A stretch of DNA of 64,000 bases from a virus (Duplodnaviria; Heunggongvirae; Uroviricota; Caudoviricetes): IMG/VR virus record IMGVR_UViG_3300046507_000526, positions 70,193 to 134,192 of that record; one strand, written 5' to 3'. The position numbers and the translations under genes are program-made. Below are positions 1 through 64,000 of the stretch, piece by piece. The notes beneath the pieces are model-generated. The model was not told the DNA's origin and did no database searches. It was given only the letters and a program-made list of their open reading frames with translations. Each line of letters opens with the position of its first letter. Position 1 is the first letter of the stretch.

Positions 1-1
1 G

Positions 2-2488
2 ATGCAAGTTCGTGGTCATAGCGAAGCTATCCTGAAACAGGAACATGTTGGCTGGTCTGATGGTGGTGTAGTAGCATATCTTGAAGCACTGGGTTTCGAT
101 GATGAAATCCTCGAAGCGTCGGGTCTTAAGAGTGGTAAGACGGGTCGTGATTTTCTTCCGTCCAGAGTGTTCATCTATCCTCATTATGTGAAAGGTCGTG
201 TCTCACACTTTACCTTCAAGGATCCTTTGAAGAAGCTTGCATATCAGCTTCCTAATAAGTATTCAATGAATGGTCATGAGTTCTGGGGTCAGGATACTGT
301 AAGTAAGAGCGACACGGTATATGTCGTAGAAGGTGAGAATGATCGCTTGAGCTTGCTGGATGTAGGCAAGGAAGCAGTTCTCGCAACCATCGGTCAGATT
401 TCTGGAAGCCAGCTCGATTGGCTGCGTGAAAACCTGTCCGATAAACACATCGTCACGTTCTTCGATAACGACAAGGCCGGTGGCAAGTACCGTGACAAAC
501 TTGAGAAGATTCGTAAATTCTTTAATAGCCTGACGCAAGTTGTGCCGGGAGCCGAAGACGATGACATTGATAAACTAATTCATGAAGGGGTGAATGTAGA
601 TGAACTCGTTACGGCGAGCAAAGGTACAACAAGAGAAGTCCCGGTATCAAATAACGAAGCAGCTGACACATATCTCGGACGCCTCGAAGCGGCGGCTGGT
701 GATGCTGGTGCTGGAGGGGACTCGGAAGTTTTTAGCGAAGCTGAAGATGCAGAAATCCTTCCTCCAGGTAAGGACCTTAGTCAAAATTCCGTTGTTCAAA
801 AGAAAAGTGCCTACTGGCGTGTAACGTTTAAAGACGGCGAACCGCAGTACAACAAGATCAGTGATTTTGTAATCGTTCTTAAGAACATCTACATCACTGA
901 AGATGGAGATAGACATCGTGAAGTCGTTATCATTCGGGAAGACGGACAGAAATCGAATCCCGTACTCATCGATTCAGAAACTAAGGTCAGCCTTAAGCCA
1001 TTTCGAACTTTACTCGCAAAAGCAGTCGATGCAGATTTTAAGGGTAACGAACGTGATATGTCAGGCGTATGGGACCTTGTATATGCTCAGTCCGCCGAAA
1101 CCCAGGTTCGTGTCACCCGCACAGTGGGAAGACATGAGGGAATGCGAGGGTGGATCTTCCGGAACAAGTTTATCTCCGATACAGGAGCTGTCATTGATCC
1201 AGACAAAGATGGCGTTTATTGGCTGGCCGGTAAAACAGTTGGAATTAGACCAGAGTCTCTCAACGTTGCCTCGAATCAGCCTAGTACAAATGGGGACAAC
1301 GCCGGGAAAGTCGATATCCCTTTCATTGACACAGCACTTAGTAGAGAAGATGTAGATGATCTGATGAAGGGTGTTGTAGAGAATCTTTCTAAGAATCTCA
1401 ATAATCCAGGTCAGGCTTTGAGTATTCTCGGTTGGATGTATTCCTGTATCTATTCGAACACGATCTTTTCCTTGAACAAGAGTTTCCCATTTCTATTCTT
1501 GTGGGGTACAAAGGGTAAGGGTAAAACGTCTATTGCGAAGTGGATTCAAGACTTCTACGATATGCGTGATTGCGGTTACACTTCTGTTTCGCAACTTAGG
1601 TCAGCTGTAGGTTGGGGGCGTAAGGTCGAATATTACTCGTCGCTCCCAGTGTTCATTGATGAGATTCGAGCTGACAAAGAGACAGGTGAGTATTTGAGCT
1701 TGTTCCGCAGTTATTTTGATAGAGCACCACGTACTATGGGGGTTAAAGATGGTTTTGGTGTCAAGACTCAGGAAGTTAGATCTTGCTTCATCTTCGTCGG
1801 TGAGGATCTATTTGACGACCCTGCGGCCCGTGAGCGCTGCATACCTGTGCGTATCCCGGTTAATAACCGTGAGTTGACTGATTCCTATCGCTGGCTGGAA
1901 GACCATCGTCATCTGTTTAGCGGCGCAGTCTATAATTGGATTATGGAATCTGCAGATGAAGATAAAGAGAAGTTGAAAGAGCAGATTCGTGAGCTGGATA
2001 AAGAACTTGTCCGTGAAGCAAAATGCTCCCAACGTACTTCAAAGAATTGGGCTGTAATTGGGGTATTCGCACAACGTCTTGCAGAACGTTACATGCCTGA
2101 CTTTGACTTTAAAAAGTACCTGTTTGAAGCATCGACTGAAGAAGCAAGTAGTCAGAAAGCGGATTCAACGGTCATGCAGTTTTTCGAGCACGTAGAAGCA
2201 ATGCAGGCTAATGAATTCTCCAAGGTTAATAATCAACATATTATGGCTGATGGTAATCTGGTTCACGTCTGGTTCCCAGCTGTGTATAAGGCAGTTGTCG
2301 ATGATAGTCGTGGCAAATTTCCATTCTCGAAAAATGCAGTCATTTCAGCTATTCGAGAAGAACCCTATTTTGTCAGTGATGATAGAAAGGTGAAAATGGG
2401 TATGAACGGTGCACGGAGAATCGTTTTAACCCTGGATATGGACAAGGCTCCGGATGTAATCAAGAACATTGGGAATTACAATGATTGA
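2..2488 (+). CDS. DNA primase-helicase (TOPRIM primase fused to D5/SF3-like P-loop NTPase); 5' end cut by window edge
   Basis: TOPRIM-like motifs VVEGENDRLS and FFDNDKAGG; downstream Walker A WGTKGKGKTS and Walker B VFIDEIR; zinc-binding N-terminus of primase presumably upstream of position 1. Confidence 0.8.
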   Translation: MQVRGHSEAILKQEHVGWSDGGVVAYLEALGFDDEILEASGLKSGKTGRDFLPSRVFIYPHYVKGRVSHFTFKDPLKKLAYQLPNKYSMNGHEFWGQDTVSKSDTVYVVEGENDRLSLLDVGKEAVLATIGQISGSQLDWLRENLSDKHIVTFFDNDKAGGKYRDKLEKIRKFFNSLTQVVPGAEDDDIDKLIHEGVNVDELVTASKGTTREVPVSNNEAADTYLGRLEAAAGDAGAGGDSEVFSEAEDAEILPPGKDLSQNSVVQKKSAYWRVTFKDGEPQYNKISDFVIVLKNIYITEDGDRHREVVIIREDGQKSNPVLIDSETKVSLKPFRTLLAKAVDADFKGNERDMSGVWDLVYAQSAETQVRVTRTVGRHEGMRGWIFRNKFISDTGAVIDPDKDGVYWLAGKTVGIRPESLNVASNQPSTNGDNAGKVDIPFIDTALSREDVDDLMKGVVENLSKNLNNPGQALSILGWMYSCIYSNTIFSLNKSFPFLFLWGTKGKGKTSIAKWIQDFYDMRDCGYTSVSQLRSAVGWGRKVEYYSSLPVFIDEIRADKETGEYLSLFRSYFDRAPRTMGVKDGFGVKTQEVRSCFIFVGEDLFDDPAARERCIPVRIPVNNRELTDSYRWLEDHRHLFSGAVYNWIMESADEDKEKLKEQIRELDKELVREAKCSQRTSKNWAVIGVFAQRLAERYMPDFDFKKYLFEASTEEASSQKADSTVMQFFEHVEAMQANEFSKVNNQHIMADGNLVHVWFPAVYKAVVDDSRGKFPFSKNAVISAIREEPYFVSDDRKVKMGMNGARRIVLTLDMDKAPDVIKNIGNYND

Positions 2489-2585
2489 CGCATTTGTATG
2501 TATCGGTATTATCTCTGTCGTGGCCGTCGGCTTTCTTATCGTGATTAAAGTTCTGGATTGGTTCGCAGATAGAAAAACGTTTTAA
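2481..2585 (+). CDS. small hydrophobic peptide (34 aa)
   Basis: ATG overlapping primase stop (ATGATTGA); hydrophobic stretch IGIISVVAVGFLIVI; not in ORF track (<60 aa). Confidence 0.25.
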   Translation: MIDAFVCIGIISVVAVGFLIVIKVLDWFADRKTF

Positions 2586-2601
2586 AAGTTATAAATAGTT
2601 G

Positions 2602-2636
2602 TTGACAGAAGACTTTGCTGATATTAAAGTAGAGTC
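2602..2636 (+). promoter_or_regulatory. sigma70-like promoter candidate (TTGACA-N17-TAAAGT)
   Basis: TTGACA at 2602 with 17-bp spacer to TAAAGT, upstream of ORF 2665. Confidence 0.3.
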
Positions 2637-2664
2637 TTCTAAACAACTTCTTGTCTAATAACAA

Positions 2665-2907
2665 ATGAACAAGACCTACAACGCGGAACGCCCGTTTCGC
2701 AAACCAAATCGCAGTTTTTACGGTCCAGGTAAATTCAAGTATGCTATTTACCCAGACTTTTGGAAGAATACCTGGGGTCAGAAACCGCTCCTAGGTTATG
2801 TTTGGGCGGATGATGAATTCTACGCCATCCGGGAAGCTTACTCGAAAAATCTGCTTACCTACAATTACACGTTTGGACCTAAAGCAGTAAAGATCCATTC
2901 GGCTTAA
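2665..2907 (+). CDS. hypothetical protein
   Basis: ATG ORF 80 aa, no recognisable motif. Confidence 0.45.
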   Translation: MNKTYNAERPFRKPNRSFYGPGKFKYAIYPDFWKNTWGQKPLLGYVWADDEFYAIREAYSKNLLTYNYTFGPKAVKIHSA

Positions 2908-2934
2908 CACTCTAGATATACAATTGGAAATTAA

Positions 2935-3210
2935 ATGACAACTAAAGCACAACTTATTAACTCTATCAGCGCAGACCTCGGTATCACCAAGAAGGCAGCA
3001 GCTGGTTTCCTCAACTCCTTTGCCAAGACGGTACAAACCGATCTCAGCGCAGGAGAAGCTCTGATTCCGGGTATCGGTAAACTGAAGACTCGTGATCGTG
3101 CAGCTCGTTCGGGCCGTAACCCTCGCACAGGTGAAGCTCTTCAGATCTCGGCTCGTAAGACTATTCGTCTTGCTGCTTCGAAGGGTCTCAAGGCGCTCGT
3201 TAACGCTTAA
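2935..3210 (+). CDS. HU/IHF-like histone-like DNA-binding protein
   Basis: 91 aa; C-terminal arm motif RNPRTGEALQISARKTIRLAASKGLK typical of HU/IHF beta-arm. Confidence 0.8.
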   Translation: MTTKAQLINSISADLGITKKAAAGFLNSFAKTVQTDLSAGEALIPGIGKLKTRDRAARSGRNPRTGEALQISARKTIRLAASKGLKALVNA

Positions 3211-3244
3211 AGAAAATACCAATTATTGGTATAAGAGTGTTGTA

Positions 3245-3270
3245 AGCCAGGCAATTGTCTGGCTTTTTTT
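3245..3270 (+). terminator. rho-independent terminator
   Basis: hairpin AGCCAGGCAATTGTCTGGCT followed by T7. Confidence 0.6.
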
Positions 3271-3282
3271 ATTGGTGTTTAA

Positions 3283-3642
3283 ATGCAAGATAAAGAATTA
3301 CTTTTGGTGTGGGCTCGTACAGAGCATAGCGAGTCGTTTACCGACAATGAAGGTACACCTTCGGGTGGGGCCGGTGGCAAAACAGAACTAAGAGGTGTCG
3401 CTTCGGATATGGTCTCTGCAATCGGATTGATATGGACAGACTATGCTCAGCTATTCGATGAAAGCGATCTGGACCAGAAAGACTTTCCCCTGGTGGAGAA
3501 ACAGAACGACGGAGAAGGGGATTATCTGGAAGTCGTAATAGAGCAAAATGTTTCAAATGAAGACGGCCAAGGTCACTATAAACAAACGATCCAGTGGTAC
3601 GTTGAAGAAATTACTTTAAATACTCTTATTGATGAAGATTGA
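3283..3642 (+). CDS. hypothetical acidic protein
   Basis: 119 aa ORF, D/E rich. Confidence 0.5.
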   Translation: MQDKELLLVWARTEHSESFTDNEGTPSGGAGGKTELRGVASDMVSAIGLIWTDYAQLFDESDLDQKDFPLVEKQNDGEGDYLEVVIEQNVSNEDGQGHYKQTIQWYVEEITLNTLIDED

Positions 3643-3645
3643 ACC

Positions 3646-4602
3646 ATGAAACTTAATCAGCCTTTCCGTCGTCCCTCTCTCAACTCTGAAGAACGTGTTG
3701 CTTTCAATACACCGGAGCCGGTTAAGGCTGAAGTTTCAGAACCGGTTATTCCTCCGCTCGTTTCAAATAAACCGGAAATGCCTTCTCTGGTAAAAACTGA
3801 GACTTCTGAACCGGCACTTCCTAAATTGGAACGAGTGCAAAAGAAACAAGTTGAACTATCGCCCCCACAATCCGCAGCGGAAGTTAAGGCTACGGCAGAA
3901 CCTGAAACTTCAGGCGGGGTGCCGAAACTTGTGAAAGAGGAAAAGCCTGCGGTAGCATGGCCTTTCTCAACAGATGAACAAAAGGATTTGCAAGAAGAGC
4001 TTCAGACAGAAATGGCTAAGCCTGCAGTTCCTGAACTTCAACAGCCCGTTGCTATTCCGAAGCTTGAAATCACTAAGGGCAATGGCGAGGTTAAGAAGGT
4101 CGACATCCCTGCACTCGATGCTTACAACAAGATGGAAGTCGTTCATCTGTTGATAGGGCGTTCTTCAGAGGACGAAGAAATCGTTTTGCTCCAATCTTTT
4201 TCGGAGAGATTCGTCAGAACAAAAAACAAGGATGAATTCAACCAGAGTGTCTATGCTCGTATCAGCGCTCACTACCAAGCGATGTTCTCTACTCATCAGT
4301 ACGATTTGTATGAGCGTCGAGCCCATCACAGTATACAAGTTCAAACTGTTACTCCTCAGCTCGCCAACAAGGGAGTCGAGTGGGTTGCGGCTTTGGCTGA
4401 TGATGGGCTACCTGCTGGAACCGATACTCAAGCATACGCAAACTCAGAAGGTATAAGCACGGAGGATGCGTTGACTGAAATCAGAGAATATGGTCTTTTC
4501 CGAAACCCCGCATCATTCATCTACACCTGGGCTTTGGTGAAAGTGAAAATCGGGCACGACTTCGGTTCATATCGACTCTCTGAGTTGATGCCGACTCTGT
4601 AA
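3646..4602 (+). CDS. hypothetical protein with Pro/Glu/Lys-rich N-terminal half
   Basis: 318 aa ORF; low-complexity PEP/PAL repeats then globular C-terminus. Confidence 0.5.
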   Translation: MKLNQPFRRPSLNSEERVAFNTPEPVKAEVSEPVIPPLVSNKPEMPSLVKTETSEPALPKLERVQKKQVELSPPQSAAEVKATAEPETSGGVPKLVKEEKPAVAWPFSTDEQKDLQEELQTEMAKPAVPELQQPVAIPKLEITKGNGEVKKVDIPALDAYNKMEVVHLLIGRSSEDEEIVLLQSFSERFVRTKNKDEFNQSVYARISAHYQAMFSTHQYDLYERRAHHSIQVQTVTPQLANKGVEWVAALADDGLPAGTDTQAYANSEGISTEDALTEIREYGLFRNPASFIYTWALVKVKIGHDFGSYRLSELMPTL

Positions 4603-4605
4603 CCA

Positions 4606-4636
4606 AGGAGGGGCCATTCGGCTCCTTCTTTTTTTA
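4606..4636 (+). terminator. rho-independent terminator
   Basis: GGGGCC-ATTC-GGCTCC hairpin followed by TTCTTTTTTT. Confidence 0.6.
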
Positions 4637-4779
4637 GCCGATCAGAGAGGCTGAAGAGACCTACCTTAGGTTGGGTATCAATTAGGCATAGCAGCCTGTC
4701 CTAGGCCTTGTACGCAAGCCTCAGATACATTCGTGTCCGATCTTTGTACTTCTTTTTCGGACATCAAATGAGATGTTTT

Positions 4780-5330
4780 AAAAACTGGACAGATGGCCAT
4801 TTCAAAATCTCCTTTAAAATCAACAACTTACGACAATGTGTCCAATTTGTCCAAAATCAAAAATAAAACTGGACAGCCGCAAACCCATACTGGGCTTGGC
4901 TTTCAGCGGATTTGTCCAATTGTCCTGGTTTTTTTTCAAACCATACCTCACTTTCTAATAGAGAAATAAAAAACAAAAAAAGAAAAACTTAGGGTTCACC
5001 CTAACAGTCACAGAATCCGGGGGTCTTATATATATATAATATTTGAACTTTTTAAAAAATATATTTATATATAAGAGAGGTATTTCTCTTTTTGCAAAAA
5101 GATGTGTGTTGCTATTTATAAGTGAGGTATGGTTTGAAAAAAAACCAGGACAATTGGACAAATCGTCTGAAAGCTAAGCTGGGCCTACGTTTGCGGCTGT
5201 CCAATTTCTAAATTTAAAAAGGACGTTTTTGGACACGTCTCATAAGCTCTTGATTTTAAAGAGAAATCTCAAAATAAAACTGGACACCATTTTTGGACAC
5301 ATTCAAAGTCATCATTCCTAGGGGTTTTTG
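4780..5330. repeat. iteron-rich palindromic element, copy 1 (TGGACA/TGTCCA iterons, about 95-bp inverted repeat arms 4869-4952 and 5121-5210, AT-rich core 4953-5120)
   Basis: about 10 TGGACA-type iterons; right arm is reverse complement of left arm (about 90 percent); core TATATATATAAT...TATATATAAG; copy 2 at 63741-63990. Confidence 0.6.
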
Positions 5331-5337
5331 GTATAAG
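5329..5337 (+). promoter_or_regulatory. TGGTATAAG promoter motif
   Basis: conserved extended -10-like box. Confidence 0.4.
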
Positions 5338-5434
5338 TAAAGTATGGAGAAGAACTGTTGATTTCGCCTTCAGCAATTCCTCTCAACCTTGAATAGGGTC
5401 TACGGTTTCGTAGGGCCTTGACAAGTTGGTCTTT

Positions 5435-5472
5435 TACCGGCAGCTGATCCCCAAGTCTTCAGCCGGTTTTTT
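5435..5472 (+). terminator. terminator/attenuator-like hairpin
   Basis: CCGGCAGCTG...CAGCCGG followed by T8, directly upstream of thg1-like start. Confidence 0.4.
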
Positions 5473-5484
5473 TTGGTAAATGAA

Positions 5485-6327
5485 ATGGACGACAACGTAC
5501 AATCTATTGAACAAATCCGTCACCTTGACTTTAACGCTCTCGGTGACCAGATGAAGATGTATGAGAAGAAGTACAACAGCGAATACCTGATGCCCGGTTT
5601 GCCGATTGTGATCAGATTCGATGGCAACGCTTTTCATACCTTTACGAAGCACATGCAAAAGCCTTACGACAAAGATCTTGCTCAGACTTTCCAGTGCACG
5701 GTCGATGATCTTATCAGGGAGTTGAATCCTGATCTTGCGTATCATCAAAGTGATGAGATCAGTCTGTTCTGGTTTAACCATGACACTACCAAGCAGTTGG
5801 CATTTGATGGCAAAGTACAGAAATGGCTCAGCGTATACGCAGCCAAATGTACAGCTATCTTTAATAGCTTCCTGCAAGGGTTCATGCCTGAAAGCTATTT
5901 GATGAGACCTGTGTTTGATGCCCGAGTTTTCCAGTTCCCACGCTGGGACTTTGCATACGACTATTTCGTGTGGCGTCAATGGGATGCTAGAAAGAATAGC
6001 GTAAGCATGGCTGCACATCACTACTTTACCAACTCAGAGCTTCACGGCGTGAATACTGCCGAGAAAATTGAGATGTTGCATAAGGTAGGCGTTAATTTTG
6101 CAGAGTATCCGGAATCTTTTAGACAAGGCACGTTCACCCGTAAGGTAAAACGTCTGATGCCTATTGATGACGAAACCTGGGCTCGTATCCCCGATAAGAA
6201 CAAACCTGAAAACAGATTTGTAGAACGTAGTTTCATCGGAGTAGTTAAAGGTGTACCTAAGCTTACTTCCCTGACAGTAAGCAACGGTAGTTTTCAAATC
6301 TTTCATTCTGACTATAGCGTTGCCTAA
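5485..6327 (+). CDS. Thg1-like protein (tRNA-His guanylyltransferase family 3'-5' nucleotidyltransferase)
   Basis: IVIRFDGNAFHTFTK and AYHQSDEISLFWF match Thg1 motifs vRiDGr.FhkF and gqSDEySFvf; FVWRQWDARKNS matches WRQ.D..NN; ORF track start 5473 is TTG, first ATG 5485. Confidence 0.8.
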   Translation: MDDNVQSIEQIRHLDFNALGDQMKMYEKKYNSEYLMPGLPIVIRFDGNAFHTFTKHMQKPYDKDLAQTFQCTVDDLIRELNPDLAYHQSDEISLFWFNHDTTKQLAFDGKVQKWLSVYAAKCTAIFNSFLQGFMPESYLMRPVFDARVFQFPRWDFAYDYFVWRQWDARKNSVSMAAHHYFTNSELHGVNTAEKIEMLHKVGVNFAEYPESFRQGTFTRKVKRLMPIDDETWARIPDKNKPENRFVERSFIGVVKGVPKLTSLTVSNGSFQIFHSDYSVA

Positions 6328-6344
6328 ATTAGTAGCAACAATTG

Positions 6345-6353
6345 CGGTATAAG
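6345..6353 (+). promoter_or_regulatory. CGGTATAAG promoter-like motif
   Basis: variant of TGGTATAAG box upstream of polymerase gene. Confidence 0.3.
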
Positions 6354-6424
6354 CGTACTACCAGGAAGATAGCCTGGTGGTACAATGTATTTTTAAGAGA
6401 GGTAACACAGTGGTAAAACTCGCC

Positions 6425-7666
6425 GACATGGCGCTAAACGACTTGTATGCAAAACCAAAGATTACAAGTACAGTAGAGGCGGTTATTCATGTTAAAGAAG
6501 ATTTCAGCAAAATCAGCCCGACGTATTGTGAACGGGTCTGTAAGCTGAAGTGCAAGAATTATGAATCTGTTTCTTTAGCCAAGAAAGAACTGGATATTCT
6601 GATTATTCAGGATCACGCTGCACCAGATGGTAAGTGGGATAAATACTCCGGTCAACAAGAGCAGCAAATGCAGGACATTATCTTCCATCTCTGTAAAGCA
6701 GCAGGGTTCGGAGATCTGAAGTATAAGCTGGTAGATTTATTGAAGTGCCCGCCAACGGAAGAGGACTTTCCTAAGGGTAAAGCGCCGACGGCAACGACGT
6801 TGATGAAATGTCGACCGTACTTGTGGCAGGAAATTGAATCGTGTAAACCTAAGATTATTATCAGCTTGGCCACTGCAGTGACTAAAGCGTTGGGTTACAA
6901 GAAACATAGTAATTCTGGGAACCGTGGTGAGTACGTGGATAATGTCGTAATCACGATCCATCCTAGGGCGTTGACAATGATTCGTCAGAACGCCTCAGGA
7001 GCATTTTGGGGTCAAGAGTTGTATGGGGTTATCCTTCGGGACTTCAAGAAGGCAGCAGCGATGGCCAGGGGTGAGTTGAATCCTCCGAAGCTGGAAGATG
7101 CGATCAAGTTTTACAAAGAGAATCGTATTCGAGTAGCAGAGTCGATTGAAGACGTAAAAGAGTACATGGGTATTCTTAATTCGTTACCAATATCTGCGAT
7201 TATTAGCGTAGATACTGAAACCGTAGGATTCGATGGGCTAGCCCCAGATGCAAAGCTATTGTGTATTCAATTTGGATATAGAGATCCGGTTGATAAAGTA
7301 GTTAAAGCATTGGTCGTTCCGTTGTGGCATAGAGAGAACACGTTCTATAGCGGTGATGAAGCTTGGACGTTGGTGAAACCGTTCTTAGAAGGTGAACAGC
7401 CGAAAGTTTTGCATAATGGCAAGTTCGATATACTGTATATATGGTTTACTACGAAGGTTAGAGTTAGAAATGTAGCGTTTGATACTCTTCTTCTTTTACA
7501 TAGTTTGGATTCAGGCGCACAAGGTACGTATTCGCTTAAAACTGCAGTTTGGGACATTGTTCCCTGGTCTGGGCTCGGAGGCTATGAAGATCTACTTCCC
7601 AAATTGACCAAAGCAAAAGATCTTGAAGAAGAAACAGAAGAAGAAGGTGAAGTAGATGGCGATTAA
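6425..7666 (+). CDS. DNA polymerase I-like, N-terminal polypeptide: UDG-like domain plus 3'-5' exonuclease Exo I and Exo II motifs
   Basis: IISVDTETVGFDG (Exo I) and KVLHNGKFDILYI (Exo II); N-terminal region with degenerate family-4 UDG-like layout (ITIHPRAL); ORF track begins at GTG 6377, first ATG 6425; acidic tail EEETEEEGEVDGD. Confidence 0.7.
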   Translation, partial: DMALNDLYAKPKITSTVEAVIHVKEDFSKISPTYCERVCKLKCKNYESVSLAKKELDILIIQDHAAPDGKWDKYSGQQEQQMQDIIFHLCKAAGFGDLKYKLVDLLKCPPTEEDFPKGKAPTATTLMKCRPYLWQEIESCKPKIIISLATAVTKALGYKKHSNSGNRGEYVDNVVITIHPRALTMIRQNASGAFWGQELYGVILRDFKKAAAMARGELNPPKLEDAIKFYKENRIRVAESIEDVKEYMGILNSLPISAIISVDTETVGFDGLAPDAKLLCIQFGYRDPVDKVVKALVVPLWHRENTFYSGDEAWTLVKPFLEGEQPKVLHNGKFDILYIWFTTKVRVRNVAFDTLLLLHSLDSGAQGTYSLKTAVWDIVPWSGLGGYEDLLPKLTKAKDLEEETEEEGEVDGD

Positions 7667-9362
7667 GCGTATAGCACCCAAGGCTAAGAAGCCAATTGCA
7701 GAAATGCTGGAAGAGAAGATTGTCGAAAAAGCAGTAGAAGCACCTGCAGAAAAGAAAGCGCGGAAGAAGAAAGAGCCAACCGTAGTTGAAGTGCCTGAAG
7801 AAAAGAAGATCTATCGTACATACGAAGATTATCCGTATGCTGACCTGATGACTTATGCTGGTATCGATAATATCGTAACGTCGGAAGTTCTAACAGCACT
7901 GTGGCCCGACTTGGTAAAGCCGCAAGAACTGTTGATGCCACAGAAGAACGGCCAGCCCAAGAAGATCAAGGCTCCTGGAATTATCAAGTCCGTTGTCGAG
8001 ACTGAAATGCTCTGTCATGAGTTCATTATCAATCTCGAAATTAACGGAATGCTTTATGACATAGCACGTAACCGTGCAATTTCGAAGCAGATGGTTGAGG
8101 AAGTAGCAGAGTTCGAAGAGAAGATCTTCAGCGCTATTGGGAAACGAATCAATCTTGATTCCGGTACAGAAGTAGGCAAGTACCTGTATGAAGAACTAGG
8201 GCTTGAGGCTCCATTCAAGACAAAGTCTGGTGACGATGCAACTGACGGTGCGGCACTTTTGACGCTGGCGGGTTTGAATCCGTTGGCTAACCAGTACACA
8301 GCTCCGGATCCAGCCAAGCAGTTTTTGGCGGATATGGCTAAGAGAAAGGATATTAATAGTGTCCATAACACCTTCATTAAAACGTATGTTGAAGACTTTG
8401 TTCGCTCGGATGGTCGCATTCATCCTAGCTACAACATGTTTGGTACTAGCAGCTTTCGGATCACTGGGGATAGCCCAAATCTTACACAGCTACCTAGGCC
8501 TAAGCACGGGTACAACGTACGTGAATGTTATACTGTGGCTGACGGGAATGTATTTATTGCATTTGACTTTAGCTCAGCGGAAGTAAAAATCCTCGGTGCA
8601 ATCTGCCGAGATAAGAACATGCTGAAGGCGATTTCTGAAGGTCTTGATTTTCACTCGTTCTCGGCAAGTGCAATGATGGGTGTGCCCTATGAAGAGTACA
8701 TTCATATTCTTGAAGACGATTCACATCCGCTGAAGAAAGAGTACAAGCGTATGCGACAAGTTGCAAAAGTTCTGACGTTCTCAATCCTTTATGGTTCGTC
8801 AGTAAACGGTATTGCAATGCAGTTGCAGTTAGAGAAGAGCGAAGCGGAACGTCTGGTTAATATGTACTTCAATGCGTATCCTGGTGTTAAGGACTATATT
8901 GATGAGTCGCATCAGATGGCACTGTTGAACCAGAAAGTATGGACACCTTTTGGTCAGTACAAGCACGAGTATGTTGCTCAGCCTGCGTTCAAGCGTACCG
9001 CAGCATATAACGCATCACTGCGCAATGCACAGAACGTTCGTATTCAAAGTGCAACGTCTACGCTGGGTCTGGTAACGTTTGCACATCTGGATCAGGCAAT
9101 TCAGAAGATTGACCCACGCTGCAAGAGTATCTGTACCGTGTATGACTCGGTGGAGTTCGAAGTGCCGCAGGAACGTGCAGCAGAAGTGATTGAAACAGCG
9201 TTCTATTACATGAACGAATGGCCTGTCCAACATTTCGATTGGCTTGATCTCCCGATTGGTGTTGAAGGTGAAATTGGATTTAACTGGGGTCAGGTGAAAG
9301 AAGTTAAGCCTGGCATTACGCAAGAAGCGGTAAATGAGATGTTAATGAAGATGAGAGCGTAA
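7656..9362 (+). CDS. DNA polymerase I-like, C-terminal polypeptide: Exo III motif plus family A polymerase domain
   Basis: YAGIDNIVT (Exo III, Y-x3-D); motif A FDFSSAEVKILG, motif B RMRQVAKVLTFSILYG, motif C TVYDSVEFEV; ATG overlaps upstream stop by 11 nt. Confidence 0.85.
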   Translation: MAIKRIAPKAKKPIAEMLEEKIVEKAVEAPAEKKARKKKEPTVVEVPEEKKIYRTYEDYPYADLMTYAGIDNIVTSEVLTALWPDLVKPQELLMPQKNGQPKKIKAPGIIKSVVETEMLCHEFIINLEINGMLYDIARNRAISKQMVEEVAEFEEKIFSAIGKRINLDSGTEVGKYLYEELGLEAPFKTKSGDDATDGAALLTLAGLNPLANQYTAPDPAKQFLADMAKRKDINSVHNTFIKTYVEDFVRSDGRIHPSYNMFGTSSFRITGDSPNLTQLPRPKHGYNVRECYTVADGNVFIAFDFSSAEVKILGAICRDKNMLKAISEGLDFHSFSASAMMGVPYEEYIHILEDDSHPLKKEYKRMRQVAKVLTFSILYGSSVNGIAMQLQLEKSEAERLVNMYFNAYPGVKDYIDESHQMALLNQKVWTPFGQYKHEYVAQPAFKRTAAYNASLRNAQNVRIQSATSTLGLVTFAHLDQAIQKIDPRCKSICTVYDSVEFEVPQERAAEVIETAFYYMNEWPVQHFDWLDLPIGVEGEIGFNWGQVKEVKPGITQEAVNEMLMKMRA

Positions 9363-9363
9363 A

Positions 9364-9816
9364 ATGGCTGAACAAGTAACTATCTATACAGACGGGGCTT
9401 GTTCAGGCAACCCTGGACCAGGCGGATTTGCATATTATGCAATCGATTCCCAAACTAATAAAATGATGGAGCAATGTTCTGGTGGCGAAAAAGCTACGAC
9501 TAATAATCGTATGGAATTAATGGCCGTCATTACAGCTTTGGAATCTTTTCTTCAAGGAAAACCGAACGAGATTCTGGTTGTAACAGATTCCAAATATGTG
9601 CTGCAAGGAATGACGGAATGGATCAAAGGTTGGAAAGCCAAAAATTGGATAGGTTCTAATAAGCAGCCTGTAAAGAATCGTGATTTATGGGAACGACTTG
9701 ATAAGGTTTGCGCACAACATCCTAATTTGAAATGGAAGTGGGTTAAAGGCCATTCCGGAGATGTGTACAACGAAATAGTTGATAAACTGGCGGTTGAAGC
9801 AATTCCAAAGGAGTAA
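9364..9816 (+). CDS. rnhA: ribonuclease H (RNase HI)
   Basis: TDGACSGNPGPGG, NNRMEL, VTDSKYV, VKGHSGDVYNEIVDKLA catalytic DEDD layout. Confidence 0.9.
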   Translation: MAEQVTIYTDGACSGNPGPGGFAYYAIDSQTNKMMEQCSGGEKATTNNRMELMAVITALESFLQGKPNEILVVTDSKYVLQGMTEWIKGWKAKNWIGSNKQPVKNRDLWERLDKVCAQHPNLKWKWVKGHSGDVYNEIVDKLAVEAIPKE

Positions 9817-9819
9817 GGC

Positions 9820-10563
9820 ATGATTGAGGTTGGCGTAACTATCACCGGTGCAGATGATCAGGTTGATCCTGATATTCTAGACGAGATCGGACATGAGTAC
9901 TCTGATGTTATCCAAGTAGAATGGGGTGTTCTGTTTTCTAAATCCCGAGAAGGCCAACCGCGTTATCCGACTGCTCAATGGCGAGAACAGTTTTATGGCG
10001 CAACGTTTAATCGCGGCAGCCTCTATTCTATTGCAGCACACTTGTGCGGTAAAAGCGTAGACGTTTTTCTTAGCTCATATGAACACTTCGAAAATGAAGT
10101 AACGATGGGCTTTAATGCAATTCAGTTCAACAAACTCACGGCTGAAAATAAGGAACAGATTTTCGACTTCGCTCATGAGCGCGGTGAAACCTGCGACATT
10201 ATCCTTCAGTACAACCAAAACACAGACGTACTTTTAAACGGGATGTTCGAAGATGAAGTTCCTAACGATATCAAAATCCTGCATGATGCTTCCGGTGGAC
10301 GCGGTACTTCTTATCTTGAGACTGGCGGTTGGCCAGACGCACCTGAACCGTTTGCGAGTAGGTTGGCAGTTGGCTACGCAGGCGGGATCGGACCAGAAAA
10401 CGTAGAGCAGACTTTGACTGAGCTTCTCCGGAAGTATAAAGGCAAAGATGGGTTCTTCTGGATTGACATGGAATCAGGAGTCCGGACTGAAGATCAGTTT
10501 GATATTGATAAAGTGATCGTTGTTCTTGAAAAAGCAAAGAAAATCGTAATGGAGAATAGATAA
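9820..10563 (+). CDS. TIM-barrel protein with phosphoribosylanthranilate isomerase (TrpF)-like phosphate-binding motifs
   Basis: GYAGGIGPENV resembles TrpF GGL.peNV; C-terminal IDMESGVRTEDQFDIDKV resembles TrpF D.nSgVE...G.KD; function unknown. Confidence 0.45.
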   Translation: MIEVGVTITGADDQVDPDILDEIGHEYSDVIQVEWGVLFSKSREGQPRYPTAQWREQFYGATFNRGSLYSIAAHLCGKSVDVFLSSYEHFENEVTMGFNAIQFNKLTAENKEQIFDFAHERGETCDIILQYNQNTDVLLNGMFEDEVPNDIKILHDASGGRGTSYLETGGWPDAPEPFASRLAVGYAGGIGPENVEQTLTELLRKYKGKDGFFWIDMESGVRTEDQFDIDKVIVVLEKAKKIVMENR

Positions 10564-10784
10564 TGGATTGGTATTTTTGCTTAGCGTTGATATTTTATGT
10601 AGTCTGGTGTGTCGGCGCACATGTTCTGCATCTTCGGAATAGATTAGATAAATTTGATGTAATCATGGCAAGCATACTTGGGGTTCCCTTCAGTGCGTTT
10701 TGGCCCATAGTAACAATAAGCTTTGTCATGTTTTGGGTAGTAAGATTTCTGGCAAAACTGGTTGTTAAATACACTAGAGGTTAG
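10563..10784 (+). CDS. small membrane protein
   Basis: 73 aa, two hydrophobic helices. Confidence 0.4.
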   Translation: MDWYFCLALIFYVVWCVGAHVLHLRNRLDKFDVIMASILGVPFSAFWPIVTISFVMFWVVRFLAKLVVKYTRG

Positions 10785-10786
10785 TA

Positions 10787-11791
10787 ATGGGCGGTAACGC
10801 ACTTAAACTTGAAACGGTTCGGCTTGAGAAGAAGTATTACGACCACGTAGCTGCTGGAACCGCCGAAGTACTTCAAACTGCATTTCCCAAAGCTAAAGTC
10901 GCAGTCATTCCGTCGTACGGAGAAAAGGAAAGTTTTGGAGATCTAGACGTTTTGATCTCTGGAATTTCTATGGATAAACTTCGGGAGTTCGTAACTCAGA
11001 AACTGAACTCTCCTGAATACTTCCAGAATGGCAATGTCCTTTCGTTTGGTTTAGAGATTACTGCCTTGCTTATGAAGAAGGCAATTTTCCAGATTGATTT
11101 CATTACGATACCAGAGGAAGACTTCGACTTTGCCTTGAACTACTTTGCCTATAACGATCTCGGAAACCTTATCGGTCAAACAGCTCATGGCATTGGATTG
11201 AAATTTGGGCATGATGGGCTCTGGTATAAATACATTATCGAAACACAGTTGGTTAAAGAAATCTGTATCACGAAAGACTTCGATACAGCTCTTCGTATTC
11301 TCGGATATAGTGTCTCCGATTACAAACGTGGTTTTCAAACTCTTGATGATATCTTTACATACGCTGTAAGTAGTGAGAATTTCAGCACATGGAATTATCA
11401 ACTTGAAAATCGGAATCACGTAGGTCGTATTCGAGATAAGAAACGAAAGACCTATATGGCATTTCTGGAGTGGATGGAGGACAAGGGCCTCCCTGGTGAA
11501 AGACAGGATAGAGATCTCGGTCTTGTATTGGCTGACTACAATGTCCCAGCAGTATCTTTCGAATTCATGATTACAACGCTGAATCACTTCAAAGTTGAAC
11601 GTGTCAAGAAGAAGTTTAGCGGAGAGAAAGTATCAGAGTGGACTGGACTTACCGGAAAAGAACTCGGTCAATTCATGAATGAATATCGAGGTCTTGATAG
11701 AGAACTGTTTATAAATCAAATGGATTTAACACCTACTGATAAAGTAGAAAAAGAAGTTAAAGAATTCTTTGAAAAATGGAGTAAGAAATGA
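10787..11791 (+). CDS. putative nucleotidyltransferase (Pol-beta superfamily-like G-x8-DLD motif)
   Basis: PSYGEKESFGDLDVLI fits hG[GS]...DhDh signature of Pol-beta NTases; no closer family assignable by eye. Confidence 0.4.
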   Translation: MGGNALKLETVRLEKKYYDHVAAGTAEVLQTAFPKAKVAVIPSYGEKESFGDLDVLISGISMDKLREFVTQKLNSPEYFQNGNVLSFGLEITALLMKKAIFQIDFITIPEEDFDFALNYFAYNDLGNLIGQTAHGIGLKFGHDGLWYKYIIETQLVKEICITKDFDTALRILGYSVSDYKRGFQTLDDIFTYAVSSENFSTWNYQLENRNHVGRIRDKKRKTYMAFLEWMEDKGLPGERQDRDLGLVLADYNVPAVSFEFMITTLNHFKVERVKKKFSGEKVSEWTGLTGKELGQFMNEYRGLDRELFINQMDLTPTDKVEKEVKEFFEKWSKK

Positions 11792-11979
11792 CGCTCACTG
11801 TTCACTTACAATGGTGGATGATCCCCGCTCTCATCACCATTCTTAGTTATTGCTGGGCTTTCTTTTGGCCTTTCAAAGACAACACTGGATTTATGGCTGG
11901 GCTTGTAAACCTGTTTGCACTTATTCCAGCTTCAGGGGTTTCTCTTATTGCATGGATTATTGCGGGATTTATGAAATGA
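11788..11979 (+). CDS. small membrane protein
   Basis: 63 aa, hydrophobic, start overlaps upstream stop. Confidence 0.4.
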   Translation: MTLTVHLQWWMIPALITILSYCWAFFWPFKDNTGFMAGLVNLFALIPASGVSLIAWIIAGFMK

Positions 11980-12209
11980 CTTGCGATCATATAATTCAAC
12001 TACCCGATAAATATGTTACCTGGACAGACGATTGGACCGGCGAAGAAATGAGCGAATGGGAATACAATCGTACAGAGAGTGCATTAACCGATATTGATAC
12101 TCATCGAATGAAGTGCTCTAAATGTGGCAAGATTGAATACTACTCTGGAGCAGCTCGTGCTTATTATACTGAAGGTAAACGTTCACCTGGAATTAGGGGA
12201 TTAGAATGA
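11976..12209 (+). CDS. small Cys-containing protein (possible zinc ribbon)
   Basis: internal ATG of ORF 11850; CDH...CSKCGK. Confidence 0.35.
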   Translation: MTCDHIIQLPDKYVTWTDDWTGEEMSEWEYNRTESALTDIDTHRMKCSKCGKIEYYSGAARAYYTEGKRSPGIRGLE

Positions 12210-12385
12210 CTGAAGCTCTCGAACATTGCCCTGAATGTGGCGAATCTAAAAAGTCTAATCTTGTCAACACGCCGGTATGGTTTGAATGTAAAACCTGTGG
12301 ATATTGCGAAGATGTCTTTAAAGGACCGGTAGCAACGTTTATTCGTATGCGTGATCCAGCAGGTCCACTTACTCAATACCTATAG
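12206..12385 (+). CDS. small zinc-ribbon protein (59 aa)
   Basis: CPECG...CKTCGYC; below ORF-track size cutoff. Confidence 0.3.
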   Translation: MTEALEHCPECGESKKSNLVNTPVWFECKTCGYCEDVFKGPVATFIRMRDPAGPLTQYL

Positions 12386-12390
12386 ATTTT

Positions 12391-12399
12391 TGGTATAAG
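12391..12399 (+). promoter_or_regulatory. TGGTATAAG promoter motif
   Basis: conserved box upstream of hen1. Confidence 0.4.
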
Positions 12400-12471
12400 A
12401 AAAGCATTAGGGGCAAGATACGTCTTGTCATTATATTGTTACTTTTAGCTCACTAACCACAAGGTGGAATA

Positions 12472-13773
12472 ATGGCCGTACTTACGATAGGTTCTTCGAA
12501 CCCTAAATTTTCCTGGATCATTTCCAAAAACCCTGCAACTATCCGGGAGAAAGGTGAGCCGTACAAAAAAGAGATCCGTCAAGGCAATGCATATGGCTGG
12601 TTTCTCACCAATGACCAGTCTTTTCGTCTCTGGTTTCGGGATAATCCTTTGACGTGTTCGTTTGCAGAAGGAATCAATGCGGAATTCGAGTATCTTGACC
12701 GCACTCGTTACGCTTCTCCTTACTTGCCGATTTCGTTGATCACGAACTGTCTGGCAACTGCATTCAAACAATCCCAAGAGGAAGATGAAGAAAAACCGTG
12801 GTCTGCATTTCTCACGACGACGGTAGAAATTCGAAGTGCTAGCATGCTTCGTCATCTCACAGAACACTTTAACGGGGCATTTGGATTTGACAAAGGGTAT
12901 AGCTTCACTGCTCAGAAATTAGCGGGCAACGCCTACGACGTCCATATTCAAGGCCCGAGCGTTCACAAGATGCTCAACGCTGCAATGGTTATTTTCCTGA
13001 TGTTCTGTGTTTCGACAAAAGGCATCTACATCAACCTCAAGGGGGATATCGTTGAGAAATACATTGCTGCAATTAACCGCATCAATGCTCCTTATTTTAT
13101 CCGGTATCTCTTTAAACGGAACGTGTTCTCAAATCGTGACACATTTCTTAAGAACAAATCGCTGCTTGATACGAACGAGATTTCGCTCTGGCACGGTGAC
13201 ACCCTTGCTCAGCGTAAAGAAGCTATCTTCCCCCACCTGGAAGGCGGAGCAATGCTTGTTGACATTGGGTGCGGTGAACTCAATTACACGCTCCCGCTCA
13301 GTTCGAAATATGAACAGGTCCTTGCGTTTGAAGCGGATGACGAACTCCGTGAAAACATGCTCGGAAAACTCAAAGGCCGAGAAGTCGAAAACGTTGTTCT
13401 CCGAGATGCTGCAACTCCCGAATCGATTGATGAGTGTTCCTCGCTCCTTAGCGGAGCAGACGTGCTCATCACAGAAGTTCTGGAGCACATTCCTCTTAAA
13501 GATGCAAGAGAGCTTGTTAATTCCGTTCTGAAAACTGAATTTAACAAGTTGGTTATCACGGTTCCGAACAAGGCTTTCAACGTGAACTATCTGATGGGAG
13601 AAGATGAGTTCCGTCACGATGATCACAAGTGGGAAATGACTCACGACGAATTTGAAGATTGGATTCTTCGTTCGAAATTCCCTGAATGGACTGAAGTTGA
13701 AATTAGAGGTATTGGCGATTCTGTCAACGGCACATTCACTTCCACGATGGTTGTTTTCTCCAAGAACAAATAA
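12472..13773 (+). CDS. hen1: Hen1-like RNA 3'-terminal 2'-O-methyltransferase (bacterial Hen1 architecture)
   Basis: C-terminal class I SAM MTase motifs MLVDIGCGELNY, VLAFEADDEL, DVLITEVLEHIP; about 430 aa with N-terminal non-MTase domain as in bacterial Hen1; directly upstream of pnkp. Confidence 0.7.
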   Translation: MAVLTIGSSNPKFSWIISKNPATIREKGEPYKKEIRQGNAYGWFLTNDQSFRLWFRDNPLTCSFAEGINAEFEYLDRTRYASPYLPISLITNCLATAFKQSQEEDEEKPWSAFLTTTVEIRSASMLRHLTEHFNGAFGFDKGYSFTAQKLAGNAYDVHIQGPSVHKMLNAAMVIFLMFCVSTKGIYINLKGDIVEKYIAAINRINAPYFIRYLFKRNVFSNRDTFLKNKSLLDTNEISLWHGDTLAQRKEAIFPHLEGGAMLVDIGCGELNYTLPLSSKYEQVLAFEADDELRENMLGKLKGREVENVVLRDAATPESIDECSSLLSGADVLITEVLEHIPLKDARELVNSVLKTEFNKLVITVPNKAFNVNYLMGEDEFRHDDHKWEMTHDEFEDWILRSKFPEWTEVEIRGIGDSVNGTFTSTMVVFSKNK

Positions 13774-13782
13774 GGACTTACC

Positions 13783-16203
13783 ATGAAAATTCAAACCAAG
13801 CTTCACACCGTGTTTATCCTGGTTGGCCCTTCTATGTGCGGCAAGTCGACGTTTTCCCTTGAGTTGCAGCACGCTCTAGGAGAACAGATGCGTAAAGCTG
13901 GACTGGGCGGTTCGTGTTCGATTCCCGTCATCAGTTCCGATGCGGAGCGAGAAAGTCTTTACGGCTACAAGAATCTCCATCGTTACGCACCTTTGATGAT
14001 GGAAGCCTCAGCTTCGGCCTTCGAAGTCCTTATGGCCAGGTACAAGGCAGCGATCTCGTTCCCGATCAATAGCGAATTCGTGATCATCGACACGACTGGC
14101 ATGAACGATACGTTCCGCAAGCAAATTCGTGAACTGGCCGAGGAAAAGGAATATCGTACTGAGTTGGTTACTTTCGAGTACTCCAACTATCAGTATTGGT
14201 CGGAATCCAATGCAGAAGAAAAGGTCATCGTCGAGTCGAGTGCCAAGCGATTCAAGCAGAGCGTCCTCCCGAATCTGGGGCGTAAAGATCACGACGGCTG
14301 TATCCGTGTGCGTGAACGTGACAAGAATTTCTGGCGTGACCTCGAAGTTGAGATTGAAGATCTGCAAAAGTACGCAGCTACTCAGTTGTATCTCAATAAG
14401 GACATGCAGATCAATATCATCGGAGATGTGCACGAACATGTCGAAGCGCTGGAAGAACTTCTTGTCAAACTCCCTGCTGGGAGCATCAACGTTATGGTGG
14501 GAGATTACATTGATAAGGGCAATGACACAGCAAATGCCATTGCTGCAGCTCGTAGGTTCCACGCTTCTGGTGGTATTATTGTTCACGGCAATCACGAGTC
14601 GTATGCTGTGAAACGTATCAAGGGAGAAATTAAGAACCCTGATCTGGAAATGGAAGCAAAGTACATGACTTCACTCAATGTACTGCTGAAAGATCCTGCG
14701 CTTGCAGCTGAGCTTGTAGATCTCTTCGACCTTTGTTCTGTACCTTTCCTCAAAATTCACGGTCATAACGTTCGTACCCTTTACGTTACCCATGCTCCTT
14801 GCGAGCAGAAATATCTGGGTAAGATGAGCCCTGCAGCACTTAAGGCTCAACGTAACCTGTACGGGGATCGTAAAGAAGACTACCGGAAGGCATATGACTT
14901 TATCTTTAAAGAAGCAGTTGGCAATTTCCCTTTGCATGTGTTTGGTCATGTTGCCCATAATGCTTCAAAGCTCGAATATCGGAACAAGATTTTTATCGAT
15001 ACCGGTGCTGTGTATGGCAATGCTCTTTCTGCTTTGTGCTATAAGGGAAACCGCTATTGGATCGAGTCTGTTAAGGCGACTGAAAAAGTAACGGTACATA
15101 AGGAACTTCAAAACTTCCTTACGCAACCTATTGCAGCTCCGGAAAAGCCCTTCAGCATCTACGACTATAAGTTGTCGCCTGATGATATGAAGTTCTTGAA
15201 GCGTACAATCGCAAACCGCGTTCAGTACATTTCCGGAACTATGGCACCAGCTCCGTCGACCAGCACTGAGATTGAAAGTCTGAAGGCTGGACTGGACTAT
15301 TTCCGTAACAAAGGCACGACGAAGGTAATTCTGGAACCGAAGTACATGGGTTCACGTTGCCAGATGTATCTGTTCCGTGGCCAACGCGAGAAATGCTTCC
15401 TGGTTTCCCGCAATGGTTTCAAGATTCGAATGAATGAAAAGCTTGACGCAATGCTTGACGCCGAGCTTGCGAAGTATGAAGCTTTGAGTCTTGATTTCTG
15501 GAATGAGTCAATGATTCTAGACGGCGAGCTTCTTCCTTGGACTACTCTCGGCGCTTCCTTGGTCGAAGAGCAATTCAAGGCGTATGAAGAGCTTGTACGT
15601 TACGAACTGGAAACTCTTGCAGGGGATGCGGAATTTGTGAAGCTTAACTTCAAGCAAAAGCCTGATTTATTAGCACGTCTGGCCGATCTGGCAACGTTCA
15701 AGAAAACCCTTGCAATCTACGGAGCAGAAGCCGATCCTTTCTATAAACCTTTTGCAATTCTGAAAATTGATAGCGAGGCCATGGGGAATAAATTTGAGGT
15801 TGCAGATTCGTTCGATACTCTCAACGAAGACGAATGTCGTGTCCTGCGTTTGGATAACGAATTCACTGACCAAACAGCGCAAGAATTCTTCGAAGCGTTG
15901 ACCGTAGATCGTAAAATGGAAGGCGTCGTCATTAAGCCTCTCGATGGTCCGGAAGATGTAGCACCGTACATGAAGGTTCGGAATGAGAATTATCTGACAC
16001 TTGTGTATGGCTACGACTATAAGAACCGTTACGAAGCTCTTTGCCGCCAGAAGAAGGTTGGTGGTAAACTACGTGTCTCCATTAAGGAGCATGATCTCGC
16101 AATGGCAATGCTTAATGTAGACAACGGCCCTGCCATGACTGAATTGATTGTGAAAATGATCTCACAACTCAATGAAGAAAAGGCTTTGGATCCTCGTCTG
16201 TAA
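13783..16203 (+). CDS. pnkp: bacterial-type polynucleotide kinase-phosphatase with C-terminal ligase-like adenylyltransferase domain (Pnkp)
   Basis: P-loop kinase VGPSMCGKST; calcineurin-like phosphoesterase GDVHEH...GDYIDKG...GNHES; C-terminal nucleotidyltransferase motif EPKYMGSRCQ; three-domain order matches bacterial Pnkp. Confidence 0.85.
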   Translation: MKIQTKLHTVFILVGPSMCGKSTFSLELQHALGEQMRKAGLGGSCSIPVISSDAERESLYGYKNLHRYAPLMMEASASAFEVLMARYKAAISFPINSEFVIIDTTGMNDTFRKQIRELAEEKEYRTELVTFEYSNYQYWSESNAEEKVIVESSAKRFKQSVLPNLGRKDHDGCIRVRERDKNFWRDLEVEIEDLQKYAATQLYLNKDMQINIIGDVHEHVEALEELLVKLPAGSINVMVGDYIDKGNDTANAIAAARRFHASGGIIVHGNHESYAVKRIKGEIKNPDLEMEAKYMTSLNVLLKDPALAAELVDLFDLCSVPFLKIHGHNVRTLYVTHAPCEQKYLGKMSPAALKAQRNLYGDRKEDYRKAYDFIFKEAVGNFPLHVFGHVAHNASKLEYRNKIFIDTGAVYGNALSALCYKGNRYWIESVKATEKVTVHKELQNFLTQPIAAPEKPFSIYDYKLSPDDMKFLKRTIANRVQYISGTMAPAPSTSTEIESLKAGLDYFRNKGTTKVILEPKYMGSRCQMYLFRGQREKCFLVSRNGFKIRMNEKLDAMLDAELAKYEALSLDFWNESMILDGELLPWTTLGASLVEEQFKAYEELVRYELETLAGDAEFVKLNFKQKPDLLARLADLATFKKTLAIYGAEADPFYKPFAILKIDSEAMGNKFEVADSFDTLNEDECRVLRLDNEFTDQTAQEFFEALTVDRKMEGVVIKPLDGPEDVAPYMKVRNENYLTLVYGYDYKNRYEALCRQKKVGGKLRVSIKEHDLAMAMLNVDNGPAMTELIVKMISQLNEEKALDPRL

Positions 16204-16223
16204 TTAAACAAATCTGTATTTCG

Positions 16224-16232
16224 TGGTATAAG
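16224..16232 (+). promoter_or_regulatory. TGGTATAAG promoter motif
   Basis: conserved box at start of structured 16.2-16.57 kb leader. Confidence 0.4.
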
Positions 16233-16570
16233 TAAGTTGGAATAACGTATGCATCACTTGCATTTTTTGTTAGTGTAAGGGGGGAGTAACTCTCTCCGTA
16301 TACGCTCTGGCTCCGATCTGTGAAAACAGATCTACGCCAGGGAAACGGGCTCCGCCCACGAGGTTATTCCAGTAACCAAATCGCCTGAAATCTAGGCGAG
16401 CTTCGCAAGTATCTATTCGCTTTAGCTTTACAAAGCCGAAGGCCAGCGAGTTACTTTCTGGTGATAAACTTCGGGATCACAATAGTACGGCTGCGCCGTC
16501 CTCGACCCGAGATACCCTGACGGGTGCGTGTTGCGAAGCACTTAACGTAACAACAAGGAGAAATAGGTTT

Positions 16571-16924
16571 GTGACTACCCAACGTAATGTGGAAGAGATT
16601 CGTCAGCATGAGACGAAACTCATTGAAGAACTAACAGCGGCTAACGCTGCTGGCGAAGCAATCGTGTATCCGATTGCAATTCGTACAAAGTATTGCGCAT
16701 GTAGTAGCTATGCGGAAACAGACTGTCGGTTCCATTCTCGAACAGAACCGGGTTGGGAAGTTTGCCCTGAAATTTCGGAAGCATCTCAGATCGGAAATCT
16801 CAAAAACGGTCGATGGCTTTACGTAACGACCGGTGAACCTCTAAACCAGGATGATCCAACTGAAGCTCAAGACAAGGCACTCGAAGAGCGTCTGTCAAAA
16901 GAGCTGATTAGCGCAGTCCAGTAA
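16571..16924 (+). CDS. hypothetical protein (GTG start)
   Basis: 117 aa; AGGAG 8 nt upstream of GTG. Confidence 0.45.
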   Translation: MTTQRNVEEIRQHETKLIEELTAANAAGEAIVYPIAIRTKYCACSSYAETDCRFHSRTEPGWEVCPEISEASQIGNLKNGRWLYVTTGEPLNQDDPTEAQDKALEERLSKELISAVQ

Positions 16925-16931
16925 CGAAAAG

Positions 16932-16958
16932 AGGGTGCCTAGCGCACCTTCTTTTTTT
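16932..16958 (+). terminator. rho-independent terminator
   Basis: GGTGCCTAGCGCACC hairpin plus T-run. Confidence 0.6.
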
Positions 16959-17107
16959 AGTCGAATAAAGAAACCTATACAGTACAATAGCTTCGAAAGA
17001 AGTTAAAAATTTCCTACGATATCATTGCTAACGGACTCTGAGAAACCGTTATACTAAGAATTCCCTCCAAGAATTCTGGCCAGGCATTCGGTCTGACCTA
17101 TAAGCAA

Positions 17108-17116
17108 TGGTATAAT
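17108..17116 (+). promoter_or_regulatory. TGGTATAAT promoter motif
   Basis: variant of conserved box just upstream of nrdA. Confidence 0.35.
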
Positions 17117-17117
17117 A

Positions 17118-19415
17118 ATGAACATACAAACAGAAAATATTGAAGCAAAGCATATGAAGTACGTAACAAAAAATGATGGCCGTAAAGAAGCGCAAGATCT
17201 GGACAAGCTGCATAAATTCGTAGCATTCGCCTGTGAAGATATTGAAGGAGTATCCCCTTCCGAACTGGAAATGGAGATCGCTCAACATTTGTACGATGGT
17301 ATCCCCACTAAGGAAATTAACGAGCAAGTAGTATCTGCATGTAAAAGCCTTATGACCGCGAGTAAATTTCACTATGACAAAGTGGGTGGCCGTGCAATTT
17401 CATACATTGTGCGTAAAGAAGCTTACGGCACTTTTAAAGCTCCGCATCTGCTTGATATCGTAACTCGCAATGTAGCAATCGGCAGATACGATCCGGCAAT
17501 TCCGGAGATGTATACTAATGAAGAATGGAATCAAATCAACGCAATGATTGATCACAACCGTGACGAGTTGTTCCGTCTCGCTGGTGCAGATCAGATGCGT
17601 ACGAAGTACCTTAGTAAGAATCGTGTAACCAAACAGATTTACGAAAGTTTTCAGATTCCGTTTATCCTTGTTCCTGCGGTCCTGTTTCGTAATGAGAAGA
17701 ATCGTTTGGAAGAAATCAAGAAGGCATACGATAATTTGAGTTTGTTTGATATCAGCGAACCAAGTCCGATTATGTCTGGTGTCCGTACCATCATGAAGCA
17801 ATTTTCGTCATGCGTTCTCGTGGACGTTGATGATGATCTGGATAGTATCGGTGCATCAAACCATGCAGTACAACGCTATGTAGCGAACAAAGCCGGTATG
17901 GGTATCAACATGGGCCGCAACCGTGGAATTGGAACTCCGATTCGTGGCGGCGAAGCGATTCATACAGGTGTTATTGGATTTATCAAACAGATCACTGCAA
18001 CTACCAAGAGCTGCTCACAAGGCGGTATGCGTGATGGTGCCTTGAACATCAACTTCCCGTTCTGGCATTATGAAACTCCTGAAGTTATCCTACTGAAGGA
18101 CTCTACACTTCCAGTGGAGCAAACGAATCGTCAGTCAGACTACACGATTCAGATGAACAGGTTTCTGTATAAGCGTGTCACTAGCAACAAGGAACTTTCG
18201 TTGTTTAGTCCGTACGACACTCCTGGGCTGTATGAAGCGTTCTTCAGCAACCAGTCGGAATTTGAGCGTCTGTATGAGAAGTATGAAGCTGATCCCAGTA
18301 TCCGTCGTCGTACGGTTTCGGCTCAAAAATTGTTTAACGATATGATTACCCAACGCAGTAATACGGGCCGTATTTATATCATGAACGTAGATCACGTGAA
18401 CGATAAATCTTCGTTCAAGGTACCGATCTACATGACGAACCTTTGCGTTGAAATTACGCTTCCGACTACACCCCTGCGAGATATTAAAGCAGGGTTCCCT
18501 TCGGAAATCAGTATCTGTACTCTAGGTGCTATTAACTGGGGCAAGATTAATAAACCTTCTGATTTTGAAGGTCCGTGCCGTACAGCCGTCCGTCTTGCAG
18601 ATGCAGTACTCGACTACCAGGACTATCCGGTAGAGGCTGCCAGGGTGTCTACGTTAGCTCGTAGGCCCATTGGCATTGGTATCATCGGTCTGGCTCACTT
18701 CCTTGCGAAGAAGGGTCTTCCGTATGGTCGTATGTCTCTTAACGTTATTGAGGAATACGCAGAGGCATGGTCGTACTATCTGATCAAGGCTTCAGTTGAA
18801 CTGGCGAAGGAAAAAGGTCCTTGTCCGCTGTGGAAAGAGACGAAATATTCGGACGGATGGGTTCCTCACGATACCCGTACTGCAGCACTTGATAAGCTGA
18901 TTCCTCACAAGGAACGTCTCGATTGGGATAGTCTGCGTGCAGATCTTAAGCAGTATGGTATTCGTAATAGTACCGTCATGGCAGGCATGCCGAGCGAAAC
19001 TAGCTCGCAACTGTCCAATGAAACTAATGGATTTGAACCGGCAATGGGTCCGGTGGTTGTTAAGACATCGAAGGATGTATCGACTCCGATTGCAGTGCCG
19101 GAAATCGATGATCTGTTTTACGCATACGACTGGTTGTGGGAACAACAGAGCCCGCGTGGGTATCTGGAAGTAACGGCAGTGATCCAGAAACATATGGATC
19201 AAGCTATGTCTATTAACACTTCGTATAATCCGAAATTCTTTACGGATGGTAAACTTGATACGGAAACTCTTGCTAAAGACCTTATCTATGGCTATAGTCT
19301 GGGTCATAAAAACTACTACTATCAAAATACTAAGAAACCTGGAGAAGCGGATATTCTCGGCTTCCTGGAAGACGCGGTAGATGATGGGTGTGCAGGCGGT
19401 GCTTGCAATATTTGA
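17118..19415 (+). CDS. nrdA: ribonucleotide reductase class Ia large subunit
   Basis: N-terminal ATP-cone; active-site NLCVEITLP; C-terminal GCAGGACNI redox tail like E. coli NrdA. Confidence 0.9.
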   Translation: MNIQTENIEAKHMKYVTKNDGRKEAQDLDKLHKFVAFACEDIEGVSPSELEMEIAQHLYDGIPTKEINEQVVSACKSLMTASKFHYDKVGGRAISYIVRKEAYGTFKAPHLLDIVTRNVAIGRYDPAIPEMYTNEEWNQINAMIDHNRDELFRLAGADQMRTKYLSKNRVTKQIYESFQIPFILVPAVLFRNEKNRLEEIKKAYDNLSLFDISEPSPIMSGVRTIMKQFSSCVLVDVDDDLDSIGASNHAVQRYVANKAGMGINMGRNRGIGTPIRGGEAIHTGVIGFIKQITATTKSCSQGGMRDGALNINFPFWHYETPEVILLKDSTLPVEQTNRQSDYTIQMNRFLYKRVTSNKELSLFSPYDTPGLYEAFFSNQSEFERLYEKYEADPSIRRRTVSAQKLFNDMITQRSNTGRIYIMNVDHVNDKSSFKVPIYMTNLCVEITLPTTPLRDIKAGFPSEISICTLGAINWGKINKPSDFEGPCRTAVRLADAVLDYQDYPVEAARVSTLARRPIGIGIIGLAHFLAKKGLPYGRMSLNVIEEYAEAWSYYLIKASVELAKEKGPCPLWKETKYSDGWVPHDTRTAALDKLIPHKERLDWDSLRADLKQYGIRNSTVMAGMPSETSSQLSNETNGFEPAMGPVVVKTSKDVSTPIAVPEIDDLFYAYDWLWEQQSPRGYLEVTAVIQKHMDQAMSINTSYNPKFFTDGKLDTETLAKDLIYGYSLGHKNYYYQNTKKPGEADILGFLEDAVDDGCAGGACNI

Positions 19416-19423
19416 GGTGAAAG

Positions 19424-19642
19424 ATGTACAATCTAGTTATAGTTAGGCATTTTGATAAGAATGAGCCTGACATGTATGACAAGGTCACTGTCGAGATGGA
19501 TGGTGAAACTCTCCATGAATTCGGAGACTATTATCACGACAAAGGCTATGAAAAAGCGTCTGCTTACACACTAGCGTTCTTTGATCTCTTCGGTACTGAT
19601 GAAGTAACAGTCAGAGACGAAGATAGAGGATCCGAAGAATAA
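19424..19642 (+). CDS. hypothetical protein
   Basis: 72 aa ORF between nrdA and nrdB. Confidence 0.4.
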   Translation: MYNLVIVRHFDKNEPDMYDKVTVEMDGETLHEFGDYYHDKGYEKASAYTLAFFDLFGTDEVTVRDEDRGSEE

Positions 19643-19647
19643 AACAC

Positions 19648-19669
19648 AGCCGGGGAAACCCGGCTTTTT
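19648..19669 (+). terminator. rho-independent terminator
   Basis: GCCGGGGAAACCCGGC hairpin plus T-run. Confidence 0.55.
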
Positions 19670-19673
19670 AATC

Positions 19674-19859
19674 ATGAAAAAGAAAGTAGCAGTTCTCCAG
19701 TATCTCGATTCAGAAGACCACCCTGAATACTACGAGATCGTTATGGACGGTAACGTTTTAAAAAAGTACGACGATCTTAGAAGGGTCCCTGGCTTTATTG
19801 ATGCGCTTAAAGTTATCTACGGCGAAGATAACCTAGAATGTGAATTGGAATACGATTAA
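19674..19859 (+). CDS. hypothetical protein
   Basis: 61 aa ORF. Confidence 0.4.
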   Translation: MKKKVAVLQYLDSEDHPEYYEIVMDGNVLKKYDDLRRVPGFIDALKVIYGEDNLECELEYD

Positions 19860-20965
19860 TGAGCAATCCGGAATTACACATTTTTAACCCTCGTAGTAAA
19901 TCACCATTGGACGTTAAGCTGTTCCTTGACGAATCAGGGACAGTTGATATCTCTCGCTCTGACCTTGTAAAGTACAAGATCTTTGAGAAACAGGCAGACG
20001 CGATGATGGCTGCGCGATGGGAACATACCGAGATTAATCTTACTCGGGACAAGATTGATTTTTATGATGTGTTGAATGAGAACGAACAGTTCATCTTCAC
20101 ATCAAATCTTAAACGTCAGATGATGCTGGATACGGTCCAGAGTCTGGGACTTGCTGAAGCTTTGCTTCCGCTCGCATCTGATCCAATGATTAAACGTTGT
20201 ATTAACGTTATTACATTCTTTGAAGAATTGCACAACATCACGTATGAGCACATTCTCAAGAACGTGTATAATGATCCTGCAGAAGTTAATGATAGTATCC
20301 GTGATATCGAGCTTATTGTAGAGTGTGGCAAAAGCATCAGTAAGTACTATGATGATCTTTTGATGGAAACTGCGAAATATCGGTTGAATATGACCACGCT
20401 TCATGAGCTGAAGAAGAAACTCTGGCTTGCCTTACATTCTATCAATGCACTGGAGGGTATCCGATTCTTCATTTCATTTGCATGTAGTTTTTCGTTTGGC
20501 CAGACTGGCCGGATGATTGGTAACTCCAGTCTAATCAAGCTTATTGCTAACGATGAATTGATGCATGTGGCATGGACTACCGCTCTAATTCGGATGCTTC
20601 CAACCGATGATGAAGAGTTTGCAGTCATTGCCCGTGAATGTGCGGAAGAAGCGCTTCATATCTTCATGGAAGTAGTTGATGATGAAAAGCGTTGGTCGAA
20701 GTACCTGTTCAAGGATGGTTCGCTTATCGGCTTGAACCAGCAGATGCTTGATCTGGAAATCGACTTTGATGCTGCCAAGAAGTGTCATGCAATCGGTCTA
20801 GTTTATCCGAACGACGCTCCTAAGAATCGTCCACTTCCGTGGATGAGCAAGTGGCTCAACGAAGGGGATATGCAACCTGCTCCGCAAGAGACAGAGAAAA
20901 CTTCGTATGTTAAGGGTATTGTGAATACCATGAATGAGAGTTCGTTCGATGACATCGACTTCTGA
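19859..20965 (+). CDS. nrdB: ribonucleotide reductase class Ia small subunit
   Basis: di-iron ligand motifs FFEELHNITY and FACSFSFGQTG...IANDELMHV. Confidence 0.9.
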   Translation: MSNPELHIFNPRSKSPLDVKLFLDESGTVDISRSDLVKYKIFEKQADAMMAARWEHTEINLTRDKIDFYDVLNENEQFIFTSNLKRQMMLDTVQSLGLAEALLPLASDPMIKRCINVITFFEELHNITYEHILKNVYNDPAEVNDSIRDIELIVECGKSISKYYDDLLMETAKYRLNMTTLHELKKKLWLALHSINALEGIRFFISFACSFSFGQTGRMIGNSSLIKLIANDELMHVAWTTALIRMLPTDDEEFAVIARECAEEALHIFMEVVDDEKRWSKYLFKDGSLIGLNQQMLDLEIDFDAAKKCHAIGLVYPNDAPKNRPLPWMSKWLNEGDMQPAPQETEKTSYVKGIVNTMNESSFDDIDF

Positions 20966-21197
20966 CACAGTTAAACAACTAGAAAGCCCTAATCTCAAAA
21001 CCCTGGAGTCAGTAGTCAGGGTTTTTGTAGAAGGTGTCTGGAAAGGAACAATGCCCGCTGAGGCTCTTAATAACCTGCAACAAGGTATTGCTGTTGCGGC
21101 TATTGAAGCCTTTTACGGAGAGAATTTTACAATGACGCTTGCAAATAAAGCGTTGGAAAGATTTAAGGAATTAGTAAATGACGATAGCGATGAATGA
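20934..21197 (+). CDS. hypothetical protein
   Basis: 87 aa ORF. Confidence 0.4.
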   Translation: MRVRSMTSTSDTVKQLESPNLKTLESVVRVFVEGVWKGTMPAEALNNLQQGIAVAAIEAFYGENFTMTLANKALERFKELVNDDSDE

Positions 21198-21459
21198 TGG
21201 GGAAAAGGACGTAGGTGTTCCTAATCAATTGGAAAATCCCGATTGGGCACAAGTACAAGACCTGGCTTTCCAGGCAGCAGCGTTTACGATGCAAGGTGAT
21301 ATGACTAAGGCAAACGATGTATATCAAAGCCTTGCAATTGAAGTGATGCATACACTGTATGGTCCTAATGCAGTCTTGAATTTCATCAAGTTTGCGATGG
21401 ATCAGGAAGCTCGTAAGGCTGGGATTATCGAACTGGATCCTTACCGGTTTAGAGTATGA
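21178..21459 (+). CDS. hypothetical protein
   Basis: 93 aa ORF. Confidence 0.4.
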   Translation: MTIAMNDGEKDVGVPNQLENPDWAQVQDLAFQAAAFTMQGDMTKANDVYQSLAIEVMHTLYGPNAVLNFIKFAMDQEARKAGIIELDPYRFRV

Positions 21460-21989
21460 CGTACGAGTATGGAATCGGGATTGATCCTGGATGGAAGAAT
21501 CTGGGACTTGCAGTTGTATGTAGAGAAGTTGGTAAAGAAGACATTCAACTTGTCCATTCAAGCACATTGAACCCTGCTGAGCTAGGCGGTATTTTACCGA
21601 CTCTAAAGAAGATCTGTGAACTTGTTGAGCCATTACTTGTCGGTGCAGATAGAGTATGCACAGGCATTGAACGATATGTAGCCTATGGCGATACAGTTAC
21701 GCACGAATCAGAAAACATCTTGATGATGATCGGGGCTTTGGTAGTAGGAATGAACTACTTCAATAAGGCTACCGACGGAACTAAAATGGTCCGGGCTATT
21801 GAGTGGAAGACAGGTTTAGTTAAAGCGTTGTTCAAGTGGAAAAAATTCAATAACCCAAGCACTAAGCTCGATAAGAAGTTTAGCGTTGCCGCCGCAGAAT
21901 CTATTCTAGAAGGAGTTAAAGTTGAAACTAATCACGAAAGCGATGCAATTTGTATCGCAGCTCTTCCGTTCATCCCAGGTTTCAAATAA
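21456..21989 (+). CDS. RuvC-like Holliday junction resolvase
   Basis: N-terminal GIGIDPGWKNLGLAVV resembles RuvC GIDPGsr.tGygv; C-terminal ESDAICIAA resembles RuvC DAADALAIA. Confidence 0.75.
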   Translation: MTYEYGIGIDPGWKNLGLAVVCREVGKEDIQLVHSSTLNPAELGGILPTLKKICELVEPLLVGADRVCTGIERYVAYGDTVTHESENILMMIGALVVGMNYFNKATDGTKMVRAIEWKTGLVKALFKWKKFNNPSTKLDKKFSVAAAESILEGVKVETNHESDAICIAALPFIPGFK

Positions 21990-22011
21990 GGACACTGAAG
22001 CGCTTTGGGCT

Positions 22012-22323
22012 ATGCACCAGGTCCTTGTTGATCACGAAATGGATCGATTCAATCGACCTCTAGAGCAGATTATCAATGAGGGAAGTCACGGAGAAGTTGA
22101 AAACAAGACGCCTGTTAAGTCTCAAACAGATCTTGACTACGAACTGATGGTTACAAAGTTCAATCCTAAAAGTGATATCATTGTTATGAGTCCGGAAAGA
22201 CTAGCAGGAATCATGGAAGCTCATCCGGTTTATCCTATTCCTGAAGGCGTAAGCATTAATGAGTTTCTGAGACACATCATTGTCTTCGACGGCGTTATGA
22301 ATATCGGCATCATAAAATCTTGA
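22012..22323 (+). CDS. hypothetical protein
   Basis: first ATG after ruvC stop within ORF 21922..22323. Confidence 0.35.
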   Translation: MHQVLVDHEMDRFNRPLEQIINEGSHGEVENKTPVKSQTDLDYELMVTKFNPKSDIIVMSPERLAGIMEAHPVYPIPEGVSINEFLRHIIVFDGVMNIGIIKS

Positions 22324-22328
22324 TTATT

Positions 22329-22337
22329 TGGTATAAG
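22329..22337 (+). promoter_or_regulatory. TGGTATAAG promoter motif
   Basis: conserved box upstream of tRNA-Leu. Confidence 0.4.
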
Positions 22338-22378
22338 AAAATTAGGAGAAACAATTTCTCCTCCTCTTAGCCTTTGAA

Positions 22379-22463
22379 GGCCCCGTGGTGAAATAGGCAG
22401 ACACAGCAGACTTAAAATCTGCCGCCGTTAGGCGTACCGGTTCAAGTCCGGTCGGGGCTACCA
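22379..22463 (+). tRNA. tRNA-Leu(UAA), type II, CCA encoded
   Basis: acceptor GGCCCCG/CGGGGCT, anticodon loop CTTAAAA, long variable arm, T-loop TTCAAGT. Confidence 0.8.
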
Positions 22464-22489
22464 CTAAACATAATTCTTTTAGGCTTGTC

Positions 22490-22855
22490 ATGGCACTTAG
22501 CAAACAACAAGTATTCGACAAGGTTGCACTGCATCTGTTGAAACAGAACAAGAGAAGTGAAGAAAGCGCAAATGGAGCCTGTCTATATCGAGGCCCTAAC
22601 GGAACAATGTGTGCAGTCGGATGCTTAATTCCAGATGAGCTTTACGATTCTACTGCCGAAGAGACTGCTGCGCATTACGTAATCACTGGAGATGACCGGC
22701 TTAAAGCACTATTTGAGCCTGATGTTATCAGGGACTTCTTTTTGGACAAGCTACAAATGATTCATGATGTAGACCCTATTGAAGGGTGGTACTTCAGCCT
22801 TATTGACTTTGCAGGACAGAGGGGCTTGAATACGGATGTCCTTACAAAGTCATGA
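22490..22855 (+). CDS. hypothetical protein
   Basis: 121 aa ORF. Confidence 0.45.
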   Translation: MALSKQQVFDKVALHLLKQNKRSEESANGACLYRGPNGTMCAVGCLIPDELYDSTAEETAAHYVITGDDRLKALFEPDVIRDFFLDKLQMIHDVDPIEGWYFSLIDFAGQRGLNTDVLTKS

Positions 22856-23000
22856 GACTGTTCAGCGACGATGAGGAATTGAATCCTCCGGATCCAGATT
22901 ATGACCCAATGGCAGGCATTCGCTTTTTTAGAGATGAGATGCCTGCACCTAATTTGCCGTATAAAGACGACGGCGATCCTAATTTTTTTGGACGTGAAAA

Positions 23001-23261
23001 ATGAAAGTTGTTTTTGCCCCTGGTGCTCTTGACGGAGTTCCTGAAGAAGACCGTGAAGAACTCATGAATGAGATTCTCAAGGCAGTTGAGAGCGGTGCTA
23101 TTTTTACTGATTCCGAACCTGTCGATTTCGACAAACTTGCGGAAGAAGACCCTGAAGCTTACGATGCCGTCGTAAGCAACATTGAACGTGAAGTGGTTGA
23201 AGGCGAAGGCCAAACGTTTGAAGTTGATGTCAAATCGTCGGCTGGACAAACGGTGCACTAA
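23001..23261 (+). CDS. hypothetical acidic protein
   Basis: 86 aa ORF. Confidence 0.4.
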   Translation: MKVVFAPGALDGVPEEDREELMNEILKAVESGAIFTDSEPVDFDKLAEEDPEAYDAVVSNIEREVVEGEGQTFEVDVKSSAGQTVH

Positions 23262-23659
23262 TGAAGGTAGCTCCGTCAAACAAACGGGGCGGCAAGAAGG
23301 GAAAATGGGCCTGCTTTAATTGCAGGCTTTGTTTTAAGGAAACTACCGTTTGCCCTTCTTGCAAAGCAGAGATGTACGACGTAGGTCCTAGGTTTAGAGC
23401 CCCGCCTAGAAGAGATGTAAAAGAATGGGCTATCATGAAAGTCTGGTGGATTGATACCCGAGTTGTTAGAGGTAGAAACGGAATTTGGCTAGGACATGGC
23501 CCTAAGCAGAACACGTTGCGAGAACAGAAACAACAATTAGCTAAAGATAGAGAATATTCCCACAGCCATAAGATTCCAAGTAAAAGAAGATGGGAATACA
23601 AAGACCCACTTTATAAACGTTTGAACCAGGAACGTTTCCCATATGTGACATTTAAATAG
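23261..23659 (+). CDS. hypothetical zinc-finger protein
   Basis: CFNCRLC...CPSCK motif; basic. Confidence 0.45.
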   Translation: MKVAPSNKRGGKKGKWACFNCRLCFKETTVCPSCKAEMYDVGPRFRAPPRRDVKEWAIMKVWWIDTRVVRGRNGIWLGHGPKQNTLREQKQQLAKDREYSHSHKIPSKRRWEYKDPLYKRLNQERFPYVTFK

Positions 23660-23671
23660 CGCGGGGTTAAA

Positions 23672-23932
23672 ATGACAGATACTATGAAATACATTATTAT
23701 CGAAGATCACTTCGCCGTAGTATTCCCAGCAGCTGTTTATCACAGCGACGCAGCTAGCATGATCGGTCAAGGGATCGGCTCCAATCATGTCACCGGCGCT
23801 GGATACATCGGCGCTGATGAGCAAGGAAAACTCTACGTGTATGGCCGTTCTGAGGGCTTTAATATGGACGCCAAGCCTGAAGATCTGGAGATCGTGATGG
23901 GAGCGTTGCATAGGCCTTGTAAGCCAATGTGA
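23672..23932 (+). CDS. hypothetical protein
   Basis: 86 aa ORF. Confidence 0.4.
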   Translation: MTDTMKYIIIEDHFAVVFPAAVYHSDAASMIGQGIGSNHVTGAGYIGADEQGKLYVYGRSEGFNMDAKPEDLEIVMGALHRPCKPM

Positions 23933-23940
23933 AATAATTG

Positions 23941-23975
23941 TTGACACATATACGTTTCCGTATTAAAATCATTTT
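23941..23975 (+). promoter_or_regulatory. sigma70-like promoter (TTGACA-N17-TAAAAT) ahead of tRNA cluster
   Basis: TTGACACATATACGTTTCCGTATTAAAAT. Confidence 0.45.
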
Positions 23976-23993
23976 TACCTGTCGGTGCTTTGT

Positions 23994-24067
23994 TCCGGAA
24001 TAGCTCAGTTGGTAGAAGCGCTTTACTGTTAATAAAGAGGTCCTTGGTTCGAGCCCAAGTTTCGGAG
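23994..24067 (+). tRNA. tRNA-Asn(GUU)
   Basis: acceptor TCCGGAA/TTTCGGA, anticodon loop CTGTTAA, T-arm CTTGGTTCGAGCCCAAG. Confidence 0.75.
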
Positions 24068-24100
24068 CACAGCATCGATAGGTTTAAGGAAAATTCTGGA

Positions 24101-24174
24101 GGGGATGTAGCTCCAATTGGTAGAGCAACTGCTTTGCAAGCAGAGGGTTATCGGTTCAAATCCGATCTTCTCCA
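24101..24174 (+). tRNA. tRNA-Ala(UGC)
   Basis: 74 nt; acceptor GGGGATG/CTTCTCC with G3:U70 wobble; anticodon loop TTTGCAA; T-arm ATCGGTTCAAATCCGAT. Confidence 0.75.
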
Positions 24175-24187
24175 GAATTTTCTTTAT

Positions 24188-24274
24188 GGGACTGTGGTGA
24201 AATTGGCTATACACGTCAGCCTTAGAAGCTGATGCCCTTGAGGCGTGTGGGTTCGACTCCCACCAGTCCTACCA
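24188..24274 (+). tRNA. tRNA-Leu(UAG), type II, CCA encoded
   Basis: acceptor GGGACTG/CAGTCCT, anticodon loop CTTAGAA, long variable arm. Confidence 0.8.
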
Positions 24275-24282
24275 CTATCTGT

Positions 24283-24358
24283 TGCGGTGTAGTTCAGTTG
24301 GTAGAACAACGGATTTTGATTCCGTGTGTCACAGGTTCGAGTCCTGTCGCCGTTGCCA
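24283..24358 (+). tRNA. tRNA-Gln(UUG), CCA encoded
   Basis: D-arm GTTCAGTTGGTAGAAC, anticodon stem ACGGA/TCCGT, loop TTTTGAT; U1-U72 mismatch. Confidence 0.7.
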
Positions 24359-24369
24359 GTGTACTTTAC

Positions 24370-24460
24370 GGAAGATTGGCAGAGTCCGGCTTATTGCACT
24401 AGTCTTGAAAACTAGCAGCCTCTTGACGGGGGTTCATCCGTTCAAATCGGATATCTTCCT
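24370..24460 (+). tRNA. tRNA-Ser(UGA), type II
   Basis: acceptor GGAAGAT/ATCTTCC, anticodon stem CTAGT/ACTAG, loop CTTGAAA, long variable arm; flanked by 8-bp leader/trailer pairing GTACTTTA/TAAAGTAC. Confidence 0.8.
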
Positions 24461-24470
24461 AAAGTACATT

Positions 24471-24545
24471 GTCACATTCGACTATCGATTAGGTCAACAC
24501 CCTTTCACGGTGTAGAGATGGGTTTGATTCCCATATGTGACTCCA
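24471..24545 (+). tRNA. tRNA-Glu(UUC), CCA encoded
   Basis: acceptor GTCACAT/ATGTGAC, anticodon stem ACACC/GGTGT, loop CTTTCAC. Confidence 0.8.
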
Positions 24546-24554
24546 TTAACAAAT

Positions 24555-24644
24555 AGTAGCTTGGGGGAGCGGTTTAACCCAGCATCCTGCTAAGATGCCA
24601 ACTCCGCAAGGGGTTCTCAGGTTCAAATCCTGAAGCTACTGCCA
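24555..24644 (+). tRNA. tRNA-Ser(GCU), type II, CCA encoded
   Basis: acceptor AGTAGCT/AGCTACT, anticodon stem GCATC/GATGC, loop CTGCTAA, long variable arm. Confidence 0.75.
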
Positions 24645-24659
24645 CATGAAGGATCCAAC

Positions 24660-24968
24660 GTGTCCAAATACGTTACTCGTACGTTTCCCAAGAAAGTGCT
24701 TCAAGATTTGCTACGGGAAGATATTGAGGATTTTGAAAATCTACCAATCGAAATTGTAGAAGATGAAGTCTATGACAATGGTCGATGGACAGTTCATCAT
24801 AGATTGATTTTTAGTCATGGAAATAAACACTATCAAGTTGACTACCAACGAGGCTCAACTGAGTACCAGGATGAACGTCCGTTTGAATACGATAGTAATG
24901 ATATTGTCTGTATTCTAGTAGAGAAGAAAGAAGTAACAGTGACCAGGTTTATGCCGGTCAACGAATAA
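24660..24968 (+). CDS. hypothetical protein
   Basis: 102 aa ORF inside tRNA region. Confidence 0.45.
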   Translation: MSKYVTRTFPKKVLQDLLREDIEDFENLPIEIVEDEVYDNGRWTVHHRLIFSHGNKHYQVDYQRGSTEYQDERPFEYDSNDIVCILVEKKEVTVTRFMPVNE

Positions 24969-24972
24969 CCAT

Positions 24973-25057
24973 GGGGTTGCGGCAAAGTTGGAGAGTTGCG
25001 GCTGACTGTAAATCAGTTCCTTCGGGTGAGTAGATTCGAATTCTACCAACCTCACCA
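24973..25057 (+). tRNA. tRNA-Tyr(GUA), type II, CCA encoded
   Basis: acceptor GGGGTTG/CAACCTC, anticodon stem GCTGA/TCAGT, loop CTGTAAA, long variable arm. Confidence 0.75.
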
Positions 25058-25071
25058 AACAGAGAAGAATT

Positions 25072-25257
25072 ATGTCTTCTAAAACAACGCAGTACAAGGA
25101 CATGGTCCTATCTACCAACACAGATCTTTTCAAAGCAGTTCAGGACGGTGAAACTGAAAAAGCTGCTCAGATGTACAAAGATCTGAATGACGCCTTCTAT
25201 AAGGCTAACCCTGGGTGGAAGCCCTATCCTTCGAAGGTGAAGCATGACGGATCGTAA
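25072..25257 (+). CDS. hypothetical protein
   Basis: 61 aa ORF. Confidence 0.35.
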   Translation: MSSKTTQYKDMVLSTNTDLFKAVQDGETEKAAQMYKDLNDAFYKANPGWKPYPSKVKHDGS

Positions 25258-25633
25258 GATAGCAGTATTGTTCTCTAATGAGCACTACGACAGATACGAC
25301 AATTATCGTGAAATTATAGAAGCAATAACGGAGTGGACAGTTGTTTCTGAAGAAGAGTTTAAACTGTTAACCCAGTACAGTTACGAAAAAGGATTTCATA
25401 TACTTGAAGTTCCTTTGAATCAAACTGAGTTCATTCGAAATACAGTGACGACTCTTCTTGAAGAAGCCAAGGCTAAAAAAGAAGCGGAAGAAAAACGTAA
25501 GGCTAAACAAAAGGCCGAACGAGAAGCTAACCGCGCCAAACAAGCCGAGAGAGATCGTGCTAATAAGCTTAAGCAACTTGAGAAGTTACAGAAGGAACTA
25601 GGCTTAGCCCCGGAGAGCGACAATGTCACATAA
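25244..25633 (+). CDS. hypothetical protein with Lys/Glu-rich coiled-coil tail
   Basis: 129 aa ORF. Confidence 0.45.
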   Translation: MTDRKIAVLFSNEHYDRYDNYREIIEAITEWTVVSEEEFKLLTQYSYEKGFHILEVPLNQTEFIRNTVTTLLEEAKAKKEAEEKRKAKQKAEREANRAKQAERDRANKLKQLEKLQKELGLAPESDNVT

Positions 25634-26054
25634 ACAAGTAATCGTAATGCGCAAAGATCTCGGAATGCGCAAAGGGAAAATGATTGCTCAAGGTGCGCAT
25701 GCAAGTCTTGCGGCGATTTTGAATGCCTTTTCTGAAGAAGTGAGTACGTACCCGGAAGGGTATTTCCAAAATACGGGACCTTTTCAAAGAATAGAATACA
25801 CATTTACGGATCTTAAAGGTGGCGTTATTCCCTGGCTCACAGGCAACTTCAAAAAAGTGTGTGTATATGTAAATTCGGAAGAAGAACTGCTCGCACTCTA
25901 TGAAAAAGCAAAAGCTTCTGGTATCATTACTTCATTGATTACCGATTCAGGATTGACCGAGTTTAACGGAGTTCCGACCAATACCTGCATCGCGGTTGGT
26001 CCGGATTTTGAAGATAAGATAAATGAAGTGACCGGTGGGTTGCCACTTCTATAG
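25623..26054 (+). CDS. pth2: peptidyl-tRNA hydrolase, Pth2 family
   Basis: VIVMRKDLGMRKGKMIAQGAHAS and ITDSGLTEFNGVPTNTCIAVGPD closely follow Pth2 (PTRH2) motifs. Confidence 0.85.
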   Translation: MSHKQVIVMRKDLGMRKGKMIAQGAHASLAAILNAFSEEVSTYPEGYFQNTGPFQRIEYTFTDLKGGVIPWLTGNFKKVCVYVNSEEELLALYEKAKASGIITSLITDSGLTEFNGVPTNTCIAVGPDFEDKINEVTGGLPLL

Positions 26055-26066
26055 AGGAAATGTATA

Positions 26067-26339
26067 ATGAGTTTTGTTCAAACAGTTGAAGACGAAGTTA
26101 AAAGCATCGTTGCAAAGATTGAAGGTTTTTTCCACAGCAAGACTGCTGAAGAGATCAAGGCGGAGCTAGAAGCAGAAGTCAAGAAGATTCAAGACGCTGC
26201 TGAAGCAAAGATTGAGGCACTACGTGCCAAGATCCAGCCGAAGATTGAAGCTAAGCTTGCCGAAGTTAAGGCCGATGTTGCAGCCGCAGTTTCGACAGCA
26301 GTTGCAGATGGCGTAAAGAGCGCAATCGAAAAGGCTTAA
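26067..26339 (+). CDS. hypothetical coiled-coil protein
   Basis: 90 aa, heptad-like AEAK repeats. Confidence 0.45.
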   Translation: MSFVQTVEDEVKSIVAKIEGFFHSKTAEEIKAELEAEVKKIQDAAEAKIEALRAKIQPKIEAKLAEVKADVAAAVSTAVADGVKSAIEKA

Positions 26340-26348
26340 AGTTTCAAT

Positions 26349-26423
26349 GTCGGGGTGGCCGAGCGATTTAGGCAGAGAGCTGCAACCTCTCCCAGGTGGG
26401 TTTGATTCCTTCCCTCGACTCCA
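26349..26423 (+). tRNA. tRNA-Cys(GCA), CCA encoded
   Basis: acceptor GTCGGGG/CCTCGAC, anticodon stem GAGAG/CTCTC, loop CTGCAAC; T-loop TTTGATT with one T-stem mismatch. Confidence 0.6.
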
Positions 26424-26466
26424 AATAACAGGTCAGCTGCTACCTGAAACAGAAAGCAGCCAAATG

Positions 26467-26541
26467 GGTCTAATCATATAACGGTTATTATGCTGGACTG
26501 TCTATCCGGACACTGGGGTTCAACTCCCCATTAGATCGCCA
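26467..26541 (+). tRNA. tRNA-Asp(GUC), CCA encoded (CCA overlaps next start codon)
   Basis: acceptor GGTCTAA/TTAGATC, anticodon stem CTGGA/TCCGG, loop CTGTCTA, T-arm TGGGGTTCAACTCCCCA. Confidence 0.7.
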
Positions 26542-26810
26542 TGAAACATAAACCGTATTTAGCGTGGATTGTGATGAGTAAAATCACAGATATTGTAAAA
26601 GCCGGAAAACCGGTAAAGTTTGTCAAGTATCAGAAGAATGAACTTTGGTATGTAACGGATTGCGGTTTCGAATTCCCCGTACCAATCTCGGACACAGGCG
26701 ATGCAGCATTTTTACCTGAAGATAAGCCGATGTTGTTTATGCGCTGGATGAATGCGCATATGAAGACGATTGAAAAAGCAAAGCAAGAACAAGAAGTAAG
26801 CATTGATTAA
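26541..26810 (+). CDS. hypothetical protein
   Basis: 89 aa ORF. Confidence 0.4.
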   Translation: MKHKPYLAWIVMSKITDIVKAGKPVKFVKYQKNELWYVTDCGFEFPVPISDTGDAAFLPEDKPMLFMRWMNAHMKTIEKAKQEQEVSID

Positions 26811-26912
26811 AAGAACCTCCTCCGTTAGGTTGCGCAGTGCCCCATACGGATCGCATTCCCTCGGGATGGGAAATTCGTCGACAGCCAGCGAATTAAAACA
26901 ATTGGCCCAAAT

Positions 26913-26990
26913 GCCCGTATAGCTCAGTTGGTAGTAGCACTCGCCTTGTAAGCGAGAGGTCACTGGTTCGAATCCTAGTTACGGGCACCA
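26913..26990 (+). tRNA. tRNA-Thr(UGU), CCA encoded
   Basis: acceptor GCCCGTA/TACGGGC, anticodon stem CTCGC/GCGAG, loop CTTGTAA; T-arm parse slightly irregular. Confidence 0.65.
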
Positions 26991-26996
26991 GTATTT

Positions 26997-27073
26997 CCCC
27001 CAGGTAGCTCAGTTGGTAGAGCGGCATGTTGAAGCCTTGCGCGTCGGAGGTTCGAGTCCTTCTCTGGGGACCA
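26997..27073 (+). tRNA. tRNA-Phe(GAA), CCA encoded
   Basis: acceptor CCCCAGG/TCTGGGG, loop TTGAAGC, T-arm GGAGGTTCGAGTCCTTC. Confidence 0.65.
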
Positions 27074-27120
27074 ATAACAAATAACGACCAAATCGGGGAT
27101 TTCTTTTAAGGATCCAAGTA

Positions 27121-28053
27121 ATGTTTTATGGTGTAAATGGTCATTATGATTATAATCAATCGATTGCTCAGCAAGTAGCTGACGTAAAAATGATGGGTTT
27201 CACGAGTTATCGTGCTACCTATGAAGGTAACGACGCAAGTCTTACTTATCTTAAAAATATCGCTACAGCATTGAAAGGCACGGGTATTACGCTAGTCTGC
27301 TGTATCGATTTAAGCATGTGCGATTCTACGGGTGCATTGTTTACCAGCGAAGCTTTGGCGTATCAAACTGGTTTCAATGAAGGACTACTCGTAGCTCAGG
27401 CGTTGGTTCCGCTTGGTGTTACTATTTTCGAATGCGGTAATGAGCTTGATTCCAAGAACAATATTCGAACTTACGTCGGCGAACAAGGCGGCGTTGCAGT
27501 TGATTTTCAGAACTCAGTATTCCCTGCGCTACGTGGGGTAATGAATGGTTGTATGACGGCTGTTCGTCTGGTTGGCGGCTCTAAGGTAAAATGCGCATCG
27601 AATGGCTTTACGGCAGCATCGATTGCGGTAGCAGATATGCTTTGGGATGGTACTCAACCTGATGGCACTTCTGGCCATATGCCGGTGCGTTGGGATATTA
27701 CCTCCTGGCACAACTATGAAGATTACGGTAATCCCTTTGATGGCACCATGTCGATGGATTATCAGAAACCAAACATTAACCTTTGTGATCACCTGAAGGC
27801 AAAATTTGGTAAACCAATTCTATTCACTGAGTGGAATTCCAAAGCGAGTAACACCGATGCTGAGCGTTCAGCGTGGGCAACCCAGTTTATGACAGGTGCT
27901 CGCAATGCAAAGGATGTTTTTGGCATAATGGGTATTATGGTTTATCAACTCTATTGCGGTGATCCATGGGGCGTGGTAAACTTTGACCTTACAATTAAAC
28001 AATCGTTTGGACAAACAGTTAAGAACTTTATCGCTGCAAATCCTGTAGCGTAA
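27121..28053 (+). CDS. putative glycoside hydrolase (clan GH-A-like TIM barrel)
   Basis: candidate catalytic pair FECGNELD (acid/base NE) and FTEWNSK (nucleophile TE) with spacing typical of GH5-like enzymes; no signal peptide. Confidence 0.45.
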   Translation: MFYGVNGHYDYNQSIAQQVADVKMMGFTSYRATYEGNDASLTYLKNIATALKGTGITLVCCIDLSMCDSTGALFTSEALAYQTGFNEGLLVAQALVPLGVTIFECGNELDSKNNIRTYVGEQGGVAVDFQNSVFPALRGVMNGCMTAVRLVGGSKVKCASNGFTAASIAVADMLWDGTQPDGTSGHMPVRWDITSWHNYEDYGNPFDGTMSMDYQKPNINLCDHLKAKFGKPILFTEWNSKASNTDAERSAWATQFMTGARNAKDVFGIMGIMVYQLYCGDPWGVVNFDLTIKQSFGQTVKNFIAANPVA

Positions 28054-28060
28054 AGTCTGG

Positions 28061-28137
28061 TGCGGGGTAGAGCAGTCCGGTAGCTCAGCAGGCTCATAAC
28101 CTGAAGGTCACGGGTTCAAATCCCGTCCCCGCTACCA
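28061..28137 (+). tRNA. tRNA-Met(CAU), CCA encoded
   Basis: D-arm GAGCAGTCCGGTAGCTC, anticodon loop CTCATAA, T-arm ACGGGTTCAAATCCCGT; U1-U72 mismatch. Confidence 0.65.
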
Positions 28138-28154
28138 AATAAACTTAAAAAGAT

Positions 28155-28331
28155 ATGACAGAAATAACATTTGTTAGAATGACGTACGATCTTGTGCCTA
28201 CTGAATTTGGAAGTGCATATATTCAGATAGGAGAAGCGAATCGATATTACCCAAATAATCCACTTGCAGCTTGGGCCGCTATGAGAATGCTAGCACAAAC
28301 TCTAGGCGTAGAAGTTGAATTTGTAGAATAA
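28155..28331 (+). CDS. hypothetical small protein (58 aa)
   Basis: ATG ORF below track cutoff between tRNA genes. Confidence 0.3.
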   Translation: MTEITFVRMTYDLVPTEFGSAYIQIGEANRYYPNNPLAAWAAMRMLAQTLGVEVEFVE

Positions 28332-28332
28332 C

Positions 28333-28408
28333 GGGACCTTAGCTCAGTTGGTAGAGCGCTTCTCTTACACAGAAGATGTCGGCGGTTCAAACCCGTCAGG
28401 TCCTACCA
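28333..28408 (+). tRNA. tRNA-Val(UAC), CCA encoded
   Basis: acceptor GGGACCT/AGGTCCT, D-arm GCTCAGTTGGTAGAGC, anticodon stem CTTCT/AGAAG, loop CTTACAC. Confidence 0.8.
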
Positions 28409-28409
28409 T

Positions 28410-28498
28410 CGAAACGAAGTACTTAAAGTGACTATGGGTTGGTTAGCCTGATATTTTTCAGGTGTACTTTATAGGTTCAACTCCTATCGTTTCGACCA
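28410..28498 (+). ncRNA. atypical tRNA-like element (89 nt) with CCA
   Basis: acceptor CGAAACG/CGTTTCG plus 6 further bp AAGTAC/GTACTT, canonical T-arm ATAGGTTCAACTCCTAT, ACCA 3' end; internal 45 nt does not fold as standard D/anticodon arms. Confidence 0.4.
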
Positions 28499-28516
28499 AA
28501 CAACAACGAGGTAAGC

Positions 28517-28720
28517 ATGGCAGATAGTAAAGAAATCATCCGCGTATTTCGTAGTTACAATAAAGAGAAAGGTTGGCCGATGGCTCATGAGGCCGCTGAC
28601 CTTATCGAGAAGTTAGAGAAAGAAAACGCAGACTTGAAGGTTGGATTTGAACTTGTCTGCAAACAACTAGGCGAAGCTAATCGTAAGCATCTTGCACATC
28701 TAGTTGGGCAATTGAAATAG
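28517..28720 (+). CDS. hypothetical protein
   Basis: 67 aa ORF. Confidence 0.4.
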   Translation: MADSKEIIRVFRSYNKEKGWPMAHEAADLIEKLEKENADLKVGFELVCKQLGEANRKHLAHLVGQLK

Positions 28721-28726
28721 ATTTAC

Positions 28727-28801
28727 CCCTGTGTAGCACAGCGGTAGTGCAACGTCTTGATAAGGCGTAGGTCAGTGGTTCGAATCCACTCGCAGGGACC
28801 A
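28727..28801 (+). tRNA. tRNA-Ile(GAU), CCA encoded
   Basis: acceptor CCCTGTG/CGCAGGG, anticodon stem ACGTC/GGCGT, loop TTGATAA, T-arm CAGTGGTTCGAATCCACT. Confidence 0.75.
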
Positions 28802-28937
28802 AACAAAGCAAAATGAACCACCTAGAAGAAGAAGCTGCCTGGTGTAGAGCACAGCTCAAAGAAACGGTCGGAGACAGGAAGTACAAATGTAGTTGCTGGA
28901 TTTTGCATACAGATGAATGTGAAAGAAGGAACAAAGA

Positions 28938-29201
28938 ATGTTTAATCGATCAGAACGTAGACACCACATCGAACGGTTAAAAGAAGCACGCAAAGGTTAC
29001 TGGGGGTATGGCAATCCTCGGGCTAGAGGTTCAGATAATATGGACGCTAGACAGTTAGGCCAAGTTACTCAACACCCGCAAATGTGTTCCTGCGCTGCGT
29101 GTGGAAATCCTCGCAGACACAAGTGGTTTAAAGGCGAGTGTTTGACTCTTCAGGAACGTTCACAATTAGAAGCTCTGAAAACTTACGAGTTTGAAGAGTA
29201 A
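28938..29201 (+). CDS. hypothetical protein
   Basis: 87 aa ORF with CSCAACGNPRRH. Confidence 0.4.
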   Translation: MFNRSERRHHIERLKEARKGYWGYGNPRARGSDNMDARQLGQVTQHPQMCSCAACGNPRRHKWFKGECLTLQERSQLEALKTYEFEE

Positions 29202-29209
29202 ACATCAAC

Positions 29210-29287
29210 CTCTCGTTCGCCTAGCCTGGTATGGCACCTGATTTGGGATCAGGCATAACGCAGGTTCAAATCCTGCACGAGAGACCA
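29210..29287 (+). tRNA. tRNA-Pro(UGG), CCA encoded
   Basis: acceptor CTCTCGT/ACGAGAG, anticodon stem CCTGA/TCAGG, loop TTTGGGA. Confidence 0.75.
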
Positions 29288-29295
29288 TTTTATAA

Positions 29296-29694
29296 ATGTC
29301 CGCACTGAGAAAATGTAAAAAATGCGGCGAGCAATACCCAGAAGAACAGTACCCATTAGCAGGACGTAAAATTAAGCTTAGTTTTAGTGGAACGCCTTAT
29401 AGGAGACATATTTGTTCAAAGTGTTACTACTCGTCAAAAAATGAAGCCAGATTAGCAAAGCTTCAATTATGGAATGAATACAAAAAGACTCTTAGATGTA
29501 ATCGGTGTGGACTTGCTGATCACAGAGTATTAGACTTCCATCATAAAGATCCGTCCCAAAAAGAATTCAATCTAAGTATTATGGCAGGTCGTAATCCTAA
29601 TTTTCAAACTCTATTAGACGAAGTGTCAAAGTGTGAAGTGCTTTGTTCAAATTGTCATCGTATTCATCACTACGAAGAAAGGTTCAATAAGTGA
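29296..29694 (+). CDS. HNH homing endonuclease
   Basis: CGLADHRVLDFHHKD...LCSNCHRIHH HNH motif; inserted within tRNA region. Confidence 0.8.
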   Translation: MSALRKCKKCGEQYPEEQYPLAGRKIKLSFSGTPYRRHICSKCYYSSKNEARLAKLQLWNEYKKTLRCNRCGLADHRVLDFHHKDPSQKEFNLSIMAGRNPNFQTLLDEVSKCEVLCSNCHRIHHYEERFNK

Positions 29695-29957
29695 CAACTG
29701 TAGCAGATATCAAGCGTGTTCTTGAGCGGGTATGTAGCGATTACGTAGCCGACACAGTTGGATTCATCGATGGCCTCAATGCCAGGAACACCATGACTCT
29801 TGAAGGTTTTGACCTCGATAGTCTGGATCTTCTGGAAATGGCAATGTCTATTGAAGATGAATTCGATGTAGATTTAGATGACTACAAACTGCAGAAGATT
29901 TCGAATGAAACTCTTCTCCAGGATCTTCCTGAACTTCTCTATAAAGCTATCTTTTAA
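29691..29957 (+). CDS. acyl carrier protein-like small acidic protein (GTG start)
   Basis: LDSLDLLEMAMSIEDEFDVDL resembles ACP DSLD...EEEF phosphopantetheine-attachment helix. Confidence 0.45.
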   Translation: MTTVADIKRVLERVCSDYVADTVGFIDGLNARNTMTLEGFDLDSLDLLEMAMSIEDEFDVDLDDYKLQKISNETLLQDLPELLYKAIF

Positions 29958-29966
29958 TGTTTAACG

Positions 29967-30398
29967 ATGCTTACTTTCACAACTGGCATATATGTAACTC
30001 AATGGAGACCATACATGTCACGCACTTACCGCCGTCAGAAAGGGTACATTCCGAACTACGTTAAGGAAGCTGCGCTTCCGATAGAGCCGCACAAATGCAT
30101 TGGCTACGATACGGAATGCTTCCGTTTCAGCCGATTCAAATTCTATCGCTGCATGGACTACCGAGACGGGCAATGGTTTGATTACAACGCCGTGTCTTTG
30201 GCCCAGCATAACGCCCGTTGGTTCGGAGATCACGGCTACGCCTGGCGTCGTACTTACGGCAAGGACACGACAAAGTTCACCCGTAACCACACGCAAGTGA
30301 AGTACCGAGCCGAAGCCCGTATGGAACTTAAGCGTTTCGAGAAGAACCCTGACTACGAAGTACAAATTCCCCGCAAGAATCTCTTGCCGTGGGACTAA
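29967..30398 (+). CDS. hypothetical basic protein
   Basis: 143 aa ORF. Confidence 0.45.
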   Translation: MLTFTTGIYVTQWRPYMSRTYRRQKGYIPNYVKEAALPIEPHKCIGYDTECFRFSRFKFYRCMDYRDGQWFDYNAVSLAQHNARWFGDHGYAWRRTYGKDTTKFTRNHTQVKYRAEARMELKRFEKNPDYEVQIPRKNLLPWD

Positions 30399-30404
30399 AC
30401 AAAC

Positions 30405-30428
30405 GCCCAGCTTCGGCTGGGTTTTTTT
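30405..30428 (+). terminator. rho-independent terminator
   Basis: CCCAGCTTCGGCTGGG hairpin plus T8. Confidence 0.65.
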
Positions 30429-30441
30429 ATTTGGAAGAAAC

Positions 30442-30615
30442 ATGGAAGTAATTGTAAAACTAACTGCTGATGAAATCAAAACGGCAGTTACCCGGTATAT
30501 CGCAACTCTAAGTATGAACCTGGATGTTAAAGAAGTAACATTTGACTCTCAAGGTAATGCAGTGGCCAAATGTGAAAAAGCTAAAGCTCCCAGTTTCAGC
30601 TATCAGGATCGTTAA
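30442..30615 (+). CDS. hypothetical small protein (57 aa)
   Basis: ATG ORF below cutoff. Confidence 0.3.
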   Translation: MEVIVKLTADEIKTAVTRYIATLSMNLDVKEVTFDSQGNAVAKCEKAKAPSFSYQDR

Positions 30616-30629
30616 TTCGATACGTAACT

Positions 30630-30638
30630 TGGTATAAG
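30630..30638 (+). promoter_or_regulatory. TGGTATAAG promoter motif
   Basis: conserved box. Confidence 0.4.
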
Positions 30639-30840
30639 AGTATTGGTAATAGCAATATTTTTATAGGAGTCTAGTATGTTTGCTCATCCGTATCTTTGGA
30701 TTACAGGTATTACAGTAGCTCTGATTGTATGGGCAAAGGTGGGTCCATGAGTTGGCCAGAAGCTTTCGTAGCCGCAGTCGTTGCAATTTGTCTGGCGTAT
30801 GTATTGACACACTGATTGTATACTTTTAAACTATCCGTAT

Positions 30841-30916
30841 GGGAACATAGCTCAATTGGCAGAGTAGCGGTCTTCAAAACCGTTGGTTTCGGGTTCGAGT
30901 CCCGATGTTCTCACCA
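30841..30916 (+). tRNA. tRNA with anticodon UCA (UGA reader; opal-suppressor / tRNA-Trp-like), CCA encoded
   Basis: canonical 76-nt cloverleaf: acceptor GGGAACA/TGTTCTC, D-arm GCTCAATTGGCAGAGT, anticodon stem GCGGT/ACCGT, loop CTTCAAA, T-arm TCGGGTTCGAGTCCCGA; resembles tRNA-Trp with C34 to U. Confidence 0.75.
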
Positions 30917-31040
30917 TTAACTAAGGAGTTACAAATGAAAAAGCAAAAACTATACGAGTTGTGAGTCATTGAGCCTCCGTAAGACATTCCTTACTTAAAA
31001 GAACCGTTGTATCTATATTTTTTACTTAAGGAAATTAATC

Positions 31041-31352
31041 ATGTCTTACATTTATTCAATCATTCGCAAAGATATCCCCCTCGCAGATCAAATTGTTCAG
31101 ACTGCGCATTCAGCTTTCCATGCTGGAAACGAAACCAAAGATTTGGATGGCAACGTGCCCTCCTTGATCTTGTTGGAAATTACCGACAAAGAATCTCTTC
31201 TGGCTTTGTCAAAGAAACTGTTTGACGCCCATATCCTGTATCACATGTTTTATGAGCCCGACGATGATTTTGGGTATACCTCGCTAACGACTCAGCCTCT
31301 AAACGAGGACCAACGCAAGCTCTTTAGCAATCTCCGTCTGTGGAGGCCGTAA
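31041..31352 (+). CDS. divergent Pth2-like paralog (putative peptidyl-tRNA hydrolase fold)
   Basis: IIRKDIPLADQIVQTAHSA and LILLEITDKESLLALSKK parallel the Pth2 motifs of ORF 25623. Confidence 0.45.
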   Translation: MSYIYSIIRKDIPLADQIVQTAHSAFHAGNETKDLDGNVPSLILLEITDKESLLALSKKLFDAHILYHMFYEPDDDFGYTSLTTQPLNEDQRKLFSNLRLWRP

Positions 31353-31582
31353 TGAGCGACAAGATCCTGATTTTTTATAATAAGGCGCATAATGCTGATT
31401 CCTCGATACCGCCGTGGGTCTGTCAATCTAAAGGTCAGACGCACAATGTCAATCACGTTACAATCGGAAGTGGTATTGGCTTCTCAACCAAGGAGAGACC
31501 CGACCACGCTAGTACCAAAGCGTGTCTCGTTGTCAAAGGTACGCTAACGATCAAAGACGGCGAAGCCAATATTACCCCGTAG
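31340..31582 (+). CDS. hypothetical protein
   Basis: 80 aa ORF. Confidence 0.4.
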   Translation: MEAVMSDKILIFYNKAHNADSSIPPWVCQSKGQTHNVNHVTIGSGIGFSTKERPDHASTKACLVVKGTLTIKDGEANITP

Positions 31583-31585
31583 TCT

Positions 31586-31594
31586 TGGTATAAG
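31586..31594 (+). promoter_or_regulatory. TGGTATAAG promoter motif
   Basis: conserved box. Confidence 0.4.
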
Positions 31595-31620
31595 AGAATT
31601 GTGAAAGAACATTTCTTTTA

Positions 31621-31688
31621 TAAACAATAGCTCAATCGGTAGAGCACACATCCATGTGAAGCTGGGGGTTCGAGTCCCCCTTGTTTTA
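31621..31688 (+). ncRNA. short tRNA-like gene (68 nt) with truncated anticodon arm; possible tRNA pseudogene or minimal tRNA
   Basis: acceptor TAAACAA/TTGTTTT (U1-U72 mismatch), D-arm GCTCAATCGGTAGAGC, T-arm GGGGGTTCGAGTCCCCC, but only 12 nt (CACATCCATGTG) where the 17-nt anticodon arm should be. Confidence 0.35.
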
Positions 31689-31691
31689 GTT

Positions 31692-31768
31692 GGGCCATTA
31701 GCTCAGTTGGTAAGAGCAGCGAACTCATAATTCGTTGGTCGCTGGTTCAAGTCCAGCATGGCCCACCA
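31692..31768 (+). tRNA. tRNA-Met or Ile2 (CAU), CCA encoded
   Basis: acceptor GGGCCAT/ATGGCCC, anticodon stem GCGAA/TTCGT, loop CTCATAA. Confidence 0.75.
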
Positions 31769-31780
31769 GCATTCCTCAAG

Positions 31781-31810
31781 CCCCTCTGAAGTTTAGAGGG
31801 GTTTTCTTTT
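31781..31810 (+). terminator. rho-independent terminator
   Basis: CCCCTCTGAAGTTTAGAGGGG hairpin plus T-run. Confidence 0.65.
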
Positions 31811-31853
31811 GCAGCACTTTTTGTAGCCCCTAAGCCTAATAGGCATAATCGAT

Positions 31854-33905
31854 ATGGAAACGAAGGAAATCAACGTGAGCGAAATTCAAGAAACCATCGC
31901 GGAATCGAATGCAGGCGCAGCTGTTTCGGCAGCTCCCGCAGTCACCCCGGCTACAGAACAGGTGGATCAGGCTGCTCTTATCGGTCAATCGATCAAGGCA
32001 GCTCTGGAAGGTCTCGGATTCAAGAAGCCTGAAGATCCCATCGTAGCAGCAGCAAAGGAAGAACTGCAGGAAGAACTGGCAATCGAGCATCGCCCTTCCG
32101 CAGACATCACCAAAACCCGTGCAGGGCAGATCAAAGTTTATATCCCCTTCGACATCCGTCAGGATATGAACGGAATCGGCCACATCATCGGTAGTGGTTA
32201 CCTTCGTCAGGACGTTAACGAGTTCAAGTATCTTTTGAACCCGGCGCAATTCGAAATCGGTAAGACCCTGGTCTCCGTCAAAGGCCTGGATGTGTTCCAC
32301 TCCAAAGCCAAGATTCAGGACTATCTCGAAGAACTCGAATGCTACCACGACGATGAAGAGTTCATCGGCCGTATCCGCAAAGAGATGACGAAAGTCCTGG
32401 AAGAAGTCAATGCTTTCTATGCGGCAACGCTTGGGAACATCGATAATCTTTCGCTGACCGACGAGTTTTCCTACGATGAACTCGTAGTTCTGCTCTCGCA
32501 AGCAGGGGTAAAGCTCGCCATCGAAGACGCTTACGCAACGATCTGTCTCAGCACGGTGACTGCAACTCAACGAGTCAGCATGATGGGCGGCCCGTACATC
32601 GAAGCAATCGGCACGATGCATGCCCGCAATGGCCAGGAAATTCAACAGTTCAAGCACACGTACTACTTCGGTGGATACGAAGGTAAGAAGTCGTTGAAGG
32701 AACTGGGCATCCAGCCGGTCATGAACAACCCGGAACTGAAGGCTAAGTTCCTGGAACGTGGCAAGCGCGCAGTTGAAGTTACCGCTTCGTCGTCGTATAT
32801 GTCCTACAAGGGTGACGTTATCCGTAAGGGCTGGTTCAGCGATTCGGCATTCCGTTCGACGGGTCGTGTGATGGTTGACTTCCAGGCTATGCGCGTCATG
32901 GATACGAACTACCGCAAGTATTTCGGCGGTACGCAGGATCGTGAATCGTACGGCTATACGCCGAAGTCGGAAACCGTGACTATCAGCGAAGACGTCTATC
33001 TGACGTTCTCTCCGTATGTCTACGGCTTTTCGTTCACTTCCAAGGTCTGGGGTGAAATGCTGGTCGACAACATCAGCCCGATTGTCTTCCGTGAAGATGC
33101 GTATGGCAAGCTGGTGATGGAAGAAAGTCAGAAGGAAATGATCGTGTCTCTGGTTGAAACCCAGCTGCAAGGTCGCAAGGTCGACATCATCGATGGCAAG
33201 GGTGGTGGTACGATTTTCCTGCTGGCAGGCGAACCGGGTACCGGCAAGACGCTCACTGCAGAAGTTACGGCAGAGCATCTGAAGCGTCCGTTGTACATGG
33301 TTGGCGTCGGTGAACTCGGTACGAGCGCATCGGAGCTGGAAGAAAATCTCCGTCAGGTTCTGGACATTGCCTCGACGTGGAATGCAGTGCTGCTGCTGGA
33401 TGAATGCGACATCTTCATGGAAGCCCGTACGGATAGCAATATCCAGCGGAATGCCATGGTCGGTGTTTTCCTTCGTCTGCTGGAATATTACCAAGGTGTT
33501 CTGTTCCTGACGTCGAATCGTGCTAACAACATCGACAAGGCGTTCTACTCCCGTATCAGCATGGCGATTAACTTCCCTGCGCTGACTACGGCAGACCGTG
33601 TTCAAATCTGGGAAAACAACCTCAGTATGAATTCGGTGAACCTCACGGACACTGAAATTCTTTACCTTGCTGAAAACTACGAGATCAATGGTCGTCAGAT
33701 CAAGACGGCTACTCGTAACGCTTCGGCACTGGCACTGAAGGGTAAGCGTTCGGTGAACATCCAGGACTTCCAGTTGATTCTCAACAAGGGTCTTGAGTTC
33801 CAGAAGGCAGTGTTCTCGCGTGGCGCTACTAACGACATGTCGTTGCTCGGCATGCACAAAGACGCACACGTTGTGGCTGACGTCGAATTCAAAGACGTTA
33901 AGTAA
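31854..33905 (+). CDS. AAA+ ATPase (classic clade) with large N-terminal domain
   Basis: Walker A GEPGTGKT, Walker B LLLDECD, SRH TSNRANNIDKAFYSR; GC-richer codon usage. Confidence 0.75.
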   Translation: METKEINVSEIQETIAESNAGAAVSAAPAVTPATEQVDQAALIGQSIKAALEGLGFKKPEDPIVAAAKEELQEELAIEHRPSADITKTRAGQIKVYIPFDIRQDMNGIGHIIGSGYLRQDVNEFKYLLNPAQFEIGKTLVSVKGLDVFHSKAKIQDYLEELECYHDDEEFIGRIRKEMTKVLEEVNAFYAATLGNIDNLSLTDEFSYDELVVLLSQAGVKLAIEDAYATICLSTVTATQRVSMMGGPYIEAIGTMHARNGQEIQQFKHTYYFGGYEGKKSLKELGIQPVMNNPELKAKFLERGKRAVEVTASSSYMSYKGDVIRKGWFSDSAFRSTGRVMVDFQAMRVMDTNYRKYFGGTQDRESYGYTPKSETVTISEDVYLTFSPYVYGFSFTSKVWGEMLVDNISPIVFREDAYGKLVMEESQKEMIVSLVETQLQGRKVDIIDGKGGGTIFLLAGEPGTGKTLTAEVTAEHLKRPLYMVGVGELGTSASELEENLRQVLDIASTWNAVLLLDECDIFMEARTDSNIQRNAMVGVFLRLLEYYQGVLFLTSNRANNIDKAFYSRISMAINFPALTTADRVQIWENNLSMNSVNLTDTEILYLAENYEINGRQIKTATRNASALALKGKRSVNIQDFQLILNKGLEFQKAVFSRGATNDMSLLGMHKDAHVVADVEFKDVK

Positions 33906-33956
33906 TTTGTGATGAAGGCCGGGAGAAATCCCGGCTTTCCCTTTAAGGAGAAAGAA

Positions 33957-34331
33957 ATGAGTACACTTAAAAAGCTTAAAAACCTTCGTCGCCAGATTAA
34001 GATGATTCCTAAAAAGAACATCGATCTCGATGCTTATGTGACCAGAGAAGCTACGAAGAAAAGCTTCCGAGACGCCATCATGTGCCCTGCTGGTTGGGCG
34101 GCTACAAATACCTGGAACGGAAAAGGTCTCTCCCTAACAAGCGAGGGCGAAGGCAGTTTCGAAATTTACAAGGGAGATTTGTATGGTTTCGAAGCTCTAG
34201 CCGAACAGTTCGGACTGGAGTATACTGACGCTCAATCCCTGTTTGGTCGTCGCAAGGAGTCAGACTGGGCCGGGAGAAGTGACAAGAAAGTCTTTCTCGA
34301 ACGTCTTGACAATATTATTGCTAAATACTAA
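33957..34331 (+). CDS. hypothetical protein
   Basis: internal ATG with AAGGAG RBS in ORF 33909. Confidence 0.45.
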   Translation: MSTLKKLKNLRRQIKMIPKKNIDLDAYVTREATKKSFRDAIMCPAGWAATNTWNGKGLSLTSEGEGSFEIYKGDLYGFEALAEQFGLEYTDAQSLFGRRKESDWAGRSDKKVFLERLDNIIAKY

Positions 34332-34335
34332 GGCA

Positions 34336-34539
34336 ATGTTTAAAAAAATCACAGCAGTTGCATACGGGATTCTCGCAACGCTTTACCTGCTCTTTCTGCT
34401 GTTACCCGTAACACAGCAGTTGGTCAATAACGGCGGAGACTTGATCTATTTCGTGCCTCTGCTGTGGTTGACCATTCCGCTAATCGCTTTTGGCGGTTGG
34501 TACTTCTTTCTCAAACCCAAGAAACAAAAAACACAATGA
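34336..34539 (+). CDS. small membrane protein
   Basis: two hydrophobic helices. Confidence 0.4.
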   Translation: MFKKITAVAYGILATLYLLFLLLPVTQQLVNNGGDLIYFVPLLWLTIPLIAFGGWYFFLKPKKQKTQ

Positions 34540-35378
34540 AGAAACTTCTTCTTATCGCACTGGTGTTCATGCTTGGTGCATGTACTCGTGTTGGTGCAGG
34601 CTTCGTAGGTGTTCAGGTTGACAACTACGGCAGCGACCGTGGCGTCCAGAACAAGGTCCTGGGTCCTGGCTCGTACTTCACGGGCTGGAATACTACCGTG
34701 TACGAGTATCCTACGTTCACGGAAAACTATGTGTACAGCAAGGCTCCGGAAGAAGGCCATCCGGCTGACGAGTCGATCACGTTCCAGGCAAAGGGCGGTG
34801 TTGCGATCAACGCTGACTTCGGTATTGCGTATCACATCAATCCGGATAACGCTCCGCTCGTGTTCCAGAAATATCACAAAGACCTGAATGGTATTACCGA
34901 CGGGCCTTTGCGTAATCTGATCCGGGATAGTCTGAACGAAGTCGCTGGTGGAATGTCTTTCGAAGACATCAGCAACAACATTCCAGAATTCATGACGAAA
35001 GTCAATCAAGAACTTTCGAAACGTGCAGCTCCGAATGGTTTGTCAGTGGAACTTCTTTCTAACGTCGGCGCGTTCCGCTGGCCTGAAGCGATCCAAGCTT
35101 CCATCAATGCACAGCAGCAAGCAAAGATGGATGCGATTACTTCGCAGAATCAATTGCAGAAAACGCAAGCTGACGCTGCAAAGCGTATCGCCAACTCGGA
35201 TGCAGATCTGAAGATTGCGACGAATGAAGCACAAGCTACGGCTATTCGTGGTCAGGCTCTGGCGAAGAATCCGGAAGTTCTTCAGCAAATGTGGATCGAG
35301 AAGTGGAATGGTCAACTGCCGGTGTATCAACTCGGCGGTGGGTCTTCGACACAGATTCAGCTCCCCGCTATTAAGTAA
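34536..35378 (+). CDS. SPFH (band-7/prohibitin-like) domain lipoprotein
   Basis: lipoprotein signal LIALVFMLGAC; SPFH-like core. Confidence 0.6.
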   Translation: MKKLLLIALVFMLGACTRVGAGFVGVQVDNYGSDRGVQNKVLGPGSYFTGWNTTVYEYPTFTENYVYSKAPEEGHPADESITFQAKGGVAINADFGIAYHINPDNAPLVFQKYHKDLNGITDGPLRNLIRDSLNEVAGGMSFEDISNNIPEFMTKVNQELSKRAAPNGLSVELLSNVGAFRWPEAIQASINAQQQAKMDAITSQNQLQKTQADAAKRIANSDADLKIATNEAQATAIRGQALAKNPEVLQQMWIEKWNGQLPVYQLGGGSSTQIQLPAIK

Positions 35379-35387
35379 GAGACTGTG

Positions 35388-35558
35388 ATGTTAGACTTTC
35401 TGATCTTCGCAGCTGGAAGCTTTGCAAAAGGGTCAATTGAGCACTATGAGAAGCTCACCCCTGAAGAACGTGAGGCTCTTAAAAAAGAGCTGAAGGAACT
35501 TAAGGAAAGTGCTGTGGAGAAAGGGAAGTCTTTAATCGACAAGTTCAAGGAGAAGTGA
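35388..35558 (+). CDS. hypothetical small protein (56 aa)
   Basis: ATG ORF below cutoff. Confidence 0.3.
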   Translation: MLDFLIFAAGSFAKGSIEHYEKLTPEEREALKKELKELKESAVEKGKSLIDKFKEK

Positions 35559-35559
35559 A

Positions 35560-35832
35560 ATGCATAAACTCATCGGTGGCATGATTGTTGGCGCAGCAAG
35601 CGCAGCTCTTCTTGCTGTAATAAGCGGGCTAGCAGTACTCGCAGGATTTCTTGCGTCGTTACTCATCGGCACGGTGGCATACTTTCTGTGGCACTGGGCA
35701 GCTCCGTTATACTTCGATTTTCTCCCAGTGAAGTATCTCGTGATTCCGTGGTTTCATGTCGTTCTTCTGACGTGGCTGTTCATGATCCTCGGAACCGTTT
35801 TGTTTCGGGATACAACAAGCTCGAAGTCCTGA
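35560..35832 (+). CDS. membrane protein
   Basis: 90 aa, three hydrophobic segments. Confidence 0.45.
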   Translation: MHKLIGGMIVGAASAALLAVISGLAVLAGFLASLLIGTVAYFLWHWAAPLYFDFLPVKYLVIPWFHVVLLTWLFMILGTVLFRDTTSSKS

Positions 35833-35853
35833 TTCAAATTTCCGCATGTGACT

Positions 35854-35862
35854 TGGTATAAG
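35854..35862 (+). promoter_or_regulatory. TGGTATAAG promoter motif
   Basis: conserved box. Confidence 0.4.
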
Positions 35863-36173
35863 AATATTACGGAACATACATAGTATTTTTATTATGTTTC
35901 GTAACCAACTTGTCAGGCATAACATGTTCCTTCCAAAATGCATTCGTGACCTTTTCAGGATCGACACAAACCCGGTTCTGTCAATAGACGAATCCAGTAT
36001 CCCTCAAGGTTGCAAGAAAGACCGCAGCAGAGTGATTCTGGATAACCAGACGGCATCCCCGGTCCTGGTCCACTACCGCAAGCGATATAAGGTAGTGGTA
36101 CAGCAAAAGTAGTACCTGTTTTTTCCCTCGTCAAAACTCGTTGAAGTTGTAATACTAAATGGAGAGTATCAAA

Positions 36174-36566
36174 ATGGCTGAAAACCGCCAAGCAAAGACC
36201 AACGCTCAAGGCAAAAAGTCCTTCGGCAACAAGGCGAATAGCAACGACAAAGAAATCGTTGTGAAAGACGGTCACAAGACCATTGTCACCAAGGGCGAAA
36301 AAGTGACGGTGTTCTGGAAAGGCATGGAAGTCACGGATTCGACGCACAGCCGTCCCCGTGTCGGAAAGACTTTGAAGGATCGTCTGGCCAATGCCCAACG
36401 CCGCAATGCCGATAACAAGGCTAGCCGCGCTCAGTGGCAGGGTGACAACCGCGCTTCGATCTCGAATTTCCCGTTCAATTCGTGCAACGGCAAGCGCAAC
36501 CGCACTGTTGTTACCGGCAAGGGTAACGAACGTGTGACGATCAGCTACAAGGCTAGCGGCAAGTAA
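36174..36566 (+). CDS. hypothetical basic (Lys/Arg/Asn-rich) protein
   Basis: GGAGAG RBS; followed by hairpin GCCAGGCAAAAGCCTGGC. Confidence 0.5.
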   Translation: MAENRQAKTNAQGKKSFGNKANSNDKEIVVKDGHKTIVTKGEKVTVFWKGMEVTDSTHSRPRVGKTLKDRLANAQRRNADNKASRAQWQGDNRASISNFPFNSCNGKRNRTVVTGKGNERVTISYKASGK

Positions 36567-36619
36567 CGTAGGGCCAGGCAAAAGCCTGGCTTCATAAATA
36601 AACCATACTGGAGTTGTAA

Positions 36620-36832
36620 ATGAAGAAAGTTTGGATCATTCGTGGCACGAACGGTGAACATCACCACGAGCAAAAGCAGGAACTGAAAAAAGTCCGTGAC
36701 CAACTGAACAAGGAAGCGGGTTTCGATCTGAACAAGGCAATCGCTGAGAACGGTGGAAACATCGGCAAAGCAACTGCTCTGATGCCCTTCAAAATCAAGA
36801 AGGGTCCAGATCATCCCCGTAGCGCTGTTTAA
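36620..36832 (+). CDS. hypothetical protein
   Basis: 70 aa ORF. Confidence 0.45.
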   Translation: MKKVWIIRGTNGEHHHEQKQELKKVRDQLNKEAGFDLNKAIAENGGNIGKATALMPFKIKKGPDHPRSAV

Positions 36833-36920
36833 GCGTCTGAAGTAAAACACTGCACTGGAACTAGCATTAGCTGGTTTCGGTGCATCTACCTTCTAATCCT
36901 TATTTTTTGTATGAGGCGGT

Positions 36921-37136
36921 ATGAATCAATGCGACGGATGTAGAGCCAAGATCCCTCTTAAGAAGACAGCCTTCGGAGGAGAACTTCACAAAGGTGACGA
37001 CTACAACAGCACATTCGGCTGTGATGCGTATCGTTACACAGAAGCTTTTAACGAGGAGTTTGAAAATGGATTTGAGCGAAGCACTGAAATTTGCAGAAGA
37101 ATGCAAGAAGAACGGAAACATCAGCACATCGGCTAA
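36921..37136 (+). CDS. hypothetical Cys-containing protein
   Basis: 71 aa; overlaps next ORF by 70 nt so end uncertain. Confidence 0.3.
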   Translation: MNQCDGCRAKIPLKKTAFGGELHKGDDYNSTFGCDAYRYTEAFNEEFENGFERSTEICRRMQEERKHQHIG

Positions 37137-37353
37137 GGCGGTTATCGCTCTAGCAGAAGCTTATGGAAAAGAGCGTGAACGATTTGCAAATCTCGACCGT
37201 TGGTTGAGCGCAAAGCCAGGTTGGTATGTGCATGACTATGCTGACGGCTGGATCTTTCACGATAACGAAAGCGATGCACGAATACTTGCCGCCGATATGG
37301 GTGGCGCAGCAATTAGAGAGGTAAAGGATGGAGTCTGTAGGCTCGTTGGGTGA
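37066..37353 (+). CDS. hypothetical protein
   Basis: GAGGAG RBS before internal ATG of ORF 36994. Confidence 0.4.
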   Translation: MDLSEALKFAEECKKNGNISTSAKAVIALAEAYGKERERFANLDRWLSAKPGWYVHDYADGWIFHDNESDARILAADMGGAAIREVKDGVCRLVG

Positions 37354-37699
37354 AGCTAACGGAGTTATTCTTCGATACGCTTTGCTTAAGACTGTGAACC
37401 GCCTGACTTTCGATATTATCGAACAGGCGGAATTCACACGGTATAGAGGTGAGGACGATGGTCCTTACTTCAAGTTTGTCGCATCAAATGGCTATGAGGT
37501 GTATTCCCGTAGCCGTATGGACATTCAGACGGAACGTCTTTGGCTTCTGGGAGCTAAAGAGCAGGACCGCTCTGGAAGCATGGTATTTTCCTCGAATGAT
37601 AAAAGAGATAAAGCTTATTCTGAATTCAAGACTGCCTTGAACGAATGGGCAGAAACGAATTTTGGAGTTGCACAAGATGTCAATGACGCTCGATCCTAA
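37328..37699 (+). CDS. hypothetical protein
   Basis: 123 aa ORF. Confidence 0.45.
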
Positions 37700-38339
37700 A
37701 GATATCCGCCTGGACTCGTTTGGTCATCAGCATGGTGGTCAAAGAGTAGGTATGGATACAGGTGTTAGGGCTACCCACCTACCTAGTGGGATTTCAACTG
37801 AATGTAACGATGACCGCAGCCAGCATCGTAATAAAGAAAAAGCCTTAAAAGAATTGGCTGAGTTGGTTAATGTTTGGAGCGAAAGTCTAGTTCGGAAGGC
37901 TACTCTTTTTGAAGTTTTGGATTACGGTTGGGCCTGCGGGTTTGATATTAAGCAAACTCTAGATGATTGTAAAGATGCCGGATACGAGGTACCAGAGGGA
38001 TTTGTAAAACGATATTGGACTGGCTGGGACCAGCAAGCCGAAAAAGACCTGCAACACAGCGATGATGTAGCAGTCGACAAGTTCGCAGCGATGATGAAAG
38101 TGAAGCTTGCCAAGTCTCGTGAGAAGGGTCGTGGTGGCTGGGACGATCCGGAACAATGCAGCGTTGAATTCTTGGCCAAGCTTCTAGTCGAGCATGTGGC
38201 TAAAGGGGATCCCGTGGACGTTGCAAATCTAGCTATGATGTTGACACTGAGAGAAGCTACCTCTGAATCGCTTAAAAACGCATTTGCCGATGAAGCTATG
38301 AAGATGATGGAGCGAGAAGGCTGGTCTTCAGGTGGCTAA
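37677..38339 (+). CDS. GGQ-motif peptidyl-tRNA hydrolase domain protein (ArfB/ICT1/RF-1 domain-like) with extra C-terminal domain
   Basis: [45 protein letters not shown] matches release-factor GGQ catalytic domain; no codon-recognition domains. Confidence 0.75.
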
Positions 38340-38355
38340 TTTAAAGGTTCATTTT

Positions 38356-38364
38356 TGGTATAAG
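38356..38364 (+). promoter_or_regulatory. TGGTATAAG promoter motif
   Basis: conserved box before paralog array. Confidence 0.4.
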
Positions 38365-38522
38365 AGAGTTGTATAAGAAGTAGCTTTTAATTCTGCATCT
38401 CTTTTTTGGCTGGTCAAAATGCGTCGTCGTAATACCCTCAAACTCGCAGGCTACGTAATGTCTATCGTAGTTGGACTTTCCTGCGTTCTACTAACAGCAA
38501 AGCTTGGAATAACGAGATAAAT

Positions 38523-38933
38523 ATGAATCCTGAGATCAAAGCCAAATGGGTAGCCGCTCTTCGTAGTGAAGAATACAAGCAAGGTAAGAAGGTTCTGAAT
38601 AACGGGGTTGGAAATTTCTGCTGCCTCGGCGTTCTTTGTGATTTATACGCAAAGGAAAATTCCGTGCAGTGGACGGATGTTTTAGGAGGCCACGAAGAAG
38701 AGACGCTTCAGGAATTTCTAGGAAACATAGCTGTACTTCCTGATGAGGTACAGAACTGGGCAGGTCTTTCAGGAAAAAACCCGTACGTTAAACATAATCG
38801 GAATCTGAATGAAGTGAACCAAGAGATCTATAAATTTGGACCTCTTGAGAAAGAGGAGAACCTGGTCACTCTTAACGACAGTGGGAAGTTCACCTTTAAC
38901 GATATTGCAGATCTTATCGAGGCACAATTATGA
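38523..38933 (+). CDS. paralog 1 of 4 (KWVAALRS...CCLGVLC family, unknown function)
   Basis: shares N-terminal motif and C-terminal F.F..IAD.IE with next three ORFs. Confidence 0.55.
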   Translation: MNPEIKAKWVAALRSEEYKQGKKVLNNGVGNFCCLGVLCDLYAKENSVQWTDVLGGHEEETLQEFLGNIAVLPDEVQNWAGLSGKNPYVKHNRNLNEVNQEIYKFGPLEKEENLVTLNDSGKFTFNDIADLIEAQL

Positions 38934-39349
38934 ACACCGAAATCAAAGCCAAATGGGTAGCTGCTCTTCGTAGTGGCAAGTATCGTCAGGCAAAGCACGT
39001 TCTCAAAGGTGACGACGGAATGTGTTGCCTGGGTGTGCTCTGTGACTTGTACATTCAGGAAACTGAGGGCAAGGAATGGAAGGAAAGACCTATTGACAAT
39101 ATAGATCCTACGACCTTCCAAAAGTATAAGGCTATCGGTACTTTCGGAGGAAGCGATGTAGTTCCTCCTGTGGAAGTGGTGAAATGGGCGAATCTTCCTA
39201 AAGAAAATCCCTACACGGGTATCACAACGTGGGGATCGGTTCTTTTTACGGCAAATCAAGATTTCGAGCAAAGCTATAGCCTCGCTGATCTCAATGATAA
39301 TGGTCTGACTTTCTCTCAGATCGCCGACGTTATTGAGTTTGTACTGTGA
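38930..39349 (+). CDS. paralog 2 of 4
   Basis: MNTEIKAKWVAALRSGKYRQ...CCLGVLCDLY; ATGA overlap. Confidence 0.55.
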   Translation: MNTEIKAKWVAALRSGKYRQAKHVLKGDDGMCCLGVLCDLYIQETEGKEWKERPIDNIDPTTFQKYKAIGTFGGSDVVPPVEVVKWANLPKENPYTGITTWGSVLFTANQDFEQSYSLADLNDNGLTFSQIADVIEFVL

Positions 39350-39702
39350 ATCCAGAAGTTAAAACCAAGTGGCTCGCTGCTCTTCGAAGCGGTGAGTTTG
39401 AGCAGGGTGCAGTGAGGCTCAAAACAGAAGTAAGGGACGGGACATCGAAGTTTTGTTGTCTAGGTGTTCTGTGTGAATTGCATGACAAAGAACATGGTTG
39501 CGAACAATCGTACGAAAGCATTTCAGGAGAATTGCCAGATCACGTAAGAGACTGGGCAGGACTTTCCGAAAACAATCCGTATATGAATCAACCTGTTTCG
39601 TTTGCTTATCCGAAAGAATGGAGAACCCATATTTCTGTTCTTAACGACATCAAGCAATTTTCTTTCAACCAACTAGCTGATCTTATTGAAGCACAACTGT
39701 AA
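39346..39702 (+). CDS. paralog 3 of 4
   Basis: MNPEVKTKWLAALRSGEFEQ...CCLGVLCELH. Confidence 0.55.
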   Translation: MNPEVKTKWLAALRSGEFEQGAVRLKTEVRDGTSKFCCLGVLCELHDKEHGCEQSYESISGELPDHVRDWAGLSENNPYMNQPVSFAYPKEWRTHISVLNDIKQFSFNQLADLIEAQL

Positions 39703-40070
39703 TGAAAAAGCGAATCAAAAACAAGTGGATCAAAGCGCTGCGTAGCGGTGATTATAAACAAACTGAGGGTGCTTTGCGGGCAGGCGATGCATTCTGCTGC
39801 CTCGGAGTTCTTTGTAATATCCATGCTCAGGAACATCCTGAAATTGCTGCGAAGGAAAAGAGTCCTCGATATTACATGGGCGCTCATGGATTGCTTCCCC
39901 CGGCAGTAGTTGAATGGGCGGGGCTTACAAATGTAGCCACCGAAGAGAATGGAGATCCTACGGACATCAAAGTAACCTACCGCGACAAAGAAACTACTCT
40001 CTCAAATCTTAATGACTCTGAGGAACTCAGTTTCAAGAAGATTGCAAAAGTTATTGAGCGCTGTTTGTAG
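39702..40070 (+). CDS. paralog 4 of 4
   Basis: MKKRIKNKWIKALRSGDYKQ...CCLGVLCNIH. Confidence 0.55.
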   Translation: MKKRIKNKWIKALRSGDYKQTEGALRAGDAFCCLGVLCNIHAQEHPEIAAKEKSPRYYMGAHGLLPPAVVEWAGLTNVATEENGDPTDIKVTYRDKETTLSNLNDSEELSFKKIAKVIERCL

Positions 40071-40098
40071 TCTGCGATTCAATTCTGTATATGCAGAT

Positions 40099-40107
40099 TG
40101 GTATAAG
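40099..40107 (+). promoter_or_regulatory. TGGTATAAG promoter motif
   Basis: conserved box. Confidence 0.4.
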
Positions 40108-40172
40108 CTAAATAGGAAGCAGTGTAATTTTATACAGTTTCCTTTTTTCAGCCTTTTTAAAAAAACAAAGAA

Positions 40173-40448
40173 ATGAAGAACTCGATTCTTGCCGTTGCAG
40201 CTATCGTCATCGCTACCACTCAGGCAGCATTCGGTGTTACTGTTTCGGCTCATGCCGTAGCCTCCGCTCATCCGGTTGCAGTCTCGCATTCTTCGAACAC
40301 TGCTCCGGTCCACGTTGTTGCAGTTCACGAGTCTGAAGCGCCTACGACGGCAGTACACGTCGTAAAACCGGCCCCGGTTGTAATGCCTATCGGTCACGTG
40401 TCTGCGGCAAGCCCTTCAAGCAGCGCTTCTGCTGTGAAGGGAAAGTAG
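40173..40448 (+). CDS. secreted His/Val/Ala-rich repeat protein
   Basis: signal peptide; repeats AHAVASAHPVAVSH, HVVAVHE, AVHVVKP. Confidence 0.5.
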   Translation: MKNSILAVAAIVIATTQAAFGVTVSAHAVASAHPVAVSHSSNTAPVHVVAVHESEAPTTAVHVVKPAPVVMPIGHVSAASPSSSASAVKGK

Positions 40449-40952
40449 TACTTCGTACCTTGCTGTACGCTTTGCGAGAAGGCGTGTTGTAACGATGACT
40501 GTCCCAGTGATCACGCGACGGTGTGAAAATCACCATAGACCCTCGTGGCCTTACTAACTGCAGCAATGCAGAGAAAGTCGCGTCGAGTAGTCCGAAGTTA
40601 AACGTTTGGATGTGGACAAAGATGTACAGTAGCCTACTCTGATACGAAGGCAATCTGTTCTATTGGCGACAGTAGAAGTCAATCCAGATAGGCTGTCACA
40701 GTCCGAGGAAAAGTGTGACTAGGTGTTTGGACCACCGAAACTAGACCGCGGAACCCCCGTAGTCCAGTACGGGTTTCCTCTTGAAGGGCTACTGTAGACC
40801 TTCCATTCTGGATGACGGAATGAAATGTGAGTACTTGATCGAAAGGTCGAGAGACAGGTGAATTAACACTGGCGAAGCATTTTAGAGGAATTCAACGCTT
40901 AAGCTTTGCGTGCTTGAGCAGAACTTAAACGTTGTGAATAAAGGAGAGAGAA

Positions 40953-41696
40953 ATGCAGACTTGTGGCGAATGCGCAAAGAACGTAGGCGGAACTTGCAAG
41001 GACACAAACACGAACGGGCTGAAACTGAATATGCCCGTAGATGACGATGATGGATCTTGTACTCCTGGTTTTGGTGGCTGGGAGGGATTCAAACCACGTG
41101 CAGTCGTCGAGGTCAAATCCGTCGGTAAACTCCTGAAAGAAAAGCTTTACGGTGAAACTTCACATCACCCGTATAGAGTTGTAGCAGAAGCATTTGAATC
41201 TGAAACCCTTCATAACAAGGAAACCGGCATCATGAGCAACGCAATCATTCGTTTGGCGGATTCGCAACTGAACAAGCAGATCGAAGACTTCGGCGGTCTG
41301 AGCCTCGACATCAAGGATGCCCTGGCTGACCTGCAAGCCCAGGAACGCAAGGAATCGGCTCAGGCTGCGGCGAAGGAAATCGTCGAAGTCCTGAAGCTGG
41401 CGAATTCCCAAATCGAGTATCAGGTCGGCTTCATCCGCGAGGCTCGTCGCCAGGAAGAGGCCGCGAAGAAAAAGATCGAAGCGGTCAATCGCGCCAAGGC
41501 TTACGGCCTCGAAACGAACAACTTCGTTCCGCTTGGCGTCGTCGTCGGCACGGTCTACCCGCATCAAGTCCACAACAAGGACCTGATCGAAGTGCCGAAG
41601 GACTGGGCTCCGAAGCCCAAACTTGATCTGCAAGCGAGCATTGCTAGCGGCCTCGCAGCTGATCGCCAGGGGTTGGAATTGGAAGGCAAGCTGTAA
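40953..41696 (+). CDS. hypothetical protein (Cys-rich N-terminus, coiled-coil middle)
   Basis: 247 aa, GC-rich codon usage. Confidence 0.5.
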   Translation: MQTCGECAKNVGGTCKDTNTNGLKLNMPVDDDDGSCTPGFGGWEGFKPRAVVEVKSVGKLLKEKLYGETSHHPYRVVAEAFESETLHNKETGIMSNAIIRLADSQLNKQIEDFGGLSLDIKDALADLQAQERKESAQAAAKEIVEVLKLANSQIEYQVGFIREARRQEEAAKKKIEAVNRAKAYGLETNNFVPLGVVVGTVYPHQVHNKDLIEVPKDWAPKPKLDLQASIASGLAADRQGLELEGKL

Positions 41697-42072
41697 AGTC
41701 AGCTAGGTAGTACCCTGTGTGACTCAGGGTCGGAGGGGGCGCTCTCACACGTCTCTTCCGCTACGCTTAATGACTTGTCTTACTGGTGCGAGTTACGTGT
41801 CCCGAAAGGGTTCTACTAGAAAGCCAGTATTTAAACTACTATTTGGATTAATTAACGGTGCTAGCTACCGGAACAAAGTAACTCTCGTCTATAACTAATT
41901 CGGCAAGAGTGAAAGCTTCAAATGAGAACTCATTGCAGACGGCTTGACCGCACGTAGTGAGAGCAAGGTTTCCTGGAGCAGTAAATGCACAGGAGCCTTG
42001 CAATGTAGTACCCGTTCTTCTTTTCCCGTTTCAAAAAACAACTCAACCAACCTGTTTCAAGGAAGCAAGAAA

Positions 42073-42840
42073 ATGCAAAACCTGTTCAACGCTAAGGGCC
42101 TGAATAAGCTGATTCGTAAGGTCGAAACGCTCGTGTGGGATCTGTCCAGTGGCAAGCTGGGCATTCAATCGCTCGACGGCATCATCACGCTGGAAACGGC
42201 TGGCGAAGGCTCGGCGCAAACCTTCAACGTGTCTCTCAACCCGTTCGACGCTTTCGCTCATCGCATTCCGGCCTACGCTGTGAACACGCCGAATGCAGAC
42301 ATCGAACTCGGCGACATCATCGTCGGTGCAAACGAAATCCTCGGCTGGGTTGTGAAGAAGAACCAGGCTTCGCTGGAGATCCTGAAGAAGGACGGTCAGA
42401 TCACGCGCTATTCGCCGGTGAAGACGCAAATCTTCGGCACGAACGGCTACATGGTCGTGAAGAATCTGTTCAATCTCCTCGGCACCGACGGCGCATCGAA
42501 CATGCAAAGCCAGCTTCTGCCGCTCATGATGATGGGCAGCGATTCGGGCATCGACATGGAATCGATTCTGCCGATGATGCTCATGCAGAGCCAGACTGGC
42601 CAAGGCGGCACGGGCATGAACCTGCAAGGCATCCTTCCGCTTCTGATGATGAAGGGCGGCATGGGTGGCGGCAAGAAGGACATGCTGATGATGCTGGCAA
42701 TGACCGGTGGCCTCGGTGGCGGTCAAGCCCAAGGCGGTCTGGGTGGCCTGCTTCCGCTGCTCATGATGGGCGGTCTCGACGACGAGCCTGAGGTCAAGCA
42801 ACAGCAGCCGCTGGTTCCGTCGCTGCGTCAAACGCGTTAA
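42073..42840 (+). CDS. hypothetical protein with Met/Gly/Leu-rich repetitive C-terminus
   Basis: AAGGAAG RBS then ATG; repeats LLPLMMMG, ILPMMLMQ, ILPLLMMKGGMGGG. Confidence 0.5.
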   Translation: MQNLFNAKGLNKLIRKVETLVWDLSSGKLGIQSLDGIITLETAGEGSAQTFNVSLNPFDAFAHRIPAYAVNTPNADIELGDIIVGANEILGWVVKKNQASLEILKKDGQITRYSPVKTQIFGTNGYMVVKNLFNLLGTDGASNMQSQLLPLMMMGSDSGIDMESILPMMLMQSQTGQGGTGMNLQGILPLLMMKGGMGGGKKDMLMMLAMTGGLGGGQAQGGLGGLLPLLMMGGLDDEPEVKQQQPLVPSLRQTR

Positions 42841-43015
42841 GCAACAAAACGACTGGGCTCACGAGGCCTAGTCTGTTTTGGAAAGGTCTTGAAGGCCTTT
42901 TCAAAGCAGTGTATAATTGCTTCTCTTTGGGGTTAAAGCTTTAAGGTGAAGCAACGGACTTTTAATCCGTAGAATAGGGGTCAGTACCCTGTAGCCCTAC
43001 CAATAATTTCTAATA

Positions 43016-43228
43016 GTGAGGTCCACCTTGGACGAAATCGTCGATAGCAATTCTTACTACCCGATTGAAATCCGGATGCACTCTGGCGAGATCAAAGTTT
43101 GTGCTACTCCTGAAGACGTTCCTTCCGGAGAAGCTTTCCGAGTTCTTCGTACGAAAGTGGAAACCTCCATCATTATCAACACCGGCATTGCTCACGTCTG
43201 GCCTTCCAGCATAGTCAGTGCCCCTTAA
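43016..43228 (+). CDS. hypothetical protein
   Basis: 70 aa ORF. Confidence 0.3.
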   Translation: MRSTLDEIVDSNSYYPIEIRMHSGEIKVCATPEDVPSGEAFRVLRTKVETSIIINTGIAHVWPSSIVSAP

Positions 43229-43240
43229 GGAAAAGAAGAA

Positions 43241-43639
43241 ATGATGACAAGTCGTGAACGTTCGGTTACGGTTGATCGTATTAAGCTGATCGAACAGCTG
43301 AAGCTCAATCTGGCTACACACAAAGCTGACTACGCTGAAGCAGTAGTCGGGTACAAGATTAAACTTGTGGCTGATCTGGAGGATAAGCTTTCAGCTGTCA
43401 AAATGCTTTCTGAAGAAAGGGTTCTTGACATTAAAGCAGTTCCCTTCAATCCTCCTCATAGCTACGAGAAGGAATACCTCGACGCTATCGAAATGCTTGA
43501 ATGGTCCACCGATGCGTCCATCACTCTCGACCAGGCTACGTTCAAGCAATACGTCCAGGACGAATGGAACTGGAAACAGTCGTTCGACGTGATGAACACA
43601 ACGTACAAGAGCTTCGCCGTGGGTGCTTCGTTGGGCTAA
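43241..43639 (+). CDS. hypothetical protein
   Basis: 132 aa ORF with AAGGAAAAGAAGAA RBS region. Confidence 0.45.
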   Translation: MMTSRERSVTVDRIKLIEQLKLNLATHKADYAEAVVGYKIKLVADLEDKLSAVKMLSEERVLDIKAVPFNPPHSYEKEYLDAIEMLEWSTDASITLDQATFKQYVQDEWNWKQSFDVMNTTYKSFAVGASLG

Positions 43640-43739
43640 CAAGTTTACAGAGCGGCTAAGCACAAGGTGTGTCGCCAGCCTTCCAAGCTGTGCAGAGTGG
43701 AATTCGATTTTCCCTAGCCGCTCCAACAGAATCTTTAAG

Positions 43740-43811
43740 AGGACCATAGGATAAAGGATAATCTCGCGGTCTTCTAAACCGCTCATCTGGGTTCAATTCC
43801 CGGTGGTCCTA
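43740..43811 (+). tRNA. tRNA-Arg(UCU)
   Basis: acceptor AGGACCA/TGGTCCT perfect 7 bp, anticodon stem GCGGT/ACCGC, loop CTTCTAA, T-arm CTGGGTTCAATTCCCGG. Confidence 0.7.
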
Positions 43812-43850
43812 CTAAAGTTTCTCCCTGGAGAATTAAATTGGAAACCAATC

Positions 43851-44009
43851 ATGAAACTCAGAGCAATCTTCCTGTTTGTGGTAACAATGATGACGATGGC
43901 AAGCTGCGCAATGGAGCCAGCCCACGTCCCGAATTACGCAAGGGCTTCAAACTCGCATGGTCTCTCAACGAAAACGAACCCGACCCCCTCGTCACGAATC
44001 CTTGAATGA
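43851..44009 (+). CDS. possible small lipoprotein
   Basis: LFVVTMMTMASC lipobox-like; alternative overlapping frame exists. Confidence 0.3.
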   Translation: MKLRAIFLFVVTMMTMASCAMEPAHVPNYARASNSHGLSTKTNPTPSSRILE

Positions 44010-44115
44010 AGTTCTTCTCGCCAAAGCCAAAGGCGGCGGTGAGCATAGGAATCGCAAGGATAAACGCACAACCAGAAAACAACTCGAAAAAGAGTTGCAG
44101 AAGGAGTTGGAGTAA

Positions 44116-44514
44116 ATGTGCAATCACGAATTACGTTCGTACGAGGAACTCAACGTAAAAAGAATCGTCTGTGTACAATGCGGGTGGGATACTTCTAGAG
44201 GAAAGTCTCTCAGGGCCTATACGTTGTTGAGTCATCATGAACGAATAAGACTTGGAATGAAAACTGAAATGAACAAGCAAGTTAAAGAGCTTAAGTTTGC
44301 TGATATCGGCTTTGCAGGCAAAGAAGAAACGCCTGTTCAGAAAGCGAATCGCCTCGGTGTTCCTTTGATCCCCAAGAAGGATCGTATCCCCTTCCAGGAA
44401 CCCAACCCCGTAATTGCAGTGTGTGGTCAATGCGGTCATGAGGTTCGCAGTATGGACCATCGTTCTTGTCCGCAAGGTGAATGTCCTTTCGGAAGTAACG
44501 TCACGCTGAACTGA
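44116..44514 (+). CDS. hypothetical zinc-ribbon protein
   Basis: CVQCGW...CGQCGHE...CPQGECP. Confidence 0.45.
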   Translation: MCNHELRSYEELNVKRIVCVQCGWDTSRGKSLRAYTLLSHHERIRLGMKTEMNKQVKELKFADIGFAGKEETPVQKANRLGVPLIPKKDRIPFQEPNPVIAVCGQCGHEVRSMDHRSCPQGECPFGSNVTLN

Positions 44515-44555
44515 TTTTTGTTGTAGGCAGTTGTTGTACATGGTCCTCCCCTTTT

Positions 44556-44583
44556 GGAGCTAGATGCCTAGCTCCTTTTTTTT
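44556..44583 (+). terminator. rho-independent terminator
   Basis: GGAGCTAGATGCCTAGCTCC plus T9. Confidence 0.7.
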
Positions 44584-44602
44584 GATTCTACAAGTTCTTA
44601 TT

Positions 44603-44611
44603 TGGTATAAG
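44603..44611 (+). promoter_or_regulatory. TGGTATAAG promoter motif
   Basis: conserved box. Confidence 0.4.
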
Positions 44612-44686
44612 AATAATGGAAATAAGTTGGACAATATACCTATAATAGAGGCGACTCTCAATCCACTTACAAGTAAAGAGGTAGCT

Positions 44687-44914
44687 ATGAGCATCAACTG
44701 TACACTAAAGCAGCAAACCGCTCTGGATGCAAAATTCAATGCGGTACGGATGAGTCGCAGTCTTCGGAATAAGAAGTCTAAAGCAGAAGGCGGACACGGT
44801 CAGTATAAAGCGTACTGCTGCAAAGAGTGCGGAGCGTGGCACGTTACCGAACATCCCGTGGTACAATCTCAACCCAAGCATCATCACGATGTCTTAATAC
44901 CAGCTATAACATAA
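44687..44914 (+). CDS. hypothetical protein
   Basis: internal ATG with AAAGAGG RBS in ORF 44564; CCKECGAWH. Confidence 0.4.
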   Translation: MSINCTLKQQTALDAKFNAVRMSRSLRNKKSKAEGGHGQYKAYCCKECGAWHVTEHPVVQSQPKHHHDVLIPAIT

Positions 44915-46309
44915 ATGAAAATCATCATCCAATCTCTAGCGAATGCGGAAGACAATGCAATGCTTCAAGCACTGTACTCCCGCAGCGCTGAATCTGTCAC
45001 GACCCATCTTGAAAGAGTTGAGAAAGCTGGGTCTGGCAAATTTATGGCCCAGTATTATCTGGGATATGGCCATGCGTCAATTGGCGATTGTGGAAGCGAC
45101 ACCGTCTTTATCGAAGGTGTTTCTATGCTTGCCGCAAAGGCCATCGAGGATAACCCTCTCTTTGTCGGTCAGGAATGCAGCTCCAGATATATCGACTTTA
45201 GCACGCAGGAATTTTATGTGCCCTGTGCTAAAGTGGAGATCATGGAGGAAATCCATCAACTGTACAACAAATTCCGGGCGTTCTACACTGCAAGCCTAGA
45301 GCCTTTGAAGGCTGCACTCCGTGAAAGATTTCCTAAGAAAGAAGATGACAAAGATACGGTTTACGAAAAAGCTATTGCTGCTAGGGCTTTTGATATCCTT
45401 CGTGGCTTTCTCCCTGCAGGTGCTACTACCAATGTGGCTTGGTCATTCCGACTTAGCAACGCTGATGAGCATCTCCGGTGGATGATGCATCACCCGTTGG
45501 AAGAGGTAAAACGAATCGGGGCATTGGTATATGAAATGCTTCATAAGAAATACCCTAATTCATTTCATAAAGACTACGCCGATGTTGTCCATGCGATGAA
45601 AGAACTGGACGATGGCGACGGGTTGCTTCTGGAAATAGAAGGTGACGCTACCTTCACGTATCTTTCTCAGATGGAGCATTTCTATACAGAGTTTAAAGAC
45701 TCTGGAAAGTTCAGTAAAATCGCCAGCGCCGAAGACGTATACACAGAAGTTGAATTCGACGAAGATTTGTCTATTCACCTCAAGTATTTCCAAGGGTATA
45801 AGGCTCGTCAGCGTAAAACTCGGCTTCCGAAGCATTCGCTTGTTCGCATTCAGAGCGTATATGTGTCTACGATGATTGACTTCGGCTCGTTCCGGGATAT
45901 TCAAAGGCACCGTAATGGATACTGCAACATGCCCATGTTGACATGTGACTACGGTATCCACCCGTGGTACTACGAAAATCTCACGGAAGAATTGCGGAAA
46001 GACGCATACATACTTCTGAATGAAATCGAGAAGGTGTATACTGAACTTCGCAAGACTGAAGAAGTTGTTCAGCTTCAGTACATTCTTCCTATGGGTTTCA
46101 TCGTACCAACGATGCTCAAGTATGATGTAGGTCAAGCTGTGTACGTGGCTGAGCTTCGTTCCGGAAAGACTGTCCATGCTACTCTACGTCCTGTTGCACA
46201 GAAACTTGCTGCTTCTCTTGAGGAACTCGGTATTCCGGTTTTTTATGACAAAGAGGAAAGTGACTGGACTGTGAAGCGCGGCGAGCAGGATATCGTTTCG
46301 AAGAGTTAA
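44915..46309 (+). CDS. possible tandem-domain ThyX-like (flavin-dependent thymidylate synthase fold) protein
   Basis: QECSSRYIDFSTQEFYVP resembles ThyX NELSGRYSKLSYEFYIP; second half has FRDIQRHRNGY (RHR) and ELRSGKTVHATLRPVAQ resembling ThyX LR.d.hAQwEI; assignment tentative. Confidence 0.4.
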   Translation: MKIIIQSLANAEDNAMLQALYSRSAESVTTHLERVEKAGSGKFMAQYYLGYGHASIGDCGSDTVFIEGVSMLAAKAIEDNPLFVGQECSSRYIDFSTQEFYVPCAKVEIMEEIHQLYNKFRAFYTASLEPLKAALRERFPKKEDDKDTVYEKAIAARAFDILRGFLPAGATTNVAWSFRLSNADEHLRWMMHHPLEEVKRIGALVYEMLHKKYPNSFHKDYADVVHAMKELDDGDGLLLEIEGDATFTYLSQMEHFYTEFKDSGKFSKIASAEDVYTEVEFDEDLSIHLKYFQGYKARQRKTRLPKHSLVRIQSVYVSTMIDFGSFRDIQRHRNGYCNMPMLTCDYGIHPWYYENLTEELRKDAYILLNEIEKVYTELRKTEEVVQLQYILPMGFIVPTMLKYDVGQAVYVAELRSGKTVHATLRPVAQKLAASLEELGIPVFYDKEESDWTVKRGEQDIVSKS

Positions 46310-46325
46310 ACAAACGTAGCAATTG

Positions 46326-46334
46326 TGGTATAAG
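46326..46334 (+). promoter_or_regulatory. TGGTATAAG promoter motif
   Basis: conserved box. Confidence 0.4.
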
Positions 46335-46390
46335 CAAGGTGTCGAGGGATAATATCTCGGCACCTTTTTTCTTTAGTCAGGAGATTTAAA

Positions 46391-46873
46391 ATGCAAGAAC
46401 TTGAAAACGGCCGCTTTACCATTATCCCTATCGAACTTCTCAGCCTTATTGTTGAAAAGACAGAAAATGGTTTGAAGCACATCGGAGCACCTGAAGATAT
46501 CTCGGTAGAAGATACGCTGAACGAAGTCCGGATTGCCATTAATTTTCAGATTCAGGATCAACGATCCAAAAGTGAAACTGTGAATCGCCTCTGGAAACGC
46601 TTTCAGGCTACGAAAGAATTCATGGATCCTCGTGAACTTCAGATGAATGAAGCTATGTGGGCTGGTTTCGACCATAAGAAGTACGAAGGCGATAAGACCA
46701 GAATTATTTCCGGACTTGAGAAGAGCATGTTCGAACTTACTGAAGTAATGCTGGATAACAATGTTCCTATCCATGCGCTTGATAGTATTGACGGCGAAGA
46801 CCCCGTAGAGATTCGTACGACTAGTCTTGAGGAAATCAAGAATATGTTTGACGGATTTGGCAAGAAAGAGTAA
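46391..46873 (+). CDS. hypothetical protein
   Basis: 160 aa with CAGGAG RBS. Confidence 0.5.
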   Translation: MQELENGRFTIIPIELLSLIVEKTENGLKHIGAPEDISVEDTLNEVRIAINFQIQDQRSKSETVNRLWKRFQATKEFMDPRELQMNEAMWAGFDHKKYEGDKTRIISGLEKSMFELTEVMLDNNVPIHALDSIDGEDPVEIRTTSLEEIKNMFDGFGKKE

Positions 46874-46884
46874 TATAGGTTTGT

Positions 46885-46915
46885 GCGGTAACAAAGAGTT
46901 GCCGCTTTCTTTTAC
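46885..46915 (+). terminator. rho-independent terminator
   Basis: GCGGTAACAAAGAGTTGCCGC plus T-run. Confidence 0.55.
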
Positions 46916-46931
46916 ATTCGAGAGGCTCGAA

Positions 46932-48014
46932 ATGTCACTAAAAACTGAAATATCCAAGTTGTACAAAGACGTTCCGTCGGAACGCGCAGAACCAGAATAT
47001 GAACTCGCAGTCGTGATTGGTAGATTTGAACCTCCGCACGTAGGCCATGGCATTCTTTTCAACAAAGCGTCCATGGTAGCAAAGAAGGTTCTTATCCTGA
47101 TCGGATCTTCCTATTCTCCACGTACGATAAAGAATCCATTTACGTTTGAAGAACGGGCTCAGATGATTTCTGAATCTCTACCTTCGGAGAACATCATTTG
47201 TATGCCTTTGGTGGATAACCTTTATTCGGATGACGATTGGGTTAACTCCGTCCAACGTAGCATTGCAGAATGTGTTCCTGCAGGTTCGAAGGTAGCCATC
47301 GTTGGCAACAAGAAAGACGAAAGTTCTTACTATCTCGATCTCTTTCCGCAATACAACTACGTAGCAGTGGATGAAGTGAAGCTCGGTTTCGATGCTACGA
47401 CTGTTCGTGAAGTTCTTTTTGAAAAGCCTGGTCTTGTAGATCTGCTTAAGAGCGTAGTGCCTGCTAATGTATTCGAATTCTTCAAAGAGTTCATGAAGAC
47501 GAGTGAGTATGTACGACTTCAGAAAGAGTGCTTCATGATCCGGAAATACAAAGAGGCGTGGTCAGTAGCTCCGTATGCACCTACGTTCGTAACAGTAGAT
47601 GCTGTTGTAAAGAAATCCGGACACATCTACCTAGTCAAACGTAAACATGCTCCGGGTCAAGGGCTTTGGGCACTCCCAGGGGGATTCGTAGAACCAAATG
47701 AAAGACTTAAAACTGCAGCGTTTCGTGAACTCATGGAAGAGACCAACATTGACCTTCCTCCTGGTCTGTTGCTTGGTTCTATGGGCGAAGGCGTTGTGTT
47801 TGATCATCCTGGGCGTAGCCTTCGTGGGCGCACTTTTTCGCATGCTTTCCTTTTTGACCTCGATAAGGCAGACAAGAAACCAGGCTTGCCGAAAGTGAAG
47901 GCAGCAGATGATGCATCGGACTGCAAGCCTTTCACGTATGATGAAATTCTGAGCATGCCCGAGCAGATTTTCGAAGATCACTTGTCCATCATCCGTAAGC
48001 TGGTGGGTATTTAA
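46932..48014 (+). CDS. natV: bifunctional NMN adenylyltransferase / Nudix hydrolase (NadM-Nudix, NatV-like)
   Basis: VIGRFEPPHVGH nucleotidyltransferase (H/T)xGH motif; C-terminal Nudix box LPGGFVEPNERLKTAAFRELMEETNI. Confidence 0.8.
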   Translation: MSLKTEISKLYKDVPSERAEPEYELAVVIGRFEPPHVGHGILFNKASMVAKKVLILIGSSYSPRTIKNPFTFEERAQMISESLPSENIICMPLVDNLYSDDDWVNSVQRSIAECVPAGSKVAIVGNKKDESSYYLDLFPQYNYVAVDEVKLGFDATTVREVLFEKPGLVDLLKSVVPANVFEFFKEFMKTSEYVRLQKECFMIRKYKEAWSVAPYAPTFVTVDAVVKKSGHIYLVKRKHAPGQGLWALPGGFVEPNERLKTAAFRELMEETNIDLPPGLLLGSMGEGVVFDHPGRSLRGRTFSHAFLFDLDKADKKPGLPKVKAADDASDCKPFTYDEILSMPEQIFEDHLSIIRKLVGI

Positions 48015-48568
48015 TGGGTTCAAAACCTTCTATTGGCGGTGGACAGGTTTTTAACTATCTGACTGTAGAAGGTTATGATAAGAAAACTAAAAGATATGTT
48101 TGCAATTGTATATGCGGCAATAAGACATTGGTAAGTAGTTTTAGTCTAAAGTCTGGAAAGTCTAAATCATGCGGTTGCGCAAGGGCTGAACTTGTATCTA
48201 AGTTGGTATATAAACCAAATTTTGAAGCTGCAAAAAACAAAGTTGTAGATCAATATAAGAGAGATGCGGTTAGACGAAACATAGAATTTTGCTTAACCAA
48301 GTCTGAAGTGGTTGAACTTATATCTAGGCCGTGTAAGTACTGCGGAACTGAAAATTCAAATAAAGTACTACCTCCTAAACCATATAAGATAGTTTCAAAT
48401 GAGCCTTTCAAATATAACGGAATAGATAGGGTGGATAATAATCTGGGGTATATACCGGATAACTGTGTGCCATGCTGTCGTATTTGCAATAGAGCTAAGA
48501 ATAATCTATCTGAAAAAGAATGGCTTGATTGGATAGATAAATTGTGTAAATTTAACTCAAAGTCTTAA
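48014..48568 (+). CDS. HNH endonuclease (homing endonuclease inserted between natV and nadV)
   Basis: GIDRVDNNLGYIPDNCVPCCRICNRAKNN HNH-like; AT-rich codon usage; TAATG overlap with natV stop. Confidence 0.65.
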   Translation: MGSKPSIGGGQVFNYLTVEGYDKKTKRYVCNCICGNKTLVSSFSLKSGKSKSCGCARAELVSKLVYKPNFEAAKNKVVDQYKRDAVRRNIEFCLTKSEVVELISRPCKYCGTENSNKVLPPKPYKIVSNEPFKYNGIDRVDNNLGYIPDNCVPCCRICNRAKNNLSEKEWLDWIDKLCKFNSKS

Positions 48569-48609
48569 GAATAGACCTTAAGCATTTTAATTAACGAGGC
48601 GTTAATATC

Positions 48610-50001
48610 ATGAAAGCAAATAAAATCCTTATCGGGGATAGTTACAAATATTCTCATGCCCCTCAGTACCCCCTAGGTACAGTAGGCATGCAGTCGTACG
48701 TAGAAGCTCGGAAAAACAACAGTGGATTCCCGATTGATAAAGTTTCATTTTTCGGACTGCAGGCTTTTATTAAAGAATATTTGCTAGACCCAATCACTCG
48801 GGATGACCTCAAAGAAGCGGAAGAAGTAACAAGGGCACAGGGAATTCCTTTTAATAAACAGGGATTTCAAGATATCATCGAAAAACATGATGGATATTAC
48901 CCTGCCGTTATCAGTGCGGTACCTGAAGGTAGTCAAGTAGAAATCGGGAACGTGCTGCTCACTGCGGAGTCTACTGATAGCTTGCTTCCTTGGGTAGAAA
49001 GCTTTCTAGAAACCCCTTTGCTTCAAGCAGCTTGGTATGGAACTACCGTTGCTACGATTTCACGTCATTGTAAAGAAGTGATTTTTGAGTTTCTAAAAGA
49101 AACCAGTGATGTGCCTATCAACGAGATTCCCTGGAAATTAGCCGATTTTGGATACCGTGGAAATAGTTCTCAAGAAAGTGCGGCTATTGCAGGGGCGGCG
49201 CATTTGACTAACTTTCTCGGGACCGACACTATCAATGCAATGCTGTTTGCTCGCAGGTACTACGGCGCTTCGCTTGAGCATTTAGGGTATAGCGTCCCTG
49301 CCAGCGAACACTCCACTACTACTAGTTGGGGCAAAGATGGGGAACGTGATTTTTACAGTCACGCCATTAAAACTTATGCAGGGAAATACCCGATTGTCAG
49401 TCTAGTAGCGGACTCATATGATATCGATAACTCTATTCAGAATATTTTTGGTAAAGACCTGAAAGAACAGATCGTAAACTGCGGATCTACCGTAGTTATT
49501 CGATTGGACAGCGGAGAACCTGTGGAAGGAGTTACCAAGGCACTTGGATATCTTGACGCAGCATTCGGATCAGTTCCAAATAGTAGGGGGTTTAAAGTCC
49601 TCAAAAACGTACGTGTACTTCAAGGAGACGGCGTAAATCCTACCTCTATTAAGAGAATTCTTACGGCTATGAAGTTGCAAGGCTTTAGCGCGGAAAATAT
49701 CGTGTTCGGTATGGGGGGTGGGTTACATTCCGCGTGGGATAGAGACACTTTTAGTTTTGCAATGAAGTGTTCCGCTATCAACGTAGAGGGTCAGTGGAGA
49801 GATGTGTATAAAGACCCTAAAGCTGGCGGTAAGACAAGTAAGCGGGGCAGACTTGCGCTTATTGAAGACGATGGTAAACTGGTGACCATCCGAGAAGATG
49901 CTTTGATGGGTCGAACTAGTCTTCTGGAACCTGTGTACGCCAATGGCGTTCTTATCCGTGACCAGTCGTTTAACGATGTTCGCAGGCTGGCTGCTATCTA
50001 A
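48610..50001 (+). CDS. nadV: nicotinamide phosphoribosyltransferase (Nampt/NadV)
   Basis: LIGDSYKYSH and ADFGYRGNSSQESAAIAGAAH match Nampt motifs. Confidence 0.85.
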   Translation: MKANKILIGDSYKYSHAPQYPLGTVGMQSYVEARKNNSGFPIDKVSFFGLQAFIKEYLLDPITRDDLKEAEEVTRAQGIPFNKQGFQDIIEKHDGYYPAVISAVPEGSQVEIGNVLLTAESTDSLLPWVESFLETPLLQAAWYGTTVATISRHCKEVIFEFLKETSDVPINEIPWKLADFGYRGNSSQESAAIAGAAHLTNFLGTDTINAMLFARRYYGASLEHLGYSVPASEHSTTTSWGKDGERDFYSHAIKTYAGKYPIVSLVADSYDIDNSIQNIFGKDLKEQIVNCGSTVVIRLDSGEPVEGVTKALGYLDAAFGSVPNSRGFKVLKNVRVLQGDGVNPTSIKRILTAMKLQGFSAENIVFGMGGGLHSAWDRDTFSFAMKCSAINVEGQWRDVYKDPKAGGKTSKRGRLALIEDDGKLVTIREDALMGRTSLLEPVYANGVLIRDQSFNDVRRLAAI

Positions 50002-50030
50002 GGGGAGATCAACCATGAAGTAACTCTACT

Positions 50031-50267
50031 ATGGAGGCTTTATGGCTTTTGACAACCACTATCCGAATCGCAAAGACAACCGTCGTAATTACAAGTACAG
50101 CTACGCCAAAAGCGTTTGCCGTTCATGCCGTAACCACGGTGGTTGCAACTATTGTGTCTCGAATAGACGAATTCACTGGCTACGTGAACTATTACGTACC
50201 CAGGTGGACCTTGACGAAGTTTGAACAACGGGGCTTTATGCCCCGTTTTAATTGGAGAAGAGAATGA
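50031..50267 (+). CDS. hypothetical protein
   Basis: two overlapping small ORFs; frame uncertain. Confidence 0.25.
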   Translation: MEALWLLTTTIRIAKTTVVITSTATPKAFAVHAVTTVVATIVSRIDEFTGYVNYYVPRWTLTKFEQRGFMPRFNWRRE

Positions 50268-50737
50268 CACATACCATGATTGAACTTTACTGGATTACAC
50301 GTCTGATTTACATGCATGACGTGTTCGGTAACCTGTTTGCCTTCGCTTGCTTCATAACGGCTTTTAGTACGGTTGTCTTTGTAGTAGCTGAACTGAATAA
50401 TGAAAAACATTTCATAATCAGAGCCTTTTGGGGGATTTTCCTTTTTCTTTGGATCTTCTCAGGCCTCGTTAACGTCTTCACTCCAACCAAGGAAGAAGCA
50501 GCGTTCATCGTAGCTGGCGGAGCAGTTGTAGCTGCTGCTCAAAGTGACGCTGGACAACGTATTGCTAGTAAGTCTGTGGCAGTACTGGAAGGTAGCCTTG
50601 ATACGATTCTCGGTAAGGAAGCTGTGGCTAAGGCTCAGCTCGATGTAGAGAAACGCGTTGTGGATGCGGTTAAGAATCAAATGGGGATTAAAGATGAAAG
50701 CAAAGGATCTGAAAAAGCTTCTGGAAACGGTAAGTGA
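50252..50737 (+). CDS. membrane protein
   Basis: 161 aa, three TM segments. Confidence 0.45.
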   Translation: MEKRMTHTMIELYWITRLIYMHDVFGNLFAFACFITAFSTVVFVVAELNNEKHFIIRAFWGIFLFLWIFSGLVNVFTPTKEEAAFIVAGGAVVAAAQSDAGQRIASKSVAVLEGSLDTILGKEAVAKAQLDVEKRVVDAVKNQMGIKDESKGSEKASGNGK

Positions 50738-50888
50738 TGACGTAGAGGTGGTTATTCGAGCAAGTGATCATAATTACCGAACCTGTTCCGTGGATATTGA
50801 ATCCGCAGAAGACTATGGTCATGGTGAATTCGGAGAGCTTGCAGATCCTAAACATCCAGATGTAAAAGATGTATTGGTGTTCTGGTAG
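50694..50888 (+). CDS. hypothetical protein
   Basis: internal ATG of ORF 50658. Confidence 0.4.
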   Translation: MKAKDLKKLLETVSDDVEVVIRASDHNYRTCSVDIESAEDYGHGEFGELADPKHPDVKDVLVFW

Positions 50889-50894
50889 AAGAGA

Positions 50895-50920
50895 GGCCGG
50901 GTTACGACTCGGCTTTTTTT
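50895..50920 (+). terminator. rho-independent terminator
   Basis: GGCCGGGTTACGACTCGGC plus T8. Confidence 0.6.
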
Positions 50921-50938
50921 ACTTTTCCTAAGCCTTTT

Positions 50939-50947
50939 TGGTATAAG
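50939..50947 (+). promoter_or_regulatory. TGGTATAAG promoter motif
   Basis: conserved box. Confidence 0.4.
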
Positions 50948-50998
50948 AAATTTGTAGTAGGAATAATTATACATTTTATAACCAAGGAAAAACGTACC

Positions 50999-51361
50999 AT
51001 GCAGACCACTTTTTTGATCGCTGTTATTTTCATGGCGGTCTCTCTTGCTGTAGCATCGGGATGCTCGATAATGTTTCAACGAAACACGGTGTTCATCTGG
51101 AAAGAAGAAATTGCAGATGAGCTTGTTCGCAGCTTCAACGTTGACTATCTTGAAGCATTCCGTATGGTAGACTCCATGTTCCCATTCAGGTCTGTGATGT
51201 ACCGGACAGAAGACATGGATCAACCGAATGCAATCGCTCTTAAATTGTTCTGGCATCGTGCCGATAATTCCGGCTGGATGCCGCATCACTTCAACAGTCA
51301 CCAGCTTCCGGAGGTTCTGTATAACCATCGCAGCTGGGGTGGAATCATAGTCGAGGCCTAA
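50999..51361 (+). CDS. putative lipoprotein
   Basis: signal/lipobox AVSLAVASGC. Confidence 0.45.
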   Translation: MQTTFLIAVIFMAVSLAVASGCSIMFQRNTVFIWKEEIADELVRSFNVDYLEAFRMVDSMFPFRSVMYRTEDMDQPNAIALKLFWHRADNSGWMPHHFNSHQLPEVLYNHRSWGGIIVEA

Positions 51362-51399
51362 CAAGAGGGGCGTAATGCCCCAGCTTCAGGAAAACAACA

Positions 51400-51750
51400 A
51401 TGCTTACTTTGATCTTTCTCTTAATCACGAAGCATTTTTTCGTGGACTTCCTTCTGCAGTCTAACTGGATGGCTTTCAACAAGCATAACTTCAAGCATCC
51501 AGGCGGGTACGTCCATGCAGGAATGCACGGAGCGGTTACGACTTTAATCCTCTGGGGTAGACCCGAATTCTGGGTCATGGGATTATTCGAAACTGCAGTG
51601 CATTACCTCATTGACAATGGGAAAATGAATCTCTCAAGAGCTTTGGAATTAACCCCAAAGACTAAGGGATTCTGGTATGCTCTTGGGTTCGATCAGTGGC
51701 TGCATTATTGTACGTACCTGCTGATTCTGTATTATTACTTCGGAACATAG
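51400..51750 (+). CDS. membrane protein
   Basis: 116 aa, multiple TM helices. Confidence 0.45.
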   Translation: MLTLIFLLITKHFFVDFLLQSNWMAFNKHNFKHPGGYVHAGMHGAVTTLILWGRPEFWVMGLFETAVHYLIDNGKMNLSRALELTPKTKGFWYALGFDQWLHYCTYLLILYYYFGT

Positions 51751-51751
51751 T

Positions 51752-51934
51752 ATGGCCGGTAACAAGAGTAAACTTCCTGAGGTAAGACCTCTTCAGTATG
51801 CGCTTCCTTGTCCTCTCTGTAAATCCGAACAAGTCCAGGTCTGCATGGACGCAAACAATCCTCTCAAGGACTTTGCCAAGTGCAGACTTTGTCATTGCCA
51901 GGCTCCTCTGAAGATCTGGAATCAACCGCGCTAA
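51752..51934 (+). CDS. small zinc-ribbon protein
   Basis: CPLCKS...CRLCHC. Confidence 0.35.
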   Translation: MAGNKSKLPEVRPLQYALPCPLCKSEQVQVCMDANNPLKDFAKCRLCHCQAPLKIWNQPR

Positions 51935-51978
51935 TTGCGCATGGAAGCTTCACGCTTCCTTTTTACATTTTCGAAATA

Positions 51979-52176
51979 ATGCTAACTAAAATCTCTGCCA
52001 CTCTTAAAGGCTTCTTCGACATCCCAGCCGTTTTGTATATCTGGGTTATCCTCCTGAGCATGGGTCTTCTTAATGCTCTTCAAAGCCATCAATATTACTG
52101 GGCTGCGTTCACGGCTTTATGTCTATTCATGGAATACATTGATTTCATTATCACCAATAAAGGTCGTGCAGTATGA
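51979..52176 (+). CDS. small membrane protein
   Basis: internal ATG of ORF 51880. Confidence 0.4.
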   Translation: MLTKISATLKGFFDIPAVLYIWVILLSMGLLNALQSHQYYWAAFTALCLFMEYIDFIITNKGRAV

Positions 52177-52778
52177 ATCGTAAAGTCATTCTTCTAATTG
52201 ATATGGACGGTGTTATTGCTGGCTGGTATCCCGGCCTTGTGAATCTGTACAAGGAAAAGTATCCAGACCGTTCGACGGTTCCTGCGGAAGAAGTAACACA
52301 GTTCTTCGTGGAAGGCTTCTATCCTGAAGAACATCGTGAAGACGTGCTCCGCATTGCACGCACCCGAGGCTTTTACACAAGTCTTCCTGTAATTGATGGT
52401 GCAAAGGAAGCCTTGAAAGACATTGAAGAAAACTGCCTGGACTTTATCGAGCCGTTTATCTGCACAGCGCCTGAAATGGAATTCGATGACCTCATGTGTC
52501 ATTCCGAGAAGGTGCAATGGCTCAACGATCATTTCGGCGAGTTCTGGGCTACTCGGGCGATTATCACCAAAGATAAGACTTTGGTTATGGGCGATTACCT
52601 TATCGACGATAAGCCAAAAGTCAAGGGAGTTAGACTGCCTGACTGGCAGCATATCCATTACGCTCAGCCCTACAATAATTCCACATTGATCGCTGATTAC
52701 CGGTTCACATGGGATCAGTGGAATGATCTAAAAATGGATCTCTACAAAGATTCCAATGCAAGGAAATTCCTCGTATGA
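52173..52778 (+). CDS. HAD-family 5'(3')-deoxyribonucleotidase-like phosphatase
   Basis: LIDMDGVIA DxDGV nucleophile motif; size and layout of 5'-nucleotidase family. Confidence 0.6.
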   Translation: MNRKVILLIDMDGVIAGWYPGLVNLYKEKYPDRSTVPAEEVTQFFVEGFYPEEHREDVLRIARTRGFYTSLPVIDGAKEALKDIEENCLDFIEPFICTAPEMEFDDLMCHSEKVQWLNDHFGEFWATRAIITKDKTLVMGDYLIDDKPKVKGVRLPDWQHIHYAQPYNNSTLIADYRFTWDQWNDLKMDLYKDSNARKFLV

Positions 52779-52933
52779 AAACTGCTAACTACGGTTTTCT
52801 GGCATTCCTGTTGATTAACGTTGCCATGGCTGCATTTTCATATGCTAAGGGTCTCGACGCCATTTATACATTCGTAGATGTATTCCTAGCTTTGATATGT
52901 CTGCTTGGAACCATTGCCGAGTTTAAGGAGTAA
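52775..52933 (+). CDS. small membrane protein (52 aa)
   Basis: ATG overlapping upstream stop. Confidence 0.3.
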   Translation: MKTANYGFLAFLLINVAMAAFSYAKGLDAIYTFVDVFLALICLLGTIAEFKE

Positions 52934-52949
52934 TTTACGATACTCTTTT

Positions 52950-52958
52950 TGGTATAAG
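52950..52958 (+). promoter_or_regulatory. TGGTATAAG promoter motif
   Basis: conserved box. Confidence 0.4.
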
Positions 52959-53119
52959 AGTATTAGTAGGACAATACTTTAGCCAAGGAGAGGTTGTGAA
53001 GGAAAAGCAAAGACTTTCTTTAATTGAAAAGCTTGCAGTTGCAGCTGTCTGGATCGGTATTGCATGCAATGTGTATACGATCTATGCTGTAAGCAGCCTT
53101 CCCTAACCGAGGAGAGATA

Positions 53120-53386
53120 GTGAAAGAACAACTAGATGTAGTCTTCAGAAGGGATGGCTTGCCTGCAGCTCTTGACTACGCAAAGCAGACGTTAGAAATA
53201 TACCGGAAATGTGCAAGACCTCAACGGGATGGTAGAAAGCATTTTGCACATGCTGTTCCGTTCCGCCCGCATTTTGTCAGGTCCATTATTCATCTTCGCG
53301 GTTTACTGAAACAGGAAAAGTTCTTGAGAGAGAATGAAGCCTTGATCATGACTGCACTTTTACACACCGAAGGAACCTTGCCGTGA
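53120..53386 (+). CDS. hypothetical protein
   Basis: 88 aa ORF. Confidence 0.4.
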   Translation: MKEQLDVVFRRDGLPAALDYAKQTLEIYRKCARPQRDGRKHFAHAVPFRPHFVRSIIHLRGLLKQEKFLRENEALIMTALLHTEGTLP

Positions 53387-54153
53387 ACGACATCGATTTG
53401 AAACGTAAGAAGTTTGCAGGGATTGTAAAAATCGCAATCGGAGCATTGGCAATTGCGGTCTTGGCTCCTGCTATCATGCTTTTGGTTAAGGGCATTATCG
53501 GCATTGCGATAGCCGGTACCGTGGGTCTGCTAATCGTCAATGGCGCTCCGGTGATTTCCATGAAACTGGCTAACTGGAAGGTCAAGGCGATTGTCTCCGA
53601 AGCCAAGACTAACCCGATTGAAACAATGGTCAACATTGCCAATGATCGGGCTGACAAGCTTAAGGAAGCGCTCCAGCGAATCGGAGACCTCTCTGCAAGC
53701 GTCAAAAACTTCGCAGATAAGGTTGTTGGGTTCAAGAAGCAGTGGCCCAACGATGCTGCGATGTTCGATCAGGCAGTGGCTAATGCCAACAAGGTATTGG
53801 AAAAGTGGAAAGGTGACTACAAGGTTGCGAAGCAAGCCTTGGAAGCTTATCTGCTTGAAATCGAGAAGTGCCGTGCTGTAAATGAGATGGCCGTAGAAAT
53901 GGCCGCTCTGAACAAAATGGCGCAGATGGATTCCGACAAGCTGATGGAAGAGTTGAAGTCCAAGACTGCTATCGACGAAGTAAGCCGTCGCATGAACAGT
54001 GCAATGGCTCAGCTTGAAACGTCGCTTCTGGAAGAGGTTAATTTCTCGGTAGCTCCTGGAAAGACGGAAGAAAAGCCCTTGGGACTGCAATATGTTGACG
54101 GCGACGTTCCGGAAATGAGAACCCTTTCTGTTAAACAACAGGTTAAAGTATGA
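53383..54153 (+). CDS. membrane-anchored coiled-coil protein
   Basis: two N-terminal TM helices then coiled-coil. Confidence 0.5.
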   Translation: MNDIDLKRKKFAGIVKIAIGALAIAVLAPAIMLLVKGIIGIAIAGTVGLLIVNGAPVISMKLANWKVKAIVSEAKTNPIETMVNIANDRADKLKEALQRIGDLSASVKNFADKVVGFKKQWPNDAAMFDQAVANANKVLEKWKGDYKVAKQALEAYLLEIEKCRAVNEMAVEMAALNKMAQMDSDKLMEELKSKTAIDEVSRRMNSAMAQLETSLLEEVNFSVAPGKTEEKPLGLQYVDGDVPEMRTLSVKQQVKV

Positions 54154-54875
54154 GCAAAGATTGGAGCGGAATCAATGATCGAAACGTTGCCCGCCAGCCT
54201 GTCGCTATCGACAAGCAATGCACATGCAAAGGTGTGTTCGGGCACAGTCGCCAATGCGCGATGTTCGATGAGTCGATGATGAGTATCGCCGCCCCGCTCG
54301 CCAATGAAGCAAGCAAGCCTATGCCATCGGTCGAGCAGGACGAGCGCGGAGAGTTGTTGCCGTGTCCCTTCTGTGGCGATAAAGCTGAATACAAGTACAA
54401 CGCCTTCCATGGGAATAATTCCTTGGCGGTGTGTAGGGGTTGCGGAGCCCAGGCTTTCTGGAGTAAATGGCAAGCCCGCGCCGCATCAACTTCCGCCAAT
54501 GTGGCGCAGGGGTCGAAGTTGTCGGTGTGGTACGGTTCGATGCCAGAGAGCAACGGCAAGACCAACTGGACCGCAATTCTGCATCGTGGCGATGTAACGA
54601 GCGGCATCACCATTGACATGAGCGAATACCCGGATCGTGTTCGCTACGAAGCTGACCGCATGCGCTGGATGATTGGAGAGCTTGACAAGGAACCGTTCAT
54701 TCTTGATTACGACGCCGACAAGCACAGCGGCTACGTTGCCAATGCAGGACCTAACGAAGGCTACGAGAACTGGTTTCACGATGCCATCTCTACTGGGAAG
54801 GTGTCGGCTGGACATGATGACCAGTTTAAGCTGTGTTGGGCTGCTGCGCTTGATTACGCCAAATCATTGAGGTGA
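54150..54875 (+). CDS. hypothetical protein with Lar-like zinc ribbon
   Basis: CPFCGDKAEY...CRGCGAQ. Confidence 0.45.
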   Translation: MSKDWSGINDRNVARQPVAIDKQCTCKGVFGHSRQCAMFDESMMSIAAPLANEASKPMPSVEQDERGELLPCPFCGDKAEYKYNAFHGNNSLAVCRGCGAQAFWSKWQARAASTSANVAQGSKLSVWYGSMPESNGKTNWTAILHRGDVTSGITIDMSEYPDRVRYEADRMRWMIGELDKEPFILDYDADKHSGYVANAGPNEGYENWFHDAISTGKVSAGHDDQFKLCWAAALDYAKSLR

Positions 54876-54878
54876 AAC

Positions 54879-55073
54879 ATGGTAAAAGTAGTTGGTCAGG
54901 ATACATCCGTCGTTAAGCGGGCAACCTGCAGACAATGCGGAGCTGTCAACGAATACCTGCCTAATGAAGTACGGGAGCTGTATCGGGGCAAAGACATAAG
55001 CGGTTGTAGAGAGGGCCAGGATGGCTTCAACTGCGGCCAGTGCGGAAACCAGGTCATAACCAGGAGTTGGTAA
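54879..55073 (+). CDS. small zinc-ribbon protein
   Basis: CRQCGA...CGQCGN. Confidence 0.4.
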   Translation: MVKVVGQDTSVVKRATCRQCGAVNEYLPNEVRELYRGKDISGCREGQDGFNCGQCGNQVITRSW

Positions 55074-55075
55074 GC

Positions 55076-55354
55076 ATGAGCACGAAAGAGGTTATCTGCA
55101 AACATTGTAACGTTAAGCTTGTGTTGGGCAGATTGATGCCAAGTCGCACCAATACCTGGCTTAATGAAAATCCCGGCCCTCTTTCCCAGTACTGTTGGGC
55201 TGACCCTGTACTCGGCTCCCAACTCCATGAACCCGTCGAACCGGATCTGAATGCCGAGATCACAAAAATCTGGGAGAAGTACGATCACACGACGTTCAAT
55301 CAACAATCCGTGGCAATCGCTTTCGCAAAGGAAGTGAGGGCTATCAAAGTTTGA
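55076..55354 (+). CDS. hypothetical protein
   Basis: AGGAG RBS; CKHCN. Confidence 0.45.
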   Translation: MSTKEVICKHCNVKLVLGRLMPSRTNTWLNENPGPLSQYCWADPVLGSQLHEPVEPDLNAEITKIWEKYDHTTFNQQSVAIAFAKEVRAIKV

Positions 55355-55492
55355 GGTAAACGTGTACACAAAAGAATACGATTTGCAAAACGATTGGTGG
55401 GAGATCCTCGATCCGGATGGTAATTTCATTGTTCCGGTAAAGATTGAATCTCAAGCGGACGCTTTGTTGTCTCATCTCAACCGAGGTTAAAA

Positions 55493-55672
55493 ATGCTGTA
55501 TAGAATCATTGGCAGCGTCTTGGTGGTCGTCGTCTGTGTGGGTGGCTATCTCGCCTTTGGCAGAGACTCTGCATCCGCTCAGACAGGCTCTGACGCAGTC
55601 CAAACCCAATCCGCAGCTCCTGCTGCAGCCCCGTCGGATGATCTTCCGCAAATCAACATCAACAACAAGTAA
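55493..55672 (+). CDS. small membrane protein (59 aa)
   Basis: hydrophobic N-terminus. Confidence 0.3.
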   Translation: MLYRIIGSVLVVVVCVGGYLAFGRDSASAQTGSDAVQTQSAAPAAAPSDDLPQININNK

Positions 55673-55681
55673 GGATCAGAA

Positions 55682-56599
55682 ATGAAAAGCAAGGTTACAA
55701 ACTTCCTGGGCATGTTTGCAGTGTTTTTCGCACTGTGCACGTTCTTCTCCCACGCGCAAGCCCAAACCCTCATCGTTGCCACTGGTGGCGTGAAGGGTTC
55801 GACGTACTCAGCAGTCTTTCAGGAGTTGAACAAGTACTGCGGTCAGAATGGTGAAATCACCGAAATGCATTCCGGAGGCTCGAATGACAACATCGACAAA
55901 CTCGTCGGCAACCAGGTCAACGCCGCCCTCGTCCAAACCGATGTCGTCTTCTTCCGTTCAGCCACCGAAGATCTCAGCAAGATCAAAACTGTGTTCGCCC
56001 TCTTCCCCGAACAAGTCCACTTCGTGGCTCGTGCGGAAGGTCAACAGGAAGGCGGCGTCCTCGGATTCGGCGGAAAGACAATCCACTTCAACACTATTGC
56101 TGACCTCGCAGGCCGAAATGTTGGTGCGGCTGGTGGATCTGTCCTCACATCGAAGGTTGTTTCCAAGTACGCAAAGCTGAACTACAACACTGTCGAATTC
56201 AAGACCAACGACGAAGCTCTGGCTGCGTTGCAGGACAAGAAGGTCGATGCGGTTGTCATTGTCGGCGGTCAACCGATGGCTGCGATTTCGGCGCTGTCGG
56301 CTGCATACAAGCTTCTGTCCGTGGGACCTGCCCAGATGACGGCCTTGAGTGGCGTGTATCAGCCTAGCCGTGCGAACTACCGTAACGTCAACGCGGCTGG
56401 TGTCCAGACGATTTCGACTCAGGCTATCCTGATTTCGCGTGAGTATCACTCGCCGAAGTTTGTGAATGCCTTATCGCAGTATCGTGCATGTTTCTACAAG
56501 AACCTGCAGGACATTCAGGACACGACGGGTACGCATCCGGCATTCCAGGAAATCGATCCGAACAATCACGGAAAGTGGGCCTGGATGGATCTGAAATGA
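55682..56599 (+). CDS. secreted TAXI-family-like solute-binding protein
   Basis: signal peptide; LIVATGGVKGSTYSAVFQEL resembles TAXI TRAP-SBP TGGTGGvYY motif; GC-rich codons. Confidence 0.45.
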   Translation: MKSKVTNFLGMFAVFFALCTFFSHAQAQTLIVATGGVKGSTYSAVFQELNKYCGQNGEITEMHSGGSNDNIDKLVGNQVNAALVQTDVVFFRSATEDLSKIKTVFALFPEQVHFVARAEGQQEGGVLGFGGKTIHFNTIADLAGRNVGAAGGSVLTSKVVSKYAKLNYNTVEFKTNDEALAALQDKKVDAVVIVGGQPMAAISALSAAYKLLSVGPAQMTALSGVYQPSRANYRNVNAAGVQTISTQAILISREYHSPKFVNALSQYRACFYKNLQDIQDTTGTHPAFQEIDPNNHGKWAWMDLK

Positions 56600-56796
56600 G
56601 CCTTACAAGTATTATGCTGCACATTTACGCCGCTGGTGTCTTGCTTCTCGGAGGTATCAATATCGGCTCATTCCTGATGACGGATGATGGGTATAGTTCC
56701 GCTGTCTTTCGGGAAATTGTGCAGGCTATCATAATTACCGTTCTCTGGCCTGTTACGTTCCCAGTAGTGCTTGTGCTCTGGGCGCTAGGGCTGTGA
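56596..56796 (+). CDS. small membrane protein
   Basis: ATGA overlap with upstream stop. Confidence 0.4.
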   Translation: MSLTSIMLHIYAAGVLLLGGINIGSFLMTDDGYSSAVFREIVQAIIITVLWPVTFPVVLVLWALGL

Positions 56797-56801
56797 CCGC
56801 A

Positions 56802-56828
56802 GGGGTGCTTTTACAGGCCCCTTTTTTC
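56802..56828 (+). terminator. rho-independent terminator
   Basis: GGGGTGCTTTTACAGGCCCC plus T-run. Confidence 0.55.
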
Positions 56829-56833
56829 TTTAG

Positions 56834-57025
56834 ATGGAACAAATCAAAAACAATATGAACAAACTTCAAAAACAGAATTTGAACGAGGCAATTGCTAAAA
56901 CTTTGTCTCAAGTCCGGAATGATTGGACCAAAATGGGGGGCGTGACCAAGACCTTGAAAAAAGCAGCGCATAAAGCTAGAATGAAGGCCTTTGAACAAAA
57001 TGCATTTAACAAGGATAAGAAATGA
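56834..57025 (+). CDS. hypothetical protein
   Basis: 63 aa ORF. Confidence 0.4.
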   Translation: MEQIKNNMNKLQKQNLNEAIAKTLSQVRNDWTKMGGVTKTLKKAAHKARMKAFEQNAFNKDKK

Positions 57026-57312
57026 GTGACGATAATTTTGAAAAGGTAGAACCGGTCCTTCCGGAAGACATGAAGATGTCATACGAAGATCCCAATGAGT
57101 ACTTCATTTATCGGCCAGATACCGATGTTGTGAAACTCAGCATGGGTATCCATGGTTCGGGCGTTCCCTTTGAAGTAGTGGAATTCGAAGGTACACGATT
57201 CTACGAAATCCAGAATGAACTCTGGCAAAGGGCAGATGTTGGTGTCGATGCGCTTGGCGTATACGTAGTATTTTATCGAATGAAGAAAGAGTTCAAAGGC
57301 TACGGAGTTTAA
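57022..57312 (+). CDS. hypothetical protein
   Basis: 96 aa ORF. Confidence 0.4.
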   Translation: MSDDNFEKVEPVLPEDMKMSYEDPNEYFIYRPDTDVVKLSMGIHGSGVPFEVVEFEGTRFYEIQNELWQRADVGVDALGVYVVFYRMKKEFKGYGV

Positions 57313-57313
57313 A

Positions 57314-57535
57314 GTGCATATTTTGTACTACATCATCGGTGCAGTGGTATCCTACTTTATCATCGTAGGTGTGGTGGCCAAATTCGTAGGTATTGACCCC
57401 AGAGACGCTGATGAATTCATGCCTGCGCTTTTGATACCGATGCTTCTTTCATGCGTATGGCCTATTGTATTGCCTCTTACCTTGTCAGGGTTCGGAGGCT
57501 ACGCAATTATCAAACACTTCAATAAGAAAAGGTAA
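57314..57535 (+). CDS. small membrane protein
   Basis: 73 aa, two TM helices. Confidence 0.4.
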   Translation: MHILYYIIGAVVSYFIIVGVVAKFVGIDPRDADEFMPALLIPMLLSCVWPIVLPLTLSGFGGYAIIKHFNKKR

Positions 57536-57537
57536 AC

Positions 57538-57966
57538 ATGACAACTCTGTATCAACATCTTAATGAACTGAAGACCGACGCTTTGAAACGCGGGGACTCT
57601 TTTACATTCACCAAGCTTGGTACTATCCTTGGTGAAGCCAAACAGGTTGCCACGAAGAAAGAAAATCGTGATCCTACCGATGAAGAAGTCATATCGATCA
57701 TCAAGAAAGGTCTCGAAGGCATTGCTGAAATGCTTAAGCATGAGAAGGAATATGACAAAGCCCACGTTTTGATTGTGGAACGTGATCTGCTTACCAAGTT
57801 CATGCCTACGCAGTTGTCTGAGCTTGAAATCAAGACTTTGATCGAGAATGCCGCTTTGGATAATCTCGGTAAGATCATGGGTCTGTTCAAGAAGAACTTC
57901 CAGGGAAAATATGATGGAAACGTTGTCCGAAATCTTGCCGAACAATTTTTGGCAAAGAGTGCTTGA
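57538..57966 (+). CDS. YqeY/GatB-domain protein
   Basis: PTDEEVISIIKK, DLLTKFMPTQLSELEIKTLIE, LGKIMGLFKKNFQGKYDG follow the YqeY pattern. Confidence 0.7.
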   Translation: MTTLYQHLNELKTDALKRGDSFTFTKLGTILGEAKQVATKKENRDPTDEEVISIIKKGLEGIAEMLKHEKEYDKAHVLIVERDLLTKFMPTQLSELEIKTLIENAALDNLGKIMGLFKKNFQGKYDGNVVRNLAEQFLAKSA

Positions 57967-58031
57967 CCAAGAAAAACAACGCTGCCCCGAGTGCGGATGT
58001 ATCGGGGCTCATTTCTGTGTAGGGAGGCAAA

Positions 58032-58763
58032 TTGACGAACGAGATTTCTACGAAGACTCTCAGGAAAGAAGCACCGGAGCTTGATACAGAGAAAGTGCGT
58101 TTGATTTTCCTGGATATCGATGGAGTCGTAATCTCTGCTAAGACCGCGCTTCTTGCAGGTGGATGGGGTAGACTTTTTGTAGACTATTCCATGTACGACG
58201 GAGGATGGTTCAATTCTTCCGAGAAGAAAGTGCTCTGCCCGCCGTATGTGCGCAACCTGGAGTCGGTTGATAAGCATGCAGTTGGGCTTATCAATCAACT
58301 TTGTAAGGTGACAAATGCACACATTGTTCTTTCATCAACGTGGAGGCTTGGAATAGATGTCTACCAGATTCGGCAAGTTCTCGAAGCGATGGGAATCGAC
58401 CCATACCGTGTCATTGGTAAAACGCACAGCGGTGGATCTAATCGCGGGGAGGAGATATTCCATTTCTTACAGGGAATTGGCGAGAAGCGGTCGCATCAGG
58501 ATCCAGACTTTTTTGTATCTCAAGGGCGTCTCCTCGAATCACTTAGCAAAGTTGTGCTCGAAGTCGAAAGTTATACCATTATCGACGATGTGCAAGCGTT
58601 CTTACCAGATCAACAGGCGCATTTTGTACAGACAGATGAAACCGAAGGATTTGGCCTTACAGATTGTCTACTAGCAGGGTATATTCTTACGGGCAAGGAC
58701 TTCGGTATCCCTCAGCTTCAGAGCGGAGAGGACTATGAGGGCAAACTGATTCTATCGACATGA
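58032..58763 (+). CDS. HAD-like phosphatase (DxDGV)
   Basis: LIFLDIDGVVISAKT motif. Confidence 0.5.
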   Translation: MTNEISTKTLRKEAPELDTEKVRLIFLDIDGVVISAKTALLAGGWGRLFVDYSMYDGGWFNSSEKKVLCPPYVRNLESVDKHAVGLINQLCKVTNAHIVLSSTWRLGIDVYQIRQVLEAMGIDPYRVIGKTHSGGSNRGEEIFHFLQGIGEKRSHQDPDFFVSQGRLLESLSKVVLEVESYTIIDDVQAFLPDQQAHFVQTDETEGFGLTDCLLAGYILTGKDFGIPQLQSGEDYEGKLILST

Positions 58764-58945
58764 AAGAACCTGTTCTTTGGCAATACTACGAGGATAGAGC
58801 GCCTGCTCCATGTTGGAAAACTATACCTGAGCATACGGTTGAAGGGTATAACCAGAGAGGTTACAAAACCAGGAGTCTAGGTGTTCTGGAAGAATTTGAC
58901 CCAGTCAAGATCTCTATGCCTTGGCCATTCCCTGTCGGTGTTTAA
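58760..58945 (+). CDS. hypothetical protein
   Basis: 61 aa ORF. Confidence 0.35.
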   Translation: MKEPVLWQYYEDRAPAPCWKTIPEHTVEGYNQRGYKTRSLGVLEEFDPVKISMPWPFPVGV

Positions 58946-58966
58946 TTTCAATAATTTTCTGTTTGT

Positions 58967-58975
58967 TGGTATAAG
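58967..58975 (+). promoter_or_regulatory. TGGTATAAG promoter motif
   Basis: conserved box. Confidence 0.4.
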
Positions 58976-58981
58976 CAAATT

Positions 58982-59317
58982 GTGAGGGAAGTCATAGCCG
59001 CGTTGACTTTCCTCATTTCTATTATTAGCGGCTTTTGTTTAGGTTCTACAAAGATGTCTACGATTTCTCTTCAAGCAGCAGCACGTACTTTTGTTCGTAA
59101 CACTACGAATCTCCGTAAGGAAAGCGATATCTCCATCGCTGATATGGCAGCAGCAACCAAGCTGTCGATTTCGACTCTCAAGCGTATTGAAAAATATGCA
59201 CGACTCGGCGCACTCGCGGGCAATTATCGTCCGACTCTGGCTACCGTCGTTAAGATTGCAAACGTTGCACAAGTAACGCCTGATGAACTTCTGCAACTTG
59301 AGTTGGAAGTTGCTTAA
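58982..59317 (+). CDS. helix-turn-helix (XRE-like) DNA-binding protein
   Basis: MAAATKLSISTLKRIEKY and ATVVKIANVAQVTPDEL HTH pattern; immediately upstream of ncRNA array. Confidence 0.5.
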   Translation: MREVIAALTFLISIISGFCLGSTKMSTISLQAAARTFVRNTTNLRKESDISIADMAAATKLSISTLKRIEKYARLGALAGNYRPTLATVVKIANVAQVTPDELLQLELEVA

Positions 59318-60085
59318 GCTTCGCTAAAGCAGTACAATTAAGGCGTAGGTTACGCTGCGCCTTTCTGTTAATCTCGGTACAACAGAGGCGATCATGATGA
59401 ACGAAGTTATTAGCGTTGCAGAGTATGAAGAAGGGTTTGCCCTCATCGAAGATACGCAGGGCAAGTATATGGTTACAAGAGACAGTCCCGAGATCACTGA
59501 AATCCAGTTTCCTCGGTGTTTTTTGACAGACCGTGATCGCCAGGCCCTTTTAACGTAAAGAACAATATGCACCGGAAGTAAGGTCCGTTTCTCCTGCCCC
59601 GAATGAGCAACCTGGGTTAACCTTACAGAATTGCTTCCATGACTTAGTATTTTAGTAATGGCAACATTGCTAGAGGAATTGTAACAATCCTCTAACGTTG
59701 TCTCGGCTGCGCCGAGATGAGGTGATGAGATGTCGTCGACCGAGACGCCGACGTCCTTGAGCTGGGATCCGTATAGGTACCATCCCAGTAGCTCGTGAAC
59801 CGAGCATGAGTCCGTCATGGACAACCAGAGTTTACCGCTCTGGTAGCAGAAGTTTGAAGTGCTCAAGCTGACCTTGTTAACCTTTACCCTTAAAGGTAGA
59901 GCGAAACTAAAGGACAGAGGGTATCTGTAACAGTACTCTACGCTTCCTTCGCACACCGCGAAAAGCAAAACCATTACCCAGCTGGGGCTGGGTAAAACTG
60001 ATTCTGCTCTTGGCCAGAACCTGGTTTATAGTTAGTTAACTTTAGATGCTAACCAGGCGTATTCTTAGCAGAATGTGTTCAAACA

Positions 60086-60175
60086 TTGAGAGCCGACGTG
60101 ATTGGGTTATCTCCAAAAATTACTCCACTCCAAATTTTGCTTTCAACAATTTCTGTATTAATGGTATAATAGTTT
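60086..60175 (+). ncRNA. Y-RNA-like repeat unit 0 (GAGCCG 60090, GGTTATCT 60105)
   Basis: conserved 5' box GAGCCG-N9-GGTTATCT. Confidence 0.4.
60162..60170 (+). promoter_or_regulatory. TGGTATAAT promoter motif about 10 nt upstream of unit 1 GAGCCG box
   Basis: places a likely transcription start at the conserved box. Confidence 0.4.
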
Positions 60176-60295
60176 TAGTGAGCCGTCTTATCTGGGTTAT
60201 CTCAATTGGTGAACTCTACCCCAGGTTACTCTTTAGTTCACTCTCCGCTTTAATCCTGAAGTGTCTTAGTGCCACAAGACATTTTGGAATTAAAG
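60176..60295 (+). ncRNA. Y-RNA-like repeat unit 1
   Basis: GAGCCG 60180, GGTTATCTCAATTGGTGAACTC 60195; recalled from memory, vertebrate hY1 reads GGUCCGA...GUGAGUUAUCUCAAUUGAUUGUUCAC. Confidence 0.45.
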
Positions 60296-60296
60296 T

Positions 60297-60371
60297 TCAC
60301 GGACCGCTCGAATCTCGGTTATCTATTGCTAAGAAACCTCCGAGTTTCATTTATTTGTCCGTTCCAGTTTT
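60297..60371 (+). ncRNA. Y-RNA-like repeat unit 2
   Basis: GGACCG 60301, GGTTATCT 60317. Confidence 0.4.
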
Positions 60372-60519
60372 AGTTGAACCGTAGAAATAGGTTATCAAGC
60401 CCAAATCGCCATTCACAGGTTCGAATCCTGTAACCCGTCGGTAGTTAGACGTCGGGTTTAGCCAAGCTGGCAAGGCAGCGATTCCGAAGTCTATTTCGAT
60501 CCTTTGTTCAACACCCAGT
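60372..60519 (+). ncRNA. Y-RNA-like repeat unit 3 with tRNA-like module
   Basis: GAACCG 60376, GGTTATCA 60390; T-arm ACAGGTTCGAATCCTGT (60415-60431), acceptor-like hairpin AACCCG.../...CGGGTT (60432-60458), TA, D-arm GCCAAGCTGGCAAGGC (60461-60476). Confidence 0.5.
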
Positions 60520-60682
60520 TTCATCGAGCCGATAGCTAAGGGTTATCTACTATGGAAGTTAAACGACGGTTACTCTGCATTACTCCGAAAGGAGAGAGTT
60601 TCAAGAGGGTTAACAAACTAGCTGTACCTCTGGTCTTAGGTTGAAGACTATCTCCCTTGCACTCCTTGCTCGTTTCAAGTTT
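60520..60682 (+). ncRNA. Y-RNA-like repeat unit 4
   Basis: GAGCCG 60524, GGTTATCT 60540. Confidence 0.4.
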
Positions 60683-60841
60683 CGCTGAGCCGTTAGTATT
60701 GCGTTACCTTCCTGTTAAGAACGAGTTTCAGGTTCGAACCCTGACGGCAGGGCTAAGAGTATATAGTGCTTTTAGTCCTGCTGTAGTTAAATCGGTATAA
60801 CACGCAAATTTCGCAGTACACCTTTTGTTCAGCATTAAATT
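60683..60841 (+). ncRNA. Y-RNA-like repeat unit 5 with tRNA-like module
   Basis: GAGCCG 60687; T-arm TCAGGTTCGAACCCTGA (60728-60744), 3' acceptor strand CGGCAGG (60745-60751) pairs 7/7 with CCTGCTG (60777-60783) across a 25-nt loop, then TA and D-arm GTTAAATCGGTATAAC. Confidence 0.5.
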
Positions 60842-60911
60842 TGTGAGCCGTTCAGGTTTGGATTATCCTTTTAAGATTTCCTCCAGATCAATTCTTTTGC
60901 TCACTTCATCT
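60842..60911 (+). ncRNA. Y-RNA-like repeat unit 6
   Basis: GAGCCG 60845, GGATTATC variant. Confidence 0.35.
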
Positions 60912-61141
60912 TTACGGACCGTTAGTATTAGGTTATCTACTTATGGGAAGTCGGGGTCGGGGGTTCGAATCCCTCCAGTGGCAATGCTACTGTAGCTCAG
61001 TGGTAGAGCACGAAAAATCTCCTAGTACGCCTTTTGTCCGTTTCAATTTTTTCACCTAGACGGTCATCTTGGAAAATGGGTCGCAACCTAATCTGAGAGA
61101 TTCGAGACAAACCCTATAGAAGGGCGGTGAAAGTTCAAAAT
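60912..61141 (+). ncRNA. Y-RNA-like repeat unit 7 with tRNA-like module
   Basis: GGACCG 60916, GGTTATCT 60931; T-arm GGGGGTTCGAATCCCTC (60959-60975), CAGTGGC (60976-60982) pairs 7/7 with GCTACTG (60986-60992) across AAT loop, then TA and D-arm GCTCAGTGGTAGAGC (60995-61009). Confidence 0.5.
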
Positions 61142-61300
61142 ATAGAGCCGCTAGAATTAGGTTACCGCTCCATTACTGCGGACGCCAGAAGGTCTGGATT
61201 ATCATTGGTTCGATTCCAATCGTCTATCCCTAGTTCATCTTTTGCTCTATTCCTAGATTACCTTTCGTATACTCAAGTTGCATGTTGAGAACATAGAGCA
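61142..61300 (+). ncRNA. Y-RNA-like repeat unit 8 (3' boundary uncertain)
   Basis: GAGCCG 61146, GGTTACCG variant; T-arm ATTGGTTCGATTCCAAT (61204-61220). Confidence 0.35.
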
Positions 61301-61641
61301 ACTCTATGGTTATTTCTCCACGGGATCCGCTCCACTACGGGTTACGGGCTTTGCCCTTCACCCTACGTTGCGCTACTCCCGAGGTCTTCTTTCGAGATCC
61401 CAGAAGGACCTCGATGAGGAAAGGTAGCTTTATCCATGACTTACGTATTATTGTTCTTCGAACATAGTGTAGAGTAACTCTACAGTTTATGCTTCGACTC
61501 TTCGTCCTACGGACTATCGAGTCGAGGAGCTGGGATGTTCTTCCCAGGTACCCTGGTGAAGAGCTGCAGGGCTCCAGCACCTCCAACCCAGCATGAGGTA
61601 AGTCGTTTTCAAATCCTGCCACCAAGCAGGGATTGCGTTTA

Positions 61642-61677
61642 AAGGTCTGTTAACTTCGGTTTCAGACCTTTCTTTTT
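61642..61677 (+). terminator. rho-independent terminator closing the ncRNA array
   Basis: AAGGTCTG...CAGACCTT hairpin plus TCTTTTTT, 22 nt before rsr start. Confidence 0.65.
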
Positions 61678-61699
61678 TAGTCCTTTAAGGAGCCGTAAC

Positions 61700-64000: not shown

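Follow-up and report, generated by a model that had tools for sequence, protein, structure and literature searches.

A predicted Hen1–Pnkp-type RNA repair cassette in a large uncultured phage

Results

Locus layout and identification of the gene pair

The window, i.e., the whole stretch of 64,000 nucleotides of phage DNA that was analysed, carries two neighbouring ORFs, hen1 and pnkp, encoding proteins of 433 and 806 aa, respectively (Table 1). Both were found on the plus strand at exactly the coordinates proposed in a first-pass annotation of this DNA. A Shine–Dalgarno sequence stands ahead of each ATG (AAGGTGGA for hen1 and TAAGGA for pnkp), and the gap between the hen1 stop and the pnkp start is 9 nt; the two genes are operon-linked. 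Genes for replication and nucleotide metabolism (primase, split PolA, RNase H, PolX-like NTase, and NrdAB) form the block in which the cassette is embedded. The small ORF preceding hen1 gave weak Pfam matches to Lar_restr_allev and a Zn-ribbon family. It occupies an equivalent position in loci L007–L012 (38–85% identity) and L161–L166, and tblastn did not detect it in L013, L016, or L024, the three more remote viral loci tested.

Table 1 Features of the hen1–pnkp region of the window.
Feature	Coordinates	Strand	Remarks
Candidate zinc-ribbon ORF, 59 aa	12206..12385	+	Directly 5' of hen1; travels with the cassette in the phage lineage
Hen1, full gene	12472..13773	+	Pfam Hen1_N; PDB 4xrp_C match
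Hen1 N-terminal domain, aa 4–234	12481..13173	+	Pfam PF22032 over aa 4–234
Hen1 methyltransferase domain, aa 246–429	13207..13758	+	TIGR04074 matches aa 246–429
Pnkp, full gene	13783..16203	+	Three consecutive Pfam domains
5'-OH polynucleotide kinase domain, about aa 1–190	13783..14352	+	Pfam AAA_33 over aa 10–139
Calcineurin-type binuclear metallophosphoesterase, predicted 2',3'-phosphatase, about aa 208–430	14404..15072	+	Pfam Metallophos
ATP-dependent RNA ligase (adenylyltransferase) domain, aa 477–806	15211..16203	+	Pfam PNKP_ligase, E = 7.7e-24

All motifs quoted in the first-pass annotation were located: VDIGCGE (aa 263) and TEVLEHIP (aa 334) in the 433-aa protein, and GPSMCGKST (aa 15), GDVHEH (aa 214), GDYIDKG (aa 240), GNHES (aa 269), and KYMGSR (aa 520) in the 806-aa protein. 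Pfam assigned the N-terminal region of the first protein to Hen1_N (E = 4.8e-50) and recognised AAA_33 (1.5e-7), Metallophos (4e-9), and, at the C-terminus, PNKP_ligase (7.7e-24) in the second, which is the kinase, phosphoesterase, and ligase order that had been suggested. These predicted domains match their profiles far beyond chance expectation. The profiles agree with the matches to solved structures, with the high-confidence model from AlphaFold, and with catalytic-residue conservation, and the proposed identity of the pair as Hen1 and a trifunctional Pnkp, with a predicted complete domain set for healing, methylating, and sealing RNA, is fully supported.

Domain architecture and active sites

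Conservation was assessed in 118 Pnkp and 119 Hen1 homologues with 30–100% identity. The AlphaFold2 model of Pnkp had a mean pLDDT of 95.3, and the specific best structural matches of every Pnkp domain in Foldseek were bacterial Pnkp or Rnl components; the modelled fold of each domain agrees with its characterised counterpart. The kinase domain carries the P-loop G15-x4-G20-K21-S22-T23, the general base D53, and R56, and matched CthPnk (4gp7/4gp6/4mde) with a target TM of 0.79. Its K21, D53, and R56, corresponding to Cth K21, D38, and R41, are invariant in the 118 homologues. The phosphatase domain, with D215, H217, D241, N270, H271, H337, H389, and D406, aligned to the CthPnkp phosphatase domain 4j6o (target TM 0.71). 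In the GD-x-x-D-[R/K]-G motif, Lys245 stands where CthPnkp has Arg237, and the alignment is unambiguous here; Lys occurs in 117/118 homologues and 80/80 bacterial loci of the clade, whereas all three classical proteins have Arg.

The ligase domain contains motifs I (K520-Y-M-G523), IV (E713-G-V-V-I-K718), and V (K731-V-R733), whose residues are invariant in the 118 homologues. In the PDB, Rnl (4xru_B, E = 4.7e-38) was its best match, ahead of the CthPnkp ligase (7.6e-12), and Foldseek target TM values gave the same ranking (Rnl 0.76, CthPnkp-C 0.68).

Hen1 matched 4xrp_C, the Hen1 of the Pnkp1–Rnl–Hen1 complex, over its full length (E = 6.6e-28), with the alignment of its N-terminal domain starting at CgiHen1 residue 2. 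This domain serves for ligase binding and activation in the characterised systems. By BLAST, it showed no similarity to the N-terminal domain of classical Hen1 (E > 3) and scored 88–132 bits against those of RYC, XacN1, and Paenibacillus. The methyltransferase domain, which matched 3jwi/3jwg (C. thermocellum Hen1 methyltransferase) and 3jwh/3jwj in the PDB, has the SAM motif D264-x-G266-x-G268 and the putative metal ligands E335, E338, H339, and H385, all invariant or nearly so among the 119 Hen1 homologues. The five active sites of Hen1 and Pnkp are all intact, and their catalytic residues are invariant in about 118 homologues of each protein.

Placement in a sister clade of classical Pnkp–Hen1

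The pair scored 127 and 59 bits against the NCBI equivalog cut-offs of 750 and 340 bits for the classical Pnkp–Hen1 pair, and all clade members tested were likewise below these values. Domain-by-domain BLAST placed every domain far nearer to the Paenibacillus pair than to the classical proteins, and in the ligase tree the window ligase clustered with CgiRnl and standalone phage ligases. Membership in the classical C. thermocellum-type family is therefore not upheld for the pair by the cut-offs, the domain BLAST, or the ligase tree. By sequence, it is a member of a deep, unnamed sister clade of classical Pnkp–Hen1, and this placement is what is new. The sister clade is common in Paenibacillaceae, Bacillaceae, and uncultured phages.

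As in the window, the classical bacterial system consists of two co-oriented neighbouring genes, hen1 then pnkp, with a Pnkp of kinase, binuclear metallophosphoesterase, and ligase and a Hen1 of N-terminal ligase-binding domain and methyltransferase. The catalytic residues of its kinase, ligase, and methyltransferase and the metal ligands of its phosphatase are all kept in the window. The two differ in BLAST scores (kinase at most 26 bits, phosphatase 49–58, ligase 57–77, and methyltransferase 42–54), in ligase motif I (PKYMGS in the window versus EKHMGS), in phosphatase motif II (GDxxDKG versus GDxxDRG), and in that the window pair is phage-borne.

The best solved-structure match for the window ligase and Hen1 was the Capnocytophaga gingivalis Pnkp1–Rnl–Hen1 heterohexamer (4XRP/4XRU; Wang et al. 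2015), and sequence comparison puts both closest to the Rnl and Hen1 of this three-protein system, with a common ligase motif I family. However, the C. gingivalis ligase is a separate protein, whereas in the window a CthPnk-like kinase, a calcineurin-type phosphatase, and the ligase make up one polypeptide. End healing in C. gingivalis is performed by a T4-like Pnkp1 with an HAD phosphatase, and a PDB sequence search gave no match of the window Pnkp to this chain of the complex. Moreover, C. gingivalis hen1 is unlinked from the pnkp1–rnl operon, whereas the window hen1 adjoins pnkp.

The hen1–pnkp pairs of Paenibacillus, Brevibacillus, Cohnella, Bacillus, and Enterococcus belong to the same clade and are collinear with the window pair over the full length at 33–37% identity; the closest cellular homologue was about 37% identical, and none nearer was found in cellular genomes. 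These pairs share the gene order with tiny gaps, the GDxxDKG signature, and the preference of the ligase for Rnl over Cth. They differ in being cellular, apparently chromosomal or megaplasmid-borne, and in having a Pnkp about 55 residues longer, chiefly through ligase-domain insertions. They are annotated merely as 'metallophosphoesterase' or 'AAA family ATPase' and 'class I SAM-dependent methyltransferase'.

Gene order and occurrence in phages

The gene order, which had been called reversed, is the standard one: hen1 precedes pnkp in all three classical PGAP-named Hen1/Pnkp loci (Nostoc, Deinococcus, and Rhodococcus) and lies directly 5' of pnkp in 80/80 bacterial loci of the clade. Among 33 viral loci, 30 have hen1 no more than 10 kb away. 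Nor is the cassette, which had been described as not a standard phage module, without parallel in phages. It is rare yet precedented, with relatives in five GenBank phages and at least 33 IMG/VR contigs, and the XacN1 pair was reported in a 2018 publication that expressly tied it to tRNA repair. The six IMG/VR relatives that are close by PolA (L148–L153) all carry it, and the PolA–Hen1–Pnkp–NrdAB synteny persists down to 48% identity. In L007, Hen1 (81% identity) and Pnkp (75%) are about as similar to their window counterparts as are the products of the flanking genes (PolA 88%, NrdA 81%). The pair is fixed in the phage lineage and has counterparts in many other phages. The cassette is absent from the cultured phages that are closest by PolA (Salmonella phage Arash and Vibrio phages D69, D148, and D181) and is thus dispensable for related phages.

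Cultured phages with rearranged sets are Xanthomonas XacN1 (ORF197–199), Stenotrophomonas RAS14/CM1, Vibrio RYC, and vB_VpaM_sm033, whose Hen1 homologues (over the full length) and Rnl-type ligases are each 28–31% identical to those of the window. XacN1 has, in this order, a standalone kinase, Hen1, and a standalone ligase, and beside these genes no phosphatase was recognised; RAS14 shares this arrangement, judged from gene layout alone. In RYC, a standalone ligase is followed by a Hen1–kinase–HAD phosphatase fusion, and vB_VpaM_sm033, judged solely by the sizes and annotations of its ORFs, appears to be arranged likewise. A single protein combining kinase, calcineurin phosphatase, and ligase was found in none of the five cultured phages, which matched only aa 461–806. 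T4 Pnkp and Rnl1, which repair tRNA against PrrC, are likewise a phage heal-and-seal set for 2',3'-cyclic phosphate/5'-OH breaks. Unlike the predicted window system, the T4 set has its HAD-type phosphatase and Rnl1-type ligase on separate proteins, and it has no methylation step and hence confers no immunity to re-cleavage.

tRNA genes and other RNA-related genes

ARAGORN predicted 20 tRNA genes and Rfam added two (31621–31688 and 42929–42999), giving a union of 22. This count agrees with that first proposed, but the cassette is not surrounded by them: every tRNA gene falls 3' of it, from 22379 to 43812, and 6.2 kb separate the nearest from the pnkp stop, so that the cassette adjoins the tRNA region. 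Most other viral loci have 0–3 tRNAs within 10 kb, and only the narrow phage lineage of the window combines the cassette with dense tRNA arrays. Also present in the window are genes for a Thg1-like enzyme, an RF-1-domain protein, Pth2, an RNA-repair-type SAK-HAD phosphatase (HAD_SAK_2; 58032–58763), and Rsr/Ro60 together with a YrlA-like (Y-RNA-like) RNA gene.

Discussion

Reaction scheme

The following scheme is taken from reconstituted bacterial systems (PMC4411300, PMC3675462). [quoted passage not shown] The Pnkp phosphatase domain would open the cyclic phosphate and then remove the phosphate, after which the kinase domain would phosphorylate the 5'-OH and the Hen1 methyltransferase would methylate the 2'-OH of the 3'-terminal nucleotide. 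The ligase domain, presumably active only with the Hen1 N-terminal domain bound, would seal the nick last. Since the repaired junction would be 2'-O-methylated, transesterifying nucleases would be unable to cut there again. Complex stoichiometry, reaction order, the RNA (tRNA) substrate, and the biological role are all what we infer from this comparison. A literature search found no biochemical or genetic data on phage Hen1/Pnkp.

Alternative readings

The same biochemistry could serve general RNA maintenance rather than counter-defence. Together with Ro60/Y RNA, the cassette would then belong to a wide-ranging set for RNA quality control and would mend or stabilise RNAs of phage and host that are damaged in the course of infection, for instance by the phage's own nucleases, by stress-induced toxins of the VapC type or similar, or by processing of phage tRNA transcripts. 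Rsr/Ro60 with the YrlA-like RNA and the Thg1-like, Pth2, and RF-1-domain proteins do resemble RNA and translation upkeep, Anabaena switches on its hen1–pnkP operon at a late stage of translational stress (PMC8421152), and the authors of the Cgi system proposed generic repair with a broad substrate range (PMC4411300). However, 2'-O-methylation of the junction is worthwhile only against recurrent site-specific cleavage, as by dedicated ribotoxins, and the phage precedent, T4 Pnkp/Rnl1 against PrrC, is counter-defence; we consider general maintenance unlikely. A role on DNA, healing and sealing ends in phage replication or repair, is suggested by the position of the cassette between DNA polymerase and ribonucleotide reductase genes in the replication block, and CthPnk crystals contained DNA oligonucleotides as phosphoacceptors. 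Against this, Pnkp is strictly paired with Hen1, whose chemistry requires a ribose 2'-OH, the closest characterised ligase relatives are Hen1-dependent RNA ligases, and bacterial chromosomes carry the pair without a replication context, leaving this role with hardly any credence.

Lys245 raises a question about the chemistry itself. CthPnkp R237K keeps or accelerates cyclic phosphodiesterase activity and loses the Mn-dependent monoesterase, the step needed to make a 2'-OH,3'-OH end (PMC3675462), and end healing by the phage Pnkp, which has Lys at this position, could therefore differ. If its phosphatase were a cyclic phosphodiesterase only, a 2'- or 3'-phosphomonoester would be left and the pathway would be unlike classical Pnkp–Hen1; for example, the SAK-HAD protein, a separate RNA-repair-type phosphatase encoded in the window, might finish healing, or sealing might proceed without methylation. 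The near-universal Lys in the clade fits this proposal, but the methyltransferase site of Hen1, which requires a free 2'-OH, is intact in every clade member. Furthermore, the bacterial members tested (L003 and L004) have no conserved extra phosphatase beside the pair except an unrelated HAD, and a single-residue effect may not transfer between phosphatase domains only 25–29% identical. A phosphodiesterase-only enzyme is on balance quite improbable.

Role in the phage

Phage RNA repair and phage tRNAs acting against tRNA-cleaving defences are an established concept (PMC7824862), with T4 as the paradigm for phage tRNA repair as counter-defence (PMC4411300). Counter-defence is plausible for the present cassette and is strengthened by the Thg1-like, Pth2, RF-1-domain, SAK-HAD, and Ro60/Y-RNA genes of the window, which support a role in RNA repair and against ribotoxins. 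The cassette may act together with these and with the 22 tRNAs. We thus favour, with a probability of roughly 0.72, a Hen1–Pnkp-type RNA repair machine of a large uncultured phage that would shield the translation apparatus during infection from ribotoxins, among them anticodon nucleases of the host or of competitors.

Domain composition of the two genes

The cassette consists of two adjoining, co-oriented genes, hen1 and pnkp, each preceded by a Shine-Dalgarno sequence (AAGGTGGA upstream of the hen1 ATG and TAAGGA upstream of the pnkp ATG). The stop of hen1 and the start of pnkp are only 9 nt apart, and with both ribosome-binding sites this arrangement is consistent with a single operon. A scan for sigma-70 promoters and terminators around the cassette returned sites no more often than in shuffled sequences.

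Every peptide motif listed in the first-pass annotation was found at its expected place in the two proteins, and profile searches agreed with the classes proposed there. The C-terminal domain of the 806-aa protein was assigned to PNKP_ligase, with Rnl, the separate ligase of the Capnocytophaga Pnkp1–Rnl–Hen1 system, as best PDB match, and the N-terminal region of the 433-aa protein was assigned to Hen1_N (see table). Pnkp has the domain order of the classical protein of Clostridium thermocellum (Cth) type: an N-terminal 5′-OH kinase, a central binuclear metallophosphoesterase and a C-terminal ligase. Hen1 combines an N-terminal domain of ligase-activating type with a C-terminal methyltransferase, as the classical definition of Hen1 requires.

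In searches of all PDB sequences, the ligase domain matched Rnl best (4xru_B, E=4.7e-38, 134 bits) and the CthPnkp ligase far more weakly (3ty9, E=7.6e-12, 47 bits), and the phosphatase domain matched the CthPnkp phosphatase 4j6o. Hen1 of Capnocytophaga gingivalis (CgiHen1, 4xrp_C) matched the window Hen1 over its full length (E=6.6e-28, 101 bits); the Cth and Ava Hen1 methyltransferase structures 3jwi, 3jwg and 3jwh matched its methyltransferase domain more weakly than CgiHen1 did, and the N domain resembled CgiHen1-N, not classical Hen1-N. The kinase domain alone gave only noise against PDB sequences by phmmer, so its class was settled with an AlphaFold2 model of Pnkp (mean pLDDT 95.3, built on 118 homologues) and Foldseek.

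Features of the hen1–pnkp cassette and of the surrounding window (nucleotide positions unless marked aa)
Feature	Position	Strand	Evidence or description
Thg1-like enzyme	5473-6327	+	Pfam Thg1 E=1.3e-27, weak Thg1C match; between primase and PolA
PolA, exonuclease part	6377-7666	+	429 aa
PolA, polymerase part	7656-9362	+	568 aa; overlaps the preceding ORF
Pol-beta-like ORF	10787-11791	+	334 aa
hen1	12472-13773	+	433 aa
Hen1_N domain	Hen1 aa 4-234		Pfam E=4.8e-50
pnkp	13783-16203	+	806 aa
AAA_33 (kinase)	Pnkp aa 10-139		Pfam; best specific Foldseek match CthPnk (4gp7, 4gp6, 4mde), target TM 0.79
Metallophos (phosphatase)	Pnkp aa 208-328		Pfam; Foldseek match CthPnkp phosphatase 4j6o, target TM 0.71
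PNKP_ligase	Pnkp aa 479-777		Pfam E=7.7e-24; Foldseek top match Rnl 4xru, target TM 0.76; CthPnkp-C bound to Hen1-N (4e6n), target TM 0.68
Gap between pnkp and orf117/nrdA	16204-16570		367 nt
Core of the candidate leader	16396-16540	+	about 145 nt
Pth2 peptidyl-tRNA hydrolase	25623-26054	+	E=1.4e-30; inside the tRNA array
tRNA, ARAGORN type 'SeC'	30841-30916	+	anticodon UCA; ordinary tRNA score in Rfam (68 bits)
tRNA-like gene	31621-31688	+	Rfam only; aberrant anticodon loop
RF-1/GGQ-domain-only protein	37662-38339	+	225 aa; weak prfA, prfB and prfH similarity
tRNA-Lys(UUU)	42929-43002	+	found by Rfam (at 42929-42999), missed at default ARAGORN settings
NAD-salvage genes	46827-50001 (46827-48014, 48610-50001)	+	CTP_transf_like + Nudix fusion; NAMPT/NAPRTase
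HAD_SAK_2 protein	58032-58763	+	'HAD domain in Swiss Army Knife RNA repair proteins', E=3.1e-18
YrlA-like Y RNA	60930-61043	+	full-length match, 44.9 bits, E=5.8e-8, below the Rfam gathering score of 69
Rsr/Ro60	61700-63322	+	TROVE + vWA_Ro60; NCBIfam Rsr E=3e-138

Family placement

The window Pnkp scored 126.9 bits on TIGR04075 (cut-off 750) and the window Hen1 59.3 bits on TIGR04074 (cut-off 340), both below the equivalog thresholds. Fourteen other proteins of the homologue set, bacterial ones included, reached 135–212 bits on TIGR04075, with which members of the clade were collinear (positions 3–851 of 851), and no classical Pnkp was present among the approximately 270 recovered homologues. 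Classical loci were taken from PGAP-annotated plasmids. Proteins that PGAP calls 'polynucleotide kinase-phosphatase' (Nostoc, Rhodococcus, Deinococcus and others) were classical, with 23–25% identity over partial coverage. Plasmid-borne clade members of Paenibacillus and Enterococcus, 33% identical over their full length, are named 'AAA family ATPase' or 'metallophosphoesterase' beside a 'class I SAM-dependent methyltransferase'.

Compared one domain at a time, the window proteins scored 101–222 bits against the Paenibacillus pair. The scores against classical proteins were at most 26 bits for the kinase, 49–58 for the phosphatase, 57–77 for the ligase and 42–54 for the methyltransferase, and the domain-wise comparison found no similarity between Hen1-N and classical Hen1-N. 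Because every domain is nearer to the Paenibacillus pair than to the classical one, these scores place the whole two-gene cassette as a deep sister lineage of classical Pnkp–Hen1. A chimera of a classical kinase–phosphatase with an Rnl-type ligase is ruled out, all five domains being about equally remote from their classical counterparts. In a rough neighbor-joining tree of ligases, the classical enzymes (motif I EKHMGS) stood apart from a PKYMGS lineage that comprised CgiRnl, phage standalone ligases, Bacillales fusions and the window protein. The standalone ligases nested beside the window's subclade, which means that fusion or fission occurred more than once.

Active-site conservation

Conservation was scored over 118 Pnkp-like and 119 Hen1-like homologues (30–100% identity). 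Kinase residues K21, D53 and R56 were present in all 118, as was S/T at position 22; window K21, S22, D53 and R56 correspond to the Cth catalytic residues K21, S22, D38 and R41 (PMC3902929). Phosphatase residues D215, H217, D241, N270, H271, H337, H389 and D406 were invariant or found in 117 of 118, the equivalence of the last three to Cth residues being based on alignment to 4j6o and on their invariance; the essential CthPnkp set is D187, H189, D233, N263, H264, H323, H376 and D392 (PMC3675462). The ligase motifs K520-x-x-G523, E713-G714-x3-K718 and K731-x-R733 were invariant in 118/118. K520 aligned with KYMGS of Rnl, and by motif homology with covalent nucleotidyltransferases we take it to be the adenylylated lysine. 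In Hen1, D264-x-G-x-G, E335-x-x-E338-H339 and R381-H-x-D-H385 were invariant or nearly so across the 119 homologues. E335, E338, H339 and H385, all invariant, are presumably the metal ligands, as in Hen1 structures.

Phosphatase motif II reads GDYIDKG, which puts Lys245 at the position of CthPnkp Arg237 (classical GDxxDRG). Lysine occupied this position in 117 of the 118 homologues and in all 80 bacterial clade loci, and arginine in three classical Pnkp proteins. Since the lysine is clade-wide, Lys245 is not a lesion of the window sequence.

Phage lineage and gene neighborhood

Its phage-type replication genes and its close relatives on viral contigs assign the locus a phage origin. The exact Hen1 and Pnkp proteins sit on a 134-kb metagenomic contig, and the window, which encodes a split PolA and NrdAB, had PHROG matches for primase, PolA, RNase H and NrdA; in its 64 kb no virion gene was recognized. 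Syntenic relatives (64–75% identity) lie on IMG/VR contigs of 88–181 kb. In protein sequence, the closest relative is 78% identical. A megablast search with the cassette found no match among 50,697 phage records; the lineage is uncultured. The nearest cultured PolA belongs to Salmonella phage Arash (48%), followed by Vibrio phages of ~187 kb, and the Hen1 and Pnkp searches matched neither Arash nor these Vibrio phages.

All six close PolA relatives in IMG/VR (L148–L153) carry the cassette. PolA, RNase H, a TIM-barrel ORF, a PolX-like nucleotidyltransferase, a Zn-ribbon ORF, Hen1, Pnkp, orf117 and NrdAB are syntenic in eleven related contigs, and a core of PolA, Zn-ribbon ORF, Hen1, Pnkp, orf117 and NrdAB is still kept at 48% identity. 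Hen1 and Pnkp are conserved to a degree similar to PolA and NrdA. Given this presence in 6/6 relatives, synteny down to 48% identity and PolA/NrdA-like conservation, the comparison indicates that the cassette is a fixed, selected part of the window's phage lineage.

Some neighboring genes are unusual in themselves. PolA is split into two overlapping ORFs in the window, and in two relatives (L007 and L008) its two parts lie ~660 nt apart. The Pol-beta-like ORF was considered as an RlaP/CCA-type repair enzyme of the cassette and rejected: it is a GDLD nucleotidyltransferase without a Pfam or PDB sequence match, from a family of 1,413 matches that lacks a Pfam model. Its AlphaFold2 model (pLDDT 95.4) matched the palm of the family-X DNA polymerases lambda and beta (TM ~0.42, E ~2e-7), and its homologue is absent from the 48%-identity relative. 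Two genes upstream of hen1, next to the Zn-ribbon ORF on its upstream side, three close relatives (L161, 780-947; L162, 786-941; L163, 792-941) have an ORF of ~50 aa with a precomputed Pfam match to Phage_T7_Gp5_9; T7 Gp5.9 inhibits RecBCD. In the window, the ORF at this place (inside 11850-12209) had no Pfam match at E<=0.01.

Gene order and tRNA genes

The hen1-then-pnkp order, which the first-pass annotation had described as reversed, is also that of three classical loci from three phyla (L156, L157 and L158; Nostoc, Deinococcus and Rhodococcus). It is likewise found in all 80 bacterial clade loci, where hen1 lies directly upstream of pnkp in the same orientation and, in all but one, the two genes are 6–23 nt apart. 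The earlier count of about 22 tRNA genes holds, with 20 found by ARAGORN and two more by Rfam. However, all 22 lie downstream, at 22.4–43.8 kb, so the cassette lies to one side of the tRNA region, not in its midst. Within 10 kb of the cassette there are 8–10 tRNA genes in relatives L007–L011 and 0–3 elsewhere; dense arrays beside the cassette were found only in the window's lineage. The tRNA with anticodon UCA may be a UGA-reading suppressor.

A conserved element after pnkp

The gap between pnkp and orf117/nrdA contains no ORF, yet ten distinct relatives share its conserved DNA sequence. Near its 5′ end is an invariant TGGTATAAGT (extended -10-like), and at its end a conserved Shine-Dalgarno sequence; base pairing is predicted between a CUCUC and the Shine-Dalgarno of orf117. 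The core folds as a multi-stem junction, with 94% of cells paired and eight double-changed pairs, a result reached by 0/500 shuffles; slid-register controls gave 34–50% paired. No Rfam family matched. On these ten related sequences, the element is a candidate for a cis-regulatory leader or ncRNA of a new type. It was also considered as a general partner of the cassette, and this was rejected: a covariance model run over 39 sources found only the window's own copy. The element is probably a lineage-specific leader of orf117–nrdAB and not a cassette partner. At the window's leader site, the 168-kb relative L012 (48% identity) has a tRNA-Leu(UAA) right after the pnkp stop (12440-12540).

Distribution and rearranged forms

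A pattern-based cellular scan, with one genome per GTDB species, found at least 236 relatives, a lower bound. The best 80 of the 236 were almost all from Paenibacillus, Brevibacillus, Cohnella, Bacillus and Enterococcus and were only 33–37% identical, so the phage gene was not captured recently from any sequenced cell. The ligase domain had 333 relatives at E<=1e-30 among 1.84 billion cluster representatives, mostly fusions of 780–900 aa with a minority of standalone ligases of 360–415 aa. One metagenomic protein of 1229 aa (P0321) joins an RtcB-related region of the intein-containing type to a C-terminal PNKP-type ligase domain, and so carries two different RNA ligase chemistries on one polypeptide. 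In IMG/VR, at least 33 contigs (27–530 kb) have a Pnkp relative and 28 a Hen1 relative. Hen1 lies within 10 kb of Pnkp in 30/33 viral loci, mostly directly upstream; in three loci the order is opposite, one locus is divergent, three carry standalone ligases and one a split-off kinase.

The earlier statement that the pair is not a standard phage module needs correction: phage-borne pairs are rare but have precedents. Rearranged versions are present in five cultured phages, and the pair of one of them, XacN1, was tied to tRNA repair in print in 2018. Kinase, Hen1 and standalone ligase are separate genes in XacN1, whereas the window Pnkp is fused; RAS14 is laid out like XacN1, and in CM1 the matches fall at equivalent positions. 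In both XacN1 and RAS14, a nicotinate/nicotinamide phosphoribosyltransferase gene lies a few kb from the Hen1 and ligase genes. In phage RYC, a standalone ligase gene precedes a gene for one protein that unites Hen1_N, methyltransferase, kinase and HAD-type PNKP phosphatase, an arrangement with the Capnocytophaga composition in fused form, and sm033 is RYC-like judged by ORF size and annotation. A putative Pnkp1–Rnl–Hen1 set has been reported in Borgs. A large survey of jumbo-phage RNA repair nowhere mentions Hen1, and our literature search brought up no functional study of a phage Hen1.

Other RNA-repair and translation genes in the window

Genes for RNA repair and translation rescue are strikingly abundant in the window (see table). 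The Thg1-like protein may be a 3′-5′ tRNA 5′-end repair enzyme or a tRNA-His guanylyltransferase, and the RF-1/GGQ protein may be a ribosome-rescue factor. The YrlA-like RNA, which has a tRNA-like T/D-arm module and lies ~650 nt upstream of Rsr/Ro60, forms with the latter a predicted phage-borne Ro60–Y RNA module. The CTP_transf_like (cytidylyltransferase-like) + Nudix fusion is read here as NMNAT-like. The HAD_SAK_2 protein is a second candidate RNA 3′-end phosphatase, which could matter if the Lys-type Pnkp is without monoesterase activity.

Discussion

The cassette shares an Rnl-type ligase and a CgiHen1-type Hen1 with the Capnocytophaga system, as indicated by PDB scores, Foldseek, the neighbor-joining tree and the PKYMGS motif. 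In Capnocytophaga, the ligase is a separate protein, a T4-like Pnkp1 that contains a HAD phosphatase does the healing, and hen1 is unlinked from the pnkp1–rnl operon (PMC4411300). The window ligase, in contrast, is fused, its phosphatase is calcineurin-type and hen1 abuts pnkp; the Capnocytophaga Pnkp1 chain gave no match to the window Pnkp in the PDB sequence search. The cassette also differs from the T4-type pair, a kinase–HAD phosphatase and an Rnl1-family ligase without a methyltransferase: the window ligase is of PNKP_ligase/Rnl type, Hen1 is present, and Pfam found no HAD_PNKP domain in the window Hen1 or Pnkp, unlike the RYC fusion protein.

By homology with the reconstituted bacterial systems, the phosphatase would resolve the 2′,3′-cyclic phosphate end of a cleaved RNA, the kinase would phosphorylate the 5′-OH end, Hen1 would methylate the terminal 2′-OH, and the ligase, once unlocked by the Hen1 N domain, would seal the nick, leaving a junction immune to re-cleavage. 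In outline, this proposed enzymology is very likely correct. That the cassette acts in counter-defence is our main reading, with a probability of about 0.6. In a reviewed picture, large phages meet attacks on the translation apparatus with tRNAs and RNA repair (PMC7824862); the RNA-repair-rich window fits that picture, which raises our confidence that the cassette acts on RNA there. A role on DNA, beside PolA and NrdAB, is highly improbable. General RNA upkeep in place of counter-defence is unlikely, though it would draw on the same repair repertoire.

An altered end-healing chemistry, which would be compatible with counter-defence, turns on Lys245, a main caveat to the proposed scheme, and is in our judgment improbable. 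CthPnkp Arg237 binds phosphate and is essential to the phosphomonoesterase step; its change to lysine raised Km and the cyclic phosphodiesterase kcat and abolished Mn-dependent phosphomonoesterase activity (PMC3675462). All clade members nevertheless keep an intact Hen1 site, which needs a free 2′-OH, so we consider compensation for the lysine more likely than a truncated healing reaction. A doubtful further proposal is that the Lys-type hen1–pnkp clade forms a third type of Hen1-linked RNA repair system with a mechanism of its own, for which large phages would be the main vehicle and workshop. The invariant Arg-to-Lys change may, in line with this proposal, mark another end-healing outcome or division of labor than in CthPnkp. 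Likewise, repeated fusion and fission in phages (fused Pnkp; Rnl with a Hen1–Pnkp1 fusion; kinase, Hen1 and Rnl separate) may have supplied the components of the Capnocytophaga three-protein complex.

The system type and one phage-borne example were already known. New are an unnamed sister clade with a lysine signature in its phosphatase, its linking of classical Pnkp–Hen1 with the Capnocytophaga Rnl and Hen1, its recurrence in uncultured phages in shuffled architectures, and, in this phage, the embedding of the cassette in an unusually complete RNA-repair repertoire. Annotation pipelines overlook this clade in at least 236 bacterial species, at least 33 viral contigs (some from phages >300 kb) and five cultured phages, and its conserved lysine in place of Arg237 invites a simple biochemical test.

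Those who solved the Cgi structure state that what bacterial Hen1–Pnkp acts on in vivo, and to what end, has stayed unknown since the system was reconstituted (PMC4411300). A version fixed in a phage lineage offers a concrete, testable setting, namely hosts armed with tRNA- or rRNA-cleaving defenses. Repair with 2′-O-methylation would outdo the T4 Pnkp/Rnl1 paradigm as counter-defense, because the mended RNA could not be cut again at that site. If the cassette does protect tRNAs for good against a host anticodon nuclease, this would be the first in vivo role for any Hen1–Pnkp system. The cassette is no surprise in kind, but it offers a good, testable approach to the long-standing question of what this repair system does in vivo.

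Follow-up and report, generated by a model that had tools for sequence, protein, structure and literature searches.

Does a phage that carries two PTH2-like open reading frames and a gene with a release-factor GGQ motif encode three separate peptidyl-tRNA hydrolase activities, or three proteins with different tasks? The question is raised by a stretch of DNA of 64,000 nucleotides (referred to throughout as the window, meaning the whole of the DNA that was analysed), which comes from a large uncultured phage and covers its region of early genes, tRNAs and RNA repair. The sequence-only reading of the window had proposed two Pth2 paralogs, here ORF A and ORF B, an ArfB-like GGQ factor, here ORF C, and a YqeY-domain protein. 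All four ORFs were found, with the motifs quoted for them, and searches for PTH2 and RF-1 domains returned PF01981 in ORF A and an RF-1 match in ORF C.

Genomic setting of the window

Nearly all genes of the window are carried on the + strand. Those for replication and nucleotide metabolism comprise a Toprim primase-helicase, PolA, RNase H, both RNR subunits, ThyX and NT5C, while counter-defence is represented by a Lar-like protein and by a NAMPT and NMNAT/Nudix pair. The nearest cultured relative, judged by the DNA polymerase, is Salmonella phage Arash (48% identity). A DNA-level search of cultured phages with 16 kb of sequence gave matches to tRNAs only, and no relative.

ORF A, a canonical Pth2

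25623..26054, + strand: ORF A, canonical Pth2 peptidyl-tRNA hydrolase, 143 aa (PF01981, TIGR00283)

The description of ORF A as a clear Pth2 was borne out. The protein matches PF01981 over the full length of the domain (model positions 2-115 of 115, E=1.4e-30, 106.3 bits with a cutoff of 23) and exceeds the cutoff of TIGR00283 (96.6 bits, cutoff 82), and the score of 105.5 bits for NF003314 lies below the stricter cutoff of 126 set for that model. Alignment to 1xty places Lys19 and Asp108 of ORF A at Lys18 and Asp86 of the S. solfataricus Pth2, which we take to be the active-site residues of the enzyme. Fromant et al. in 2005 reportedly identified the catalytic residues of Pth2 by mutagenesis. 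Among 36 relatives, 26 residues are invariant in the subfamily, and all of these, including Lys19 and Asp108, are present in ORF A. By domain and residues, ORF A is a Pth2 and appears active, although it differs from known Pth2 proteins by an extra insertion of ~30 residues after helix 1.

Pth2 proteins of jumbo phages (XacN1, Atu_ph07, phiM12 and RaK2 ORF188) and of mycobacteriophages resemble ORF A in domain, in the Lys/Asp pair and in their tRNA-gene setting; ORF A itself is flanked by tRNA-Tyr and tRNA-Cys, as are its counterparts in two related loci (L005 and L006). Homologs number 4,372 in the protein database and occupy 312 loci in viral contigs, and those of cultured phages are routinely annotated as 'peptidyl-tRNA hydrolase'. 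The finding of ORF A is ordinary, in that phage Pth2 is widespread, annotated and already discussed (PMC7824862).

ORF A would be expected to hydrolyse the ester bond in free peptidyl-tRNA, so that tRNA becomes available again whenever translation is disturbed, with the phage's own tRNAs and the repair set of Pnkp/Hen1, Thg1 and Ro60 as its likely partners. It would probably act on N-acyl-aminoacyl-tRNA too, which is the classic Pth substrate. This last activity, together with the other counter-defence genes of the window (the NAMPT and NMNAT/Nudix pair and the Lar-like protein), would suit a phage in which ORF A mainly undoes the N-acetyl marks that host GNAT toxins (TacT, AtaT or ItaT type), firing on infection, place on aminoacyl-tRNA, with the recycling of drop-off products as a lesser task. 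The sequence itself gives no indication of such a role, however, the host already possesses Pth1, and an action on acetylated tRNA would be compatible with recycling, so that a principal function against toxins seems unlikely and recycling of peptidyl-tRNA is retained as the working role of ORF A.

ORF C, a release-factor module fused to a helical domain

37677..37886, + strand: N-terminal module of ORF C, aa 1-70, the core of release-factor domain 3, with three strands, the GGQ loop (GGQ at aa 20-22) and helix alpha7
38052..38291, + strand: C-terminal helical domain of ORF C, aa 126-205, HxDDxAVDxFA...KGRGGW...EH..KGDPxDxaN

ORF C extends from an ATG at 37677 to 38339 and encodes 220 aa. The RF-1 domain match is limited to approximately the first 70 residues, of which aa 1-70 align with residues 238-311 of E. 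coli RF2 (E=3e-20), and as no other part of RF2 is matched, the view of ORF C as a GGQ module without decoding domains is upheld. Domains 1, 2 and 4 are lacking, and hence the protein cannot recognise a codon; the PxT/SPF decoding motifs are absent, and the full-length release-factor models give 54 bits (TIGR00019, cutoff 423) and 48 bits (TIGR00020, cutoff 370). The proposed likeness to ArfB/ICT1 fared less well. ORF C shares with ArfB (YaeJ)/ICT1 a GGQ module free of decoding domains, but ArfB structures match the ORF C family profile at E=0.08-0.1 only, NF006718, which describes the ArfB-type GGQ domain, scores 16.2 bits against a cutoff of 100, and the basic C-terminal tail is absent, the last 95 residues forming a bundle of helices whose end is acidic. 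No further GGQ or ArfB-like gene was found in the window. One of the related loci, L004, encodes a genuinely ArfB-like protein of 124 aa.

In sequence the module is closest to RF2/RF1, and it has further counterparts in the phage mini-RFs (phrog_20323), exemplified by those of Acinetobacter phages Henu6 and 133 and Vibrio phage nt-1 and by the RF-1 proteins of mycobacteriophages. ORF C has the core together with the conserved HxPxG and RSQxxN elements of this group, and stand-alone phage mini-RFs of 72-76 aa superpose on its module with a TM-score of ~0.8 (normalised to the target). It differs from canonical release factors and from most mini-RFs by the fused helical domain of ~90 aa, which matches phrog_8298 and is common among phages and prophages alike. 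Cultured-phage records with an RF-1 module number 315, and phage genes with an RF-1 domain are already catalogued.

The fusion architecture was present in 13 proteins, only three of which retain GGQ, the others having GGM, GFQ, GYQ or a loop containing Trp. Positions 16-28 of the loop are the most variable of the module (1.5-2.6 bits of entropy), whereas HxPxG and RSQxxN...AL are invariant or nearly so. GGQ has been lost even from the syntenic orthologs P0057 (PRGW) and P0058 (TGW), which lie on the same contigs as L005 and L006. Among cultured phages, GGQ is seen in Fludd and prophiT49-2, and is replaced by SNW in Henu6, which is itself a source of mini-RFs, by SAW in Pseudomonas phage 73 and by GGM in psageK4e. 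Conservation of the ribosome-contacting strands and helix alpha7, but not of the GGQ loop, suggests that GGQ is dispensable in the family, whose role is likely to be binding and not catalysis. By analogy with the catalytically dead release-factor-like domains of Dom34 and MRPS35 (reviewed in Burroughs & Aravind 2019), the conserved function is most likely to bind the ribosome non-catalytically, at its A site and its peptidyl-transferase centre, while the ORF C of the window, with its GGQ intact, might have retained hydrolysis. The coupling of a GGQ factor to RNA repair also has a precedent, in PrfH-RtcB (PMC6514570), although ORF C differs from PrfH in having no decoding-like domain and in scoring 39 bits where the PrfH cutoff is 167, and the window has no adjacent RtcB, its ligase being Pnkp at a distance of 22 kb. 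The loss of GGQ from syntenic orthologs advises caution in annotating phage 'RF-1 domain' genes as peptidyl-tRNA hydrolases.

ORF B, a PTH2-superfamily protein without the catalytic lysine

31041..31352, + strand: ORF B, PTH2-superfamily protein, 103 aa, with no catalytic Lys (Asp16 instead) and with a Glu72-Pro73-Asp74 motif
31340..31582, + strand: partner ORF, 76-81 aa, overlapping the end of ORF B, without family assignment

The kinship of ORF B with Pth2, which had been put forward as that of a paralog, is real, and it is that of a very divergent relative; the protein falls below the family cutoff and has no catalytic Lys. ORF B alone gave no match at E<=1 to Pfam or NCBIfam, and its PHROG matches were weak, one of them being to phrog_1866 (E=1.8e-4), the PHROG to which ORF A belongs. 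When the family is considered, PF01981 is matched by 29 of 40 members at E<=0.1 (best 6e-8) and Pth2 structures are detected by the family profile; ORF B has the Pth2 alpha/beta fold, and the fold is compact and confident. Atu0240 (PDB 2gax), a bacterial protein with a Pth2-like fold, was not detected by this profile at E<=10.

ORF B shares with Pth2 the fold and the Arg, Asp, Gln and His positions of helix 1 (Arg9, Asp11, Gln20 and His23), and differs from it in being shorter and below the Pfam threshold, in having no Lys and in having Glu-Pro-Asp at what would be the site of the Asp-x-Gly-x-Thr loop. It lacks the Gly-Leu-Thr-Glu-Phe loop of Pth2. In the hhalign alignment Asp16 of ORF B is paired with Lys19 of ORF A, and at this position the 40 members have Gln (14), Asp (11), Ala (5) or other residues, and Lys in none. 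Glu72 would fall at the position of the Pth2 catalytic Asp if the hhalign register, which ends at residue 70, is extended by two residues by hand. Across the same 40 members, which are 26-48% identical to ORF B, Tyr5, Arg9, Gln20, His23 and Glu72 are invariant, and eight further positions, Asp11, Gln17, Pro73 and Asp74 among them, are nearly so; a family alignment of 35 sequences shows the strongly conserved pattern RxDIPLADQIVQxaH ... FYEPDDxmGYT. With a limit of E<=1e-3 the family numbers 2,368 clusters, and with E<=1e-10 it numbers 1,005. It is a separate, large (at least 1,000 clusters at 50% identity), Lys-less branch of the PTH2 superfamily to which no Pfam model gives an assignment and whose members are usually annotated as 'hypothetical'. 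Genes of the ORF A type and the ORF B type occur together in the window, in L005 and L006, and in RsoM2USA, Xoo-sp13, LR756511 and RaK2, which argues against their redundancy.

The partner ORF has no match in Pfam, and it directly follows ORF B in L001 and in L004-L006 too, with 59-89% identity. In ME3, Arash and GAP32/XbC2, ORF B is followed by a conserved protein of ~180 aa with a YHDxGKP motif. An HD-domain identity for this neighbour in ME3 and Arash was not adopted, as the match was sub-threshold (E=0.016) and the assignment tentative.

The failure of ORF B to reach Pfam detection and the variability of the GGQ loop in ORF C could be taken as signs that both are degenerating or non-functional remnants in a hypervariable tRNA island. 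Against this stand the five invariant and eight nearly invariant positions of ORF B, its confident compact fold and a family of at least 1,005 clusters; in ORF C the release-factor elements flanking the loop and the C-terminal domain are nearly invariant, and the genomic position is conserved. Decay is thus an extremely improbable account of the two genes.

ORF B and suppressor tRNAs

22379..31768, + strand: tRNA gene island, 19 tRNAs found by ARAGORN and one tRNA-like element (Rfam RF00005)
30405-30422: terminator-like hairpin, 5' of the promoter-like site
30804..30832, + strand: promoter-like site TTGACA-17-TAAACT, a bare consensus match just 5' of the suppressor tRNA
30841..30916, + strand: tRNA with anticodon UCA, 76 nt, an opal suppressor (ARAGORN; Rfam tRNA 68 bits)
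31621..31688, + strand: tRNA-like element (Rfam tRNA 52 bits; fold)
31692..31768, + strand: tRNA(CAU) (ARAGORN, Rfam), followed by a strong terminator-like hairpin at 31778-31804
42929-42999 and 43740-43812: two further tRNAs outside the island

ARAGORN identifies 20 tRNAs in the window, to which Rfam adds two tRNA-like elements. ORF B starts 124 nt downstream of tRNA(UCA). The label 'tRNA-SeC' given to the latter by ARAGORN was rejected: at 76 nt, and lacking a long variable arm, this is a type-I tRNA of the ordinary kind. The tRNA-like element at 31621..31688 has D and T arms, a 4-bp stem with a 4-nt loop in place of the anticodon arm, and no CCA; aberrant counterparts with a '2-nt anticodon' are present in three related loci (L004, L023 and L024). 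The tRNA(UCA), ORF B, the partner ORF, the tRNA-like element and tRNA(CAU) probably form one unit that ends at the hairpin at 31778-31804. The unit is bracketed by this hairpin downstream and by the hairpin and promoter-like site upstream; the promoter-like site is only suggestive as its start, and in a consensus scan the total number of such sites was not above chance.

The arrangement of a suppressor tRNA with ORF B is shared by four relatives, in which the anticodon is UCA or CUA. The suppressors of the window and of L001 are identical at 63/76 positions, with matching acceptor, D and T arms, which indicates that an orthologous tRNA differs in carrying an opal or an amber anticodon. In more distant phages, a tRNA(CUA) is located 438 nt upstream of the ORF B homolog in Acinetobacter phage ME3, 1 kb downstream of it in Salmonella phage Arash (where it is given as 'Phe' in GenBank) and 2.8 kb from it in GAP32, and the suppressors of these three phages are non-homologous to that of the window.

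To set ORF B beside canonical Pth2, 21 ORF B loci and 80 control loci with canonical Pth2 in viral contigs were surveyed by the same ARAGORN analysis. A suppressor lay within 1 kb at 12/19 non-redundant ORF B loci versus 1/77 canonical Pth2 loci (Fisher p=1e-9, without correction for common ancestry). Where any tRNA was present within 1 kb, it included a suppressor at 12/13 loci for ORF B versus 1/32 for Pth2 (p=6e-9, likewise uncorrected for ancestry). The loci are not phylogenetically independent, and a suppressor-linked member is found in only 4/11 ORF B protein clusters formed at 50% identity. Over all 29 non-redundant ORF B loci, a CUA or UCA tRNA was within 1 kb in 16, and in 14 the suppressor was the nearest tRNA. 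The ORF B family associates with suppressor tRNAs specifically, and not with tRNA arrays in general. The association is not one of strict dependence on a linked suppressor, since ORF B also occurs where no tRNA is nearby (L028, L029, L034, L037, RsoM2USA and LR756511), and one family member resides in an ordinary bacterial chromosomal neighbourhood. A tmRNA gene was seen in two ORF B loci, and in one of these (L038) it is directly 3' of the suppressor. No description of a linkage between ORF B and suppressor tRNAs was found in the searchable literature.

The fold and the genomic association together suggest that ORF B may hydrolyse the 3'-ester bond of tRNA, with a changed specificity and a role connected with the suppression of stop codons. 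Possible tasks are the deacylation or gating of the suppressor tRNA, or the removal of peptidyl-suppressor-tRNA and further readthrough products. According to Ueda et al. in 2002, suppressor tRNAs reportedly drive ribosomes to the 3' ends of mRNAs and raise the demand for rescue. Ribosomes at mRNA 3' ends would tie the suppressor, ORF B, Pth2 and the mini-RF together. It is possible, and is proposed here tentatively, that phage suppressor tRNAs have a dedicated protein partner in the ORF B family, a Lys-less 3'-ester hydrolase that would gate the suppressor or clear the by-products of suppression, and that with the suppressor tRNA, and possibly with ORF C as a competitor of release factors, it would constitute an unrecognised 'suppression-control' cassette in standard-code phages. 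The linkage is the part of this analysis worth follow-up. It bears on why standard-code phages have suppressor tRNAs and how readthrough of their own stop codons is tolerated, and a conserved protein partner makes such questions directly testable.

Suppressor tRNAs and recoding

A suppressor tRNA adjoining a translation-factor-like protein in a phage recalls the 'code-change modules' of Borges et al. (preprint), which consist of a suppressor tRNA, an aminoacyl-tRNA synthetase and RF1/RF2, with no mention of a hydrolase. The window differs from these in that the partner is PTH2-like, not a synthetase or a full release factor, and in that no recoding is detectable in the available sequence. TGA is the stop codon of 12/30 confidently assigned genes of the window. 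In ~250 kb of related loci, no gene was found to be split by the stop codon that its suppressor reads, and in the window and 19 related loci, same-frame ORF pairs split by a single stop showed no enrichment for the suppressor-read stop. Two individual candidates were discarded: the TGA-separated pair 3283-3642 / 3646-4602 is an ordinary junction of stop, 3 nt and ATG, and a TAG pair in L001 proved to be an HNH endonuclease beside an independent gene in a different frame. On genome-wide recoding, ORF statistics computed with alternative sets of stop codons gave no information.

UGA might still be recoded in late genes beyond the window, with the suppressor tRNA, ORF B and an RF2-like ORF C, acting as a release-factor competitor or decoy, switching the cell to readthrough. 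Known recoding is confined to late genes (Borges et al.), of which the window has none, all the sequence analysed, related loci included, being early or tRNA region; suppressor orthologs alternate between UCA and CUA within related phages; and the module of ORF C is closest to RF2, the reader of UGA, and has a catalytic loop that is degenerate across its family. Such a switch is nevertheless difficult to reconcile with the TGA stops of the assigned window genes and the lack of suppressor-stop-split genes in the related loci, and in recoded phages the reassigned stop codon is as a rule depleted across the whole genome (Borges et al.). Moreover, 6 kb separate ORF C from the suppressor, and small phages too have mini-RFs. 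A change of code is accordingly considered very unlikely, and the tentative assignment of ORF B to suppression under the standard code is preferred.

RNA-repair genes and the tRNA-damage rationale

5473..6327, + strand: Thg1-like 3'-5' polymerase (tRNA 5'-end repair), PF04446 E=1.3e-27
12472-13773, + strand: Hen1, Hen1_N E=5e-50
13783-16203, + strand: Pnkp, trifunctional kinase/phosphatase/ligase, PNKP_ligase E=8e-24 with Metallophos and AAA_33
57538..57966, + strand: YqeY-domain protein, 142 aa, PF09424 E=2.3e-13, phrog_1460 E=1e-26
58032..58763, + strand: HAD domain of the 'Swiss Army Knife' RNA-repair type, PF18143 E=3e-18, directly 3' of the YqeY gene
61700..63322, + strand: Ro60 (TROVE and vWA), an RNA quality-control protein, PF25045 E=6e-56, PF05731 E=5e-39

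The suggestion that the phage anticipates damage to tRNA fits this context very well, given ~22 tRNAs, the adjoining RNA-repair pair of Hen1 and Pnkp (12472..16203, +), Thg1, the HAD repair domain and Ro60. PTH2 has been described across jumbo phages, with a tRNA-damage rationale, by Iyer et al. 2021 (PMC7824862); the rationale is well supported by the context of the window, yet already published. In the unrelated mycobacterial prophage prophiT49-2, the annotated order is tRNA array, RF-1 protein, tRNA-Glu, RtcB, a hypothetical gene, Pth2.

One reading is that two Pth2 paralogs and an ArfB-like GGQ factor clear peptidyl-tRNA and stalled ribosomes redundantly after host tRNA cleavage. All three domains are present, the ORF C of the window does have GGQ, the surroundings are rich in RNA repair, and both the combination of RF-1 protein, RtcB and Pth2 in prophiT49-2 and the PrfH-RtcB precedent (PMC6514570) are in its favour. 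The claim of three separate peptidyl-tRNA hydrolase activities is nevertheless not supported by the families to which the proteins belong. The conserved Lys is missing throughout the ORF B family, which tracks suppressor tRNAs as canonical Pth2 does not, and ORF C has neither ArfB-type sequence nor a basic tail and has orthologs without GGQ in sister phages. Redundant clearance by three hydrolases is therefore regarded as unlikely, and the evidence on ORF A, ORF B and ORF C taken jointly tilts slightly towards three differing translation-related proteins over three redundant hydrolases.

No Rfam match to a Y RNA partner for Ro60 was obtained. The YqeY-domain protein noted at 57538 is real, with a full-length match to PF09424 above the cutoff (50.9 bits versus 27), in which aa 7-136 cover model positions 3-141 of 143.

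Suppressor tRNAs and tmRNA near ORF B and its homologs

A tRNA with a stop-codon anticodon lies close to the PTH2-superfamily gene ORF B in the window and in its relatives. Among these closely related phages (window, L001, L004-L006, L022-L026) the anticodon of the orthologous suppressor tRNAs is UCA (opal) in some and CUA (amber) in others.

Suppressor tRNA genes near ORF B genes
Window 30841-30916, suppressor tRNA
L001 2751-2826, suppressor tRNA
L004 5802-5876, suppressor tRNA
L005 5530-5607, suppressor tRNA
L006 5793-5868, suppressor tRNA
L022-L026, further suppressor tRNA orthologs

Anticodon arm aside, the window and L001 tRNAs are identical at 63/76 positions, and both have A73, while those of L004, L005 and L006 have the tRNA-Trp-like G73. 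No tRNA-Trp(CCA) was found in the window; L001 has one. Phage-encoded tmRNA was also present near ORF B homologs at two further viral loci, and in L038 it lies immediately 3' of an amber suppressor tRNA.

L038 5795-6300, tmRNA
L033 809-1162, tmRNA

Opal readthrough in the window would join two same-frame ORFs (3283-3642 and 3646-4602; 119 and 318 aa), which are separated by a single TGA and neither of which has a family assignment, into one product. The sequence at the junction is TGA ACC ATG, which resembles the usual close packing of genes.

Genes following ORF B

The ORF B homologs of three distant phage lineages are overlapped or followed by a gene for a conserved ~180-aa protein that contains a YHDxGKP motif.

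L009 4297-4860, Acinetobacter phage ME3 (ME3_194)
L010 3302-3838, Salmonella phage Arash (gp83c)
L011 3315-3455, GAP32 (GAP32_398)

The ME3 and Arash proteins share 38% identity (E=3e-33), and the Pfam HD match of this protein is sub-threshold. The partner of ORF B in the window's phage group is different, being a protein of 76-81 aa (window 31340-31582).

Other tRNA and tRNA-like genes

A tRNA-like element at 31621-31688 of the window, immediately 5' of tRNA(CAU), scores 52 bits against the Rfam tRNA model. Its D and T arms are normal, its anticodon arm is replaced by just a 4-bp stem and 4-nt loop, and it has no CCA. ARAGORN reports odd tRNAs with a '2-nt anticodon' at the matching relative position in L004, L023 and L024. 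The window element may act as a decoy or in processing, or it may be a pseudo-tRNA. A tRNA-Lys(UUU)-like gene (window 42929-42999; Rfam, 45.6 bits), also without encoded CCA, was not picked up by ARAGORN. In phage Arash, the tRNA at L010 4301-4375 (OQ632216.1 49176-49247) is labelled tRNA-Phe in GenBank, whereas ARAGORN assigns it the anticodon CUA, that of an amber suppressor; the label is possibly a mis-annotation in the public record.

GGQ proteins and the neighbours of ORF C

The tRNA array of the relative L004 contains a gene (1557-1931) for a stand-alone GGQ protein of 124 aa with the canonical GSGNGGQKKNK motif; the window has no counterpart of it. Immediately 3' of the GGQ-module gene ORF C are four tandem paralogs of 118-139 aa (window 38523-40070), with the pattern M-N/K-x-E-I-K-x-K-W...CCLGVLC..., and relatives carry 5-6 copies, annotated DUF8296, at the equivalent position.

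RNA repair, quality control and NAD+ salvage

The window also encodes an RNA-repair pair, Hen1 and a trifunctional Pnkp (12472-16203), and a Thg1-like enzyme (5473-6327). Pnkp-like proteins occurred in only 5 cultured-phage records, where the ligase domain alone was matched (~43% of the query). A Ro60 ortholog with TROVE and vWA domains is encoded at 61700-63322, and no Y RNA was found across the whole window (Rfam, gathering thresholds). NMNAT/Nudix and NAMPT genes (46827-48014 and 48610-50001) form a putative NAD+ salvage pair that resembles phage NAD+-reconstitution counter-defence pathways.
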